From the NCBI RefSeq assembly GCF_902459465.1, contig NC_047068.1:19096001-19160000 (forward strand): 64,000 nucleotides of DNA, read 5' to 3'. The translations under genes and the position numbers were made by a program. Source of the DNA: Asterias rubens. Taxonomy: Eukaryota. Below are positions 1-64,000 of the stretch, in pieces; the first letter of the stretch is position 1; each line of letters begins with the position of its first letter. The notes beneath the pieces are model-generated. The model was not told the origin of the DNA and ran no database searches. It was given only the letters and a program-made list of their open reading frames with translations.

Positions 1-86
1 ATACTGTTAGTGTATAATATGTGATTGTTTTTTAACGGTAACGTTTTTTCATTATCAAGTGATTCATGACTCACAGCGTGACGAAA

Positions 87-962
87 TAACTCAGCAGGCT
101 ATAACTCAGGACTCAGACTAAGACTGATGATACCTCGTACTGTAGGACACAGCAATAAGATACTCGACTCATACTCAAACTAACTCAGCAGGCTATAACT
201 CAGGACTCAGACTAAGACTGATGATACCTCATACTGTAGGACACAGCAATAAGATACTCGACTCATACTCAAACTAACTCAGTAGGCTATAACTCAGGAC
301 TCAGACTAAGACTGATGATACCTCATACTGTAGGACACAGCAATAAGATACTCGACTCATACTCAAACTAACTCAGCAGGCTATAACTCAGGACTCAGAC
401 TAAGAGTGATGATACCTCGTACTGTAGGACACAGCAATAAGATACTCGACTCATACTCAAACTAACTCAGTAGGCTATAACTCAGGACTCAGACTAAGAC
501 TGATGATACCTCGTACTGTAGGACACAGCAATAAGATACACCACTCATACTCAAACTAACTCAGTAGGCTATTACTCAGGACTCAGACTAAGACTGATGA
601 TACCTCATACTGTAGGACACAGCAATAAGATACTCGACTCATACTCAAACTAACTCAGCAGGCTATAACTCAGGACTCAGACTAAGAGTGATGATACCTC
701 GTACTGTAGGACACAGCAATAAGATACTCGACTCATACTCAAACTAACTCAGTAGGCTATAACTCAGGACTCAGACTAAGACTGATGATACCTCATACTG
801 TAGGACACAGCAATAAGATACTTGACTCATACTCAAACTAACTCAGTAGGCTATAACTCAGGACTCAGACTAAGATTGATGATACCTCGTACTGTAGGAC
901 ACAGCAATAAGATACTCGACTCATACTCAAACTAACTCAGCAGGCTATAACTCAGGACTCAG
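87..962. repeat. 94-bp tandem minisatellite, ~9.3 copies
   Basis: GACTCATACTCAAACTAACTCAG recurs at 166, 260, 354 and onward (period 94). Confidence 0.95.
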
Positions 963-1084
963 TCTACATGTATACAATGAGATCTCATAGTTGGACTTTA
1001 ACAATGAAACTCCAGATTCAAACTTGGACACAACAATGAAACTTTTTTGTGAAAAAAATTACAAATGAATGAAAATAATCTTAC

Positions 1085-1198
1085 CAATGTCACAGTTTTT
1101 ACCCGAGAAGCCATTTTGGCAAATACATCTGTACTGATTCTGCTGGTTCAAGCATAGTGCTGAGTTCATGCACGGTTTACCAGCGCATTCATCAATAT
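1085..1198 (-). CDS. EGF exon (Ca-binding type)
   Basis: 114 nt, AG/GT; DIDECAGKPCMNSALCLNQQNQYRCICQNGFSGKNCDI. Confidence 0.92.
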
Positions 1199-1389
1199 CT
1201 GTAATTGGAAAACAAAAATAATAACTCATTCAAATAAAATGAATATGACGCTATGGCAATTCATCAAAGGCTTAAGGATGCAACGTCATATTAGCTAAAT
1301 ATAAACACAACTCCTAACTGTCACCCATAAATCTAATGATATGACAGACCTATCAAGACTAGTTTTTTTAGGAGAGATCGCCCAACTCA

Positions 1390-2310
1390 CATGGCCGGAC
1401 AGCCACTTCAAAAGAGGGCTACATTTAACTGATTTAGGCTATCAACCCAAATCAACTGCCACCAGGAGCACATTGCCACCTACTCCTGGGGCTGAAACAG
1501 GGTTAGCCCCTTCACAGACCATAAGAATGTAGGCTTGGGTATCATCCATTAGGAGCCTGGCTGGAAGAGCAGAATGCACTAGGAGAGGCCTACCGCCACA
1601 AGGGACATGCTGCCACCTACATGTACTCCTTGGGATGAAACAGGGTTACCCCCTTCAGTCCTTAAGGATGTAGGCATGGGTATCATCCACTACTGGAGCC
1701 TGGCTGGAAGAGCAGAATGCACTAGGAGAGGCCTACTGCCACAAGGGACATGCTGCCACCTACATGTACTCCTTGGGATGAAACAGGGTTACCCCCTTCA
1801 GTCCTTAAGGATGTAGGCATGGGTATCATCCACTACTGGAGCCTGGCTGGAAGAGCAGAATGCACTAGGAGAGGCCTACTGCCACAAGGGACATACTGCC
1901 ACCTACATGTACATGTACTCCTGGGGATGAAACAGGGTTACCCCCTTCACAGTCCATAAGGATGTAGGCATGGGTATCATCCACTACTGGAGCCTGGCTG
2001 GAAGAGCAGAATGCACTAGGAGAGGCCTACTGCCACAAGGGACATGCTGCCACCTATGTGTACTCCTGGGGATGAAACAGGGTTACCCCCTTCACAGTCC
2101 ATAAGGATGTAGGCATGGGTATCATCCACTATAGGAACCTGGCTGATAGAGCAGAATGCACTACCTTCCCAACTTTTTACAAAGCAATTATGGTTCAGTG
2201 CCTTGCTCATCCAAGGGCACAAGTGTCATGGCCGGGATTGAACCCGCACTGCTACTGACAACAAAAGAGCTTGGGTCTGGTGAACTAGACTGCTCGGCCA
2301 CACCATGCCA
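1390..2310 (-). mobile_element. tRNA-derived SINE-associated element with an internal ~143-bp segment repeated ~5 times
   Basis: tRNA-like head near 2190-2310 (minus); unit period 143 (1607 vs 1750); single-unit relatives at 20310-20652 and 25503-25830. Confidence 0.75.
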
Positions 2311-2332
2311 TGTAATAAAACAAAAACCTCAC

Positions 2333-2446
2333 CTCTGTGACAAAAAGTTCCCTCCCATCCTGGGAAACAGTCACATCGGAAAGACGTTGCTCCAGTCTCA
2401 GCACAAATACCAGACATGCAAGGATTGTCAGCACAAGTTGTTACAA
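2333..2446 (-). CDS. EGF exon
   Basis: 114 nt, AG/GT; VTTCADNPCMSGICAETGATSFRCDCFPGWEGTFCHR. Confidence 0.92.
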
Positions 2447-2782
2447 CTGAAAATAAAATCAAACAATACAACTATTTAATAGATGTTAAATTTGCATCAG
2501 GGATAAAGAATATTAATTTTGTTTTTTACCCATATACACCGATGTGTGTTAGCACTGTATACCCAGTACTTACCCGAGTTCTGTGAAAATATATCACAGG
2601 CATATTACTCGGGTGGGATTTGACCCCACAACCTTTGCCATTCTAGAGCATTTTTATCATGTGAAAAGAACCTGAGTATTTGACGCAACTTTACACCTGT
2701 TTCCTTGTCTGTTATTGTTAATTTAACGACTGGCGTACACAACACACAGTCTCAATTAATTTTATTTATTGATAACACTTAC

Positions 2783-2896
2783 AAGCTCCACAGTTGACTC
2801 CAGTAAACCCTGGCTGACATGAGCATCGATACAGACCTCCACCGGCTTCACTACACACTGCTTGATTCAGGCATGGATTACTATGACAACCAGTTT
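2783..2896 (-). CDS. EGF exon
   Basis: 114 nt, AG/GT; [37 protein letters not shown]. Confidence 0.9.
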
Positions 2897-2976
2897 CTGT
2901 CAATCAAACATTTACATCAATAAGTATATTGGTTATACCAGTGGACTAGAATACACGGGAATATTAACTTGGTCTC

Positions 2977-3146
2977 AAGGCCCGGTCACACAGGCCCCGA
3001 TAAAGAGAACGATAAAAATGCAAGCCCTTGATTGGTTGAAATGCTCCACGCAGAATACGCCCACGCTCATTCAACCAATCGAGGGCGTGCTTTTTTTATC
3101 GTTATCGTTTTCGTTATCATTATCGGGGCCTGTGTGACCGGGCCTT
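2977..3146. mobile_element. MITE (PIF/Harbinger-like ends)
   Basis: Perfect TIR AAGGCCCGGTCACACAGGCCCCGATAA / TTATCGGGGCCTGTGTGACCGGGCCTT. Confidence 0.85.
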
Positions 3147-3688
3147 TAGTGTTCCAAAAGTGTGCCCTTGTATTTATTGGTCTTGGAAGATGTATAGGTA
3201 GCCAGGGTGTCAGAATACATACAGTTTAGTTGAAGACTCTGGCTTTAATTCACACAACAAGGATTAATTTTATCACTCACAGATAAAATACATTATTCAG
3301 TGGACACCCACAACCGTTGTGGTGCCACCTTGGCTAGTTTTGTCGTGTCTGATGGGCTTGACAAACCCTGTCCAGTTGGTCTTTGTGTGACGTTGCACAT
3401 TTTCCCCAGGGCTTTTCTGGGGTACCTTGTTGCAAATGGGCAAGGCACCCTTCTTCAACCAATAATGTGCAGTTAAGTTAAAAAACAGCGCCGTCGCGCT
3501 GCATTTGTGCGGGAACCTCACTTTGGTTTAGCTACCAATCAAGTCAACACCAAAGCTGATACCAATAAGTCAACTCAATGTGTAGAGTAAGAGTAACTAT
3601 AAATATAAATATGAATAGTAAACTTGCGGGTACAACCATGGGTAAAATCTCTTTTGAAGGAGTGGTGGCTCTGAAAAGAGCCAGTTTG

Positions 3689-3733
3689 GTCTCGACGTTT
3701 TTGAACAGTATACTCTACTCGTCTTCAGGAGAC
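3689..3733 (-). ncRNA. Minimal type I hammerhead-ribozyme remnant (core mutated)
   Basis: GTCTC CTGAAGA C GAGTAG-AGTATA-CTGTTC AAAAAC GTC GAGAC: 5-bp stem I and stem II present, GAAA replaced by AAAAA. Confidence 0.65.
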
Positions 3734-3790
3734 TTTTCAATGTGTACTGTTGTGTCCTCAGAGAATAAGAAAAACATTATAGAAACTTAC

Positions 3791-3910
3791 GTGTTTCACA
3801 GAATGCCCCGGTGAAACCAGTCAGGCAGGTACACTCAAATGTAGTCACATCACGAGTAACGCACACTCCGCCATTTTGACACGGAGTAAAACTGCAAGGA
3901 TCTGGAGGTG
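3791..3910 (-). CDS. EGF exon
   Basis: 120 nt, AG/GT; PPDPCSFTPCQNGGVCVTRDVTTFECTCLTGFTGAFCET; alternative in-frame AG would start the exon at 3901. Confidence 0.88.
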
Positions 3911-3948
3911 CTGTAGAAGGACCATGAAACAAAAGAATACTTTAATAT

Positions 3949-4638
3949 AAGGGGATATTAATAAGAGAATATTAATTAGGGAATATTAATAAGAGAATAT
4001 TAATAAGGGAATATTAATAAGAGAATATTAATAAGGGAATATTAATTAGGGAATATTAATAAGAGAATATTAATAAGGGAATATTAATAAGAGAATATTA
4101 ATAAGGGAATATTAATAAGGGAATATTAATAAGGGAATATTAATAAGAGACAATTAATAAGGGAATATTAATTAGGGAATATTAATAAGAGAATATTAAT
4201 AAGGGAATATTAATAAGAGAATATTAATAAGGGAATATTAATTAGGGAATATTAATAAGAGAATATTAATAAGGGAATATTAATAAGGGAATATTAATAA
4301 GGGAATATTAATAAGAGAATATTAATAAGGGAATATTAATTAGGGAATATTAATAAGAGAATATTAATAAGGGAATATTAATAAGAGAATATTAATAAGG
4401 GAATATTAATTAGGGAATATTAATAAGAGAATATTAATAAGGGAATATTAATAAGGGAATATTAATAAGGGAATATTAATAAGAGAATATTAATAAGGGA
4501 ATATTAATTAGGGAATATTAATAAGAGAATATTAATAAGGGAATATTAATAAGAGAATATTAATAAGGGAATATTAATAAGAGAATATTAATTAGGGAAT
4601 ATTAATTAGGGAATATTAATAAGAGAATATTAATAAGA
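3949..4638. repeat. 14-bp AT-rich satellite, ~49 copies
   Basis: Variants AAGAG-, AAGGG- and TAGGG-AATATTAAT. Confidence 0.97.
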
Positions 4639-4982
4639 CCGATTGTTGTATCACCAAAATTCGCTTCACATTCGCATTTGCAGAAAGTATATGAAGCGGG
4701 CTTTATTTAGTCTTTGTACACGTCCCAGTCATCATTAAAGATTTAACTTGCAAAATGGTTCACCGTGATGCAAACAATGGGCAACTTATGAATTCTTATT
4801 TCTTGACAGGTGAAGTTCATAGTCATAGACCTCAAACCAATGTTTGTACATGTTGTATGAGAGAGATTGGCTGTTGCCAGCTTGGCTTGTACAACCTTGT
4901 GGGTTGCCGAGTTCCCTTGACGGGAAGATCATCTCAACAAACAAACAAACAAACAAACAAACATGATACATGACAAACTTAC

Positions 4983-5096
4983 GGATTTCACAGTTGTCTC
5001 CCGCGAATTGACTCTGACAGAAGCAGAGGTATCGGTCGACTCCTCCGATGCATAAACCTCCATTTAGACATGGTTGACTGGCACACTCATCGATAT
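4983..5096 (-). CDS. EGF exon (Ca-binding type)
   Basis: 114 nt; [38 protein letters not shown]. Confidence 0.92.
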
Positions 5097-5196
5097 CTGT
5101 TGTCAAAAACAAACAGTCACATAGCAATCACAGAGCTTAGCCTTACTTCCTTTACTAATACCCCATCACACCAAACGTGTTGGCTCAAATCTATTC

Positions 5197-5445
5197 CTTT
5201 ATAGCACCATGTAATGGTTACAAGTGCTGTGGCACAATGCTGCCAATCAAACCAGGAACAACCCATTCTCTTTTCGAAATGCACTGGTTTTTTTTTTACG
5301 TGCGTTACACTATGTTTTTAGGTCCCATCCGAAGGACCCAACAATAATGGTTAAGTCTTTTGCTTAAGGACACAAGACTGGGACTCGAACCCACACTCTG
5401 CTGATCAGAAACACCAGAGCTTGAGTTTGGTGTTCTTATCCGCTT
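5197..5445 (-). mobile_element. tRNA-derived SINE fragment
   Basis: B-box GGGTTCGAGTCCC on minus strand; body matches copies at 7530-7855 and 48150-48522. Confidence 0.75.
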
Positions 5446-5471
5446 TTGATATCATTACATTGATGATTTAC

Positions 5472-5591
5472 CTGTTTGGCAGAATGAGCCTGTGTAGCCA
5501 GGGAGACATTGACAGAAAAATTGGCCTCCTACATTACTGCATGTACCTCCATTACTGCATGGGTTGCTCAGTAGACAAGGATCAACAGACA
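5472..5591 (-). CDS. EGF exon
   Basis: 120 nt; [39 protein letters not shown]. Confidence 0.9.
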
Positions 5592-5859
5592 CTGAAAGAA
5601 AAAAGGACACAGTTTGACTAAAACAACGACTGACAAGAACATTGCTTCAAATGATTGTATGCTAGGAATCTGGCATTGCCTTTGGTCGGGGCGAGTTGGT
5701 CTATAAAAAGCATTTTAAACCAATTGTTATGAAATGCATATGGTTCGAAAAATGTTTCAAAAGTAGAATATAATTCTACACAAAAAGGCCTGGAAATTGC
5801 ATTTTCCTTCTACGATTATGAATTCCACAAATCAAGAAGTTGTGATTCAGTAACATAAC

Positions 5860-6190
5860 GCCAATACTTATTCTAGCCATTGTGAAATCAGTAGCTTGGT
5901 AGGATTCAAATCCACAACCTTCTGATTGCTAGTACTGCAGTCTAACCACTGGACCACGGTTAGCTTGGTAGGTTTCAAACCCACAACCTTCTGATTGCAA
6001 GTCCTGCAGTCTAACCACTGGACCACGGTTAGCTTGGTAGGATTCAAACCCACAACCTTCTGATTGCAAGTCCTGCAGTCTAACCACTGGACCACGGTTA
6101 GCTTGGTAGGATTCGAACCCACAACCTTGAGTCTGCAAGTCCTGCAGTCTTACCACTGGACCACGATTAGCTTGGTAGGATTAAAACCAA
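5860..6190 (-). repeat. SINE with ~4 tandem 69-bp tRNA-like heads plus tail
   Basis: Unit GGTCCAGTGGTTAGACTGCAGGACTTGCAATCAGAAGGTTGTGGGTTYGAATCCTACCAAGCTAACC carries A- and B-box-like motifs. Confidence 0.85.
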
Positions 6191-6758
6191 CAGCCAGCCT
6201 TGCAAGTGCATGACCAGCAGTCTTACCTCTGGACAAGGGTTGGGTCGTCTGAGAATAAACGGATTAACATGCCTATGCTCTACCAATTGAGCTATCTAGC
6301 CTTACATGTATCTTGGCGGCCTCCCCATTTTGTCAATACCTTTGTTCAGGGGTGCTAGTCAGAACCATACAACTGTTAACCACCATTGGGGAGGTAGTGC
6401 TTTCTACTTCGGACTGATGATACCCAAGCCTTCATCCGTTTGGACTGTAAAAGGGGTAACCCTGTTTCAGCCCTAGGTGGCAACAGCCTCTGGAAGCGAA
6501 TAATTGTAGCCCACACCTTGAAGTGGCCTTCAGGCCTGGTGTGTCTGGCGACTTGCATACAAAAGAATTATTTAAAAAAAAACAGGGATCACACCCAAAT
6601 TTACCTGAGAAGTGGCAGCAAGCCAAGGGATCGATCATCTTGGGGATGCAGTTTTTTATTTCGAAATTTCAAAAAGTTAACCACAACTATCTTTTTGTTA
6701 TACATAATAAAAGTTTGAGCTGTGTCAAAAGTCAAAAGGAGAATCAAAGTATAGTTAC

Positions 6759-6872
6759 CTGTTTGACAGAACTGTCCCCGGTAACCGAGCAAGCAGGTGC
6801 ATGTATAAGCCGTCCCGCTAGCAACACAAACACCTCCATTCTCACACTGATGAAACAGACACTGATCGGTAC
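6759..6872 (-). CDS. EGF exon
   Basis: 114 nt; TDQCLFHQCENGGVCVASGTAYTCTCLLGYRGQFCQT. Confidence 0.9.
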
Positions 6873-7369
6873 CTACATGTCAAAATACAAACCATGAATA
6901 ATATTGACATCACATGCACAAAAGTGACCAATCAACGCCAGCCTTTTGTTTCCTGGTTGGTACACTGCATGTGTTTCATTGTTGATTTTTCAATGGTATT
7001 TTTGTATATATGATAAAGCAATATATAAAAACTAAATACTATTATTATTATTATATATTCCCCCTTCTGGTTATAGCCTTTTTTATGGACCATTTTTATT
7101 TTATTTTAATCTCGCCTTTTACAACTATTTTTCTCAAAGAATTTTGGAGTTTACTGTTTGTCATTGTGCATTGTTATTCTAAGTACTGTACTGTCCTATA
7201 TGTGAACTATACACTACGCAACAGCACTAGAGTGGAATAAGTATTCGCCATCTGATTGCCGATCCCGCCGGTGTAAGGAGTGGACCCCCGGCTGGGACAT
7301 CAATACATAACGACACAATCACAGTTGTGGGGAGTTAAAACAATTGAAGTATGCACATGTCTTTAGTAC

Positions 7370-7498
7370 CTGGTTCTATCAATTGCTCACAAAATGATCC
7401 ATGCCAACCAAAGGAGCAGTAACACTTATACTCTGTGGGTTGATTTTCAGATGCAACACATGTAGATCCGTGAAGACAGGGTTCACCACGACATCCAA
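7370..7498 (-). CDS. EGF exon with short linker
   Basis: 129 nt; GCRGEPCLHGSTCVASENQPTEYKCYCSFGWHGSFCEQLIEP. Confidence 0.88.
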
Positions 7499-7529
7499 CT
7501 GAAATCACAAACAATAAGAATAATAATAG

Positions 7530-7855
7530 TGGCTTCTTATAAAGCGCCCATGTCTGTCACTCAGTGATGCTTAATACACCTCAACCTTTAGTATATTTTC
7601 CTGCAATGTATTGTGGAGCTATGTTTTTTTAAGTATGAGACCTACATGTATTCCTTTACATAGCACCATGTAATTGTTTACAAGGTGCCGTACTGCAATA
7701 TGTTGCCAATCAAACCAGGAACACCGGGGCAAACCCCTTCTGTTTTCGATAAGTGCACCGGGTTCTTTTACATGCATTAAAAACACACCAATGGCTTTAC
7801 GTCCTATCCGAAGGATGAAGCAATAATGGTTAAGTATCTTATTTTAAGGACACAG
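7530..7855 (-). mobile_element. SINE body and tail fragment
   Basis: Same family as 49405-49715 and 53505-53890. Confidence 0.7.
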
Positions 7856-8060
7856 GTGAAATCACAAACAAGAAAAATTCATGGTAGGGTTTTGGGGTAA
7901 CACCTTGTCGTGAAATCTCTCTTATGAACTGTGGGGATTCTAAAAATGAGATGGTGGTGTAAGAGCTTGATCGATCAGTGTGATCTGATCGTCTAAATAA
8001 CACTTCTTAACCACACCTTGAAGTCGATTTGAATGTAAAGGTTTGAAAGCTGAAAGTTAC

Positions 8061-8420
8061 CTGACAGGGCGTTATCAATAACCTCCACGAGAAATCCACG
8101 GAATGCACGCCGAATATCGGACGTAAACCGAACCCACATCTTGTTGGTGCTGGATACAAAGTTTGCTGGGATGAAATTCCCGGACACTCTTAAGATAACG
8201 GATTGTTCATCGTCGGGATTAAGACCATCACCGGCTTCAAACCAATCAAAGTCTTCCTCCGTGTAGAAGTCACGGAATATGAGTCTCATCGTTCGGCCGG
8301 CAGGGATTGTGATCAGCCACTGGCAGAGTCGACGGTTATCATATTTATCGGGGTAGTTGGGCGACTGAAGTTCGGCTGTACCTCCGGGTTCTAAGGTTAT
8401 ATCTCGTACACAAGTGTTCA
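8061..8420 (-). CDS. CUB-domain exon
   Basis: 360 nt, phase 1-1; NTCVRDITLEPGGTAELQSPNYPDKYDNRRLCQWLITIPAGRTMRLIFRDFYTEEDFDWFEAGDG...WVRFTSDIRRAFRGFLVEV. Confidence 0.93.
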
Positions 8421-8500
8421 CTGGTAAAGTTAAGAATGAAAATGATAATGATAATAGTGATTATATATGTAATGCACCAATTCTGTCATAAAATGTCACT

Positions 8501-8665
8501 GTGGTCAAGTGGTTAGACTGCAGGACTTGCAATCACAAGGTTGTGGGTTCGAATCCTATCAAGCTAACCTTGGTCCAGTGATTAGACTGCCGGACTTACA
8601 ATTACAAAGTTGTGGGTTCAAATCCTACCAGGCTAACTACTGAGTCACAATGACTATAAGTGTTA
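8501..8665 (+). repeat. SINE with 2 tandem 69-bp tRNA-like heads plus tail
   Basis: Same unit as the 5.9-kb and 22-kb arrays; B-box GGTTCGAATCC. Confidence 0.8.
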
Positions 8666-8836
8666 TCATCTACATAGTTACTGAATCACAACCAATTGTT
8701 TTGTGCAATTCATATGAGAGATATTGGATGTTTCCAGCTTGGTGTTTGTTTCCCCTTGTTTGGGAGTTTGTCGAGTTCTCTTCTAAAAGAAAAAATGTAG
8801 TTTTGAGTGGAGCAGTTTGAAGTTACTTATACCGAC

Positions 8837-8950
8837 CTGCTTCACAGCGTAGTCCCCAGAATCCTTCTAGACAATCACACAGGAAACCTCCAACTTGAGA
8901 CATACATGATCCGCCATTGATGCATGGATTACTATCGCAGGAATCAGTCA
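8837..8950 (-). CDS. EGF exon (absent from the ORF track)
   Basis: 114 nt; [37 protein letters not shown]. Confidence 0.9.
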
Positions 8951-8980
8951 CTGTAACACAATCATCAAGAAAATTGAATT

Positions 8981-9290
8981 AATATCTATTCATAAATACC
9001 TCAGACAGTTTCGCTATTCCTATTGGTAGAGAGTGCGTCACGTGGGGGTATTTAAACAGTTGATAATGACCAGCTGGAGCTGTTTATAACCGGTTGTTTA
9101 CAGATACATTTAGATGCATACTACTACGCACACAAATGCATATCCGAAAACTGTCTCAGTAATAAAAATACAATACATGTACAGCATGAACAGAGCTCAA
9201 GGATGTCCGGAAAACGGATAAGTTTTACAGAGTTTCATACTTTATTACGCCTTTTAACCAAAAAGGCATTTATGAAAGGGTTAAATTCCC
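8981..9290. mobile_element. Dispersed MITE-like repeat (second copy at ~38335-38620)
   Basis: Near-identical sequence at two loci; imperfect TIR TTCATAAATACC / GGCATTTATGAA. Confidence 0.7.
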
Positions 9291-9840
9291 TTATTTCAAT
9301 TCAAGTCAACATTTATTTCATACACCTCTTCTCAAGGTATAACATATACAACATATTACAAAGATAAGCGAAAGAATAAGCACAGATAATGGAGGGAAAA
9401 TAGTTAATCTACATTGTATGTAAACCAAAATAAAGACAGTATGAGTCTATAATATAAAGCCAAGGCTTGTAGAAGACAGCCTAGACAGACAAGCTACAAA
9501 CAAGGAGACAAGACAAACAGATAACAATATGAGTTTAAAATCAGCAAAAATGTCAAGCAAAAAATGACAAGCAAAAAATTACAAGCAATTATAGATTTAA
9601 ACAATAAACAATGGAAATATACAATATGCAATAGAATTATGCAAAATTCCAGAATGCAAAGGGAGTGTAAAAAACAGACCAGCTAAATAAATAATAGGAA
9701 ATAATATCGTTATCCCAGATGTATTAGGATTTCTCTCAACATGAACTGAAAAACAAATATCATCACCTCATCTTTATTGAAAATTAAGTTTAACTTTATT
9801 AAAATATATATAACTTCTGAAGGAATAGTTAATGACTTAC

Positions 9841-9954
9841 ATAACTGACAACGAATGCCGCCAAATCCTAATGGACAGGTACATAAATATGCATTCAGCA
9901 GGTTGAGGCATGTCCCTCCGTTATTGCAAGGATTACTGCTACATTCATCCACAT
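9841..9954 (-). CDS. EGF exon (Ca-binding type)
   Basis: 114 nt; [38 protein letters not shown]. Confidence 0.92.
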
Positions 9955-10224
9955 CTGAAAATATTATAAATAACACATTATCATTTTTGTACTGTTCTAT
10001 AATAAAGATGCAATAAAAGGGATCAACCTGGTGCCCAAACAAGTAGTTATACACCCCAATGGTCATACCTCATTGGCTATAGACCGTATTAATTACCCCT
10101 TTGTTGCTTGTTTGGCAAATCACATACATCAATGAAGCATGCAGTGTTCCCCATTCGATTTCTGTGACACACATACGCACACCATCACGCACACGCTCAC
10201 AGACGCCATGTTGTAGGGCAGGTT

Positions 10225-10490
10225 TTTGAATGGTGACTTCATACTCAATACCGTCTGTAAGTTACTTGACCAAACAACCAGACAAATGAAACTGCCCAAT
10301 CCTGGGAGGGCCTGCGGACTATTGAGTGGTCAGGCCAGCCATACCTGCGACCATATTTCCATGTCAAATATTCATTCATACCCCAAACAGTTAAAGACTG
10401 TAACACGTTACCTCCCAACATCAAATCCACCATGGACAATCCCATCTCAAACTATAACCATGCACAGAATAGAACTGACAGAAATCTGAT
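10225..10490 (+). mobile_element. LINE (CR1/L2-group) 3' fragment
   Basis: YSFIPQTVKDCNTLPPNI resembles the ORF2 C-terminal SFFPRT..WN.LP motif. Confidence 0.65.
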
Positions 10491-10613
10491 AAAACTGTGC
10501 GGATGATAATCATGTATACCATGGAAGTGATACAAACATTTTTTAGAGTGCCCTCACGCAGTCAAAAATACACGGGATTGGAGACTTGGTCTGTATGGAC
10601 ATCATGGACTTAC

Positions 10614-10721
10614 CAATTTGACAAAGCTCCCCAGTCCAACCTAGCGGGCATAAACATGTTACAAGATCTCCTCTGTTGTTACAAACTCCACCATTGGTGC
10701 AGGCAAGATCGCAACCCACTC
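10614..10721 (-). CDS. EGF exon containing RGD
   Basis: 108 nt; VGCDLACTNGGVCNNRGDLVTCLCPLGWTGELCQI. Confidence 0.9.
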
Positions 10722-10759
10722 CTACAATACAAGGCAAATATAACATTCATGGAAGATTT

Positions 10760-10953
10760 GGGGTTGAACAAAGAAAAATTTACTAGAGTGGGATTTGAAC
10801 CAACGACTTTGGGTTAAACATGCCGGCGCTCTACCAACTGAGCCATCTAGCCCTATATTTTGTCAATATCTTCGGTTCGGGGTGGTAGTCAGTAGCCATA
10901 CACCTGTACTGCCATTTAGTCAGGGATCACACTGAAGTTTACGATACAACCTG
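10760..10953 (-). mobile_element. Repeat with internal tRNA-like module (310-318-bp family), partial
   Basis: Matches 53991-54575 and 62703-63093. Confidence 0.75.
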
Positions 10954-11410
10954 GGCAAAGTTTCAAATAATGTTTTTAAAACAGTAGACGTTTATACATT
11001 TGCATGGTGGATCAGAAGTTTCAACTTTAAATTTTCCTATTTATAATCTATGAAAAGCAATTCATCATGTTGCGCCATTAATTAATTCATGATTAAGCAT
11101 GATGTGTCCTGTCTTCTACTTTATTTTATGTACTAGAACAAAAACCTACACAAGTCAAAGTTAGAAGAATTTGAAACTTTGCATAGTGGAAGTATAAATA
11201 GACAAGGTTAGCAATAACACCATGTGAAAATCTCTTTTGAGTAGTGAAACTCAATATTCGATCAGTATGCTCTGATCGTCTTCGGGAGAATAAGCATACT
11301 GATTGAAACGTTAAGTTGTCAACCACCGGTCTGAAAAGAACTTATTCACATGGTGACACCGCAAACCTCACCTAAGAAATAAAACAATTAGAAAATTGTG
11401 GATATTTTAC

Positions 11411-11524
11411 CGTTGGCACAAGTTGGTCCTGAGAATGCCGCAGTGCATGTACATGTATACTGATTGAGAAGGTTAGTACAGGTTCCTCCATTACTACACG
11501 GATTACTGCTACATTCATCAATAT
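11411..11524 (-). CDS. EGF exon (Ca-binding type)
   Basis: 114 nt; [38 protein letters not shown]. Confidence 0.92.
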
Positions 11525-11929
11525 CTGAAACAACAATAACAAATTATTGAAAATATCAAATAATAATATGCTGGCATTTTATAGAGCCCCTTTTCCGGGG
11601 GTTTCCCTGCTCATTTTTGATAAGCAGAACATTTTTAAGTAAAACATTTTTGCTTTAGCAGCTCAATGAAAGTGGGCCCTGGACTTGGGAAAGTACTGAG
11701 TAAAAAGTGCTTAAACTGTAAGCGTAAAAAAAAAAATAATAATTTGTTATCCTCGGTGCAAAATTTACATCTATCCGAAGTTGAAAGCTCCTTAGTCCTA
11801 GCCTAAGCCAGAAGGTATGGTAACTTACTGAAGCACATTCCTAGCAAAGTATTCCAAGTCCACCTCAATTACTTCTTTGTCACTAAAAATGTCCAGTTGA
11901 GAATAGTAACATTGGAGGGGTGCACCTAC

Positions 11930-12043
11930 CTATAGTACAACGGGGGCCTGTCCATCCTGGTATACAGTCACACGTATAAGATGTACGGAGGTTGGTACAT
12001 ACTCCACCATTCAAACATGGACTACTCTTACAGGCATCCACCT
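11930..12043 (-). CDS. EGF exon
   Basis: 114 nt; [38 protein letters not shown]. Confidence 0.92.
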
Positions 12044-12909
12044 CTGTACAAAGATTAACAACAATAAGGTACACAAATTACATCATCTGAATCTGGGTTA
12101 TAGTTAGCATACACTGTAGCATCCCAATGGAAACATCACACCAACTTTTTGTAGAAAAGACAATGAAGAAATTTCAGTTTTAGACGTGGGAGGAAAACCC
12201 CTATAAGCCTTTTTGAGGTTTGGCTACAACACTGTAAAGTTGTGGTAAATTTGTGCATATTGACCATAGAAATAGAACGTATGTTATTCAGTGAAGTGCG
12301 CATTTTAGGCGACGCGGCGTTTACACAGAAACCTAATGACTACTAACATGGTGAGCGTGGCATCAGTCGCGGAGTGTGACTCGCGCGTATCACGTCCGCC
12401 ATACCTCAAAAAGGCTTATTGCTCTGTCACAGCCTAAGTTTTTGCCAACCATAAAACTTTAAACATGTTTGCAGTATAGTTTATTTGATGCCCATTTGAA
12501 TGTACTACATGTAGTTTACAGAATATTAATAATTATAACACACCTCTTGCTTGTTCTGTATTCTGGTTGGCTGAAACAGGGTCACATGGGATTAACTAAT
12601 ATAGTCTAGTGATCGCGCACGCGTGTTTTGCGGGAATAGTGGTCTTTGAAAATAGTGCCTGGTTACAGTGCCCTCTCTTGACTTGAAACGTGACCAGCAA
12701 CTACAAAACTTCCTTTCTTTTCCAGATTTTTGTTCTTACATTTCACATGTACATATGACTGAGGTGTGTTATAAGACATACATGTTTATTGACTGGCATA
12801 ATTCGTTAACTAGTGTCAACTATTCCCCTCGGGCCTGTGAGTGACCAGAAAAGGGGCCTACTGGTCACTCAACGTCCCTCGGAGGGGGGAATAGACGTAC
12901 ACTAGTTAC

Positions 12910-13836
12910 CAGCCCTGATACTTCGGCTTTTAAGGGGCACGGCAGTTTTGCCTTGACTTTTTGTAAAAATTTAGGGCACCAAGGCAATTTTCAAAAATTT
13001 GGAAGGGCATCACGGCAATCATAAAAAGTTGCGAAGGGCACGACGGCAGTTTGAAAAAAAACCTCCGAGTTGCCTGTAAAAAATAGTTCTTCCAATTTTT
13101 CCATTTTCTAACTGTTACCCAATGAAAAAAAGAAAGCATTCATATAATTCAACAAAATAAAGAACAACTACTTACAATACACAATAAATAATTTTTGTTC
13201 ATACGTAATCCTACTATTGGTCATGCACGTTGTGTAGTTTTTCGTAGAGACGCTAAAATTCCCACGTAACTGCTCCATTTTGACACGATGTTGACAGAAT
13301 AAATGCATGCGGTGCGCGACGCCTATGCTGTACATGATGGTACATCACATGTACCAAGCATGGGGAAACCAAGCATGGGGAAACCCACTATCCCAGCATG
13401 CAAAGACACGTCGAGTCTTTTTCTCAAGGCGTTTAGCGTTGGTTCGCGTAATTTTACCACTAGAGGGCGTTTAATCTCACGATATCGCTCTGTTCCGAAA
13501 CGCCCTCTAGCGTTCGATGTTTCGAGTATTTTTTTTGTCGCACGCAAAGAACAACGACTAACGGGCCTGAAATCTGCTGTTGTGCCTTACGTGCGTGAAA
13601 TTGGGGTATATTTCGTTGCGTGAAATTTACACAGACATCGGGACTTTTTGGCTTATTTTCGAACTTTGACAACGTTGAATATAATTTGTTTTCGGGACGA
13701 AGGGCACGGCGGCAATGATGAGAAAAGGGCACGGCAATCATTGCCGTGAAAAATTGTTTTTTTGAAGGGCATTGCGGCAATCGGTAGGGGCAACGACGGC
13801 AATTGCCGTCGTTGCCGTCGTGAAGTATCAGGGCTG
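12910..13836. mobile_element. 927-bp non-autonomous DNA transposon
   Basis: 15-bp perfect TIR CAGCCCTGATACTTC / GAAGTATCAGGGCTG, flanking direct repeat AGTTAC, subterminal CACGGCA repeats. Confidence 0.85.
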
Positions 13837-13963
13837 AGTTACCTCTTTGCCAGTCAATATGTGTATAAAGTTTATTGAATTGAATACAAGCCTATATGAT
13901 ACTGTGACTGAGTTATTTTAGAGATCCATAGTTTCCAACAATAAAGTAATAATAATTCCTTAC

Positions 13964-14077
13964 CTTGTTTACATAGATCTCCTTCGAAACCATCTTGGCA
14001 AATACAAAGAAACCCATTGAGTGTCTCTACACACACAGCCTCATTCCAACATGGGTTGGCATCACATAGTCGCACAC
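13964..14077 (-). CDS. EGF exon
   Basis: 114 nt; VRLCDANPCWNEAVCVETLNGFLCICQDGFEGDLCKQ. Confidence 0.92.
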
Positions 14078-14379
14078 CTTAGGACAAGAATGGACACAAG
14101 TTTTTACAAGTCACTCAGTGACTACTGTTTTGACAAAACACCATCATAATAATATTCGGTTTTTATATAGCGGTTTATACACTAAGTCTCAAAGCGCTTC
14201 CAACATTATTACCCTTATCACTGGGCCTGTGCCGCCAAATATGTAGCACACTAAGCTAAACCAACCACAGGAAGATACATGTATGGGCCAAATTTCATAA
14301 AGTTCAACTATTCCCTTGCCTGCAAAATATGAAATAAATAAACATAAAAACAAAACTTGTTTCATTGCCTTCTTTTGCC

Positions 14380-14600
14380 TTAGTCAAACCGTTGATGCTT
14401 TCTCTAACGTTGCACCTCGTCTATGGAATTCACTGCTGCTTGACCTCAGAAAAACAGAACAATCTTTCAATCTTCAAACAGCGGCTCAAAACTCAACTCT
14501 TCAAACGAGCTTTGAAACCTGCACTTTTTGACTTTGGAAACTAGCCCCCTTGAATGGCAATTTTTTGTCAGATATGAAGTGGTGCGCTTGAAGTGGTGTT
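14380..14600 (+). mobile_element. L2-like LINE 3' fragment
   Basis: AFSNVAPRLWNSLLLDLRK resembles the L2 ORF2 C-terminus. Confidence 0.65.
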
Positions 14601-14628
14601 TTTTATTTGTCATTATTTATATTCTTAC

Positions 14629-14742
14629 GTGCTTGGCAGACAATTCCTTCCCATTCATCAGGGCAGTCACACTCATAAGATGATCCCAAATTACGGCAAG
14701 TACCTCCATTGAGGCATGGTGTAGACATGCAGGGATCAAGTT
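14629..14742 (-). CDS. EGF exon
   Basis: 114 nt; [38 protein letters not shown]. Confidence 0.92.
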
Positions 14743-15062
14743 CTGTAGGAGGCAAGCAAGATACAGGTATTAGATAAGTAGGATTTGAAATTTTGCATGG
14801 TGGAAATAGGATATAGTAAGGTTTGCGGTAACACCATGTAATGATAATCTCTAAATGAGTTGGGGTAGTTCTGAAAAGAACTGTTGGCTTCAAGTTCATG
14901 TTTAATATGTGGCCATTTTGAATTCCTCTTTTGTATTTTGTGCATGTACTTCTGTGTGTACTCGTCTTTCTGTGATATGAAAATAAATGTTATATGAATG
15001 AATGAATGAATGAATGAATGAATGAATGAATGAACTTGACGTTCTGATATGTATCGTCAAAC

Positions 15063-15172
15063 GAGACGTCAAACTTTTCACGTACTTAATTTGGAATTTG
15101 AGACGTCAAACTTTTCATGTACTTAATTTGGAATTTGAGACGTCAATTTTTTCATGTACTTAATTTAGAATT
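15063..15172. repeat. 37-bp tandem repeat x3 (a (GAAT)n microsatellite lies just upstream, ~14995-15033)
   Basis: GAGACGTCAAACTTTTCAYGTACTTAATTTGGAATTT at 15063, 15100 and 15137. Confidence 0.9.
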
Positions 15173-15320
15173 TGTTATGGCGCGACTCTGGAGTTCCTGT
15201 CTGAAATGGGTGTAAGTTAATCCTAAAGGTGACATTGGGCTTTGGAAATGCCCCGCCCACCAGCACCAATCCAACGTCAATTGTCAATATAAACCTGTTG
15301 TTGGGCTGATGTCAGTGTGT

Positions 15321-15475
15321 TAAGCCCAGGTCATACTTTCCTGCGAATGCAAAGCAAATTTTGACATCACATGGCGGTTTTGGCAGCGAAGGTTTCGCAG
15401 GAGTAGAGCAAAAGTCAACTGATGTGACTTATTTGCTGCGAGTTTGTGGCGTCAGGAAGTATGAACCGAGGCTTA
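15321..15475. mobile_element. MITE (AAGCC...GGCTT family; fragments also near 4660, 16310 and 27050)
   Basis: Imperfect TIR TAAGCCCAGGTCATACTTTCCTG / CAGGAAGTATGAACCGAGGCTTA. Confidence 0.7.
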
Positions 15476-15807
15476 CCTGGGACTGTGTCATGAAGCGAAG
15501 CATTGACTATAGTCCTGTTGACATTGTATGTTTAATTTGATATGTGGTTCTTAATAATGTTCTTTCAATTAATGTGTTTTTTTATATGTATTCACTTGTA
15601 TATAATTGCTGTGGTTTGACTCATTTTTACATATCTGCTTTGTCATTTTGTCAAATAATCTTTATATTTTTAAATCATTGTATAGTGTATATTTCCCCCC
15701 ATAACTCTTAATGTTTTTATATGGAGCTGATCAACTCATGTAATTGCTTTTTAAGGATGATTAAAGTTTTTTGAATTGAATTGAACTTTATTGAATAAGA
15801 AGCTTAC

Positions 15808-15921
15808 CTTGTTCACAGTTATTGCCAATGTGACTTGCAGGACAAGTGCACGTGTAGAAATTGAAGAACTCATTGCATGTTCCTCCGTTCTGACATGGAA
15901 GGGAAAGACACGCCAACATCT
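15808..15921 (-). CDS. EGF exon
   Basis: 114 nt; EMLACLSLPCQNGGTCNEFFNFYTCTCPASHIGNNCEQ. Confidence 0.92.
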
Positions 15922-16412
15922 CTGAAAAGTTAAATCAAATTTAGTGTCAGTTCAAAAACAGATACTGCATTATAACAATAATATAATGATAATAATAACA
16001 ATAATAATAAGACTTGTAATGAGCACATATCCATTTATAACTGATAGATTCATGTGTTAGTTCATCGGGTAACATTGACAAATATAGAACAATAACCTAC
16101 TTGTTTATTTGAAACCAACCTTAAGTCTTAGAATGTACATGTATGTAATAAAGTGTGTACAAATGGCCTCTGAACTTGAAGTGGTTAAAGGCACTGGAGT
16201 GGATTTCACAAAGAGTTAAGACTAGTCTTATCTCGACGTCACAACTCTGTTTTCACTGCAATATTCACAAGAGACTTAAGATCAACCCAACTGGTGCGAA
16301 TTAGTCGTTGCGAATTTGTGATGTCAACATTCGTATCGCATTCGCTTTCGCAAGAAAGTATGAACCGGGCTTTACTCTTGTGGCCTCATTAAGCGGTATT
16401 TTTTCTATTTAC

Positions 16413-16526
16413 CTGTTTCACAATTGGCACCAGTCCATCCAGATGCGCATTGACACACGTAGCGTGTAACAAGGTTGATACATGTAGCACCATTCAGACA
16501 TAGATTAGGCTCACAAGCATCTAACA
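16413..16526 (-). CDS. EGF exon
   Basis: 114 nt; VLDACEPNLCLNGATCINLVTRYVCQCASGWTGANCET; alternative in-frame AG would start the exon at 16520. Confidence 0.88.
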
Positions 16527-18044
16527 CTTTGGGTTCAAACAGAGGAATATTAATATGAATATTGGTATTCTGCAACAAAGTACACATACGCATCCAATAT
16601 AGTGAGTCAAAAAGAAGTGAAAAGGGATTCGTGATGTTTTAAAAACAAACAATTGACACTTAAAAGTTCAGTAAAGCACATATGTAACAAGCACTCTCTC
16701 CTGCTTATTAGAAGAAAAGAATGAAAGAAATTTATCATTTCTAAGAGGAGTTATGTCCATTTTAATTAAGGTACATGTACTCATTTTGCAAGCTGTCCAC
16801 GGAATACTTGACAAAACAAAAATAAAGTAAGCATTTTAGCTGTGTACATTCAGTCAAACCCTAACATTCCATAAACAGCTACAAACATGAGTGCCTTAAG
16901 TAAAACAGGCATAACTTCTCTTAGAAATGATCAATTTGTTTCAATCTTTTTTTTCAGAAAAGCAGGAAAGAATGCTCGTTTAATATGGGCTTCACTGGGG
17001 TTTTGAGTGTCATTTGCTGTTTTGTTTTTAAACCATACATCTTGGTCAACTACTTTTTGACTCACACTGTATAGTAGGATTAACTGTGATGGGGTGGGTG
17101 GGATGTGCATGGTAGTGTGGTAGTGGGAGAGGAAAGCCGTATGTAGAATCAAACCTTGGATTCACAACTAAATCTTTGAGTGCCAGCTTTTTTGTGGGTG
17201 TGTTTTGAACCCTAACTGCCCAGTTTTTTTTTACTTTATTGAAATACTGTATTCAAAGAATTTAATAAGTTTTTCTAAACAAACAAAATGTATCTTAGGT
17301 AGGATTTGAAACTTTGCATTGTGGAAATACGATTTAGTAAAGGTTTGCGTTAACACCATGTAATGATAATCTCTGAATGAGTAGTAAATGAGGGGTACAT
17401 GTAGTTCTGAAAAGAACTGTTGGTTTCAACTCAACGTTAAGATAAATGTTTCTTTCTGATTTGTGTTGCCTTCGTACATCCCAAAGCAAAGTCAATAGTT
17501 TATCTTGAAAATTTCTTTCACCCCATGATTGATGAAGCTTTTTGAGTCCATAAAATAGATCTTACATATACGACTTTGGCACTTCAAGTTACATGAAATA
17601 GATTAAACAAGTATTGGGTTGGCAATGAAGAAGTTAAACAGGGCAAGACTCACATGACAAGTGTCTATGCCTAGAAATTTGATGACGACTATAAGTAGAC
17701 GTATTTTAACACCAATCATTCAACATTTTAGTTTAGTTGAAGTTGTTCATCGTCATCATGTTCATGATGCTCCTTGCAACAAAAAAAAATTCATTATACT
17801 AAATGAGCACCAGGCAATGAGTCATTGCGAGATATGTACAATGACTGTCTGGTACATTGACTCGCTGAGTCATAAGTGACTAATAACGCCCTCAGACTTG
17901 AGTCAATTGTATGTCACGTTGTTCAGGGCAAGCTCTCACAATTTAGTCACAATTTAGTTTACAGAGAGTAATCAAGATCAATAAACTGTGGCGTCTGAAT
18001 ATAATCGTCAAAAAGAACTGGCATAGTAAAGATTGGTTGATTAC

Positions 18045-18158
18045 CCTGATCACAGTTAGCACCAGTCCATCCTGCTAAGCATGTACATTGGTAGGATACC
18101 AGTAGGTTGGTACACACAGCACCATTCTGACATGGATTGGGTATACACATGTCAATTT
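18045..18158 (-). CDS. EGF exon
   Basis: 114 nt; EIDMCIPNPCQNGAVCTNLLVSYQCTCLAGWTGANCDQ. Confidence 0.92.
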
Positions 18159-18557
18159 CTGTTTGATAGATAAATGTGGGTAAACAGGTTACAAATAATA
18201 GAGCAATATCCCAATGGGTTTATTAGCTTTGGGTTGAGTCAATAGCCCTACAATGACAAGCAGCAATATACAGACCTGGAATTACACAGAAGCTACAGAG
18301 GCCATGGACTTGGTTGTCCAGGGCCCAATTTCATAGAGCTGCTAAGCACAACATTTTGCTTAGCATGAAATTTCTTCCTTGATCAAAACAGGATTACTAA
18401 CCAAATTTCCATTTGTTGCATATTGCTTGTTACTGGTATGCAGCTGTTGTTTGATTATCCTGAACATCACGTGGAAATTGAATTGGTAATCCTGTTTTCA
18501 TCAAGGAAGAAATTTCATGCTAAGCATATTTGTGTGCTTAGCAGCTTGGCCTTGCCC

Positions 18558-18868
18558 TTAAGCCCTTTTCACACTGTATCTCTTATTCCCGGTGAATACA
18601 GCCCTTGGGAGGCCCCGGATTGTGTTTTTACCTCACGGTCACCCCGGCGGCTGTCTACCAAAATGGCGCAGCCAAGATTATTCTGATGATGACGCCAGGT
18701 GAATTGGGTAAATTCCAAGGGGTTCCAGTTTTCTGTTTCAAAACTAACCCAGGGTTTTACAGCTTACCCCTATTCCAAAGCAGGGGTGGATTTTCCAAAC
18801 GATATGCCCATTTGTCGGGCAGACCGGGGGAAAACCAGGGGTAAAGCAATCATAGTGTGAAAAGGCCA
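18558..18868. mobile_element. MITE
   Basis: Imperfect TIR AAGCCCTTTTCACACT / AGTGTGAAAAGGCC. Confidence 0.65.
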
Positions 18869-19299
18869 GTAGTTTTCAACCCCAGGGAAAAGAGTAGGTG
18901 AGAAGGGCTATAGACTTTAAGATTTCCAATGGAAGATCCCCTTTGCAAAAAAAAATGGCCCTCCTTCTCAAAGATGAAATTCCAGGTCTGAATATGATAA
19001 AGGCAGCCAAAAATTAATAATCTGAAAAAATAAGTTTTAACTCATAAACTCTTGTAAAGGTAAAGCACAATGTAAACTTGCAGATCAGCTGAAATCAAAA
19101 ACCAATTTAAAAATTAGTCATGTATTAAGCAAATAGTTTGTTAAGTGTGGACTGTACATGATAACAAAAAACTGTAAAAAGAAGCATTTTGCGGAAATGG
19201 CCAGCGTGTAGTCATCTTCAGGAGAAAGGTGAACAATTTGAGTGATAATTTTGCATAGGTTACCTTGGTTGTCTGGGAATAGTTTGAGGTTATTCCAAA

Positions 19300-19650
19300 C
19301 TGGGTCAAGAGGTGTACAAATGTAATTGTGGTCGGACCAAAACCTGTTGGCCAACCACGCAAGAGGTGGCAGAGCTCCATGTCGAATAACATGGAACTGT
19401 TTGGAGTCAATGCAAGTGACGCGTCTCAAGGAACCAAACTCAATCAAGCTTCTTAAGTCTGCTTCAAGACGCACCTTCTCTCATTTTTCTCCCTACAACT
19501 GGAATATACTCACCACCTCAATCAGGAAATCTGACTCTCTAGGAAAATTCAAGAAGTGTATCAAACATTATCTATACCCAACCTAATGCGCTGCGTTCTT
19601 GACTTAGTGGCGCTTTACAAATGCCTTATATGTATGTATGTATGTATGTT
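19300..19650 (+). mobile_element. Adjacent RTE-like and L2-like LINE 3' fragments
   Basis: VVGPKPVGQPRKRWQSSMSNNM (RTE-like GRP..RW motif), then RRTFSHFSPYNWNILTTSIRKSDSLGKFKKCIKHYL and a (TATG)n tail. Confidence 0.6.
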
Positions 19651-19774
19651 TGTAAGGGACGCCAAGGCACGCAAGGGAGAAAGCAGGTCAACCGAGAACA
19701 GACTGGACAAGGGCCTTTAAATTGACATGATGATGATGAATGAAGCCAATAGATTAAGATGCAATAGTGATTAC

Positions 19775-19888
19775 CTCCTTGGCAGAGAGTGCCAGTATAA
19801 CCAGGAGCGCAGGTACACTCATAGCGATCAGTCATATCCAAACAAGTTGCACCATTCATACAAGGGTTGCTCTCACATCCTCTGTACT
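19775..19888 (-). CDS. EGF exon
   Basis: 114 nt; [38 protein letters not shown]. Confidence 0.92.
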
Positions 19889-20004
19889 CTGAAAGTAAAC
19901 AATAGAAGACAACAGTTATGTTTTGTGCTTGTCTTGTTGTGGTCGAATAAATAATAACAATAATATTAATAATTCTTCATCTTTGACACAAACTATTACA
20001 TTAG

Positions 20005-20260
20005 TCACCGGAGTGTGGGTTCGAATCCCGGTCGTGACACTTGTGGTCCTTGAGCAAGATTCTTAACAATAACTGCTTCTCTTCACCCAGGGGTATAAAT
20101 GGGTACCTGCGTCAGTAGAGGTTGACGTTGTGTATGAAAAAGCCTTTGGAGCGACAGCTCGGGGCTGTATACTCCCTAGGGAGCTGAGAAAGATTAAAGG
20201 GATGTAACTGGCCCAAAGACCAGGGCACATTGATGCGGTTATTGTGAATAGCACTATATA
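20005..20260 (+). mobile_element. tRNA-derived SINE with MIR/CORE-like central motif
   Basis: GGGTTCGAATCCC B-box; GACACTTGTGGTCCTTGAGCAAG...TTAAC...CACCCAGGGGTATAAATGGGTACC. Confidence 0.75.
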
Positions 20261-20309
20261 AGAATTTGTTGTTTTACTATTATTATTATTAGATAGATAG
20301 ATACATGTA

Positions 20310-20652
20310 TAAGGCCAGATGACCATTTCAAGGTGAAGGCTATGCTTAGCTGGTTTAGGCTGTTGACCCAAATCAACTGCCACCAGGGGCACATCAACAC
20401 ATACTCCTTGGCTGAAACAGGAACACCCCCTTCACAGTCCGTAAGGATGTAGGCATAGGCATTATCTACAATAAGTCTGGCTGCATGGTAGAGCAGAATA
20501 CACTACTTCCCTGTCTTTTATCGAAGCAATAATGGTTAAGTGGCTTGCTCAATGCCACAAGTTTCATGACCAGGATTTGAACCCACAATCTGCTGCTGAC
20601 AACACCAAAACTTAAGTCTGATGCACTATAAACGATGTGGCAACAACACGCC
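20310..20652 (-). mobile_element. SINE (same family as 1390-2310)
   Basis: tRNA-like head plus a single 143-bp-type tail unit. Confidence 0.7.
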
Positions 20653-20692
20653 AAAATAAATTCACAGAAGTATTTTTAAAGTGAAAACCTAC

Positions 20693-20806
20693 CTTGACAG
20701 TTAGCGCCGAAGTAGCCCGATGCGCAAATACATTCATAGAAGTCAAAAAAGTTGACACATGTTGCTCCATTCAGACATGGCGTAGATAAACAGACATCGG
20801 CACGAG
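20693..20806 (-). CDS. EGF exon
   Basis: 114 nt; [37 protein letters not shown]. Confidence 0.92.
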
Positions 20807-21231
20807 CTGCAGACAAAACAATATGACAATATTTAACCATCTTATGCACTTGCACTTTAAGTAAACCATTTGTTGAATCTTTCAATTTTTTGTACTTTTT
20901 TATTTGTCTTCTTCTCATTTATGCACTGAACTAACTTATTTATAACTAGCAGAATGCATTGATATAATAATATACATGTATGTCTGTGAGAGGCAAGTGT
21001 TTTTTAGATTAGTATGGTCGACTAAGTTTCTTGGATTAACACGCCATCTTGAATTTAGTTTTTTTTCCCCATATACACCGATGTATTTAAGCAGTGCTAA
21101 CACACATCAGTGTATATGGGTAACAAAATTCTTTATTCCCAATGCAAATTTAAGCAGTGCTATATCTTAAGCAGGCCAACCAAGAACAGACTGTACAACA
21201 GCCTTAAAACCGACATGATGATGATACTTAC

Positions 21232-21345
21232 CTATGGTGCAGAATTGCCCTTCCCAAGGTGTGGCACAATTGCATTGGAACCCACTGGGTTCATCTACAC
21301 AAGTAGCTCCATTCTCACATGGATTACTGGCACAGTTTACTGTAG
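21232..21345 (-). CDS. EGF exon
   Basis: 114 nt; TVNCASNPCENGATCVDEPSGFQCNCATPWEGQFCTI. Confidence 0.92.
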
Positions 21346-21886
21346 CTAGAAAACAACAAAACATAACTAGCAGTGTTAAAATCACTTATTTTTATTCGGA
21401 TAAAATTAATACATGTAATGGTTACATGAAATTGCTTGTAATATTCATGTTTTTTTTTTTAACATTCAATTTAGTTGCCATAGGCAAAACTACATTGAAT
21501 TTACAAAATATATATTTAAAACATAAATATTACAGAGAAAAATTGGGTTTGACATTAAAAAACAGGGGCGGAAAAAGCACACAGGAATTCAACTTAAAAA
21601 TGACAAAAATCGAACGTAAAATGGGAGACAAAACATTTTGCGTGGCAGCAGGTTAAAACAGCGCTCTCTTTTTGTTATGTGACATACGTACATATTTCAC
21701 AGAAGATTCCAGTAAATTGAGCCGGACATTCACATCGATACCCTCCTTCTATAGAGAAACATGCAGCCCCATTCAAGCATCCATTACCATCGCAGTTGTT
21801 GATTACTGAAACAAAAAAATAACACTCAATTATTTATCAGATTTTAAGTAGGATTTTCAAACTTTTGTATGGTGGAAATATAAATA

Positions 21887-22415
21887 CAACCTTGTGATTG
21901 CAAGTCCTGCAGTCTAACCACTAGACCAAGGTTAGCTTGGTAGGATTCGAACCCACAACCTTGTGATTGCAAGTCCTGCAGTCTAACCACTAGACCTAGG
22001 TTAGCTTGGTAGGATTCAAACCCACAACCTTGTGATTGCAAGACCGGGAGTCTAACCACTGGACCGCAGTTAGCTTGGTAGGATTCGAACCCACATTCTT
22101 GTGATTGCAAGTCCTGCAGTCTTACCACTAGACCTAGGTTAGCTTGGTAGGATTCGAACCCACAACCTTGTGTCTGCAAGTCCTGCAGTCTAACCACTAG
22201 ACCATGGTTAGCTTGGTAGGATTCGAACCCACAACCTCGTGTCAGCAAGTCCTGCAGTCTTACCACTAGACCATGGTTAGCTTGGTAGGATTCGAACCCA
22301 CAACCTCGTGTCTGCAAGTCCTGCAGTCTAACCACTAGACCATGGTTAGCTTGGTAGGATTCGAACCCACAACCTCGTGTCTGCAAGTCCTGCAGTCTAA
22401 CCACTAGACCATGGT
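21887..22415 (-). repeat. Tandem array of 69-bp tRNA-like heads, ~7.7 copies
   Basis: Period 69 (21887, 21956 and onward); each unit has TGGTCTAGTGG A-box and GGTTCGAATCC B-box. Confidence 0.92.
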
Positions 22416-22423
22416 GACCTTAC

Positions 22424-22537
22424 CTGATTGACAGTTGACTCCTTGGTAGCCTTGCGGACACTGGCAAACATATGCAGCACCAGCCTCAGTACATGTAGCT
22501 CCATTCAAACATGGGTTACTCAAACATCCAATGTGGA
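22424..22537 (-). CDS. EGF exon
   Basis: 114 nt; [37 protein letters not shown]. Confidence 0.92.
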
Positions 22538-23336
22538 CTGAAACAACAATGGTTCAAAGAGTTATCTTTCATTTAAAGGCAAGTTATTCCCAACATCCAC
22601 ATAAAATGATAGTTGCACTGGGTTCTTTTATATTACACAGCACACAGGGCCTACGACCTTATGTACATACCATCCGAAAAATAATGGTTATAAGTGTCTT
22701 GTTTAAGGACAGAAGTGTCACGTCCAGTACTCGAACCCACACTCTGCTGATCAGAAACAAGCTTGTTTTACATGTACCTCGGAACAAATAGTGAAGTTTC
22801 ATTGGTCAAGAACCAATCACGTGATGTGATACAAAATCGCATGTGCCATGGCTAAGTGCGTGCTTTGCATAACGCACAACACAGAGTAACACAAGTTTTG
22901 TTTACCAGTGCACTATACCTTGATCGTTTCCATCGTTGGTCGATTTATAGCGCTTTTTACGAAACAGTAGCGGGTTCGAGGGAACAGTGAAGAATTGTTT
23001 CTTATTTCTTATAACTGTTTATCTGCTTATTAAACCACTGCATACTCTGCTGTAATAATGTTTGAAGATGACAATAGAACTTTGAGAAGAGGAATAATAA
23101 TGTCGACCAAGGTATAACCAAAACAATTGTTGCATGCTGTGATGGGGATCAATGGGTGCAAATGCCACCCCCCCCCCCCTGCCCCTTGCTTCGCCTCGGT
23201 TGCCATTTTCCCCCCATGGGTTTACAAAACACCATGAGTGCCGTCACAGCGTGAAACAGTTGTATATTGAGTCCAGTGCCTTTAACCGCTAGGCCACAAA
23301 GCTATTAGTTATTATAGTTTGTAGACTAATGCTTAC

Positions 23337-23450
23337 CTTCACAATGAAGCCCAGTGAAACCTGTCAAACAGCTACATGTGTAAAACTCAAAGAAGTTATT
23401 ACAAACTGCACCGTTGAGACATGGATTGGAGGCACAAAGATCAGTACGTG
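23337..23450 (-). CDS. EGF exon
   Basis: 114 nt; [37 protein letters not shown]. Confidence 0.92.
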
Positions 23451-24606
23451 CTGTAACATTCAAACACAGTGAAAGCACATTTCATTACTCACAAGTATAA
23501 TGACAGTGTTCCTCAACACAATGACGTGTATCAGGTTTTTTTAGCCTTTGAGAAAGACTCACTTGGGTTGAAACGTCAGGCCATTTACAAATTTGTTTGA
23601 CTGTATTTTTATTTCATATAAAACACTTGCTGTGAGCATGTTTCTTTCATCAAAATGGCTTCTACCATTCCAAATGCACAAACCCATCCTTTGTGCTTTC
23701 AATGGATAATAGTGCAAGAAAGAATGTTACAAAATTTGCACTAACAGGCTGGACCACCGAGGCCAGTGATTAAACTCAGGACAGGACTAGTCCTTGGTCT
23801 TGTTTTTTTCAATTCAACATCATTGTCTCAAAGGAATGATGTTCAAATGTTGAGATTGATTTTCACAAATATCTTTCAATCCTGCTGAGTACCAAATGTT
23901 TGATCAAATAGAACAGTTTAGGTGATAAAACTTAGACTCTTTCTAGACTCTTTTCATTTTGATTCTGGTTTTATAAATAAAATCCCGTTCCAGTATCGAT
24001 TCTGCCCTGATGAAGATAATAGAGTAGAGTAGACTCTAGGGCAGCGCGCATACACCTGCAGCGCGAATAAGCGTGCATTTCCATCTCTTGTGGGGGGACA
24101 AAACATGCACAAAATGATATGGTACACATGTTTATGCAGCAATGCACACGTGTATACCATCCTTTTGTGCATGTTTTGACCCCCCAAAATGGCATGTGTA
24201 TGGGCACTGCGCGTGTGCTATGGGTCTATATGAAGACTCAGAATCAGTCAGTATGAGTTAGTCATACAGAAGTGAAGTACACAGTTCTTTTGGATCAATG
24301 GGTATACACGTAGTAGTAGGATATAATATTAGAGATAAATACATAGTATACATTTTAACATAAAATACATCACGTTGTCGTGTGCCTGAAAAAAGATGAA
24401 ACAGAAGTGTGATCCAAAGTTTGTAATCCCCGTTTGTTAGTCAGAATATGGACTGTGTATTTTGTTTAAAAAAAATAACAACAAAGGATTACTCCTGTGG
24501 AATAGTCAGAACAGCTCACTGCAGTCTCTTAGATTAAGTCGGTCAATCCTGTTGCCGAAAAACAATCTACAACCAGTACAGAAACGGTTAGTGTTTTATA
24601 AACTGA

Positions 24607-24927
24607 TAAAGGCACTGGACACCTTTGGTAATTGTCAAAGACCAGTCTTCTTACTTGGTGTATCTCAATACAAGTTGTGAGATAACTATGAAAGAAAAAA
24701 CACCCTTGCTTGGTTTCGGGACCTCAAAATCTAATTCTGAGGTATCAAAATCAAATTCAAATATTTAAGTGGAAAGTTACTTCTTTCTTCGAAAACTGCA
24801 TTACTTCAAAGAAAGACGTTTCTCACAATGTGTTTTACTATCAAAAGCTCTCCATTGCTGGTCACCATGTAAAGTTTTATGCTAATATCTATTTTGAGTA
24901 GTTACCAATAGTGTCCAGTGTCTTTAA
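24607..24927. mobile_element. MITE with (T)TAA-flanked ends (Kolobok-like)
   Basis: TAAAGGCACTGGACAC...GTGTCCAGTGTCTTTAA; related to 41453-41839. Confidence 0.75.
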
Positions 24928-25502
24928 CATTGACTACAAATCAGTGATTATTGCAACAACAATCCTGTATACATGGTATAGCACACATATTGACTGTCCT
25001 ACATGTATATAGGCTGTCATAAGAACCCTCAGCAACAACCTCAAAAATCAAAATACGTTCGTGAAGACTTTTTTTTCGTACAAGGGGATGAAAATATACC
25101 AAACACAAACACATATACTAAACAAAAACAATGGATGTTAAAATGCAGTAGGTGTTAAAACATTTACTGAATATACATGTAAAACACATAAAAATGATTA
25201 AGTTATTTGATTACATGGTGGTATGAAATGTCAAAATATTTTAGTAAGATCACACAAAGCATAACATGACATGTTAATCGACTCATTGGAAACAAATGAG
25301 GAAAATGAACAAATAATGATGGCATGAGTTGAAAGAAACAAAATAAGGAAATGAAAAAAGTTTAGAGCAATGTGCCTCCATTCCCCATCTGGAAAGTAAG
25401 TTGTAAAAAAACACCAGTACATTGAGACACTATATGCTGACAACTTGACTAGTAAAGTTAAGCCAATGCAATGTAAATTTTGTTTAATATCGGCAAACTC
25501 AC

Positions 25503-25830
25503 AAGGCCGGGCGGCCACTTCAAGGTGAGGGATACACTTAATTTGGGATATCAACTCAAATCAACTGTCACCAGGGACACGTTGCCACCTACTCCTGGGG
25601 ATGAAACAGGGTTACCCCCTTCACAGTCCATAAGGATGTAGGTATGGGTGTCATTCACTAAGAGCCTGGCTGGCAGAGCAGAATGCACTACCTTCCCAAC
25701 TTGTCACGAAGCAATTATGGTTAAGTGCTTTGCTCAAGTGTCATGACCGGGTATTGAATCCACACTCTGCTGCTAACCACACCAGAGCATGGGTCCGGTG
25801 AACTAGATCGCCTGGCCACAACACACCACT
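25503..25830 (-). mobile_element. SINE (same family as 1390-2310)
   Basis: Head and single tail unit. Confidence 0.7.
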
Positions 25831-25881
25831 AAGATGAAACTACATTGCTGTACCCAATTATTTACCTTGTGAGAGTTTGAT

Positions 25882-26206
25882 CAACCTCGTTCCCAGGGGT
25901 GATTGATCTCGCTGCACCTTTTTTCACAGCATGCCTTGCTCGCTCATAGCCCCTGTAACCCCTAGATTCTAGCACACTTTAATGAGCGCCTGTAATCAAT
26001 CCTTTCTACGCGCGCAGGCATGTCTTTCGTCTTAAAGAAGGTTCTAGCCATAAAAAAAACGCAAATATCTTAAAACTTTGTGCGCGCGCACTTTACATCT
26101 AATGCATAACCAATTTCATGAGCCAATCAGCATTGTTTTTCAGTACATCCCTTCCAGGGGTTAGTGACAAAAGGTATCGATACGGCTGCCCGTTGGAGCG
26201 AGGCTG
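25882..26206. mobile_element. MITE-like element
   Basis: Imperfect TIR CAACCTCGTTCC / GGAGCGAGGCTG. Confidence 0.5.
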
Positions 26207-26314
26207 GAATTTAATAGAACTAATATTTCAGGCCCAGTGTAAATCACATGAACATGTTAGACGGTGATGTATGAAGTAAGAGTAGTGTTGGGTTAGTTTC
26301 GTTGATCAGGTTAC

Positions 26315-26428
26315 CAGACTGACAGAGCTCCCCTTCATATCCAACAGCACATTGACAAATGAAACCCGCTGCAATATTAAAACATGTAGCTCCATTCTGG
26401 CAAAGACCAGACGAACAATCAATGATGG
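26315..26428 (-). CDS. EGF exon
   Basis: 114 nt; IIDCSSGLCQNGATCFNIAAGFICQCAVGYEGELCQS. Confidence 0.92.
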
Positions 26429-27114
26429 CTGAAACAAAACAAAAGAATCACAATTAAAACCAAAGCCCACTATAAGAAGACTTCTTATTCAAAATCACTT
26501 CTGTATTAAAAAATTTCAATGCGGTTGTCTATTTTTTTGTTTATAGCACACAATGCCGCCATGCCTACACACAAATGTTGCTTCAGGTAAAAAGGATACC
26601 ATACCAAGTACCTTGTTTTGACAATAAAAAATTAAGTATTGCAATAATTTTTCACAGCCAAATGAAGGCTTGTTCATACTCACTGCGTATTAACTGCGTA
26701 CGCATCGCGCGCACCTGTTTTTTTAGTCCGCAGTGCACAATCGGAAGCGCAGTGCTTAATCGCTTTTTGCAAGTGTTACAGATTTTGTCCACATGAAAAT
26801 TAGGTCGTACACACTAATTGGATGCGTAGTTGGACGAATTTAATATTTTTAACATTTGTCGGGTGCGTAGACGTAATGTCAGTGTATGATGGCAAGAACC
26901 TGATAAGGAAAGATTAAACTATCCTAGAGCAGCACGAATGTATGAAAAAAAGTTGATGTGTGCATTTCCGTGCGCCAACGCAAATTTAATGCGTATCTTG
27001 TTTTTATTTTTCGTGAAGTATGACCTGTAAATTCAAATGTTTGGTGCGTGGTTGCAGTCGCAGCGAGTATGAACCGGCCTTGAGGAAGCACCTTCATCAA
27101 GTGCATATCATTAC

Positions 27115-27228
27115 CATTATCACAATTGAGTCCTCTCCAACCTGGCGCACAAATGCAGACATAACCAGCAACAAAATCAGCACAAGAAGCACCATTCAGA
27201 CAGACATTAGCGGCACATTCATCAATAT
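27115..27228 (-). CDS. EGF exon (Ca-binding type)
   Basis: 114 nt; DIDECAANVCLNGASCADFVAGYVCICAPGWRGLNCDN. Confidence 0.92.
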
Positions 27229-27668
27229 CTACAAGCAAAATAACCAAGCAAGCAATAATACACCCAAGCAAAGCAAGCATGATTCGGCAAAAGGCTGTTA
27301 AAGTGTTAGCTGCACAAAATGTTAGCTGCATAATGCAAAGGCAAACAATAATAATAATATGCAGTTCCAATATAGTGTATGGGTTTCGAGCGATGCATGG
27401 TGGGGTATCAATATATATTTGGTTTGTGATAACACCATGTGTGTATCTACTTGCCAAGTAGAGTTTAATCTTTAGAGAAATGTCTTGCTTTACTACCGCA
27501 AAGAAGATTTTCCGAAGACTTCTCAGTTCTGAAAAGAACTGTCCTGCTTTTAAACTACTACCTGGGCGAAAGGTAGAAAATTCGCTGGGACTACTACTTT
27601 AGCTTATACAGCTTATACATGTGTAAGATGGTAATTAACTGTACTATCGCGGAGTCAGTTCTTAATTG

Positions 27669-27710
27669 GTCTCAACGTTTCGACTAGCTTGCTCTAGTCA
27701 TCGTCAGGTA
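27669..27710 (-). ncRNA. Minimal hammerhead-ribozyme motif (core intact, stem I broken)
   Basis: TAC CTGACGA T GACTAG-AGCAAG-CTAGTC GAAAC GTT GAGAC. Confidence 0.7.
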
Positions 27711-28632
27711 CTAGTGCTTGCACATCACTAAGTGATGTTTTAGCCAGGATTTGGTAAAAGGGTGTCCAAATTTGCAAGAAATTGAGAAACTGTGTTTCCA
27801 AATTGTTCACTTGCAATACATTTATACATGTAAATGGCAGACAAAACTGGATGTCCAAATTTAAAACAGGGTTTCAAAAAGACACCCAGACACCCCTCTG
27901 GCTAAACCTATAGTACAGGTATATCTTTAAGCACTCACTATTTTTATGACAGTCGGGCACCTTGTTAGGTACATGATGACATAGCTAACTAGGTTTATTT
28001 TCTTCTTGCATAGTAGGATTTGATACTTGGCATGGTGAAAGTATATTTAGGCGAGGTTGCAGTAACAAATTTCATAATATTATTCTGCTTAGCAAAAATA
28101 AGCAGAATATCAATGGTGTATATGACATAAGAGTATTTTGGCTGCTAGCTTTTCTTTCTGGTAAAAACAATTCAATAGTTTGTGCTTAGCTTATTCTTGT
28201 GCTTAAGCAGATCCATAAATTTGGCCTTGGGTTAAACTTCAAACAGCTGCTCCAAGGAGAAAATATTGCTAAGCAAAAATCCAGCCTTACGGACCATCTT
28301 ACAGGGAACCATGTCCCCAACACAACATATGCCATGGTATTTCACTTGTAACATATTTCTGGTAATTAAGTGAGGTTTGTGGTAGCACCGTGAGTAAATC
28401 TCTTTTGAGTAGTGTTGGTACTGAGATGAACCAGTGGTTGACAACTCAACGTTTCGATCAGTATGCTCCAATTTTCTTCAAGAGAATGTAATAATAGACA
28501 AAATGGTTGACGTGCAAATCAAAGTTTTGGTCTGAAGTAACTCTTTGAAATTCGCCTCCTCACACGGCACAAGGGACAGCCCATCACCATGCTGTTAATT
28601 AAACTGGCTGACAATGTTTGGACATACTTTAC

Positions 28633-28746
28633 CTATCTCACAGCGAGTACCAGTGAAGCCGGCTCCACACACACACTGATAGGCATTGATCATGTCATTA
28701 CATGTTGCTCCATTCAAACACGGATTGCTTAGGCATTCATTCATAT
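28633..28746 (-). CDS. EGF exon (Ca-binding type)
   Basis: 114 nt; [38 protein letters not shown]. Confidence 0.92.
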
Positions 28747-28796
28747 CTGAAATATACCACCCACATCAAGTATTACAATTAAAAATAATAAAATTT

Positions 28797-28816
28797 GCTT
28801 CCACATTTATTCACAT
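28797..28816 (-). pseudogene. Truncated 5' stub of a cassette D-type exon
   Basis: Intact acceptor then ATGTGAATAAATGTGGAAGC (DVNKCGS), diverging after 20 nt; upstream intron is cassette type. Confidence 0.7.
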
Positions 28817-28898
28817 CTACAACAGAAATATGGAGCATAAAGTTTCTTGAATACAATATCTTCAACAATTAAAAATCAAAATTTGTTTTGACATTTAC

Positions 28899-29012
28899 CT
28901 GTTTGACAGTTGATTCCATTAAATCCTAAAGCACAGTCGCATCTATAACCATTGATCAAGTCAACACAAGTAGCTCCATTCATACACGGAATACTGGAAC
29001 ACTCCAGGATAT
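28899..29012 (-). CDS. EGF exon, cassette A1
   Basis: 114 nt; [38 protein letters not shown]. Confidence 0.88.
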
Positions 29013-29118
29013 CTAGTAAGAAATAAATGAAAATACAAACAATAAATTGTAGAATCAAAAGTCATCACAACGTAAAAGCAAAACACAAAGTAATTGATGG
29101 ACAAGGATTGAACTTTAC

Positions 29119-29232
29119 CATTTTGACAGAATATTCCCTGGTAGCCTGGTGGACAGTCACATCGGTAGCTATTGGGTAAGTCAATACAAGTTGCTCCATT
29201 CTCACATGAATGTGACATACACCCATCAATGT
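29119..29232 (-). CDS. EGF exon, cassette B1
   Basis: 114 nt; [38 protein letters not shown]. Confidence 0.88.
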
Positions 29233-29359
29233 CTAAAATAAAAGACAAGAGATGGTGACGTTTATCAGCAAGTCGACTTAATAACTGAAAGAGATTGACT
29301 AATTGAAACAGGGTATGTTGACAAAAACATTTGCAACAGATCTGTCATATTGTATTTAC

Positions 29360-29473
29360 CTGTTTGACAGAATACACCTGTAAATCCAACTGCACATTGA
29401 CACTGGAATCCATTCACCAAGTCAAGACAAATTCCTCCATTCATACAAGGTGAACTCACACATTCTAATATAT
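29360..29473 (-). CDS. EGF exon, cassette C1
   Basis: 114 nt; [38 protein letters not shown]. Confidence 0.88.
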
Positions 29474-29569
29474 CTGTAAAAACAAATTAATCCAAATATT
29501 AGTAACATTCAAAATGATTTATCAGATTTGAAATTTGTTTGAGACTTCAGAAAATGTATCATCACTAAC

Positions 29570-29683
29570 CTGTTTGACAGAAGGTTCCAGTGTAACCCGC
29601 TGAACACTGACACTGAAAACCATTCACTAAATCCAAGCATGTTCCTCCATTCAAACATGCACTGCTTCCACATTCATCCACAT
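29570..29683 (-). CDS. EGF exon, cassette D1
   Basis: 114 nt; [38 protein letters not shown]. Confidence 0.88.
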
Positions 29684-29808
29684 CTACAACAAAAACATGG
29701 AACAAATATAAAGCTGTGTATGTTTCTTCTGACTTAATTTATAGGGGATGCATGATATCTCTAACATAACATAATGTGCGTATTGTCAATTTATGAATTT
29801 GGCCAAAC

Positions 29809-29922
29809 CTGTTTGACAGTTGATTCCATTAAATCCTAAAGCACAGTCGCATCTATAACCATTGATCAAGTCAACACAAGTAGCTCCATTTATACACGGA
29901 ATACTGGAACACTCCATGATAT
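29809..29922 (-). CDS. EGF exon, cassette A2
   Basis: 114 nt, AG/GT; [16 protein letters not shown]..., A-type. Confidence 0.85.
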
Positions 29923-30044
29923 CTAGTGAGAAATAAATGAAAATACAAACAATAAATTGTAAAATTCAAAACCTTCATGATCAAGAGTCATCACGATGTA
30001 AAAGAACACCACAAAGTAAATGATGAACAAGAAATGGACTTTAA

Positions 30045-30158
30045 CATTTTGACAGAATATTCCCTGGTAGCCTGGTGGACAGTCACATCGGTAGCTATTG
30101 GGCAAGTCAATACAAGTTGCTCCATTCTCACATGAATGTAACATACACCCATCAATGT
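30045..30158 (-). pseudogene. EGF exon, cassette B2, with donor GT changed to TT (probably skipped)
   Basis: CAAAATG|TTAAAG versus CAAAATG|GTAAAG in sister copies; ORF track reads FCQNVKV instead of FCQNGKV. Confidence 0.75.
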
Positions 30159-30323
30159 CTAAAATAAAAGACAAGAGAAATTACTAGCTAAAAATTAAGT
30201 CTCGAATACAAAAAGATGGTGACGTTTATCAGCACGTAGACTTATTAATTGAAACAGATATTCTGTTTGAAACAGGGTATGTTGACCAAAACATTTGCCA
30301 CAGATCTGTAATGTTGTATTTAC

Positions 30324-30437
30324 CTGTTTGACAGAATACACCTGTAAATCCAACTGCACATTGACACTGGAATCCATTCACCAAGTCAAGACAAATTCCT
30401 CCATTCATACAAGGTGAACTCACACATTCTAAAATAT
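30324..30437 (-). CDS. EGF exon, cassette C2
   Basis: 114 nt, AG/GT, C-type. Confidence 0.87.
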
Positions 30438-30536
30438 CTGTTCAAATTGAATAAAAGAAAAGGTTATTTTAGCATGCAAAATGATTTAATGGATTTTAAA
30501 GTTATTTAAAAATTCAGCAAATGTATCATAACCAAC

Positions 30537-30650
30537 CTGTTTGACAGAAGGTTCCTGTGTAACCCGCTGGACACTGACACTGAAAACCATTCACTAAATC
30601 CAAGCATGTTGCTCCATTCAAACATGCACTGCTTCCACATTCATTCACAT
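30537..30650 (-). CDS. EGF exon, cassette D2
   Basis: 114 nt, AG/GT; [16 protein letters not shown]..., D-type. Confidence 0.87.
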
Positions 30651-30778
30651 CTACAATAGAAAACATAAAACAATAACATGGAACATAACATTTCTTGAAT
30701 AACACACCAAGTAAGTTGTTTTATAAATAGCAACGATATATTCAACAAATAAAAATGAAAATTTGTTTTGACATTTAC

Positions 30779-30892
30779 CTGTTTGACAGTTGATTCCATT
30801 AAATCCTAAAGCACAGTCGCATCTATAACCATTGATCAAGTCAACACAAGTAGCTCCATTCATACAAGGAATACTCAAACACTCCAGGATAT
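30779..30892 (-). CDS. EGF exon, cassette A3
   Basis: 114 nt, AG/GT, A-type. Confidence 0.87.
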
Positions 30893-31009
30893 CTAGTGAA
30901 AAATAAATGAAAATAAAAAATTGTAAAATTAAAAACCTTCATGATCAAAAAGTCATTGCGATGTAAAAGAACAACACAAAGTAAATGATGACCAAGAAAT
31001 GGACTTTAC

Positions 31010-31123
31010 CATTTTGACAGAATATTCCCTGGTAGCCTGGTGGACAGTCACATCGGTAGCTATTGGGTAAGTCAATACAAGTTGCTCCATTCTCACATGA
31101 ATGTGACATACACCCATCAATGT
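31010..31123 (-). CDS. EGF exon, cassette B3
   Basis: 114 nt, AG/GT, B-type. Confidence 0.87.
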
Positions 31124-31285
31124 CTAGAAAAGGTGAGGACAAATTATCAGTTAGAAGGGAGTTTTGCAATAACAAATTATTAAAAGATAACTTGTTTTGT
31201 CACGATATTGCCCAGTTTAAATGAAAAGGTTGTTCAGTATGAAACAGGCTATATTTAAAAGAATATAATGCAATGTTGTATTTAC

Positions 31286-31399
31286 CTGTTTGACAGAATA
31301 CACCTGTAAATCCAACTGCACATTGACACTGGAATCCATTCACCAAGTCAAGACAAATTCCTCCATTCATACAAGGTGAACTCACACATTCTAAAATAT
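31286..31399 (-). CDS. EGF exon, cassette C3
   Basis: 114 nt, AG/GT, C-type. Confidence 0.87.
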
Positions 31400-31451
31400 C
31401 TGTTCAAATTTAATAAAAGAAAAAGTTATTTTAGCATGCAAAATGATAGAA

Positions 31452-31689
31452 TGGATTTTAAAGTTGGTTAAGACTTCAGCAAATGTAATTAAACCAACCT
31501 GTTTGACAGAAGGTTCCAGTGTAACCCACTGGATTTTAAAGTTGTTTAAGACTTCAGCAAATGTATTTAAACCAACCTGTTTGACAGAAGGTTCCAGTGT
31601 AACCCACTGGATTTTAAAGTTGTTTAAGACTTCAGCAAATGTATTTAAACCAACCTGTTTGACAGAAGGTTCCAGTGTAACCCACTGGA
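31452..31689. repeat. 78-bp triplication spanning the D3 exon end and donor
   Basis: Units start at 31452, 31530 and 31608, bounded by TGGA microhomology. Confidence 0.92.
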
Positions 31690-31768
31690 CACTGACACTG
31701 AAAACCATTCACTAAATCCAAGCATGTTGCTCCATTCAAACATGCACTGCTTCCACATTCATTCACAT
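31655..31768 (-). CDS. EGF exon, cassette D3
   Basis: 114 nt; [38 protein letters not shown]. Confidence 0.87.
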
Positions 31769-31896
31769 CTACAATAGAAAACATAAAACAATAACATGGA
31801 ACATAACATTTCTTGAATAACACACCAAGTAAGTTGTTTTATAAATAGCAACGATATATTCAACAAATAAAAATGAAAATTTGTTTTGACATTTAC

Positions 31897-32010
31897 CTGT
31901 TTGACAGTTGATTCCATTAAATCCTAAAGCACAGTCGCATCTATAACCATTGATCAAGTCAACACAAGTAGCTCCATTCATACAAGGAATACTCAAACAC
32001 TCCAGGATAT
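31897..32010 (-). CDS. EGF exon, cassette A4
   Basis: 114 nt, AG/GT, A-type. Confidence 0.87.
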
Positions 32011-32132
32011 CTAGTGAGAAATAAATGAAAATACAAACAATAAATTGTAAAATTCAAAACCTTCATGACCAAGAGTCATCACAATGTAAAAGAACACCAC
32101 AAAGTAAATGATGAACAAGAAATGGACTTTAC

Positions 32133-32246
32133 CATTTTGACAGAATATTCCCTGGTAGCCTGGTGCACAGTCACATCGGTAGCTATTGGGTAAGTCAATA
32201 CAAGTTGCTCCATTCTCACATGAATGTGACATACACCCATCAATGT
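32133..32246 (-). CDS. EGF exon, cassette B4
   Basis: 114 nt, AG/GT, B-type. Confidence 0.87.
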
Positions 32247-32411
32247 CTAAAACAAAAAACAAGAGAAATTACTAGCTAGAAATTAAGTCTTGAATACAAA
32301 GAGATGGTGATGTTTATCAGCACGTTGACTTATTAATTGAAAGAGATTGACTGTATGAAACAGGGTATGTTGACAAAAACATTTGCCACAGATCTGTAGT
32401 GTTTTATTTAC

Positions 32412-32525
32412 CTGTTTGACAGAATACACCTGTAAATCCAACTGCACATTGACACTGGAATCCGTTCACCAAGTCAAGACAAATTCCTCCATTCATACAA
32501 GGTGAACTCACACATTCTAAAATAT
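32412..32525 (-). CDS. EGF exon, cassette C4
   Basis: 114 nt, AG/GT, C-type. Confidence 0.87.
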
Positions 32526-32621
32526 CTGCGCAATAAATTGAATCAAAATGTTAGTAACATCCAAACTAATTTATCAGATTTGTAAGTTGTTTATGGCATC
32601 AAAAAATGTATCATCACTTAC

Positions 32622-32735
32622 CTGTTTGACAAAATGTTCCTGTGTAACCCACTGGACACTGACACTGAAAACCATTCACTAAATCCAAGCATGTTGCTCC
32701 ATTCAAACATGCACTGCTTCCACATTCATCCACAT
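32622..32735 (-). CDS. EGF exon, cassette D4
   Basis: 114 nt, AG/GT, D-type. Confidence 0.87.
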
Positions 32736-32855
32736 CTACAACAAAAACATGGAACATAAAATTTCTTGAATTTAAACGCACCAAGTAAGTTTTTTTAAAT
32801 AAATTTCAAAGATATTTCCAACAACTAATAATCAAAAAATAGTTCTGACATTTAC

Positions 32856-32969
32856 CTGTTTGACAGTTGATTCCATTAAATCCTGAAGCACAGTCGCATC
32901 TATAACCATTGATCAAGTCAACACAAGTAGCTCCATTCATACAAGGAATACTCAAACACTCCAGGATAT
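32856..32969 (-). CDS. EGF exon, cassette A5
   Basis: 114 nt, AG/GT, A-type. Confidence 0.87.
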
Positions 32970-33091
32970 CTAGTGAGAAATAAATGAAAATACAAACAAT
33001 AAATTGTAAAATTCAAAACCTTCATGATCAAGAGTCATCACGATGTAAAAGAACACCACAAAGTAAATGATGAACAAGGAATGGACTTTAC

Positions 33092-33205
33092 CAATTTGAC
33101 AGAATATTCCCTGGTAGCCTGGTGGACAGTCACATCGGTAGCTATTGGGTAAGTCAATACAAGTTGCTCCATTCTCACATGAATGTGACATACACCCATC
33201 AATGT
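33092..33205 (-). CDS. EGF exon, cassette B5
   Basis: 114 nt, AG/GT, B-type. Confidence 0.87.
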
Positions 33206-33362
33206 CTGAAGCAAAAGAAAAGAGAAATTACTAGCTAGAAATTTAGCCACAACTTGCAACTATACTTGTTCAATCAAAAAAGTTAAGTTGCTAAGAAGCA
33301 AACGTTTAAAAGAGGCAAAGTTGAAAAGGATATTTGCCACAGATCTGTCATGTTGTATTTAC

Positions 33363-33476
33363 CTGTTTGACAGAATACACCTGTAAATCCAACTGCACAT
33401 TGACACTGGAATCCATTCACCAAGTCAAGACAAATTCCTCCATTCATACAAGGTGAACTCACACATTCTAAAATAT
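33363..33476 (-). CDS. EGF exon, cassette C5
   Basis: 114 nt, AG/GT, C-type; upstream duplicated acceptor discussed in findings. Confidence 0.85.
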
Positions 33477-33533
33477 CTGCGCAATAAATTGAATTAAAAT
33501 ATAAGTAACATCCAAAATGATTTATTAGAGTGG

Positions 33534-33578
33534 AAATTCCTCCATTCATACAAGGTGAACTCACACATTCTGAAATAT
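33534..33578 (-). pseudogene. Duplicated 5' half of a C-type exon with intact acceptor
   Basis: [15 protein letters not shown], then intron sequence reading in frame into C5. Confidence 0.8.
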
Positions 33579-33674
33579 CTGTACAACAAATTGAATTAAA
33601 ATATCAGTAACATCCAAAATGATTTATCAGATTAGTAAGTTGTTAAAGGCATCAAAAAATGTATCATCACTAAC

Positions 33675-33788
33675 CTGTTTGACAGAAGGTTCCTGTGTAA
33701 CCCGCTGGACACTGACACTGAAAACCATTCACTAAATCCAAGCATGTTGCTCCATTCAAACATGCACTGCTTCCACATTCATTCACAT
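33675..33788 (-). CDS. EGF exon, cassette D5
   Basis: 114 nt, AG/GT, D-type. Confidence 0.87.
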
Positions 33789-33914
33789 CTACAACAAAAA
33801 CATAGAACAGATATAAAGCTGTGTATGTTTCGTACCGACTTAATTTATATGGAATGCATGATATCTCTAACATAACATAATGTGTGCATTATCAATATAT
33901 GAATTTGGCCTAAC

Positions 33915-34028
33915 CTGTTTCACAGTTGATTCCATTAAATCCTAAAGCACAGTCGCATCTATAACCATTGATCAAGTCAACACAAGTAGCTCCATTCATA
34001 CACGGAATACTCAAACACTCCAGGATAT
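33915..34028 (-). CDS. EGF exon, cassette A6
   Basis: 114 nt, AG/GT, A-type. Confidence 0.87.
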
Positions 34029-34131
34029 CTAGTAAGAAATAAATGAAAATAATAATAGTAAATTGCAGAATCAAAAGTCATCACGACGTTAAAGGAAAAC
34101 ACAAAGTAATTGGACAATGAATAGACTTTAC

Positions 34132-34245
34132 CATTTTGACAGAATATTCCCTGATAGCCTGGTGGACAGTCACATCGGTAGCTATTGGGTAAGTCAATAC
34201 AAGTTGCTCCATTCTCACATGAATGTGACATACACCCATCAATGT
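34132..34245 (-). CDS. EGF exon, cassette B6
   Basis: 114 nt, AG/GT, B-type. Confidence 0.87.
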
Positions 34246-34418
34246 CTGGAAGAGGCAAAGACAAATTATCAGTTAGAAGGGAGTTTTGCAATAACAAATT
34301 ATAAAAAGATAACTTGTTTTGTCACGATATTGCCCAGTTTAAATGAAAAGGTTGTTCAGTATGAAACAGGCTATATTTAAAAGAATATAATGCAATGGAT
34401 CTTTAATATTGTAATTAC

Positions 34419-34532
34419 CTGTTTGACAGAATACACCTGTAAATCCAACTGCACATTGACACTGGAATCCATTCACCAAGTCAAGACAAATTCCTCCATT
34501 CATACAAGGTGAACTCACACATTCTAAAATAT
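34419..34532 (-). CDS. EGF exon, cassette C6
   Basis: 114 nt, AG/GT, C-type. Confidence 0.87.
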
Positions 34533-34631
34533 CTGATCAAATTGATTAAAAGAAAAAGTTATTTTAGCATGCAAAATGATAGAATGGATTTTAAAGTTGT
34601 TTAAGACTTCAGCAAATGTATTTAAACCAAC

Positions 34632-34745
34632 CTGTTTGACAGAAGGTTCCTGTGTAACCCGCTGGACACTGACACTGAAAACCATTCACTAAATCCAAGC
34701 ATGTTGCTCCATTCAAACATGCACTGCTTCCACATTCATCCACAT
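34632..34745 (-). CDS. EGF exon, cassette D6
   Basis: 114 nt, AG/GT, D-type. Confidence 0.87.
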
Positions 34746-34872
34746 CTACAACAAAAACATGAAACAAAAACATGGAACATAAAATTTCTTGAATAACACA
34801 CCAAGTAAGTTATTTTATAAATATCAACGATATCTTCAACAATTAAAAATGCAAATTTGTTCTGGCATTTAC

Positions 34873-34986
34873 CTGTTTGACAGTTGATTCCATTAAATCC
34901 TAAAGCACAGTCGCATCTGTAACCATTGATCAAGTCCACACAAGTAGCTCCATTCATACAAGGAATACTCAAACACTCCAGGATAT
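34873..34986 (-). CDS. EGF exon, cassette A7
   Basis: 114 nt, AG/GT, A-type. Confidence 0.87.
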
Positions 34987-35101
34987 CTAGTGAAAAATAA
35001 ATGAAAATAAAAAATTGTAGAATTCAAAACCATGAAGATCAAGAGTCATCCGTTGGAACAGAACAACACAAAGTAAATGATGAACAAGGAATGGACTTTA
35101 C

Positions 35102-35215
35102 CATTTTGACAGAATATTCCCTGATAGCCTGGTGGACAGTCACATCGGTAGCTATTGGGTAAGTCAATACAAGTTGCTCCATTCTCACATGAATGTGACA
35201 TACACCCATCAATGT
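35102..35215 (-). CDS. EGF exon, cassette B7
   Basis: 114 nt, AG/GT, B-type. Confidence 0.87.
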
Positions 35216-35372
35216 CTGAAGCAAAAGAAAAGAGAAATTACTAGCTAGAAATTTAGCCACAACTTGCAACTATACATGTTCAATCAACAAAGTTAAGTTG
35301 TTAAGAAGCAAACGTTTAAAAGAGGCAAAGTTGAAAAGGATATTTGCCACAGATCTGTCATGTTGTATTTAC

Positions 35373-35486
35373 CTGTTTGACAGAATACACCTGTAAATCC
35401 CACTGCACATTGACACTGGAATCCATTCACCAAGTCAATACAAATTCCTCCATTCATACAAGGTGAACTCACACATTCTGAAATAT
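35373..35486 (-). CDS. EGF exon, cassette C7
   Basis: 114 nt; [38 protein letters not shown]. Confidence 0.87.
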
Positions 35487-35582
35487 CTGTACAACAAATT
35501 GAATTAAAATGTTAGTAACATCCAAAATGATTCATCAGATTAGTAAGTTGTTAAAGGCATCAAAAAATGTATCATCACTAAC

Positions 35583-35696
35583 CTGTTTGACAGAAGGTTC
35601 CTGCGTAACCCGCTGGACACTGACACTGAAAACCATTCACTAAATCCAAGCATGTTGCTCCATTCAAACATGCACTGCTTCCACATTCATTCACAT
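35583..35696 (-). CDS. EGF exon, cassette D7
   Basis: 114 nt, AG/GT, D-type. Confidence 0.87.
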
Positions 35697-35822
35697 CTAC
35701 AACAAAAACATAGAACAGATATAAAGCTGTGTATGTTTCGTACTGACTTAATTTATATGGAATGCATGATATCTCTAACATAACATAATGTGTGCATTAT
35801 CAATATATGAATTTGGCCTAAC

Positions 35823-35936
35823 CTGTTTGACAGTTGATTCCATTAAATCCTGAAGCACAGTCGCATCTATAACCATTGATCAAGTCAACACAAGTAGCTC
35901 CATTCATACACGGAATACTGGAACACTCCAGGATAT
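35823..35936 (-). CDS. EGF exon, cassette A8
   Basis: 114 nt, AG/GT, A-type. Confidence 0.87.
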
Positions 35937-36042
35937 CTAGTGAGAAATAAATGAAAATACAAACAATAAATTGTAGAATCAAAAGTCAGCACAATGTAAA
36001 AGGAAAGCAAAAAGTAAATGATGACCAAGAAATGGACTTTAC

Positions 36043-36156
36043 CATTTTGACAGAATATTCCCTGAAAGCCTGGTGGACAGTCACATCGGTAGCTATTGGG
36101 TAAGTCAATACAAGTTGCTCCATTCTCACATGAATGTGACATACACCCATCAATGT
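36043..36156 (-). CDS. EGF exon, cassette B8
   Basis: 114 nt, AG/GT, B-type. Confidence 0.87.
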
Positions 36157-36309
36157 CTGAAAAAAGGGTGAGTGAACAATTACTGGCTAGGAAATAATTT
36201 TCATTTATACTTATTGTTCAATCAACAAAGTTAAGTTGTAAAGAAGCAAATGTTTGAAACAGGCAAGGTTGAAAATATATTTGCCACAGATTTTGAATGT
36301 TGTGTTTAC

Positions 36310-36423
36310 CTGTTTGACAGAATACACCTGTAAACCCAACTGCACATTGACACTGGAATCCGTTCACTAAGTCAAGACAAATTCCTCCATTCATACAAGG
36401 TGAACTCACACATTCTAAAATAT
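36310..36423 (-). CDS. EGF exon, cassette C8
   Basis: 114 nt, AG/GT, C-type. Confidence 0.87.
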
Positions 36424-36520
36424 CTGCGCAATAAATTGAATTAAAATATAAGTAACATCCAAAATGATTTATTAGATTGGAAATTTGTTTGAGAATTCCG
36501 AAAAATGTATTATTACCAAC

Positions 36521-36634
36521 CTGTTTGACAGAAGGTTCCTGTGTAACCCGCTGGACACTGACACTGAAAACCATTCACTAAATCCAAGCATGTTGCTCCA
36601 TTCAAACATGGACTGCTTCCACATTCATTCACAT
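36521..36634 (-). CDS. EGF exon, cassette D8
   Basis: 114 nt; [16 protein letters not shown]..., D-type. Confidence 0.87.
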
Positions 36635-36761
36635 CTACAGCAACAAAATGGAACACATATAAAGCTGTGTATGTTTCGTACTGACATAATTTAAGTGGGA
36701 TGCATCATATCTCTTAACATAACATAATTAGTGCATTATCAATGTAGGAAGTTGGCCTAAC

Positions 36762-36875
36762 CTGTTTGACAGTTGATTCCATTAAATCCTAAAGCACAGT
36801 CGCATCTATAACCATTGATCAAGTCAACACAAGTAGCTCCATTCATACATGGCAGGCTGACACATTCCAAAATGG
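36762..36875 (-). CDS. EGF exon, A-type with divergent 5' end
   Basis: 114 nt; [37 protein letters not shown]. Confidence 0.88.
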
Positions 36876-37402
36876 CTGTAATGTAAATAAAGGAAACAAG
36901 AACAAAGTTACTTTTAAAAACAAAGTGCAGGAAGTAGCATTCATTTCATCAGTAACGCCACAAACAGACAAAAAGAAAAGGAAAAGAAGAAGTGAAAAAA
37001 TAGGTGCAGAATAATTAAATTATTTTATTTGTTTCATCGCATTTCCAATAACACAAGCGCCAAAAACAGAACAAATAGGAGACAACGAAGACATTTCCAG
37101 TTTCAGATGTAGGAGGAAAACCCCATTCGAGGAAAACCCACATGCAAGGCTTCAGTCTGAGGTGGGATGCGAACCGGGTCCACAGAAGTGAGACACAGAA
37201 GAAGAAAAAAAACCACTAAGCCAAACTGATCCCACATAAACAAACAACCAAATAAACCTAAAAATTGCTGCAAAAGATCCCAAGCACACAATAGCAATGA
37301 ACAAAAACTTTACAGCATAAACAACCATTTCAATTGACAAACATACCGGCCACATTGATGCTCCCATTCCCAGCTTTAATTCCTCATACCCAAAACTATC
37401 TT

Positions 37403-38130
37403 CTACACATCCCCTACCCCTTAAGCCGTTGGACTTTTTCTTCCGCTGCTATGCAGAAAGTTACATGTACCGTGCCTAGCTTTGGTCATTCGTACCCCGC
37501 TTGACTTATAATTCCACGACATTTGCATAGCCTTTTACAGCGTGGTTGCGCTAAGTTTACAGCATGGAGCTGTTCCCATTGTACTTTTAGCAGCCCTGTT
37601 AAGTGACTGTGGCTGCGCGGAACTCTTCCGTGACCTCTTTTCACCTGTTAGTTTTACATCATGGTCATGGTAAGTTTACCTTTGCATCCCCATTGGAATC
37701 GCAGTACTTTAACAAACAAAAAAGTCCAATGGGAACATGGCATCTACATGTATACCCTCAGTCTCCTCTAGCTTCCTTCTCCTTCATTGTACTGTTATAG
37801 TGAGCACACACTCCCCACCCACACCCAGTGGGTTTCAATAGGTTAAGTCCCAGCTCCAGCCTTTATTCTTCACCGAGCTACGCCCAGCTTATCTAGTTCC
37901 TGTTCCCGTCATCCCGCACCACCGAGCCAAGCCCATCTACCAGTTAATCCCAAACAAGGCAGTACATAAGCAGCATCCAGCAACATAGTCCAGCATTCTC
38001 CTGAAGACGATCAGAGCACACTGATCGAAACGTCAAGTCGTAAACCACTGGTTCTTTTTAGAACCAACATTACTCAAAAGACATATTCACATGGTGCTAC
38101 CGCAAACCTTTCTTAGTTATTCTTCCACCA
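37403..38130 (+). mobile_element. 728-bp insertion with a hammerhead motif, flanked by 31-bp direct repeats (Penelope-like/retrozyme-like)
   Basis: AGCTTTAATTCCTCATACCCAAAACTATCTT at 37372-37402 and 38131-38161. Confidence 0.7.
37996..38037 (+). ncRNA. Minimal type I hammerhead-ribozyme motif, near intact
   Basis: TTCTC CTGAAGA C GATCAG-AGCACA-CTGATC GAAAC GTC AAG: full core, 6-bp stem II, palindromic ACGT stem III, GUC triplet; stem I has a C-A mismatch. Confidence 0.75.
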
Positions 38131-38163
38131 AGCTTTAATTCCTCATACCCAAAACTATCTTAC

Positions 38164-38277
38164 AATTTTGACAGAATATTCCCTGATAGCCTGGTAGACA
38201 GTCACATCGGTAGCCACTGGGTAAGTCAATACAAGTTGCTCCATTCTCACATGAATGTGATACACAATCATTAATGT
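38164..38277 (-). CDS. EGF exon, B-type (older copy)
   Basis: 114 nt; [38 protein letters not shown]. Confidence 0.9.
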
Positions 38278-38622
38278 CTATAGTGGTAAACATAATATGA
38301 GTAAATAGTGATGAAGGATGTTAGAATAAATAAGACCTTATTCAATATTCATAAATACCTCATACAGTTTCGCTATTCCTATTGGTGGAGAGCGCGTCTT
38401 GTGGGGGTGTTTAAACGGTTGATAATGACTAGATGCAGCTGTTTATAACCGGTTGTTTTGGGATACATTAAGATGCATACTACACGCACGAATGTATATC
38501 CGAAAACTGTCTCAGTCATACAAATGCAACACACGTACAGATCTCAAGGATAAGTTTTACAGAGTTCCTGTACTTTATTATGCCTTTTAACCAAAACGGT
38601 ATTTCTGAATGGGAATAAATAA

Positions 38623-38764
38623 GTAGTGATTTGTTCTTAAACTGCCGTTTAAAACCTTGCAGGATCGTGGCCGTGCGATGAAGGCCCTCGCTTTCTGCTA
38701 GGGCCTTTATCGCACGGCCACGACCCTGCCGGTATTAACTGGCAGTTTAAGAACTCGTCACTAC
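38623..38764. mobile_element. Foldback/MITE-like palindrome
   Basis: GTAGTGA...TTCTTAAACTGCC...GGATCGTGGCCGTGCGAT / ATCGCACGGCCACGACC...GGCAGTTTAAGAA...TCACTAC. Confidence 0.8.
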
Positions 38765-39356
38765 CCTTTTATTCCCTTATTTACAGCCAAACTCAGGGCA
38801 CTTGGAATCACACCTAACAAAAAATACATGCAAATTAGCACAAACTCAAACAAAACATACTGATATACATATACATGTATATGGAGTAATTCTGGTGGGA
38901 GACTGCAGTCAATTAAACTCAATAATATAATAATAACATCAGGTTCTTGTATAGCACTTTGTTACACCCAGGGGCATAAACAAGTTTTTTTTCCTGCAAA
39001 GTATTGTGGAGCAATGTTTTTCAAGAATGAGGCCTACTCCTTTACATAGGCAAATTCATGGTTCACAATATGCAGCCAATCAAACCAGCAACACCAGGGT
39101 GAACCCATTCTCATTACGATACATGTAAGTGCACTGGGTTCTTTTACATGCATTACACAACGCACAGGACCAATTACTGTACATGTACATCCCTTCCGAA
39201 AGATGACCGGGACTCCAACCCACACTCTGCTGAGCAGAACTTGCGCATATATGCACAGTACTGTCTGCCACTGTACATGCCATATTTATTTTGTTTATTT
39301 GCGAGAAGCCACCCACTAAGGCACGGAAATAAAAAAAACATCAGTTGTATAAAACA

Positions 39357-39593
39357 ATGGACCCTTTCAATGATATGTCAATTGCACATTGCGCGTGCGC
39401 ACTAACACATTGCGTGTGCGCACTAACACTTGGCAAAATGAGGGAACATCGCGCTGTTTTGTACATGGCTAATGGCTGCGTGGCGCAGACGCGATTGTGC
39501 GTCTGCTTAGTGCACAACTCTATGGCGTTTGCCAACCAATAGGGTCTGTACGCATGCGTGAATGTAATTAGCATATTTCATGAAAAGGGTCCA
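39357..39593. mobile_element. MITE (related copy near 52210-52440)
   Basis: TIR AATGGACCCTTT / AAAGGGTCCATT. Confidence 0.7.
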
Positions 39594-39630
39594 TTATACG
39601 TAAGAGGTAGACTCATACACATGTACTTAC

Positions 39631-39738
39631 TTCTATCACAAAGGTCCCCAGTAAAGCCAGCTGCACATTGACATTGGAAACCATTGATCATATCAACGCA
39701 GACAGCTCCATTGAAGCATGGTAGACTTTCACATGCAC
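39631..39738 (-). CDS. EGF exon
   Basis: 108 nt; [35 protein letters not shown]. Confidence 0.88.
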
Positions 39739-40366
39739 CTGCAATTACAACAAGTCATTGGGTTGATCAAGCAATCTTTAATAATAATTATAATAATTTG
39801 GGAGGCTAATCATCCTTACTCGCAGCTAACAGCTGAATTGCAAAGGATACGGCTACGTGTTCAAGAAGCAGGCATGCAAGGGCACCTTTGGCTGCCAGCC
39901 ACATCTACCTATTATGACCACGGAGCACAGCCAGAGATTGAAAGTGTTTGATTTTTCCCAAGGGAAGAAAACCAGATGGTATGGGAAAACCCTCGTGGCA
40001 CAGCAGAGAACTAACGCGCAACTCATAACAGATGACCCATTGACCATCGTGATCATTACGTTAACACTCAGTGACCATGGAACAAGACAAATTAAAACCG
40101 GATGTTAGAGTAATGGGGTCGCGTCTGCTTTGATCTCTTAAAACCTAAGATAAACTGTATCAGGTTTAACTCAGTGATGTCTGAACGCAAGGGGAACAAC
40201 TTTTTACAACCACCTCGCAAGTTAAACCAGTTTGGGTCTAACAACACTGTCTGAACATACCCTATTTCAAAGTATTAAGGATTTGAACTGCCTTTAGTCT
40301 ACTGTCTCTACACACATCTGTGTAAACAAAATATATGTTAATGTTATTTGCGTTGCATTCACCAAC

Positions 40367-40480
40367 CTGTTTGACAGAAGGTTCCTGTGTAACCCGCTGG
40401 ACACTGACATTGAAAACCATTCACTAAATCCAAGCATGTTGCTCCATTCAAACATGCACTGCTTCCACATTCATTCACAT
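40367..40480 (-). CDS. EGF exon, D-type
   Basis: 114 nt, [20 protein letters not shown]... Confidence 0.88.
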
Positions 40481-40606
40481 CTACAACAAAAACATGGAAC
40501 AAATATAAAGCTGTGTATGTTTCGTACTGACATAATTTAAGTGGGATGCATCATATCTCTTAGAAAATATAATGTGTGTATTGTCAATGTAGGAAGTTAG
40601 CCTAAC

Positions 40607-40720
40607 CTGTTTGACAGTTGATTCCATTAAATCCTGAAGCACAGTCGCATCTATAACCATTGATTAAGTCAACACAAGTAGCTCCATTCATACACGGAAT
40701 ACTCAAACACTCCATGATAC
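40607..40720 (-). CDS. EGF exon, A-type
   Basis: 114 nt; [24 protein letters not shown]... Confidence 0.88.
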
Positions 40721-40842
40721 CTGAGGACAAATATGTCAAAATACCAACAATTACCAAAAAAATTCCATACCTTCATGATCACAAGTCAGCAAAATGTAAA
40801 AGGAAAGCAAAAAGTAAATGATGACCAAGAAATGGACTTTAC

Positions 40843-40956
40843 CATTTTGACAGAATATTCCCTGAAAGCCTGGTGGACAGTCACATCGGTAGCTATTGGG
40901 TAAGTCAATACAAGTTGCTCCATTCTCACATGAATGTGACATACACCCATCAATGT
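40843..40956 (-). CDS. EGF exon, B-type
   Basis: 114 nt; [38 protein letters not shown]. Confidence 0.88.
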
Positions 40957-41232
40957 CTGGACAAAAGGTAAACATTTTTGTATTATTGAAAGCTTTAACA
41001 TCTGAGCTTTCTAAGGTCACGTTGCAGGGGAATAAATAATGGAAACAATCACAATAATAACTTGGGAGGCTAATTATCCTTACTCGCAGCTAAGAGCTAA
41101 TTGCGAAGGACGCGGCTACAACGTGTTCGAGAAGCAGGCACCCATTATGACCACGAATCACAGCCAGAGATCGAAAGTGTTTGATTTTTTCAGATGGTCT
41201 GGGAAACGTAAAGTATCCCAAACATGACTAAC

Positions 41233-41346
41233 CTGTTTCACATAGACTCCCTGTGTATCCACTTGAGCATGCACACTGGAAACCATTCACTGAATCTAAA
41301 CAAACTCCTCCGTTCATACATGGGAAACTCACACATTCATTGAGAT
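41233..41346 (-). CDS. EGF exon, C-related
   Basis: 114 nt; [38 protein letters not shown]. Confidence 0.9.
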
Positions 41347-41452
41347 CTAGCAGGAAAATGGAAGCACAAAATAATGACAAGTAAAAGAATGCACTATGAC
41401 TATGGGATTTGAGGCATTGCATGTTGAGGTATCAATGTATATTTGGTTTGCG

Positions 41453-41839
41453 TTAAAGGCAGTGGACACTATTGGTAATTACTCAAAATATTTATCATCA
41501 TAAAATCTTTCTTGATTACATGTAATGGGGAGAGATAGATGGTATAAAACATTGTGAGAAACAGCTTCCTCTGAAGTGACGTAGTTTTCGAGAAAGAAGT
41601 AATTTTCTACGAATTTGATTTCGAGACCTAAAGTTTAGAATTTGAGGTCTCGAAATCAAGCATCAAAAAGCACATAACTTTGTGTGACAAGGGTGTTTTT
41701 TTCTTTCATTATTACCTCGCAACTTCAATGACCGATTGAGCTCAAATTTTCACAGGTTTGTTTTTGTATGCATATGTTGAGATACACCAACTGTGAAGAC
41801 TAGTCTTTGAATATTACAAATAGTGTCCACTGTCTTTAA
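41453..41839. mobile_element. TTAA-flanked MITE (Kolobok-like)
   Basis: TTAAAGGCAGTGGACACTATT...AATAGTGTCCACTGTCTTTAA. Confidence 0.8.
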
Positions 41840-42004
41840 TACCATGTGTTTAGATTATGTTCTTAAAGAATTGTCTTGCTATTAGTCTACAGCCTCATAC
41901 CCTCGCTCCTCTCCTGTATGTAGTTAATTCCTAGTTATTTATATAATGCTTGCTTTAACATTATATTAATTTTGTATTCTTTTAGCCGCTTTTGATTTTG
42001 ATTT

Positions 42005-42213
42005 TTGAGGTTGAACAAAGAATTGACTAGAGTGGGATTCGAACCAACGACCTCGGTATTAACGTGCCGGCGCTCTACCAACTGAGCTATCTAGCCCTAT
42101 ATTGGCGGTGTCCCTATTTTGTCAATATCTTTGTTCGGGGTGCCAGTCAGAAGCCATACAACCGTTAACTGCCGTGTAGCCAGGGATCACACCCAAATTA
42201 AGATACAACCTGG
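42005..42213 (-). mobile_element. Repeat with internal tRNA-like module (310-318-bp family), partial
   Basis: Ends at GATACAACCTGG, as does the copy at 10953. Confidence 0.78.
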
Positions 42214-42460
42214 CTTTTGATTTTGTTACATGTACCTCTCTTTGTACTGATGAATTCTCTTGTTGTACTATTTTCCAACTACAGTGTAGAATAAACGTCT
42301 TATTGAATTGAATTGAATTTTTTTTGGGGGGGGGGAATTCAGGAGACTTCTCTATTCCCGCAGAGTAGATTTTTGGAGTTCCAGGCATCTCAGTTCTGAA
42401 AAGAACTGTCCTGCTTTTTATCTACTATCTTGGCGTCAATGTAGGTAGGAAATTGGCTGA

Positions 42461-42647
42461 GACTTTCACTTAGTGGATCGAAGGGACTTCTCATTATTAA
42501 CTTCACTACTGCGGAGTGAGCTCTGTGTTCATGGCATGAAGGCATTCAATCAAGACTTTCACTTAGTGGATCCAAGGGACTTCTCATTATTAACTTCACT
42601 ACTGCGGAGTGAGCTCTGTGTTCATGGCATGAAGGCATTCAATCAAG
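42461..42647. repeat. 93-bp direct tandem duplication
   Basis: GACTTTCACTTAGTGGATC at 42461 and 42554. Confidence 0.9.
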
Positions 42648-42662
42648 TGTTGCTACCATTAC

Positions 42663-42776
42663 CTGTTTGACAGAATACACCTGTAAATCCAACTGTACAT
42701 TGACACTGGAATCCATTCACCAAGTCCAGACAGGTTCCTCCATTCAAACAAGGTGAACTTACACACTCTAAAATAT
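42663..42776 (-). CDS. EGF exon, C-type
   Basis: 114 nt; [38 protein letters not shown]. Confidence 0.9.
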
Positions 42777-42911
42777 CTGTAAATGCAAATATTAACATAA
42801 TTTTCAAAATTGATTACAATTATTACAGTTTCATAGTAAAAGAATGAAGACCTAAGAAAATAAACATTGAATTGATGGTACATGTAGTTAGAACAATCAA
42901 GCTCAACAAAC

Positions 42912-43025
42912 CTGTTTGACAATTGATTCCATTAAATCCTAAAGCACAGTCGCATCTATAACCATTGATCAAGTCAACACAAGTAGCTCCATTCATACAA
43001 GGAACACTGGAACACTCCATGATAC
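42912..43025 (-). CDS. EGF exon, A-type
   Basis: 114 nt; [37 protein letters not shown]. Confidence 0.9.
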
Positions 43026-43259
43026 CTGAGAATAATAAAGATAAAATATGAGAGGATAATAACAACAACAATAATATTAATAAAGACTTGTAATGCCCAC
43101 ATATCCACCCTGTTGGACGTTCAAGGCACAGTAAAAAAAATATTTAAAAAACAGTGGTAGAGAGTTGCAGATGTGCGGCGCAGCTGAATAAAAAGACCTG
43201 TCACCCCAGGAGTGTCAAGAGATTAGTTCATTGAAGAGAAGCATGGTACTGGATCAAAT

Positions 43260-43620
43260 AATAGTAATAATAACCCGTTTGTATATAGCGCTTTTCACAC
43301 CCGGAGGGCGTCCCAAAGCGCTTCACATTATTACCCCTGGTCACAGGGCCTTAATTCACTCCTTAAACCATCTGAGCTCCCTGGTGGGGAGTATACAGCC
43401 TTGTGCAACATTAATATGCGCTACTCGGCTAAATCAATCACAACCACCACCCCTGCCGTCACAGGTACCCATTTACCCCTGGGTGGAGAGAAGCAATTAT
43501 AGTTAAGTGTCTTGCTCAGGGACACAAGCGACACGACTGGGATTCGAACTCACACTCTGCTGAACAGAAGCACCAGAGCTTGAGTTCGGTGCTCTAATCC
43601 GCTCGGCCACAACACGACAT
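43260..43620 (-). mobile_element. tRNA-derived CORE-like SINE, near full length
   Basis: A-box GTGGCCGAGCGG, B-box GAGTTCGAATCCC, core TGTGTCCCTGAGCAAGACACTTAAC. Confidence 0.8.
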
Positions 43621-43629
43621 TCCTTGACG

Positions 43630-43925
43630 GTGTCTATTAAAGATATAGTTCTGCTTCGTCTCACCCCAACACTCTTGATCTGCTTAGATGTAGAACAAGG
43701 AGCCATTCCAACAGCTTTATTCCATGTACTGCATCTCTTTGGAACTCCTTGCCTGGTGCATGTTTCCCTCCATCCTACAATCTAGACTGTTTTAAGAGGC
43801 ATATAACATCCTACCTTCAGCTCCCCTGAGTTTTGTTCACATTTAATAATTTTTCTTCTTGTAGCACCATACTAAGAGTGGCTTTTAGCCTTTTTAAGGG
43901 CGAACTTGCATAACAAAAAAATAAT
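43630..43925 (+). mobile_element. CR1/Jockey-group LINE 3' fragment
   Basis: RTRSHSNSFIPCTASLWNSLPGACFPPSYNLDCFKRH. Confidence 0.7.
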
Positions 43926-44008
43926 TAATGGTAGAATTTATAACCTACGTGATCAAAAGTCAACACCATTCAAAAGAACAACACAATTGAAAAGGGAATA
44001 AACTTTAC

Positions 44009-44122
44009 CAATTTGACAGAATATTCCCTGATAGCCTGGTGCACAGTCACATCGGTAGCTATTGGGTAAGTCAATACAAGTTGCTCCGTTCTCACATGAA
44101 TGTGACATACACTCATCAACGC
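44009..44122 (-). CDS. EGF exon, B-type
   Basis: 114 nt; [37 protein letters not shown]. Confidence 0.9.
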
Positions 44123-44199
44123 CTGAACAAAAAAAGATGGGGGAAAAATATATGCAGTTATAAATTAAGCCTCATCATTCAATTGAAAAGAGGTTAAGT

Positions 44200-44520
44200 T
44201 TTGGCAGATATATCTGGCGCAAACCCTCAGAGCGCTGATTGGCAACAGGTGGGGTCTCTCTGCCAACACAATCATGGATCAAAAAGCCGCTTGGCTTGGC
44301 CATGCAGTACGCCAAGGTGGTCTTGCAGCAGCAGTGCTAGATGGAACCCCACTTGGACACCGTCGCGAGGTTACACGACCGAAACTCCACTGGGTCGGCA
44401 GCCCCACCAGGTGAAGTGGCCTCAGTGTGGTTGAACTAACTACAGCAACCCTACAGTGACACAAAATCACCCCTGCACCAGCCACACAACCCAGTAGAAG
44501 AGGACGGTTGATGTGTCAAC
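44200..44520 (+). mobile_element. RTE-like LINE 3' fragment
   Basis: KAAWLGHAVRQGGLAAAVLDGTPLGHRREVTRPKLHW resembles the RTE WLGH..R...G.R..GRP..W motif. Confidence 0.6.
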
Positions 44521-44626
44521 GGGCAGTAGCCTACATTGATTGCTGATAAGTTCTTTTATCTAAGAATCATGTTTGGAACGGTCTGTTTTTCAAAAAGATA
44601 TATTCAACAAATATGGTTTTGTTTAC

Positions 44627-44740
44627 CTATTTCACAGAATAAACCTGTAAATCCAACTGCACATTGACACTGGAATCCATTCACCAAGTCAAGACAAGTT
44701 CCTCCATTCGAACATGCACTGCTTTCACACTCATTCACCT
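44627..44740 (-). CDS. EGF exon, D/C hybrid
   Basis: 114 nt; [38 protein letters not shown]. Confidence 0.9.
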
Positions 44741-45134
44741 CTGCAACAAACCCACATTTTAGACAAATCAACACAAAATATTGTAAAGACTATGCAAGGG
44801 TCAAAACTTCAGGCCATAGTAACTGGGTTTCTTTTTTTCAATCATACCCAAGTCCTTTTGGTTGGTTAACAGCTTGCAATAACTAATTGTATTTGCTAGT
44901 GATATAATTTGCTCAGAAAGGTCTTTGGGTCTGGTGTAAGTAAGGACCCTTGGGCCTTAATCCTGGTACTGCTCTGGATTTGACAAAGATTTAAGATAGA
45001 TCCTAACAGCAAAATAATTGTAGTTGCCAAGTAAATTGTGATGTTACAATTAAATCAGTAAGGTAATACTGAGAGCCCATCTTTAGATGAATCTTAGTGC
45101 TTTGTGAAATTCAACTCTCAGTCTTAGTTTCAAA

Positions 45135-45385
45135 CCTTTGAGCAAGACACTATAATTGCTTCTCTCCACCCAGGGTGATCTGTGAGGGCAGAGCTGGATC
45201 TTGTGATTGATTTAGCTAGTGTGCTACATACTTAGTAGTACAGGCTGTATACTCCACAGGGAGCTGAGAATGTTTAAGGAATTAATTAAATGGCCCAGTG
45301 ACCAGGAGTTCTAATGATGCAAGCGCTTTGAGATGCCCTTCGGGTGTACAAAGCGCTACATCTTCATAAGAACTGAGTAACATTA
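45135..45385 (+). mobile_element. CORE-like SINE, 5'-truncated
   Basis: CCTTTGAGCAAGACAC...CTCTCCACCCAGG...AAGCGCTTTGAGATGCCCTTCGGGTG. Confidence 0.7.
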
Positions 45386-45466
45386 TTCTTATCTCAGTCT
45401 TGAAGTCAATGCTTTCATTACACAGAGTTTTACAGAATTAAAAGACATTTTCACTATGTGCACATC

Positions 45467-45661
45467 AGGGCCAAATTTCATATAGCTGCTTCAGCAGAAA
45501 ATATTGCTTAACAGTTTGCCGCTCAGCAGGAATGAGCAGGATACCAGTCACAAATTGTACATGTGATATATTAGTTTGGCCGGTAACCTTATTCTGGTCA
45601 GCAACACATACATGTAATTGTGCTTAGCTACTTTAAAGCAGCTCTATGAAATTAGGGCCTG
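45467..45661. mobile_element. MITE (relatives near 18320-18545 and 49980-50225)
   Basis: TIR CAGGGCCAAATTTCATATAGCTGCT / AGCAGCTCTATGAAATTAGGGCCTG. Confidence 0.75.
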
Positions 45662-45694
45662 TTTTTTTTTGGATAAATAATCAACAAGACTTAC

Positions 45695-45716
45695 CATTAC
45701 CAGAATGGGTTAATAT
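45695..45716 (-). pseudogene. 22-nt internally deleted EGF-like exon or candidate poison microexon
   Basis: TTGTTTCAG|ATATTAACCCATTCTGGTAATG|GTAAGT; reads (D)INPFW*. Confidence 0.45.
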
Positions 45717-46225
45717 CTGAAACAATGTTGGTATTAAATCCTAGGAATAGATGAATGACAATATGATGTTAATGTACAACAACGAAAATCAAACACAGTG
45801 GACATAAAGGGTTGATGTGTTGAATGTTAAAATGATCAAAACCACATGTGTAAAGTTACACTGATAGACACAAATGAAAAAACTAAATATTACATACAAT
45901 CATTAAAGTGGTCCGTTAGTAATACCAACTAGTTATTTATACATCTGCTAAAGTTGTGACATCTGCAAAACAAAGATTTCATTTAATCAGGAAGAAAACA
46001 AAGACAAACATAATGTGCACACAAGTAGTATACAAATTACAGTTCTGTGAATGTATTGTTAATGTTAACCACAAAAAAAGATATTACACCTGTTAAGATA
46101 AACCATTAATACATTTAAAACAAAGACAAGTTAGCTGATTAAAAAACAAAACAAAATACAAAGAAATGTTAAAATCAACAAGGACATATTATTTCAAATG
46201 AAAACCTGAATGCATAGACACTCAC

Positions 46226-46339
46226 CACTATCACATAAAGGTCCTTGCCAACCAAGTAGGCACTGGCACTGGTACCCATTTAACAGGTTCACGCAGTTAG
46301 CTCCATTCATGCATGGTAGACTTACGCACTCATCAATTT
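46226..46339 (-). CDS. EGF exon (Ca-binding type)
   Basis: 114 nt; [38 protein letters not shown]. Confidence 0.92.
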
Positions 46340-46450
46340 CTGCAACAGACATACCAAAATTCAAATTATATGAAAATATGAAAGTTTTAGTTCTTTTAGA
46401 CTTACCCGGAATACATGTGTTATACTTGCAGTCTGTTTCCCAAACTTGAC

Positions 46451-46579
46451 TAAGGACGTGGCCGAAAAGGAGACTTCGGCTACAGCTCTGGCCAAACTGC
46501 GCGCATCTGTCTATTCCTCAACAGATACACTGATCTAGCTGTGGCTGTAGCCGAAGTCACCGTTTCAGACACGTCCTTA
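46451..46579. mobile_element. Small MITE
   Basis: TAAGGACGTG...GACTTCGGCTACAGC / GCTGTAGCCGAAGTC...CACGTCCTTA. Confidence 0.8.
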
Positions 46580-46628
46580 CGAAGAGTACATGTGTTACCC
46601 TTCCAGTCTGGTGCCCAACTTAACTTAC

Positions 46629-46742
46629 CCACAGTACATGTGTTACCGTCCCAGCCTGGTGCACAGAGACATGTGAAGAAACCTTCCTCATTGACACATG
46701 TCGCATTGTTCTGACATGGACTACTGGAACATTCATTTATAT
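46629..46742 (-). CDS. EGF exon (Ca-binding type)
   Basis: 114 nt; [38 protein letters not shown]. Confidence 0.92.
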
Positions 46743-47387
46743 CTGTCCAATCAACAACAGATAAAATTTAGTATAATGGTTTAGACATTTATTCCAATAT
46801 AAAAAATGCATTACAGGCTACAGCATAAACTCTTCAAGAGCATTGCTTTTGAGGAACCACTTTTATTTGAAAGTATCATTCCCAAACTGAAAGCCCGACT
46901 TGAAAACAGAAATAAAAAGAATAATAGTCATAATAATACAGACTTGTAATGCGCACATATCCACCATGGGTGTTCAAGGCACAGTAAAAACCAAAAACAA
47001 AACGAAAGAAAGCAGACACAACAACATTAGTCTCTGAAAACCTGTGACATTAGATAAGTTTTGAGAAGAGATTTGAATTTTGTGCAAGACAGACATGATA
47101 GACTCTAGCTAATGGGCACGGCTGATTATCTGCCACAGTATGCTGGGATATATAACCCCTAGAAAAGGGATATTACAAAGCTAGTTTTCCAGTACCTGGT
47201 GTCCCTCTTTTTGTGCCCGATTTTTTCTTGTGTGTACATACCTTGTTCACTATTAATGCCAGTACATCCTGTACAAAACAGAATCAAGGGTTACACAATA
47301 CCCCCTAGAAAAGGGATATTACAAAGCAAGTAATCCAATACCTGGTGTCCCTCTATGTATGATATCTTTTTTCTGCTGTGTACATAC

Positions 47388-47501
47388 CTTGTTCACAATG
47401 AATGCCAGTAAATCCTGTCCGACAACTACAAGTGTAGACGGTGAACATATTATTACAGACTGCTTGGTTCAGGCATGGATTGGACACACAGGGATCCAAC
47501 T
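47388..47501 (-). CDS. EGF exon
   Basis: 114 nt; [38 protein letters not shown]. Confidence 0.92.
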
Positions 47502-48000
47502 CTGAAAGCAAACACAAAGCAGGGTTAATATAACAAACGTTTATTTCACTTAAGAACACTGGACATTATTGGTAAATAGTCAAATAATTATTAGCATAAA
47601 ACCTTACTTGGTAACGAGTAATGGGGAGAGGTTGATAGTATCAAACATTGTGAGTAACTGCTCCCTCTGAAGTGACGTAGTTTTCCCGAGCCAATATGGC
47701 TATACCAGTTTTATTTTGTTTTTTTAGGGTTTTTAGTCCATCCTATGGTTTGTATTTTTAAATTGCTGTTCCTTCCTCCTATTGCTACGGTGCTTTGTTG
47801 TGGGTGCTGTTTTTTTTCTCTTCAATAATCTGGATTTGCTTGTGTTTTAATATTCTTTTGTGTGACTTTTAAATGTTTCAGTGCAACCCCTTTTTTATAT
47901 TGTAAAATTATATTTGTTATCGTTGGCAGGGGTCTGGTTTTACACATCTCTTGATGACAGTTTTTATACTTTCCCCAAAATAAAAACTTTAAACACAAAC

Positions 48001-48114
48001 CTGTTTCACAGTTGTTACCAGTATGGGATACTGGACAGCTACATGAGTATCCATTCAATATATCTAAACAGCCTCCACCATTCAAACAAGGATTGCTCGT
48101 ACACTCATCAATAT
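48001..48114 (-). CDS. EGF exon (Ca-binding type)
   Basis: 114 nt; [38 protein letters not shown]. Confidence 0.92.
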
Positions 48115-48149
48115 CTGTAATACAATAATAAGAATAATAATAGTGAAGT

Positions 48150-48522
48150 TCTTTATAGTGCAAGTACCTACCAACAAGGTACTCTAGGCGTTTAGTATAT
48201 ACATTATTACAAAAAGAAATCTGAGACCCAACTATGTATCACCTTATAAGGGGTTTAGAAGGTGCTACGGCGTATTCAGCAGCCACTACCAGGATGATCG
48301 GGGCAAACCATTCCCTTTTTTAGAAAAGTGCACTAGGTTCTTTATCTTGCGTTACACAACACATGGGACCAACGGCGTTACGTCCCATCCAAAGGACGAA
48401 GCAATGGTTAAGTATCTTGCTTAAGGACACAAGTGTCACGGCTGGGGATTCGAACCCACACTCTGCTGCTCAGAAACACCAAAGCTTGAGTCTGGTGCTC
48501 TTAAATGCTAGACCACGACACT
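48150..48522 (-). mobile_element. tRNA-derived SINE
   Basis: B-box GGGTTCGAATCCC, core ACACTTGTGTCCTTAAGCAAGATACTTAACC. Confidence 0.78.
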
Positions 48523-48992
48523 TCCAATATACCTATATATTGGTTATCATTGTTATGAAATCTTTTAATTTTGCTAACTCCCTTGTAATCAAATGAATCA
48601 ACAAAAACAAGAATAGATAACGGAGAATGTACAGTGAGTCATTATCTGGCAAAAATCTTTTTTTTTCTTTATTTGTTGTTGCCTTTTTAAATATGTTTGT
48701 TCATTGGTGTTTGTGCTTATTTTTTGACGCCCTGCTTTTTTAAATATATATATATTTTTTTTATTTCCTTCTGTGTATTGATGTCTTTTTACTTATTGCA
48801 GTTCAGCCATCGGGCTGCAATATGGTGTCTTTACACTTTTATGAAAACTTATATCACATTGCACACATGGCAAAATTTGACGACCGATATACATGAACCA
48901 ATTAGATCTAATAATGATGAACATGGACACGTACAAATAAAGCTAGGTCAGTTCATTAAATAATTGTTTTAACGACTTGTTATAACACTTAC

Positions 48993-49106
48993 CATTATCA
49001 CAATTGGTACCATTGAAGCCTGACGCACATTGGCAGACGTACTGGGTAGTTGTACTCTGACATGTTGCACCATTCTGGCACGGAGTATTGAAGCAGAAAT
49101 CAATCT
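48993..49106 (-). CDS. EGF exon
   Basis: 114 nt; EIDFCFNTPCQNGATCQSTTTQYVCQCASGFNGTNCDN. Confidence 0.92.
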
Positions 49107-49404
49107 CTGAAATATCAAAATCAACGTCATATTATTTAGAACTTTATTACAACATATGTATTTGGTCTGTGGTAACACCATGTGTATATCTACTTGCCAG
49201 GTAGATTTTGTTCTTTGGAGCACTGTCTTGCTATATATTCTACTAACGCGGAGTAGATCTTTCTGATTTTCGAGAGACTTACTCTATTCTGAAAAAAACT
49301 GTCCTGCTTTTAAATTTCTACTTGGGCGATAGGTAGAGATAATTATTATAATATCCTCAGAGTTTGTTGTTACTCACTCTTGTCTTCTTCTGTCAGTATC
49401 ATTG

Positions 49405-49715
49405 GGGATAGGAACACCTAAATCAAACTCTGATCAGCAGAGCTTACATGTAGGTTCGAGTCCCGGTCAGGACACTTGTAGCAAGAAAAACCATAATTGC
49501 TTCATCCTTTGGATGGGACGTACAGCCGTAGCTCCCGTGTGTTGTGTTATGCACATAAAAGAACCCAGTGCACTTATTGTAAAGAGAAAGGGGTTCGCCA
49601 TGGTGCTTTAGAGGAATAGGTCTGATATTTCAAAAATGTAGCTCCACTACTTGCAGGAAAACACAATGAGCCCTTTGATATGACCCGGGTGTGATAAAGA
49701 GCTATATAAGAACCT
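49405..49715 (+). mobile_element. tRNA-derived SINE
   Basis: B-box GGTTCGAGTCCC; body matches 53505-53890. Confidence 0.75.
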
Positions 49716-49745
49716 ATTATTGTTAAATTTGATTAATATTTGTAC

Positions 49746-49859
49746 CTATGCCACAAAGAGGGCCGGTGTAGCCCTGTCTGCACACACACTGGTAGCTGTT
49801 CAAAAGGTTGTTACATGAAGCACCGTTCAGACATGGATCACTTAAACATTCATCTACAT
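49746..49859 (-). CDS. EGF exon (Ca-binding type)
   Basis: 114 nt; [38 protein letters not shown]. Confidence 0.92.
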
Positions 49860-50596
49860 CTGAAATCAATTACAGATGAAATAACAAAAACAGGATTAGA
49901 AATATAACTATTTTATACTTAATGAGGATCTCAAAAGAATCATGTATCATGGCCAAGAAAGTGCACTGAACTCAAGTTATGTGCCCAATTGCATGGCTCT
50001 GCTTACCGTAAGCAAAGAATCGGTGCTTGCATGAGCAGGAAAATCCATGCTTACGCCAAGCATATTTCACAGGTTAGCAGGAAATTTATGCATGTGCATG
50101 TGCATACTCCATGTTACATAGGCATAATTTGCTAACACAGCTAGCGCAGAAATTTGTTGCTTGCAAAGTAAGCGGAAAAAGGTGATCGTAAACAAAATTC
50201 TGCGGTAAGCAGAGCCATGAAACGACTTGTCCACAAGTCTATCATTAAAAAGTGGAGCGCTATTCTTGGGGGTACAACCAATTACAATATCTTTTTTTGG
50301 AGGAAGTGTTAGCTCAAAGAAGACCCGTTTGATTTATTCTCAACATTTCGATTATCATGCTCCTGTTGTCTTCAGGAAACTATTAAAGGGGTGTGTCTTT
50401 GGGTTTGTGACATAAATAAACTGTTTCGGTCAATGGCCAGTGATCAACAATGGGCAAGTTCAACAGAAACAGTTATTGGTTAGGACCGCAAAAATTAACC
50501 CCTGGAGATGCTTATCTTGTAAACGTTATAGAAATTTCAGACAAATATTTACTAGATAATGGGTCTAGAACATAAAGTAATTTATAACACAGTTAC

Positions 50597-50710
50597 CTAT
50601 AGAACACATTGGTCCAGTCCAACCAAGTTCACAAATACACTGGTATCCATTCAACTGGTTCACACAATTTGCTCCATTAGAACATGGACTACTCATGCAC
50701 TCATTGATAT
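50597..50710 (-). CDS. EGF exon (Ca-binding type)
   Basis: 114 nt; DINECMSSPCSNGANCVNQLNGYQCICELGWTGPMCSI. Confidence 0.92.
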
Positions 50711-51312
50711 CTGTGAATATAAAAACGATAAATGACCATGGTCGTTAAGACAATCTTACTCTACAGATATGGTGCATGAAATTCTTGTAAATCATTACAT
50801 GGTGCTATATGTAAAGGAATACTTCAACACGTAATTCAACAATACCATGCAGGAAAAATACTGAGCACTTTGAGATGTCCATCAACCCATAGGGCTTCTG
50901 ATAATGGAGGGCGCTGCACTGTGGCGCCCACCTTGTGTGCTCAGTGTCTTATATTTGTCTCGTTTTTGTCACTTTTTAATACATTTGTTAGACTTATTTA
51001 TTGCTTATACTAAATTTTTTGTAATTAATTCTGTGTTTTTAAAATGTAATGTTTTTTTGTTTTTCTATAAGTATCAAATTTGAATCTTTTTAGTGCACAC
51101 AGGGAAAACAATTTTCACTTTTTACTGGCAATCTGTGATAAAATAAATAAACTGAATTGAATTGAATTAATGCGTCTTATTATTTTTATGATCATATTTT
51201 GTGGATCTTATTTTTGACCTTTTAATGGTTTTGCTTTTGATGGTTTAAAGATAGTTTTGATTGCTATTGCGCCTGGGAGCAATTTTAATGGATTTGACGC
51301 TATACAAATGTG

Positions 51313-51354
<42 letters not shown>

Positions 51355-51355
<1 letters not shown>

Positions 51356-51468
51356 TTGGCTGCAATCAAATCCTGCATATCCAGGTTGGCACTGACAAAC
51401 AAAGAAGTCAAATTGATTGAGGCAGGTAGCGTTATTCTGGCATGGTGTTCCAATACAAGCGTCTTTAG
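51355..51468 (-). CDS. EGF exon; an (AAT)n microsatellite follows the donor
   Basis: 114 nt; [37 protein letters not shown]. Confidence 0.92.
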
Positions 51469-51991
51469 CTACAAGAAAAACAAAGGATAAACAACAACAA
51501 TAATCAATCAAACATTATATTATTGTTATATTTGGTTAGACATTACTTTAGTTCTTGTTCAAAAAGAGGCTATGTACTTTTTTCTAACACAAAGCACAAT
51601 GTCTACAGATTTATATTAAACTGTCACCAAAATAATTTTCGTCTCAGTTTTAGAATGTAACTCATTTCTCAACAACTACAGCACCTCAGTAAGTTATATT
51701 TGAAGGGAAACTTTCTACTATCATTATCTCCAAACCCTATAAGCTGTGGACATATTGAAAAAGTACTCAAAATCCTTTAAAAAGAATTTGTCAAATTTCA
51801 CTGGAAGACTCAAGTTCTCATAGCCAAGTTACTTCCGAGTGTGGGTTGGAATCCAAGACCTTTTGTCTTGAGCAAGACCATTAATTCCTTCTCTTAACCT
51901 ATCTAGGTGTATAAAATGTGAACCTGAAACGGCAGAGACAGTACTTTGTTGGTTTCACCTCTTAGCTCACACACATGTACACTGTACTTAC

Positions 51992-52105
51992 CGATTTCAC
52001 ACTGGTTGCCTGTCCATTCAATGGAGCAGTCACACTCATAAGTACTTGCAAGGTTTCTACAGAAGCCTCCATTAAGACATGGCGTTGACGAACAGAAGTT
52101 CACAG
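51992..52105 (-). CDS. EGF exon
   Basis: 114 nt; VNFCSSTPCLNGGFCRNLASTYECDCSIEWTGNQCEI. Confidence 0.92.
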
Positions 52106-52931
52106 CTGCAATCAAAAAGAGAGTCGCACTACAATAAGCAACAAAGCAAATTTAAGCAAAATTTTGCGAAGCTTTTTATTTAGTACCTTGTCGTGGCCAA
52201 ACGGCTTAGTTTATGGACCCTTCCCATGAAATATACTAATTACCTTCACACATACATGTACGCACAGACCCTATTGGCTGGCAAACATCATAGAGTTGTG
52301 CAATAAGCAGACGCGCAATTGCGTCTGCGTCACGCAGCCATTAGCCGTGTACAAAACAGCGCAATGTTCCCTCATCACCACACCCACAAGCTCACGCATT
52401 GTCAGCAGCATAGTAGGGTTTAATCCATTCAGTGTTAGGGAACCACTTCAATTCATTTAGAGATTATCATTACATGGTGTTACCGCAAACCTTCCATATA
52501 CACGTAGCACCATTCTATTAAGTCCACAGTGCTTACGCAAACAGACATTAGCAATGCAAATAATAGAACAAATGGCAAAAAGGAATTACAGAAAGCAACT
52601 AAGGAAACAGATATTTTTTCAGTGCTTTCTTGAACAAAGGAGTACGTACAATGTATGGTGATGGGGAGGTTGTTACACATGTGGTCAGGTAGTGGCTTAA
52701 GAGAAGAATTAGATAGTTTTCCTGCAATTTTGCCATTATTTACGGCCGATGAAAGAGGTCCATTGATCAACTGCGAAACGTTGTATGAAAAGTGGCTACT
52801 GTAAGTTTGTGTACACACGTACTCAGCGGCTTGAGTACCATGTTTGGTAACTACGTGCGCTATATAAGACTTTGATCTTATTTTTATTATTTTTAAATGG
52901 ATAATTTAGACACTTTAGAAAAAAGATTTAC

Positions 52932-53162
52932 CTGTTTCACATCGAGTTCCTATCCATCCAACGGCACACGTACATTCATATGAGCTTCCTACATTACTAC
53001 ACACACCAGCATTCAGACATGGATTCAAACTACATGCATCAGGGATCTCACAGGTAGCTCCAGTCCAGACTCCAGTACAGGAACAAATGTAGGCAAATCT
53101 GTCTGGATCCTCTGCACACTGCCCATTGTTCTTACATGGACCACTCACACAAGCCAATATTT
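52932..53162 (-). CDS. Two-EGF exon
   Basis: 231 nt; ILACVSGPCKNNGQC...TCEIPDACSLNPCLNAGVC...RCET. Confidence 0.92.
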
Positions 53163-53174
53163 CTGCAAACAAAT

Positions 53175-53890
53175 GAGCTTGTGTTATTAAATACTCAAGC
53201 TCTTGTGATTCTGTTCAGCAGTGTGTGGGTTCGGGAGTCGTGACACGTGTGTCCCTGAGCTAGACACTTAACTACATGCTTCTCTCCACCCAGGGGTAAA
53301 TGGGTGCAGAGATGATTCTTATAATTGATTTTACCGAGTAACGCATAATTGTTGCACAGGCTGTGTACTCCCCAGGGAGCTGAGATGGTTTAAGGAATGA
53401 ATTAAATGGCCCAGTGACCAGGGGTAACAATGTTGGAAGCTCTTTGAGACGCCCTTCGGGTGTGAAAAGCGCTATATACAAAGTGGTTATTATTATTATT
53501 AAACACTGTGGCATGGTATGGCCTAGCAATTAAGAGTATCGGATTCAAACTCTGTAGTTTCTTATCACCTGAGGGTGGGTTCGGGTCCCAGTCATGACAC
53601 CCTTGTCCTTAAGCAAGACACTTAACCATGATGCTTTGTCCTTCGGATTGGCTGTAAGCCTTTGGTCTTGTATGTTGTGTATTAATGTGCGTACAAGAAC
53701 CCAGTGCACATATCGAAAAAAAACAAGGGGTTCACCAGGGTATTCCTGGTTTGATTGGCTGCATATTGCGCCAAAGCACCTTGTAAACCATTACATGGTG
53801 CTATGTCAAAGGACTAGGTCTCATTATTCAAACGTTGTCCAAAATACCTTGCAGGAAAATACTGTATGTTAAAGTGCCTTGAGCGATTAT
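53175..53890 (+). mobile_element. Two adjacent tRNA-derived SINEs sharing head and core but with different tails
   Basis: Heads near 53175-53240 and 53505-53590; first tail ...CACCCAGGGGTAAATGGG, second tail ...CCTTCGGAT. Confidence 0.72.
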
Positions 53891-53990
53891 GAGTGACGGT
53901 GTGATTTTTATTATAATTATAAATAGGATATGCATTGTTGTACTTGGGCACTATTTGGTTATTATTTTATTTTTATTTTTTTTATATATT

Positions 53991-54575
53991 CCAGGTTGTA
54001 TCGTTACCCGGGTGTGATCCCTGGCTACACGGCAGTTTGCGGTTTAATGGCTTCTGACAGGCACCCCCGAACAAAGATATTGACAAAATTGGGAGACCAC
54101 CAACATAGGGCTAGATAGCTCAGTTGGTAGAGCGCCGGCACGTTAAATCGGAGGTCGTTGGTTCAAATCCCGCTCTAGTCAATTTTCTTTGTTCAATCCA
54201 AAATCATTTAAAACAAATGTTCCCAGTCAGTTTCCCTTGTGGTTTATTATTTGATATCTGATATAAAAAAGTCGCATCCCCTTAAGGTGATCCCCTGTCT
54301 GCCGCTTCCCAGGTTGTATCGTTACCCGGGTGTGATCCCTGGCTACACGGCAGTTTGCGGTTTAATGGCTTCTGACAGGCACCCCCGAACAAAGATATTG
54401 ACAAAATTGGGAGACCACCAACATAGGGCTAGATAGCTCAGTTGGTAGAGCGCCGGCACGTTAAACCGGAGGTCGTTGGTTCAAATCCCGCTCTAGTCAA
54501 TTTTCTTTGTTCAATCCAAAATCATTTAAAACAAATGTTCCCAGTCAGTTTCCCTTGTGGTTTATTATTTGATAT
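53991..54575 (+). repeat. Head-to-tail dimer (318-bp period) with internal tRNA-like cloverleaves at 54109-54181 and 54427-54499
   Basis: GGCTAGA/TCTAGTC acceptor stem, GCTC/GAGC D-stem, B-box GGTTCAAATCC; atypical anticodon loop ACGTTAA. Confidence 0.85.
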
Positions 54576-54878
54576 TATATATATATATATAGATATCAAA
54601 TAATAAACCATATATATATATATTTTTTTTTTTATCATAAACATCACTGGCTGAGCAAGAAATGTTAACAAATGTCACCACAACAAGATCTGCCTGTATA
54701 CTAGCAATGCATGCAATTCAGATGCTTTGTTAATATTCGCTGTTCCACAAGTGACGTTACATCCTAAAAAGGCTTGCTTTTGTGGCATGTTGTGGCCAAA
54801 CAGAAAAAAGCAAGGGACTCAATACTGGTGATTCTGACCAAATTGTGAAATGATTTTTGAAAAAAAACACCAACTTAC

Positions 54879-57164
54879 GAATATCACAATTTGTTCCACT
54901 CCATCCAATTCTGCATGTGCAAGTATAAGAGGTCTGATTCCCAAGGCAAGTAGCTCCATTCAAGCAAGGACTGGACAAACAAACATCAACCTGAGTGTCA
55001 CAGTTCAGTCCTGTCCATCCAGCCGTACATTGACAAGAATAAGATGTCTGACCATTCACACATGTGGCTCCATTCTGACAAGGACTGGACGCACAAACAT
55101 CAACCTGAGTGTCACAGTTCAGTCCTGTCCATCCAGCCGTACATTGACAAGAATAAGATGCCTGACCATTCACACATGTGGCTCCATTCTGACAAGGACT
55201 GGACGCACAAACATCAACCTGAGTGTCACAGTTCAGTCCTGTCCATCCAGCCGTACATTGACAAGAATAAGATGTCTGACCATTCACACATGTGGCTCCA
55301 TTCTGACAAGGACTGGACGCACAAACATCAACCTGAGTGTCACAGTTCAGTCCTGTCCATCCAGCCATACATTGACAAGAATATGATGTCTGACCATTCA
55401 CACATGTGGCTCCATTCTGACAAGGACTGGACACACAAACATCAACCTGAGTGTCACAGTTCAGTCCTGTCCATCCAGCCGTACATTGACAAGAATAAGA
55501 TGTCTGACCATTCACACATGCGGCTCCATTCTGACAAGGACTGGACACACAAACATCAACCTGAGTGTCACAGTTCAGTCCTGTCCATCCAGCCATACAT
55601 TGACAAGAATATGATGTCTGACCATTCACACATGTGGCTCCATTCTGACAAGGACTGGACACACAAACATCAACCTGAGTGTCACAGTTCAGTCCTGTCC
55701 ATCCAGCCGTACATTGACAAGAATATGATGTCTGACCATTCACACATGTGGCTCCATTCTGACAAGGACTGGACACACAAACATCAACCTGAGTGTCACA
55801 GTTCAGTCCTGTCCATCCAGCCGTACATTGACAAGAATAAGATGTCTGACCATTCACACATGCGGCTCCATTCTGACAAGGACTGGACACACAAACATCA
55901 ACCTGAGTGTCACAGTTCAGTCCTGTCCATCCAGCCGTACATTGACAAGAATAAGATGTCTGACCATTCACACATGTGGCTCCATTCTGACAAGGACTGG
56001 ACACACAAACATCAACCTGAGTGTCACAGTTCAGTCCTGTCCATCCAGCCGTACATTGACAAGAATAAGATGTCTGACCATTCACACATGCGGCTCCATT
56101 CTGACAAGGACTGGACACACAAACATCAACCTGAGTGTCACATTTCAGTCCTGTCCATCCAGCCGTACATTGACAAGAATAAGATGTCTGACCATTCACA
56201 CATGTGGCTCCATTCTGACAAGGACTGGACGCACAAACATCAACCTGAGTGTCACAGTTCAGTCCTGTCCATCCAGCCGTACATTGACAAGAATAAGATG
56301 TCTGACCATTCACACATGTGGCTCCATTCTGACAAGGACTGGACGCACAAACATCAACCTGAGTGTCACAGTTCAGTCCTGTCCATCCAGCCGTACATTG
56401 ACAAGAATAAGATGTCTGACCATTCACACATGTGGCTCCATTCTGACAAGGACTGGACGCACAAACATCAACCTGAGTGTCACAGTTCAGTCCTGTCCAT
56501 CCAGCCGTACATTGACAAGAATAAGATGTCTGACCATTCACACATGTGGCTCCATTCTGACAAGGACTGGACGCACAAACATCAACCTGAGTGTCACAGT
56601 TCAGTCCTGTCCATCCAGCCGTACATTGACAAGAATAAGATGTCTGACCATTCACACATGTGGCTCCATTCTGACAAGGACTGGACGCACAAACATCAAC
56701 CTGAGTGTCACAGTTCAGTCCTGTCCATCCAGCCGTACATTGACAAGAATATGACGTCTGACCATTCACACATGTGGCTCCATTCTGACAAGGACTGGAC
56801 ACACAAACATCAACCTGAGTGTCACAGTTCAGTCCTGTCCATCCAGCCGTACATTGACAAGAATAAGATGTCTGACCATTCACACATGTGGCTCCATTCT
56901 GACAAGGACTGGACGCACAAACATCAACCTGAGTGTCACAGTTCAGTCCTGTCCATCCAGCCGTACATTGACAAGAATAAGATGTCTGACCATTCACACA
57001 TGTGGCTCCATTCTGACAAGGACTGGACACACAAACATCAACCGGAGTGTCACAGTTCAGTCCTGCCCATCCAGCCGTACATTGACAGAAGAAGGCAAAA
57101 TTGTTTCCACTTTCCAGGCAAGTTCCTCCATTCATGCAGGGTTGACTTCCACAGCTCAATATAA
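54879..57164 (-). CDS. Giant intronless exon encoding 20 EGF domains (120-nt head plus 19 x 114 nt)
   Basis: 2,286 nt, AG/GT, phase 1-1, open throughout; 18 near-identical QVDVC(A/V)SSPCQNGATCVNGQTSYSCQCTAGWTGLNCDT units. Confidence 0.93.
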
Positions 57165-57283
57165 CTATAAAAGAAACAATATACTGGGATTAAAATTAAG
57201 AAAATTACAAGATTCCAACATGAAAGAGACCAAAGCAATGGCATATGACTGCAAAATTTGAAATATTTCCATTCATTCAACAG

Positions 57284-57653
57284 TAAGCCTAGGCAACTAG
57301 TGAAATTTACTACTCGACTAACAGCATCTCAAATAGTTGCGACTTTGACACTAGACACAACTGATTTTAACTCCCAAGTTGCATTACGACATATTGTTTG
57401 CCGTAGGTACAATATGGTAAAATTCGTGCTGAATGGATTGAAAGATTGTGTCACAGATGTCTGATAGTGTTTCGTAAGTTAATTATGTTGTCATGAATAG
57501 TTGTGAGCGACACAGTTGGTTTATCAAGCAGGAAGTCGCACTGCTAGTCGAGGCGGAACAATTAATCAAGAATATGTATAACAGTTGTCGCGGCTGGACA
57601 AAGCAATCAATAGTCACGACTTTGACACTAGTCACACTAGTCGCCCGAGCTTA
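57284..57653. mobile_element. MITE-like element
   Basis: Imperfect TIR AAGCCTAGGCAACTAGTG / CACTAGTCGCCCGAGCTT; internal TAGTCGCGAC-like repeats. Confidence 0.55.
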
Positions 57654-57921
57654 TTCAACAGCATCAACAAATGGGTAAAAAAAAAAAAATTAATATTCTT
57701 TATCCCCGATGCAAATTTAACATCTAAAAAGCATTAACAACTTAAGGGGCATGTCTGTAAATGAAATTCGTTGTTTAAATTATTTAAAAACCCATATTAT
57801 ATATTTCTGTTTATTTTATTGGAGATTCTATAAACGTTTTCTTGAAAAATTGATACAAAAAAACCTTAACAAAACTAACAAAGATTATTTTGAGGATGGT
57901 GTCATGTGAATTGCCACTTAC

Positions 57922-58041
57922 GACTTTCACAGTTGGTTCCAGTCCATCCAGAAACACATTGGCAGATGTAGGTAAATGTATCCTGTGATTCAAGGCATGT
58001 CCCTTCATTCAGACATGGCTGACTTGAACAACTAAACAGAC
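57922..58041 (-). CDS. EGF exon (head type only)
   Basis: 120 nt; LFSCSSQPCLNEGTCLESQDTFTYICQCVSGWTGTNCES. Confidence 0.9.
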
Positions 58042-58615
58042 CTAAGGCAACAACAACAACAACAACAAGATTAACTCCACTTCATTGCTAGTCTTACAAC
58101 AACACAGTATATAATAAAGGCAAAGTGTACCGTTTGACTGTTTTAACCCTATATAATGTAAATGAAGATGTGTTTACAATAAACTAACATGTGCAAATTA
58201 CATTTGAAAAGGTGGTCGTGTTTTTGAGATATCACCGAAAATGCAGAGCGATTATGTCCACGCGGGAAGACAATCCCCAATAGGAATACACAATCTGAGA
58301 ATTGTTTTTTGTTGTAACGATTCTTAGATTCAAAATTTGGGGCATAACCTGATATCTTTTTATATAACCACATTAATTCAAAGTGGAATGTTTCTCAAAA
58401 TGCTTTATACTATGCTGTGGTCTTCTAACCCCAAAATTGTATTGGCATTCATTTTTAAAGTAACCACAAAACGTATACCTCTCTTTCAAGACTGTTCTAT
58501 TGTAGTCTTTATTGTTGAAACACACGAGTAAGTTTGTATGAAATTTGTCAGAGTTTTTATTGCAATTTACTTCATAACATGTCACAAAGAGGGTAATTGA
58601 AAAAAAAGTACATAC

Positions 58616-58849
58616 GTATTTGACAGTTTTGTCCGGTCCAAGGATGCGGACAATCACAGCTGTATGACGTCTGAAAGTTGGTACAATTCCCTCCGTTAGT
58701 ACAGGGGTTAGATTCACACTTGTTCACAGCTACTTCACAATTGTCTCCAGCCCAACCTGCTTGGCACTGACATAAGTAACTGAAGCTATCAAATGCATCT
58801 AAACACAGCCCTCCATTTTCACACGGTTGACTGTCGCATGTTAGTACAC
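58616..58849 (-). CDS. Two-EGF exon
   Basis: 234 nt; [15 protein letters not shown]...[20 protein letters not shown]...NCQI. Confidence 0.92.
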
Positions 58850-59268
58850 CTAAAAAAAATATATATATAGCAAGGGTTATTTTTAACTAAGTAAAGTTTT
58901 AAGCCTGTGCCATGTTACCGGGTATCCGGATTAACAAAAACAGATGTCCGGTTCCATTTTTACCTTTTTTTTTATCGGTTCCATTTTATCGGTTTCATCC
59001 TATCCGTTCCATTTTAACGGTTCCATTATCTTAAGCTTAAGGTGAATGAGATCAAAATTCTTGCATTTCTCAAACTTCCTTGTCGATAAACAAATTTAAA
59101 TGACTTAAAACAACTTGCAGTTGTTCTAAACATAATTACACAACTGTTTGTTCTTACGCACAAACTCTGGATCAATTCAAACCTCTACTAAAAACTCACT
59201 TGTTAAACTCTACCTAGTTTTGTTTGTTTTTTTCTCTTGTACAGCGCATTGGGACTCCGTGTGTAATG

Positions 59269-59581
59269 NNNNNNNNNNNNNNNNNNNNNNNNNNNNNNNN
59301 NNNNNNNNNNNNNNNNNNNNNNNNNNNNNNNNNNNNNNNNNNNNNNNNNNNNNNNNNNNNNNNNNNNNNNNNNNNNNNNNNNNNNNNNNNNNNNNNNNNN
59401 NNNNNNNNNNNNNNNNNNNNNNNNNNNNNNNNNNNNNNNNNNNNNNNNNNNNNNNNNNNNNNNNNNNNNNNNNNNNNNNNNNNNNNNNNNNNNNNNNNNN
59501 NNNNNNNNNNNNNNNNNNNNNNNNNNNNNNNNNNNNNNNNNNNNNNNNNNNNNNNNNNNNNNNNNNNNNNNNNNNNNNNNN
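59269..59581. other. Assembly gap (313 N)
   Basis: Run of N. Confidence 1.
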
Positions 59582-59858
59582 AGTTTAGTTATAAATCCCC
59601 AGTGACCGTCTGCTCAAAATAAACAAATCCACATGTGTGACTTGACTGGCGTACAAGCATACGGTCTGGTTGCAACCCAGTGTACAGTACGTATGTGCTA
59701 TGTAGAGGAGAGAACCAGACCATGCAGTTGTAGAATGTGCGTTCTAACGATTCCGTTTTCCTGTGTGGTTGCAGACGAGGTCAATGGTGGGTACACGTAT
59801 GCCACAGGCTTCGGGATCAGGTAGAAGATCATATCCATACCAATGTATATCATAACTG

Positions 59859-60220
59859 TTAAAGGAACACGTTGCCTTGGATCGGTCTAGTTGGTTTTTG
59901 AAAAGCGTTTGTAACTGTTTGTTATAAAATGCATATGGTTAGAAAAATGCTGTAAAAGTAGGATACAATGATTCACACAAACATGCCTCGAAATTGCACG
60001 GTTTTCCTTTTACCTCGTCGACTAACACGGTCGGCTATTTATGACCGACCGTGTTAGTTTGCAAAGTAAAAGGAAAACCACGCAATTTCGAGGCAAATTT
60101 GTGTGGATTATTGTATTCTAATTTTAAAACATCTTTCCAATCATATGCATTTTATAACAAACAGTTACAAACGCTTTTTATAGACCAACTCGTCCGATCC
60201 AAGGCAACGTGTTCCTTTAA
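59859..60220. mobile_element. TTAA-flanked foldback MITE (near-complete palindrome; fragment also near 5670-5830)
   Basis: TTAAAGGAACACGTTGCCTTGGATCGG ... CCGATCCAAGGCAACGTGTTCCTTTAA; centre TAACACGGTCGG-loop-CCGACCGTGTTA. Confidence 0.88.
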
Positions 60221-60355
60221 CTGAAAACCAAACCATGTGACAGCAGAAATGTCAAATGTCAACCTACCATTGTTTGGTTTTCATAAAAAAATAATGATAA
60301 CAACTTTGTACATATAGGGCTAGGATTGAGGTTTGAATGATGTGTAATGACTTAC

Positions 60356-60589
60356 GTGTGTCACAAATCTGTCCGGTCCATTCTAGTGGACATTGGCAGA
60401 CATAGGAAGTGTCCTGAGTAATACATGAGGCTCCGTTCAAACAAGGATTAGATGAACATTTATCATCAGATGTTTGACATGTATCTCCTGTCCATCCTCC
60501 TATGCAACTGCAAACATATCCAAATGGACCAGGCGACTCAAAACACTCTCCTCCGTTCAGGCATGGTTGACTTCCACAGCTTAGTATTT
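60356..60589 (-). CDS. Two-EGF exon
   Basis: 234 nt; [26 protein letters not shown]...[20 protein letters not shown]...ICDT. Confidence 0.92.
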
Positions 60590-60663
60590 CTGAATATCAA
60601 GTTTGTGGAAATAGAAATAGTAGTTTGTACTTGCAATCATCAGCCAACGAAGTTCAATAGTAT

Positions 60664-60824
60664 ACAAATATTGACTGCTTCAAGTGCTATGGTTAAAACT
60701 AAGACTTCCGAGGTGATCCCCGGAGCGTTCTATTTTCCTGAGGCGCAGCCGAGGGAAAATGGAACGGGATCACCGAAGGAGTCAGAGTTTTAAACATAGC
60801 CAAGTAAAAGCAGTCAATATTTGT
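60664..60824. mobile_element. Hairpin repeat
   Basis: ACAAATATTGACTGCTT...GCTATGGTTAAAACT / AGTTTTAAACATAGC...AAGCAGTCAATATTTGT. Confidence 0.7.
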
Positions 60825-61212
60825 TTTATAAAACCCCAACAGACTACTTATCATCCTCGTACACGTAACGTTCGTACGCGCATTCTAGATACAAAGATGC
60901 ACAACTGATTGGGTTCGAGGTGGGTAAGAAGATGTCTAGGTACTGCACGCCGTGTGATAGTCGTCGGACTATCACACGGCAAACGATGCACTATCACACG
61001 GCCGCTGTTTTAGTAAAACTAAGACATATCATGTGATGTGCTCTGAACCAATGAAAAGGCAGAATATTTGTAAGGGGTGTTATAATTAAAACTTACGACC
61101 AAGAAGTGAGTTTTAGATAAGTAACCATCAGGTTTTAGATGAATAACTATCAATAATCGTTACCAGTTCCAATACTGAGAACATAAATTGTTATAAAATA
61201 TGTTTCACTTAC

Positions 61213-61902
61213 GTGTCTCACAGTTCAGTCCTGCCCATCCAGCCGTACATTGACAAGAATAAGATGTCTGTTCATTCACACATGTGGCTCCATTCTGACA
61301 AGGACTGGACACACAAACATCAACCTGAGTGTCACAGTTCAGTCCTGTCCATCCAGCCGTACATTGACAAGAATAAAATGTCTGACCATTCACACATGTG
61401 GCTCCATTCTGACAAGGACTGGACACACAAACATCAACCTGAGTGTCACAGTTCAGTCCTGTCCATCCAGCCGTACATTGACAAGAATAAGATGTCTGAC
61501 CATTCACACATATGGCTCCATTCTGACAAGGACTGGACGCACAAACGTCAACCTGAGTGTCACAGTTCAGTCCTGTCCATCCAGCCGTACATTGACAAGA
61601 ATAAGATGTCTGACCATTCACACATGTGGCTCCATTCTGACAAGGACTGGACACACAAACATCAACCTGAGTGTCACAGTTCAGTCCTGTCCATCCAGCC
61701 GAACATTGACAAGAATAAGATGTCTGTCCATTCACACATGTGGCTCCATTCTGACAAGGACTGGACGCGCAAACATCAACCTGAGTGTCACAGTTCAGTC
61801 CTACCCATCCAGTTGAACATTGACAGAAATATTCAAAATTGTTTCCACCTTCCAGGCAAGTTCCTCCATTTTTGCAGGGTTGACTACCACAGCTCAATAT
61901 AC
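61213..61902 (-). CDS. Intronless six-EGF exon (120 + 5 x 114 nt), paralogue of the 20-EGF exon
   Basis: 690 nt, AG/GT, open; same QVDVC(A/V)SSPCQNGATC unit. Confidence 0.92.
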
Positions 61903-61994
61903 CTGAGTAGAGTATAATTGTTGAACGTCATGAATGTTAAAAGTAATTGTAAAAATGTGGAAAAAGGTTCACATGTGTAATGTGTTTGAATAAG

Positions 61995-62690
61995 TAACCC
62001 TTTAACTGGTGAGGTTTAGATAAGTAACCATCAACCTACGAGGTTTGAATGTGTTACCCTTAACCCCTAAGGCTTGGATAAGTAACCATCAACCGTCAAG
62101 GATAAAAAAGTAACCATCAACCTGTGAGGTTTGAATTAATAACTATCAACTTGAGAGGTTTGAATGTGTTACCCTAAACCAGTGTGGTTTGGATAAGTAA
62201 CCATCAACTTGCGAGGTTTGAATGTGTAACCATCAACCCCTAAGGCTTGGATAAGTAACCATCAACCTACGAGGTTTGAGAGTGTAAGCATCAACTTGCG
62301 GGGTTTAAATAAGTAACCACCAACCATTGTGGTTTGGATAAGTAACCATCAACTTGCGGGGTTTAAATAAGTAACCATCAGCCAGTGTGGTTTGGATAAG
62401 CTACCATCAACTTGTGAGGTTTAGATAAGTAACCAAGAACCAGTGTGGTTTGGATAAATAACCATCAACTTGCGAGGTTTGAATGTGTAACCCTCAACGC
62501 CCAAGGCTTGGATAAGTAACCATTAACCATCAAGGTTAAGAGAAGTAACCATCAACCTGTGAGGTTTGGATAAGAAACCATAAACCTATGAGCTTTGAAT
62601 TAATACTATCAACCTATTTACAACCATCAACCAACAAGTTTTAGATGAATAACTATCAATATAATACTGAGAACATAAGTTGTTATAAAA
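61995..62690. repeat. Degenerate ~27-35-bp minisatellite
   Basis: Recurrent GGTTTGGATAAGTAACCATCAAC core. Confidence 0.85.
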
Positions 62691-62702
62691 TATCTTTGAC
62701 TT

Positions 62703-63093
62703 TTGGGGTTGAACAAAGAATTGACTAGAGTGGGATTCGAACCAACGACCTCCGGAAACGTGCCGGCAATCTACCAACTGAGTTATCTAGCCCTATATTG
62801 GCGGTGTCCCTATTTTGTCAATATCTTTGTTCGGGGGTGCCAGTCAGAAGCCATACAACCGTTAACTGCCGTGTAGCCAGGGATCACACCCAAATTACGA
62901 TACAACCTTGGAAGCGGCAGCTAGGGGATCACCTTAAGGGGATGCGACTTTTTGTTTCAGATATCAATATAAACCACAAGGGAAACTGACTGGGTAAATT
63001 TGTAAATGACTTTTGGGGTTGAACAAAGAATTGACTAGAGTGGGATTCGAACCAACGACCTCCGGAAACGTGCCGGCGCTCTACCAACTGAGT
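62703..63093 (-). mobile_element. 391-bp insertion of the tRNA-containing repeat (310-bp period, ~1.25 units)
   Basis: Flanked by TATCTTTGACTT at 62691-62702 and 63094-63105. Confidence 0.82.
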
Positions 63094-63107
63094 TATCTTT
63101 GACTTAC

Positions 63108-63168
63108 GTATCTCACAGTTCAGTCCTGTCCATCCAGTCGTACATTGACAAGAACAAGAATAAAAAAA
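63108..63168 (-). pseudogene. Truncated 3' end of a multi-EGF-type exon
   Basis: FYSCSCQCTTGWTGLNCEI|GTAAGT, with a 6-bp internal duplication and an in-frame TAA upstream; 5' part replaced by a palindrome. Confidence 0.75.
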
Positions 63169-63176
63169 TGGTTAAC

Positions 63177-63365
63177 GGCCTGACGTTTCGACCCTATCAG
63201 AGTCTTCCTCGAAGGCTAAATGACAACACAACAAACACGAACAGGTAACTAAGTGAAACATAAGCACAAACATAAGCAATGTTAGTCACTTAGTTACCTG
63301 TTTATGTTTGTTGTGTTGTCATTTAGCCTTCGAGAAAGACTCTGCTAGGGTCGAAACGTCAGGCC
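63177..63365. mobile_element. Inverted repeat (80-bp arms, 29-bp spacer) with hammerhead-like outer ends (Penelope-like terminal structure)
   Basis: GGCCTGACGTTTCGACCCTA...AAGTGA / TCACTT...TAGGGTCGAAACGTCAGGCC. Confidence 0.8.
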
Positions 63366-63961
63366 AATAACTATTTTTTACATTTATACCATCAGTCCAT
63401 TTGGTTGGTAAGTTGTTTGCAACAGCTAATTTTATTTTCCCGGCCAAATGTAGCTGTAACTTCTTAGTCAAAACTCTGTGTAGTGGTCCTGTCTGGATTT
63501 CCACAACTTTGTAAACCACTGCCTGCATGGCAGGAGATTCTGTCCTCCCATATGGTGTACTGTACACAAACTTCTTCTGATAGCGCCCTCTTTTGAATCA
63601 ACCTCCTCAAACCCAAGTTAATTGCCCGTATGGGGGGGCAGAAACTCCGGGGGACAAATTTCCCTATGACACCTGCTCGTAATGTTTATGTTTGAAACTC
63701 AAGTTCAATACAAATGAAAGTGTTGAAAGATAGCCTCAAAATAAAGTCCAGTGACAAAGCTGGTTGACTAGTGAAATAACAAGCTAATTGCTTCCTGCTG
63801 GTTAGCAACTGACAACTCATATAATTTATTTACAGTAAACAGTCGGCCTTTGTCTCGTACCTCTTGCAAATGGTTGGTTTCTCTTGATGAGGTGTTAAGT
63901 CCCCTCCCAAATAAAATCATCCTGTTACATCACTACACAACCATTTTTTTTTCAATCTTAC

Positions 63962-64000
63962 GTGTATCACAATGTGTTCCAGTCCAACCAGCTTGGCATT
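63962..64000 (-). CDS. 3' end of the next upstream EGF exon (runs off the window)
   Basis: CQAGWTGTHCDT|GTAAG. Confidence 0.85.

What the first reader, a model, noticed from the sequence alone, without database searches (positions are those of the whole stretch)
28797..44740. Young tandem amplification of a four-exon EGF cassette
A D-C-B-A block of about 0.91-0.97 kb repeats 8 times with nearly identical exons and short (~95-180 nt) introns. Older, TE-interrupted copies of the same exon types continue to 44.7 kb. Whole exon-intron modules were amplified, adding 152 aa per step. Inference: an unequal-crossover-driven, probably copy-number-polymorphic protein ruler; it could also be a substrate for cassette-level alternative splicing.
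Basis: partly seen in the sequence, partly recalled or inferred. Interest (0 to 1): 0.7.

Follow-up and report, generated by a model that had tools for sequence, protein, structure and literature searches.

The report
Amplified four-EGF exon cassette array
A gene for a giant EGF-repeat protein, probably from a sea star, carries eight tandem copies (plus three older ones) of a four-exon cassette whose exons stay almost identical while the introns between them have drifted far apart, so this is an ordinary kind of repeat expansion that evolves in concert rather than being simply young.

Summary
The whole window is one minus-strand gene with about 112 EGF domains. From 28.9 to 36.6 kb it holds 8 tandem A-B-C-D cassettes: 32 exons, each 114 nt and phase 1-1, adding 152 aa per cassette. 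Eleven more exons of the same types, in introns loaded with transposable elements, run to 44.7 kb. RNA contigs show the cassette exons spliced D>A>B>C at the predicted borders.

The "young amplification of whole modules" reading is only partly right. Exon copies are 97-98% identical (pS 0.05). The introns average 25% mismatch and fall into 2-3 deep, position-specific classes that are shuffled among the units. Only 10% of third codon positions vary, against 49% of ungapped intron columns (P 1e-18). The nearest relative of a unit changes every few hundred bases, and a recombination test is significant. One hybrid exon and one truncated exon stub lie at the array edges.

Best reading: an old array kept uniform by repeated unequal crossover or gene conversion anchored in the exons. 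An environmental contig allelic to one older cassette carries the other intron class between identical exons.

Copy-number polymorphism, cassette skipping and a "ruler" role remain untested. This is a new member of a known kind and of modest interest.

The parts
28899..36634 (-). Compact array of 8 A-B-C-D cassettes (32 exons of 114 nt). In transcript order: U1 35823-36634, U2 34873-35696, U3 33915-34745, U4 32856-33788, U5 31897-32735, U6 30779-31768, U7 29809-30650, U8 28899-29683.
   Evidence: Exon table with splice sites; self-BLAST; Pfam EGF/hEGF on each exon type; RNA contig with four contiguous 114-nt blocks D-A-B-C (X18 record 21).
36762..36875 (-). Exon D0v, just upstream of U1. It is a hybrid: the first 26 nt carry 11 differences from the D consensus and the last 88 nt carry none. 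This marks an exchange endpoint inside an exon. The alpha-class D>A intron follows.
   Evidence: Variant table; intron comparison.
38164..44740 (-). Three older cassettes, 10 exons: C0v 38164-38277, X0 39631-39738 (108 nt, divergent B-position exon), A0w 40367-40480, D0z 40607-40720, C0z 40843-40956, AB0z 41233-41346 (divergent), B0y 42663-42776, D0y 42912-43025, C0x 44009-44122, A0x 44627-44740 (A/B intermediate). One B-position exon is missing.
   Evidence: Identity to the type consensus is 0.90-0.99 for recognisable copies and 0.65-0.82 for X0, AB0z and A0x.
40359..40968 (-). Block C0z-D0z-A0w inside the 'older' zone. It is as similar to the compact units (91-95%) as they are to each other. 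The allelic metagenome contig L001 carries the other (beta) intron class between D0z and A0w.
28795..28816 (-). 22-nt stub of a ninth A exon (2 mismatches to the A start), preceded by a beta-type D>A intron remnant and an AG. It now lies inside the D8>E1 intron and marks the truncated 3' edge of the array.
   Evidence: Alignment of D>A introns; sequence; BLAST 29663-29701 vs 28796-28834.
30043..30044 (-). Donor dinucleotide of exon C7 reads TT instead of GT. It is the only non-canonical splice site among the 43 cassette exons.
   Evidence: No RNA contig was laid on 29700-30299 (C7, D7) in three RNA runs; those runs come from other samples, so this is not conclusive.
31452..31689 (-). 78-bp x3 tandem duplication spanning the last 31 nt of exon A6, its donor and 47 nt of intron. 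It gives three identical donor sites. Using the second or third runs into a stop codon.
   Evidence: TRF; reading in transcript orientation.
33432..33631 (-). 102-bp x2 tandem duplication spanning the acceptor and first 45 nt of exon B4. It creates an upstream decoy acceptor. Using it would add 34 codons without a stop.
   Evidence: TRF.
41997..42213 (-). tRNA-derived SINE copy in the B0y>AB0z intron (tRNA-like head at 42024-42096). Sister copies lie at 10757-10954, 53991-54206, 54309-54524 and 62695-62908.
26315..28746 (-). Unique downstream EGF exons E1 28633-28746, E2 27115-27228 and E3 26315-26428. One 3517-nt RNA contig joins them at these borders.
   Evidence: (X20 record 22).

Best explanation
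The stretch is the middle of a transcribed gene for a giant secreted or surface EGF-repeat protein. The window alone holds at least 112 EGF domains. Earlier notes of this scan name the genome as Asterias rubens; I did not verify that.

A four-EGF unit (exon types A, B, C and D, which are 61-70% alike at the DNA level and therefore old relative to each other) was amplified as an exon-intron module. There are now 11 cassettes. Every exon is 114 nt and phase 1-1, so any gain or loss of exons keeps the reading frame.

The array is not simply young. It evolves in concert. The 114-nt exons are the only long tracts of near-identity, so they act as the homology anchors for unequal crossover and gene conversion. 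These exchanges keep the exons uniform and shuffle the intervening introns. The introns have diverged into 2-3 old classes per position.

Shown here: the anatomy, transcription and splicing, the exon/intron contrast, the mosaic structure and the recombination signal.

Inferred: that exchange endpoints lie in exons, that homogenisation rather than selection alone keeps synonymous sites uniform, and that the protein product is a longer EGF rod (+4 EGF per cassette).
For: Anatomy.

Transcription and splicing: RNA contigs cover exactly the predicted exons. One 486-nt contig is D-A-B-C in four contiguous 114-nt blocks, and one 3517-nt contig joins E1-E2-E3.

Exon/intron contrast:
- Exon identity is 97.1-98.4%; intron identity is 68-89% by position.
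- pS is 0.049 and pN is 0.015, against intron mismatch of 0.249.
- 10% of third codon positions vary, against 49% of ungapped intron columns (Fisher P 1e-18). More than half of intron columns are gapped.
- Identity falls from 0.93-1.00 to 0.45-0.7 within 8-16 nt of the exon edges.
- B3, B4, B6 and B7 are identical over 114 nt, although their flanking introns belong to different classes.

Intron classes are position-specific, are not TE-derived and never match introns at other positions.

Mosaic and recombination:
- The class combinations AB x BC and BC x DA occur in all or nearly all pairings.
- The nearest unit changes every 200-700 columns.
- 52% of informative site pairs fail the four-gamete test. 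Local incompatibility is 0.343 against 0.522 after permutation, P<0.0005.

Recent exchange: a 333-bp identical tract spans D, an intron and A in neighbouring units.

Endpoints in exons: the hybrid exon D0v and the A-exon stub at the 3' edge.

Polymorphism: metagenome contig L001 matches the window's C0z-D0z-A0w region at 98.7% and 96.7% in the flanks and 100% in exons D0z and A0w. Its D>A intron is beta class where the window has alpha, and the switch falls exactly at the two exon borders.
Against: - Selection on exon nucleotides (splicing enhancers, codon use) could add to the low synonymous divergence. pN/pS of about 0.3-0.4 shows that purifying selection does act.
- Cassette exons in RNA and DNA from other samples are just as conserved: 97-100% in L002, whose introns are 82-97%. 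This fits selection as well as conversion.
- No species comparison could be made, so the classical signature of concerted evolution (copies more alike within a species than between species) is untested.
- L001 and L002 are 1-kb metagenome contigs. At low coverage, a path through shared exon words could be chimeric.
- Mismatch figures for introns of different classes are inflated by forced alignment.
- Exon sites are few: 31 variable sites.
Confidence: 0.7

Rival explanations
1. Simple young amplification: whole exon-intron modules were copied recently and have since diverged neutrally.
For: Intron homology is position-specific. Some unit pairs are close throughout: for U2-U4, intron mismatch is 0.06 and pS is 0.044. 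There is a 333-bp identical tract and a best long match of 96% over 718 bp.
Against: Most unit pairs have introns 4-8 times more diverged than synonymous sites. The B>C and D>A introns fall into classes that BLAST cannot align, while the exons between them are identical. No single duplication tree fits the units.
Confidence: 0.08
2. Old amplification with strong purifying selection on the exons and no homogenising exchange. The introns simply decayed.
For: pN/pS is about 0.3-0.4 and no cysteine or consensus residue is hit. Exons are equally conserved in contigs from other samples. The drop in identity at exon borders is sharp.
Against: Protein-level selection does not protect third positions (10% variable against 49% in introns). 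The older cassette exons (C0v, D0v 5' part, C0x, D0y, B0y) did diverge by 6-10%, so the sequence is not intrinsically frozen. The intron classes are mosaically recombined and the PHI-like test is significant. The hybrid exon D0v and the 333-bp identical tract also argue against it.
Confidence: 0.17
3. Assembly artefact: one or a few cassettes were expanded by mis-assembly.
For: Tandem repeats are error-prone in assemblies. The DNA run that holds the window best may be the assembly's own sample.
Against: No two units are identical; the closest long match is 96%. Every unit has its own combination of intron classes. There are no gaps in the region. DNA contigs carry unit-specific intron pieces with 0 mismatches (X1 records 6-8). 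Two metagenome contigs from other samples show multi-exon cassettes. RNA word depth on cassette exons is 2-8 times that on unique exons.
Confidence: 0.02
4. The array is a copy-number-polymorphic length module ('ruler'), and cassettes are skipped in blocks by alternative splicing.
For: All exons are symmetric and phase 1-1. Exchange is recent. L001 gives a possible allelic intron-class swap. A DNA contig joint goes back 1992 bases (32284 to 30293, weak). C7 has a dead donor, and no RNA contig carries the C7- or D7-specific sequences.
Against: No individual with a different cassette number was seen. No exon-skipping joint was seen. The RNA contigs are consensus cassettes and cannot be assigned to particular copies. 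Only the A-type EGF has the full calcium-binding motif, and Pfam EGF_CA scores are below the cut-off for all four types, so a stiff rod is not assured.
Confidence: 0.3

Closest known systems
LPA kringle IV type 2 VNTR (human)
   Same: A multi-exon protein-domain module amplified in tandem inside a gene. It changes protein length in frame. Repeat subtypes are defined by a few exonic and many intronic variants (PMC11201333).
   Different: KIV-2 units are about 5.6 kb with two exons and are nearly identical, introns included, with up to 40 copies per allele. Here the units are about 0.95 kb with four exons, and the introns have diverged into classes that no longer align while the exons stay uniform. 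Copy-number polymorphism is not shown here.
NEB triplicate region (nebulin exons 82-105)
   Same: A block of several exons repeated in tandem. High exon homology promotes misalignment and unequal recombination. The length of the protein has functional meaning (PMC7863720).
   Different: Nebulin is intracellular and its repeats are actin-binding. Its copy-number variation is documented. Here the length-function link is only conjecture.
Drosophila dumpy
   Same: A huge extracellular matrix protein gene with many EGF modules spread over many exons (PMC2930355). It is cited as a repeat protein whose repeat number varies within populations and is homogenised by recombination (PMC5100051).
   Different: Dumpy alternates EGF with DPY modules, and its variable part is a different repeat. 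No homology beyond the EGF fold was found here; the best hits are 46-54% identical generic EGF proteins.
Sea-urchin fibropellins and 'fibropellin-1-like' / 'Notch-like' annotations in echinoderms
   Same: Echinoderm extracellular proteins built from long runs of Notch-type EGF repeats. The database names of the best hits are of this kind. From my own knowledge, not checked here: the sea-urchin uEGF gene has one EGF per exon and transcripts with different repeat numbers.
   Different: The defining non-EGF domains cannot be seen, because the window holds only EGF exons. No close homologue was found.
[quoted passage not shown]
   Same: High repeat purity together with recombination signals, as in the class described in PMC5100051, where it is called the exception rather than the norm.
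   Different: That survey works on protein or cDNA repeats. Here the contrast between homogenised exons and diverged, shuffled introns is visible directly in genomic DNA.

Membership tests
EGF-like domain (Pfam PF00008 / hEGF PF12661) | Six cysteines in the C-x-C-x-C-x-CxC-x-C pattern and a score above the Pfam gathering cut-off | tested here: met
   All 43 cassette exons match the six-Cys pattern. For exon types A-D, EGF scores are 38-46 bits (cut-off 21.5) and hEGF scores are 37-42 bits (cut-off 29.3).
Calcium-binding EGF (Pfam PF07645) | N-terminal D/N-x-D/N-E/Q motif and a score above the cut-off (27 bits) | tested here: not met
   EGF_CA scores are 17.6-22.5 bits, below the cut-off for all four types. 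Read directly from the sequence, only type A has D-V-N/D-E-C. Types B and D have D-I-L-E-C and type C has D-I-D-G-C.
Tandem intragenic exon-cassette amplification (protein-coding VNTR type) | Head-to-tail copies of a multi-exon unit with preserved frame and position-specific intron homology | tested here: met
Tandem intragenic exon-cassette amplification (protein-coding VNTR type) | Copy number varies between individuals | not testable with these tools
   Only one read-laying run was allowed, the runs are kept as short contigs, and no long reads were available.
Concerted evolution of repeats | Recombination or mosaic signal among the repeat copies | tested here: met
   52% of site pairs fail the four-gamete test and the PHI-like test gives P<0.0005. 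See also the mosaic nearest-unit map and the hybrid exon D0v.
Concerted evolution of repeats | Paralogous copies more alike within a species than orthologous copies between species | not testable with these tools
   No sister-species locus could be fetched. The metagenome scan was blank, and L001 and L002 have unknown species of origin.
Notch receptor / fibropellin | Non-EGF signature domains (LNR, NOD and ankyrin for Notch; CUB and avidin-like for fibropellin) | not testable with these tools
   The window holds only EGF exons and the gene ends lie outside it. The database names of the hits are generic.

The most novel reading that the evidence does not exclude
Exchange in this array is confined to exon-sized homology islands. 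Individuals would then carry different numbers of cassettes and different intron-class orders, while all EGF exons stay uniform. This would be a self-reinforcing, exon-only concerted evolution that makes the length of a giant extracellular EGF rod a polymorphic, selectable trait. The intron-class swap in L001 would be the first glimpse of it.
Probability: 0.3. Interest if true: 0.5.

Novelty: new member of a known kind. Interest (0 to 1): 0.3.

Why it matters
This is a clean genomic example of how modular extracellular proteins grow. Symmetric phase 1-1 EGF exons are amplified as a four-exon cassette and then kept uniform by exchange that spares the introns. For annotators it is a warning: near-identical exons do not mean a recent duplication, and gene models and short-read assemblies will miscount such cassettes. 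If cassette number proves variable, the locus would offer a natural series of rod lengths in an echinoderm matrix or surface protein. It does not open a new kind of biology.

Tried and rejected
1. Non-homologous exon pairing (for example A with B) as the source of the intron classes: rejected. Introns never match introns at other positions.
2. Intron classes as TE insertions: rejected. Cassette introns have no match elsewhere in the window.
3. Finding the gene's name or orthologues:
   - The 756-aa intronless exon gave only generic EGF proteins at 54% identity or less.
   - An exhaustive HMMER search with exon C8 gave no protein that holds the cassette peptides; the best match to a single EGF was 60-75%.
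   - The footprint-protein paper has no supplementary sequences held.
4. An exact-match scan of JGI metagenome contigs with a 42-nt exon C word was blank.
5. Rfam and tRNA scans found no intronic RNA gene in the compact array, only SINE heads outside it.
6. The DNA contig joint 32284>30293 was considered as evidence of an extra copy. I set it aside: the side is only 48 nt, the letters in between are unknown, and both ends lie in introns of the same class.
7. The placement of the RNA contig's C block on C8 rather than C7 was considered as evidence of skipping. I rejected it: C6 and C8 are identical to the consensus, so the placement is arbitrary.
8. A look-up of the second ORF called on L002 failed because of stop codons in the given frame.
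9. RNA-templated (cDNA) conversion as the cause of exon-only homogenisation: no adjacent cassette exons are fused, so there is no support for it.


Full report
**1. What is there**

A regular-expression scan for the six-cysteine EGF pattern in all six frames gives 113 hits. Of these, 112 lie on the minus strand and are spread over the whole 64 kb. The window is therefore an internal part of one very large EGF-repeat gene.

In most of it, one EGF equals one exon. Two long intronless runs of EGF units lie upstream in the transcript, at 54886-57153 and 61220-61891. They belong to another finding of this scan.

Self-BLAST of 28797-29796 finds head-to-tail copies every 0.95 kb or so up to 36896, and scattered pieces up to 44750. 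There is no N run in the stretch.

**2. Exon model**

Every EGF core in 26-47 kb is flanked by an AG 11 nt upstream and a GT 7 nt downstream. This gives 114-nt exons that begin with the last two bases of an Asp codon, so both borders are phase 1.

In transcript order, the compact array is eight times A-B-C-D: 32 exons from 36634 down to 28899.

- Introns are 96-173 nt, except for two of 198 and 255 nt.
- Units measure 937-1118 bp.
- The only non-canonical splice site is the donor of C7, which reads TT.
- Each exon type scores above the Pfam cut-offs for EGF and hEGF, but below the cut-off for calcium-binding EGF.
- Only type A has the full D-x-D/N-E motif.
- The four types are only 61-70% identical to each other in DNA. 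The cassette was therefore assembled from old, diverged EGF exons before it was amplified.

**3. Older copies**

Upstream in the transcript lie 11 more exons of the same types, between 36762 and 44740. They amount to three cassettes with one B-position exon missing and two B-position exons strongly diverged.

Their large introns (504-1353 nt) hold short interspersed repeats that recur in other introns of the window. One has a tRNA-like head. Relatives of two of these repeats have word depths thousands of times the single-copy level in a DNA run.

The zone is not uniformly old. The block C0z-D0z-A0w (40359-40968) is 91-95% identical to the compact units, with exons 96-99% identical to the consensus.

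**4. It is transcribed and spliced as modelled**

Sequencing-run searches found DNA and RNA holders from marine animals under coded names.

- RNA contigs cover exons and not introns.
- A 3517-nt contig joins E1, E2 and E3 exactly at the predicted borders.
- A 486-nt contig consists of four contiguous 114-nt blocks in the order D-A-B-C.
- Word depth on cassette exons (46-236) exceeds that on unique exons (6-45). This is expected if several near-identical copies are in the mRNA, but it is not a count.
- These contigs carry consensus exons, so they cannot be assigned to particular cassettes. No statement on skipping is possible.
- No RNA contig lay on the C7- or D7-specific sequences. The RNA comes from other samples, so this is only a hint.

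**5. Exons and introns tell different stories**

| Measure | Exons | Introns |
|---|---|---|
| Mean identity across the eight copies | 97.1-98.4% | 68-89% by position |
| Differences from type consensus | 0-4 nt of 114 | – |
| Divergence | pS 0.049, pN 0.015 | mean aligned mismatch 0.249 |
| Variable sites | 10% of third codon positions | 49% of ungapped columns |

- The difference in variable sites gives Fisher P 1e-18. More than half of the intron columns are gapped.
- Some intron pairs are only 54-63% identical.
- Identity drops from 0.93-1.00 inside exons to 0.45-0.7 within 8-16 nt outside them.

The introns fall into deep classes that are specific to their position:

- two for A>B;
- three for B>C, alignable to each other only over about 30 nt;
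- two for D>A;
- C>D is one graded family.

They match nothing else in the window and never match introns at other positions. They are therefore neither TE insertions nor products of pairing between non-homologous exons.

Exon B is identical over 114 nt in U3, U4, U6 and U7, although the introns around it belong to different classes. A recent copying of whole modules followed by neutral decay cannot produce this.

**6. The units are mosaics**

The closest relative of each intron is only 0-5% diverged, but the partner differs from intron to intron:

- U2 with U4 from exon A to the B>C intron;
- U3 with U6 in A>B and B>C;
- U4, U5 and U7 in C>D;
- U5 with U6, and U1 with U3, in D>A.

Almost all combinations of classes at neighbouring positions occur. 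Of 104 informative biallelic sites, 52% of pairs fail the four-gamete test. Neighbouring sites are much more compatible than permuted ones: 0.343 against 0.522, with none of 2000 permutations as low.

Long matches occur at offsets of 1, 2, 3 and 4 units. The longest exact tract is 333 bp and spans exon D, an intron and exon A of neighbouring units, so exchange has continued until very recently.

Two footprints place exchange endpoints inside exons:

- Exon D0v has 11 differences in its first 26 nt and none in the remaining 88 nt.
- The D8>E1 intron contains a beta-type D>A intron remnant followed by the first 22 nt of an A exon. This is a truncated ninth cassette.

Smaller tandem duplications of 78 and 102 bp across exon-intron borders show that the region also slips at shorter scales.

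**7. Other samples**

Two searches with ORFs that read through exon plus intron each found one 1-kb ENA marine-metagenome contig.

*L001* is collinear with the window's C0z-D0z-A0w region.

- Its first 181 nt are 100% identical to the upstream intron.
- It is 98.7% identical over its first 534 nt and 96.7% over the last 365 nt.
- Exons D0z and A0w are 100% identical, including their private variants.
- The intron between them is beta class, where the window has alpha. The switch falls exactly at the two exon borders.

This is what an exchange with both endpoints inside exons would leave. If it is real, the class at an anchored position differs between individuals. The caveat is that a low-coverage metagenome assembly could thread a chimeric path through shared exon words.

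*L002* holds C-D-A-B-C and is 93.4% identical to U7-U8. Its exons are 98-100% identical to window exons and its introns 82-97%. Its A>B intron is of the other class.

Both contigs independently confirm the cassette layout.

**8. Reading**

The best account is an old array in concerted evolution. Unequal crossover and gene conversion start and end in the exon islands of identity. They keep those islands uniform, change cassette number and shuffle the diverged introns.

Purifying selection also acts: pN/pS is about 0.3-0.4 and no cysteine is hit. Selection alone does not explain the uniform third positions, the mosaic structure or the hybrid exon. The older cassette exons did drift by 6-10%.

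I could not run the classical between-species test, so I put this reading at about 0.7.

An assembly artefact is very unlikely. No two units are identical, and DNA contigs carry unit-specific intron pieces.

**9. Function**

The product is 32 (43 with the older copies) Notch-type EGF domains within a protein of more than 112 EGFs.

By direct reading, the exons carry:

- the C-x-S-x-P/A-C motif (types A, B and D);
- the C-x4-S/T-C motif (types A, C and D);
- the Asp/Asn-hydroxylation pattern.

These motifs are known from Notch-type EGFs. That comparison rests on established knowledge and was not tested here.

A spacer or rod role is the natural inference, but it is only an inference. Pfam does not class these as calcium-binding EGFs, so stiffness is not assured.

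No close homologue was found. Database names of distant hits are 'fibropellin-1-like' and 'Notch-like'. Earlier notes of this scan call the genome Asterias rubens. That is consistent with the marine runs and echinoderm hits, but I did not verify it.

**10. Comparison and verdict**

Known relatives in kind are:

- the LPA KIV-2 VNTR (PMC11201333);
- the NEB triplicate region (PMC7863720);
- dumpy (PMC2930355);
- more generally, the rare class of domain repeats shaped by concerted evolution (PMC5100051).

The difference here is the strength of the contrast: exons are homogenised while introns have diverged into shuffled classes.

This is a new member of a known kind. It is a tidy example, not a surprise. 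Copy-number polymorphism, block skipping and a ruler function remain open and need long reads.

Noticed in passing
window 54886-57153 and 61220-61891 (minus strand): Two long single exons hold 20 and 6 EGF units with a 114-nt period and no introns. The units are nearly identical to each other. The same gene therefore expanded EGFs in two ways, with and without introns. This belongs to another finding of the scan (s1-178744).
   Followed up: partly
window 31452-31689: A 78-bp unit (the last 31 nt of exon A6, the GT donor and 47 nt of intron) is present three times, giving three identical donor sites. Only the first keeps the frame open.
   Followed up: yes
window 33432-33631: A 102-bp unit (the acceptor, the first 45 nt of exon B4 and intron) is present twice. 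The upstream decoy acceptor would add 34 codons without a stop, encoding a broken half-EGF.
   Followed up: yes
window 30043-30044 (exon C7 30045-30158): The donor reads TT instead of GT in one cassette. C7 also carries a private Ser>Leu change. No RNA contig from three runs of other samples lay on C7 or D7. This copy may be skipped or dead in this haplotype.
   Followed up: partly
window 27300-27900 and 28300-28500: The intron E1>E2 holds interspersed repeats with word depth of 4e4 to 8e5 in a DNA run whose single-copy depth is about 140. That implies thousands of genomic copies. They are also abundant in the RNA runs.
   Followed up: no
window 54109-54181 and 54427-54499 (+), 42024-42096, 62722-62792, 10780-10852 (-): There are five tRNA-like matches. 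Two read as tRNA-Asn(GTT). They sit at the head of a 215-bp repeat present at least five times in the introns of this gene, so they are likely a tRNA-derived SINE family rather than tRNA genes.
   Followed up: partly
window 3643-3687 (-): An Rfam histone 3' stem-loop match sits exactly at the gathering score (34.1 against 34 bits), inside an intron region of the EGF gene. It is probably chance or part of a repeat.
   Followed up: no
window 41054-41189 vs 39790-39956: The intron after exon AB0z and the intron after exon A0w share two pieces at 88-92% identity. This suggests that AB0z descends from an A-type exon, or that the older cassettes were themselves duplicated as a block.
   Followed up: no
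L002 (ENA metagenome contig, 1013 bp): The gene caller's first ORF (3-416) translates with 5 stop codons in the frame given by the tool. The record is marked 'does not translate to the query' for the ORF asked for, so the coordinates or the genetic code of the stored gene call seem to be off.
   Followed up: no
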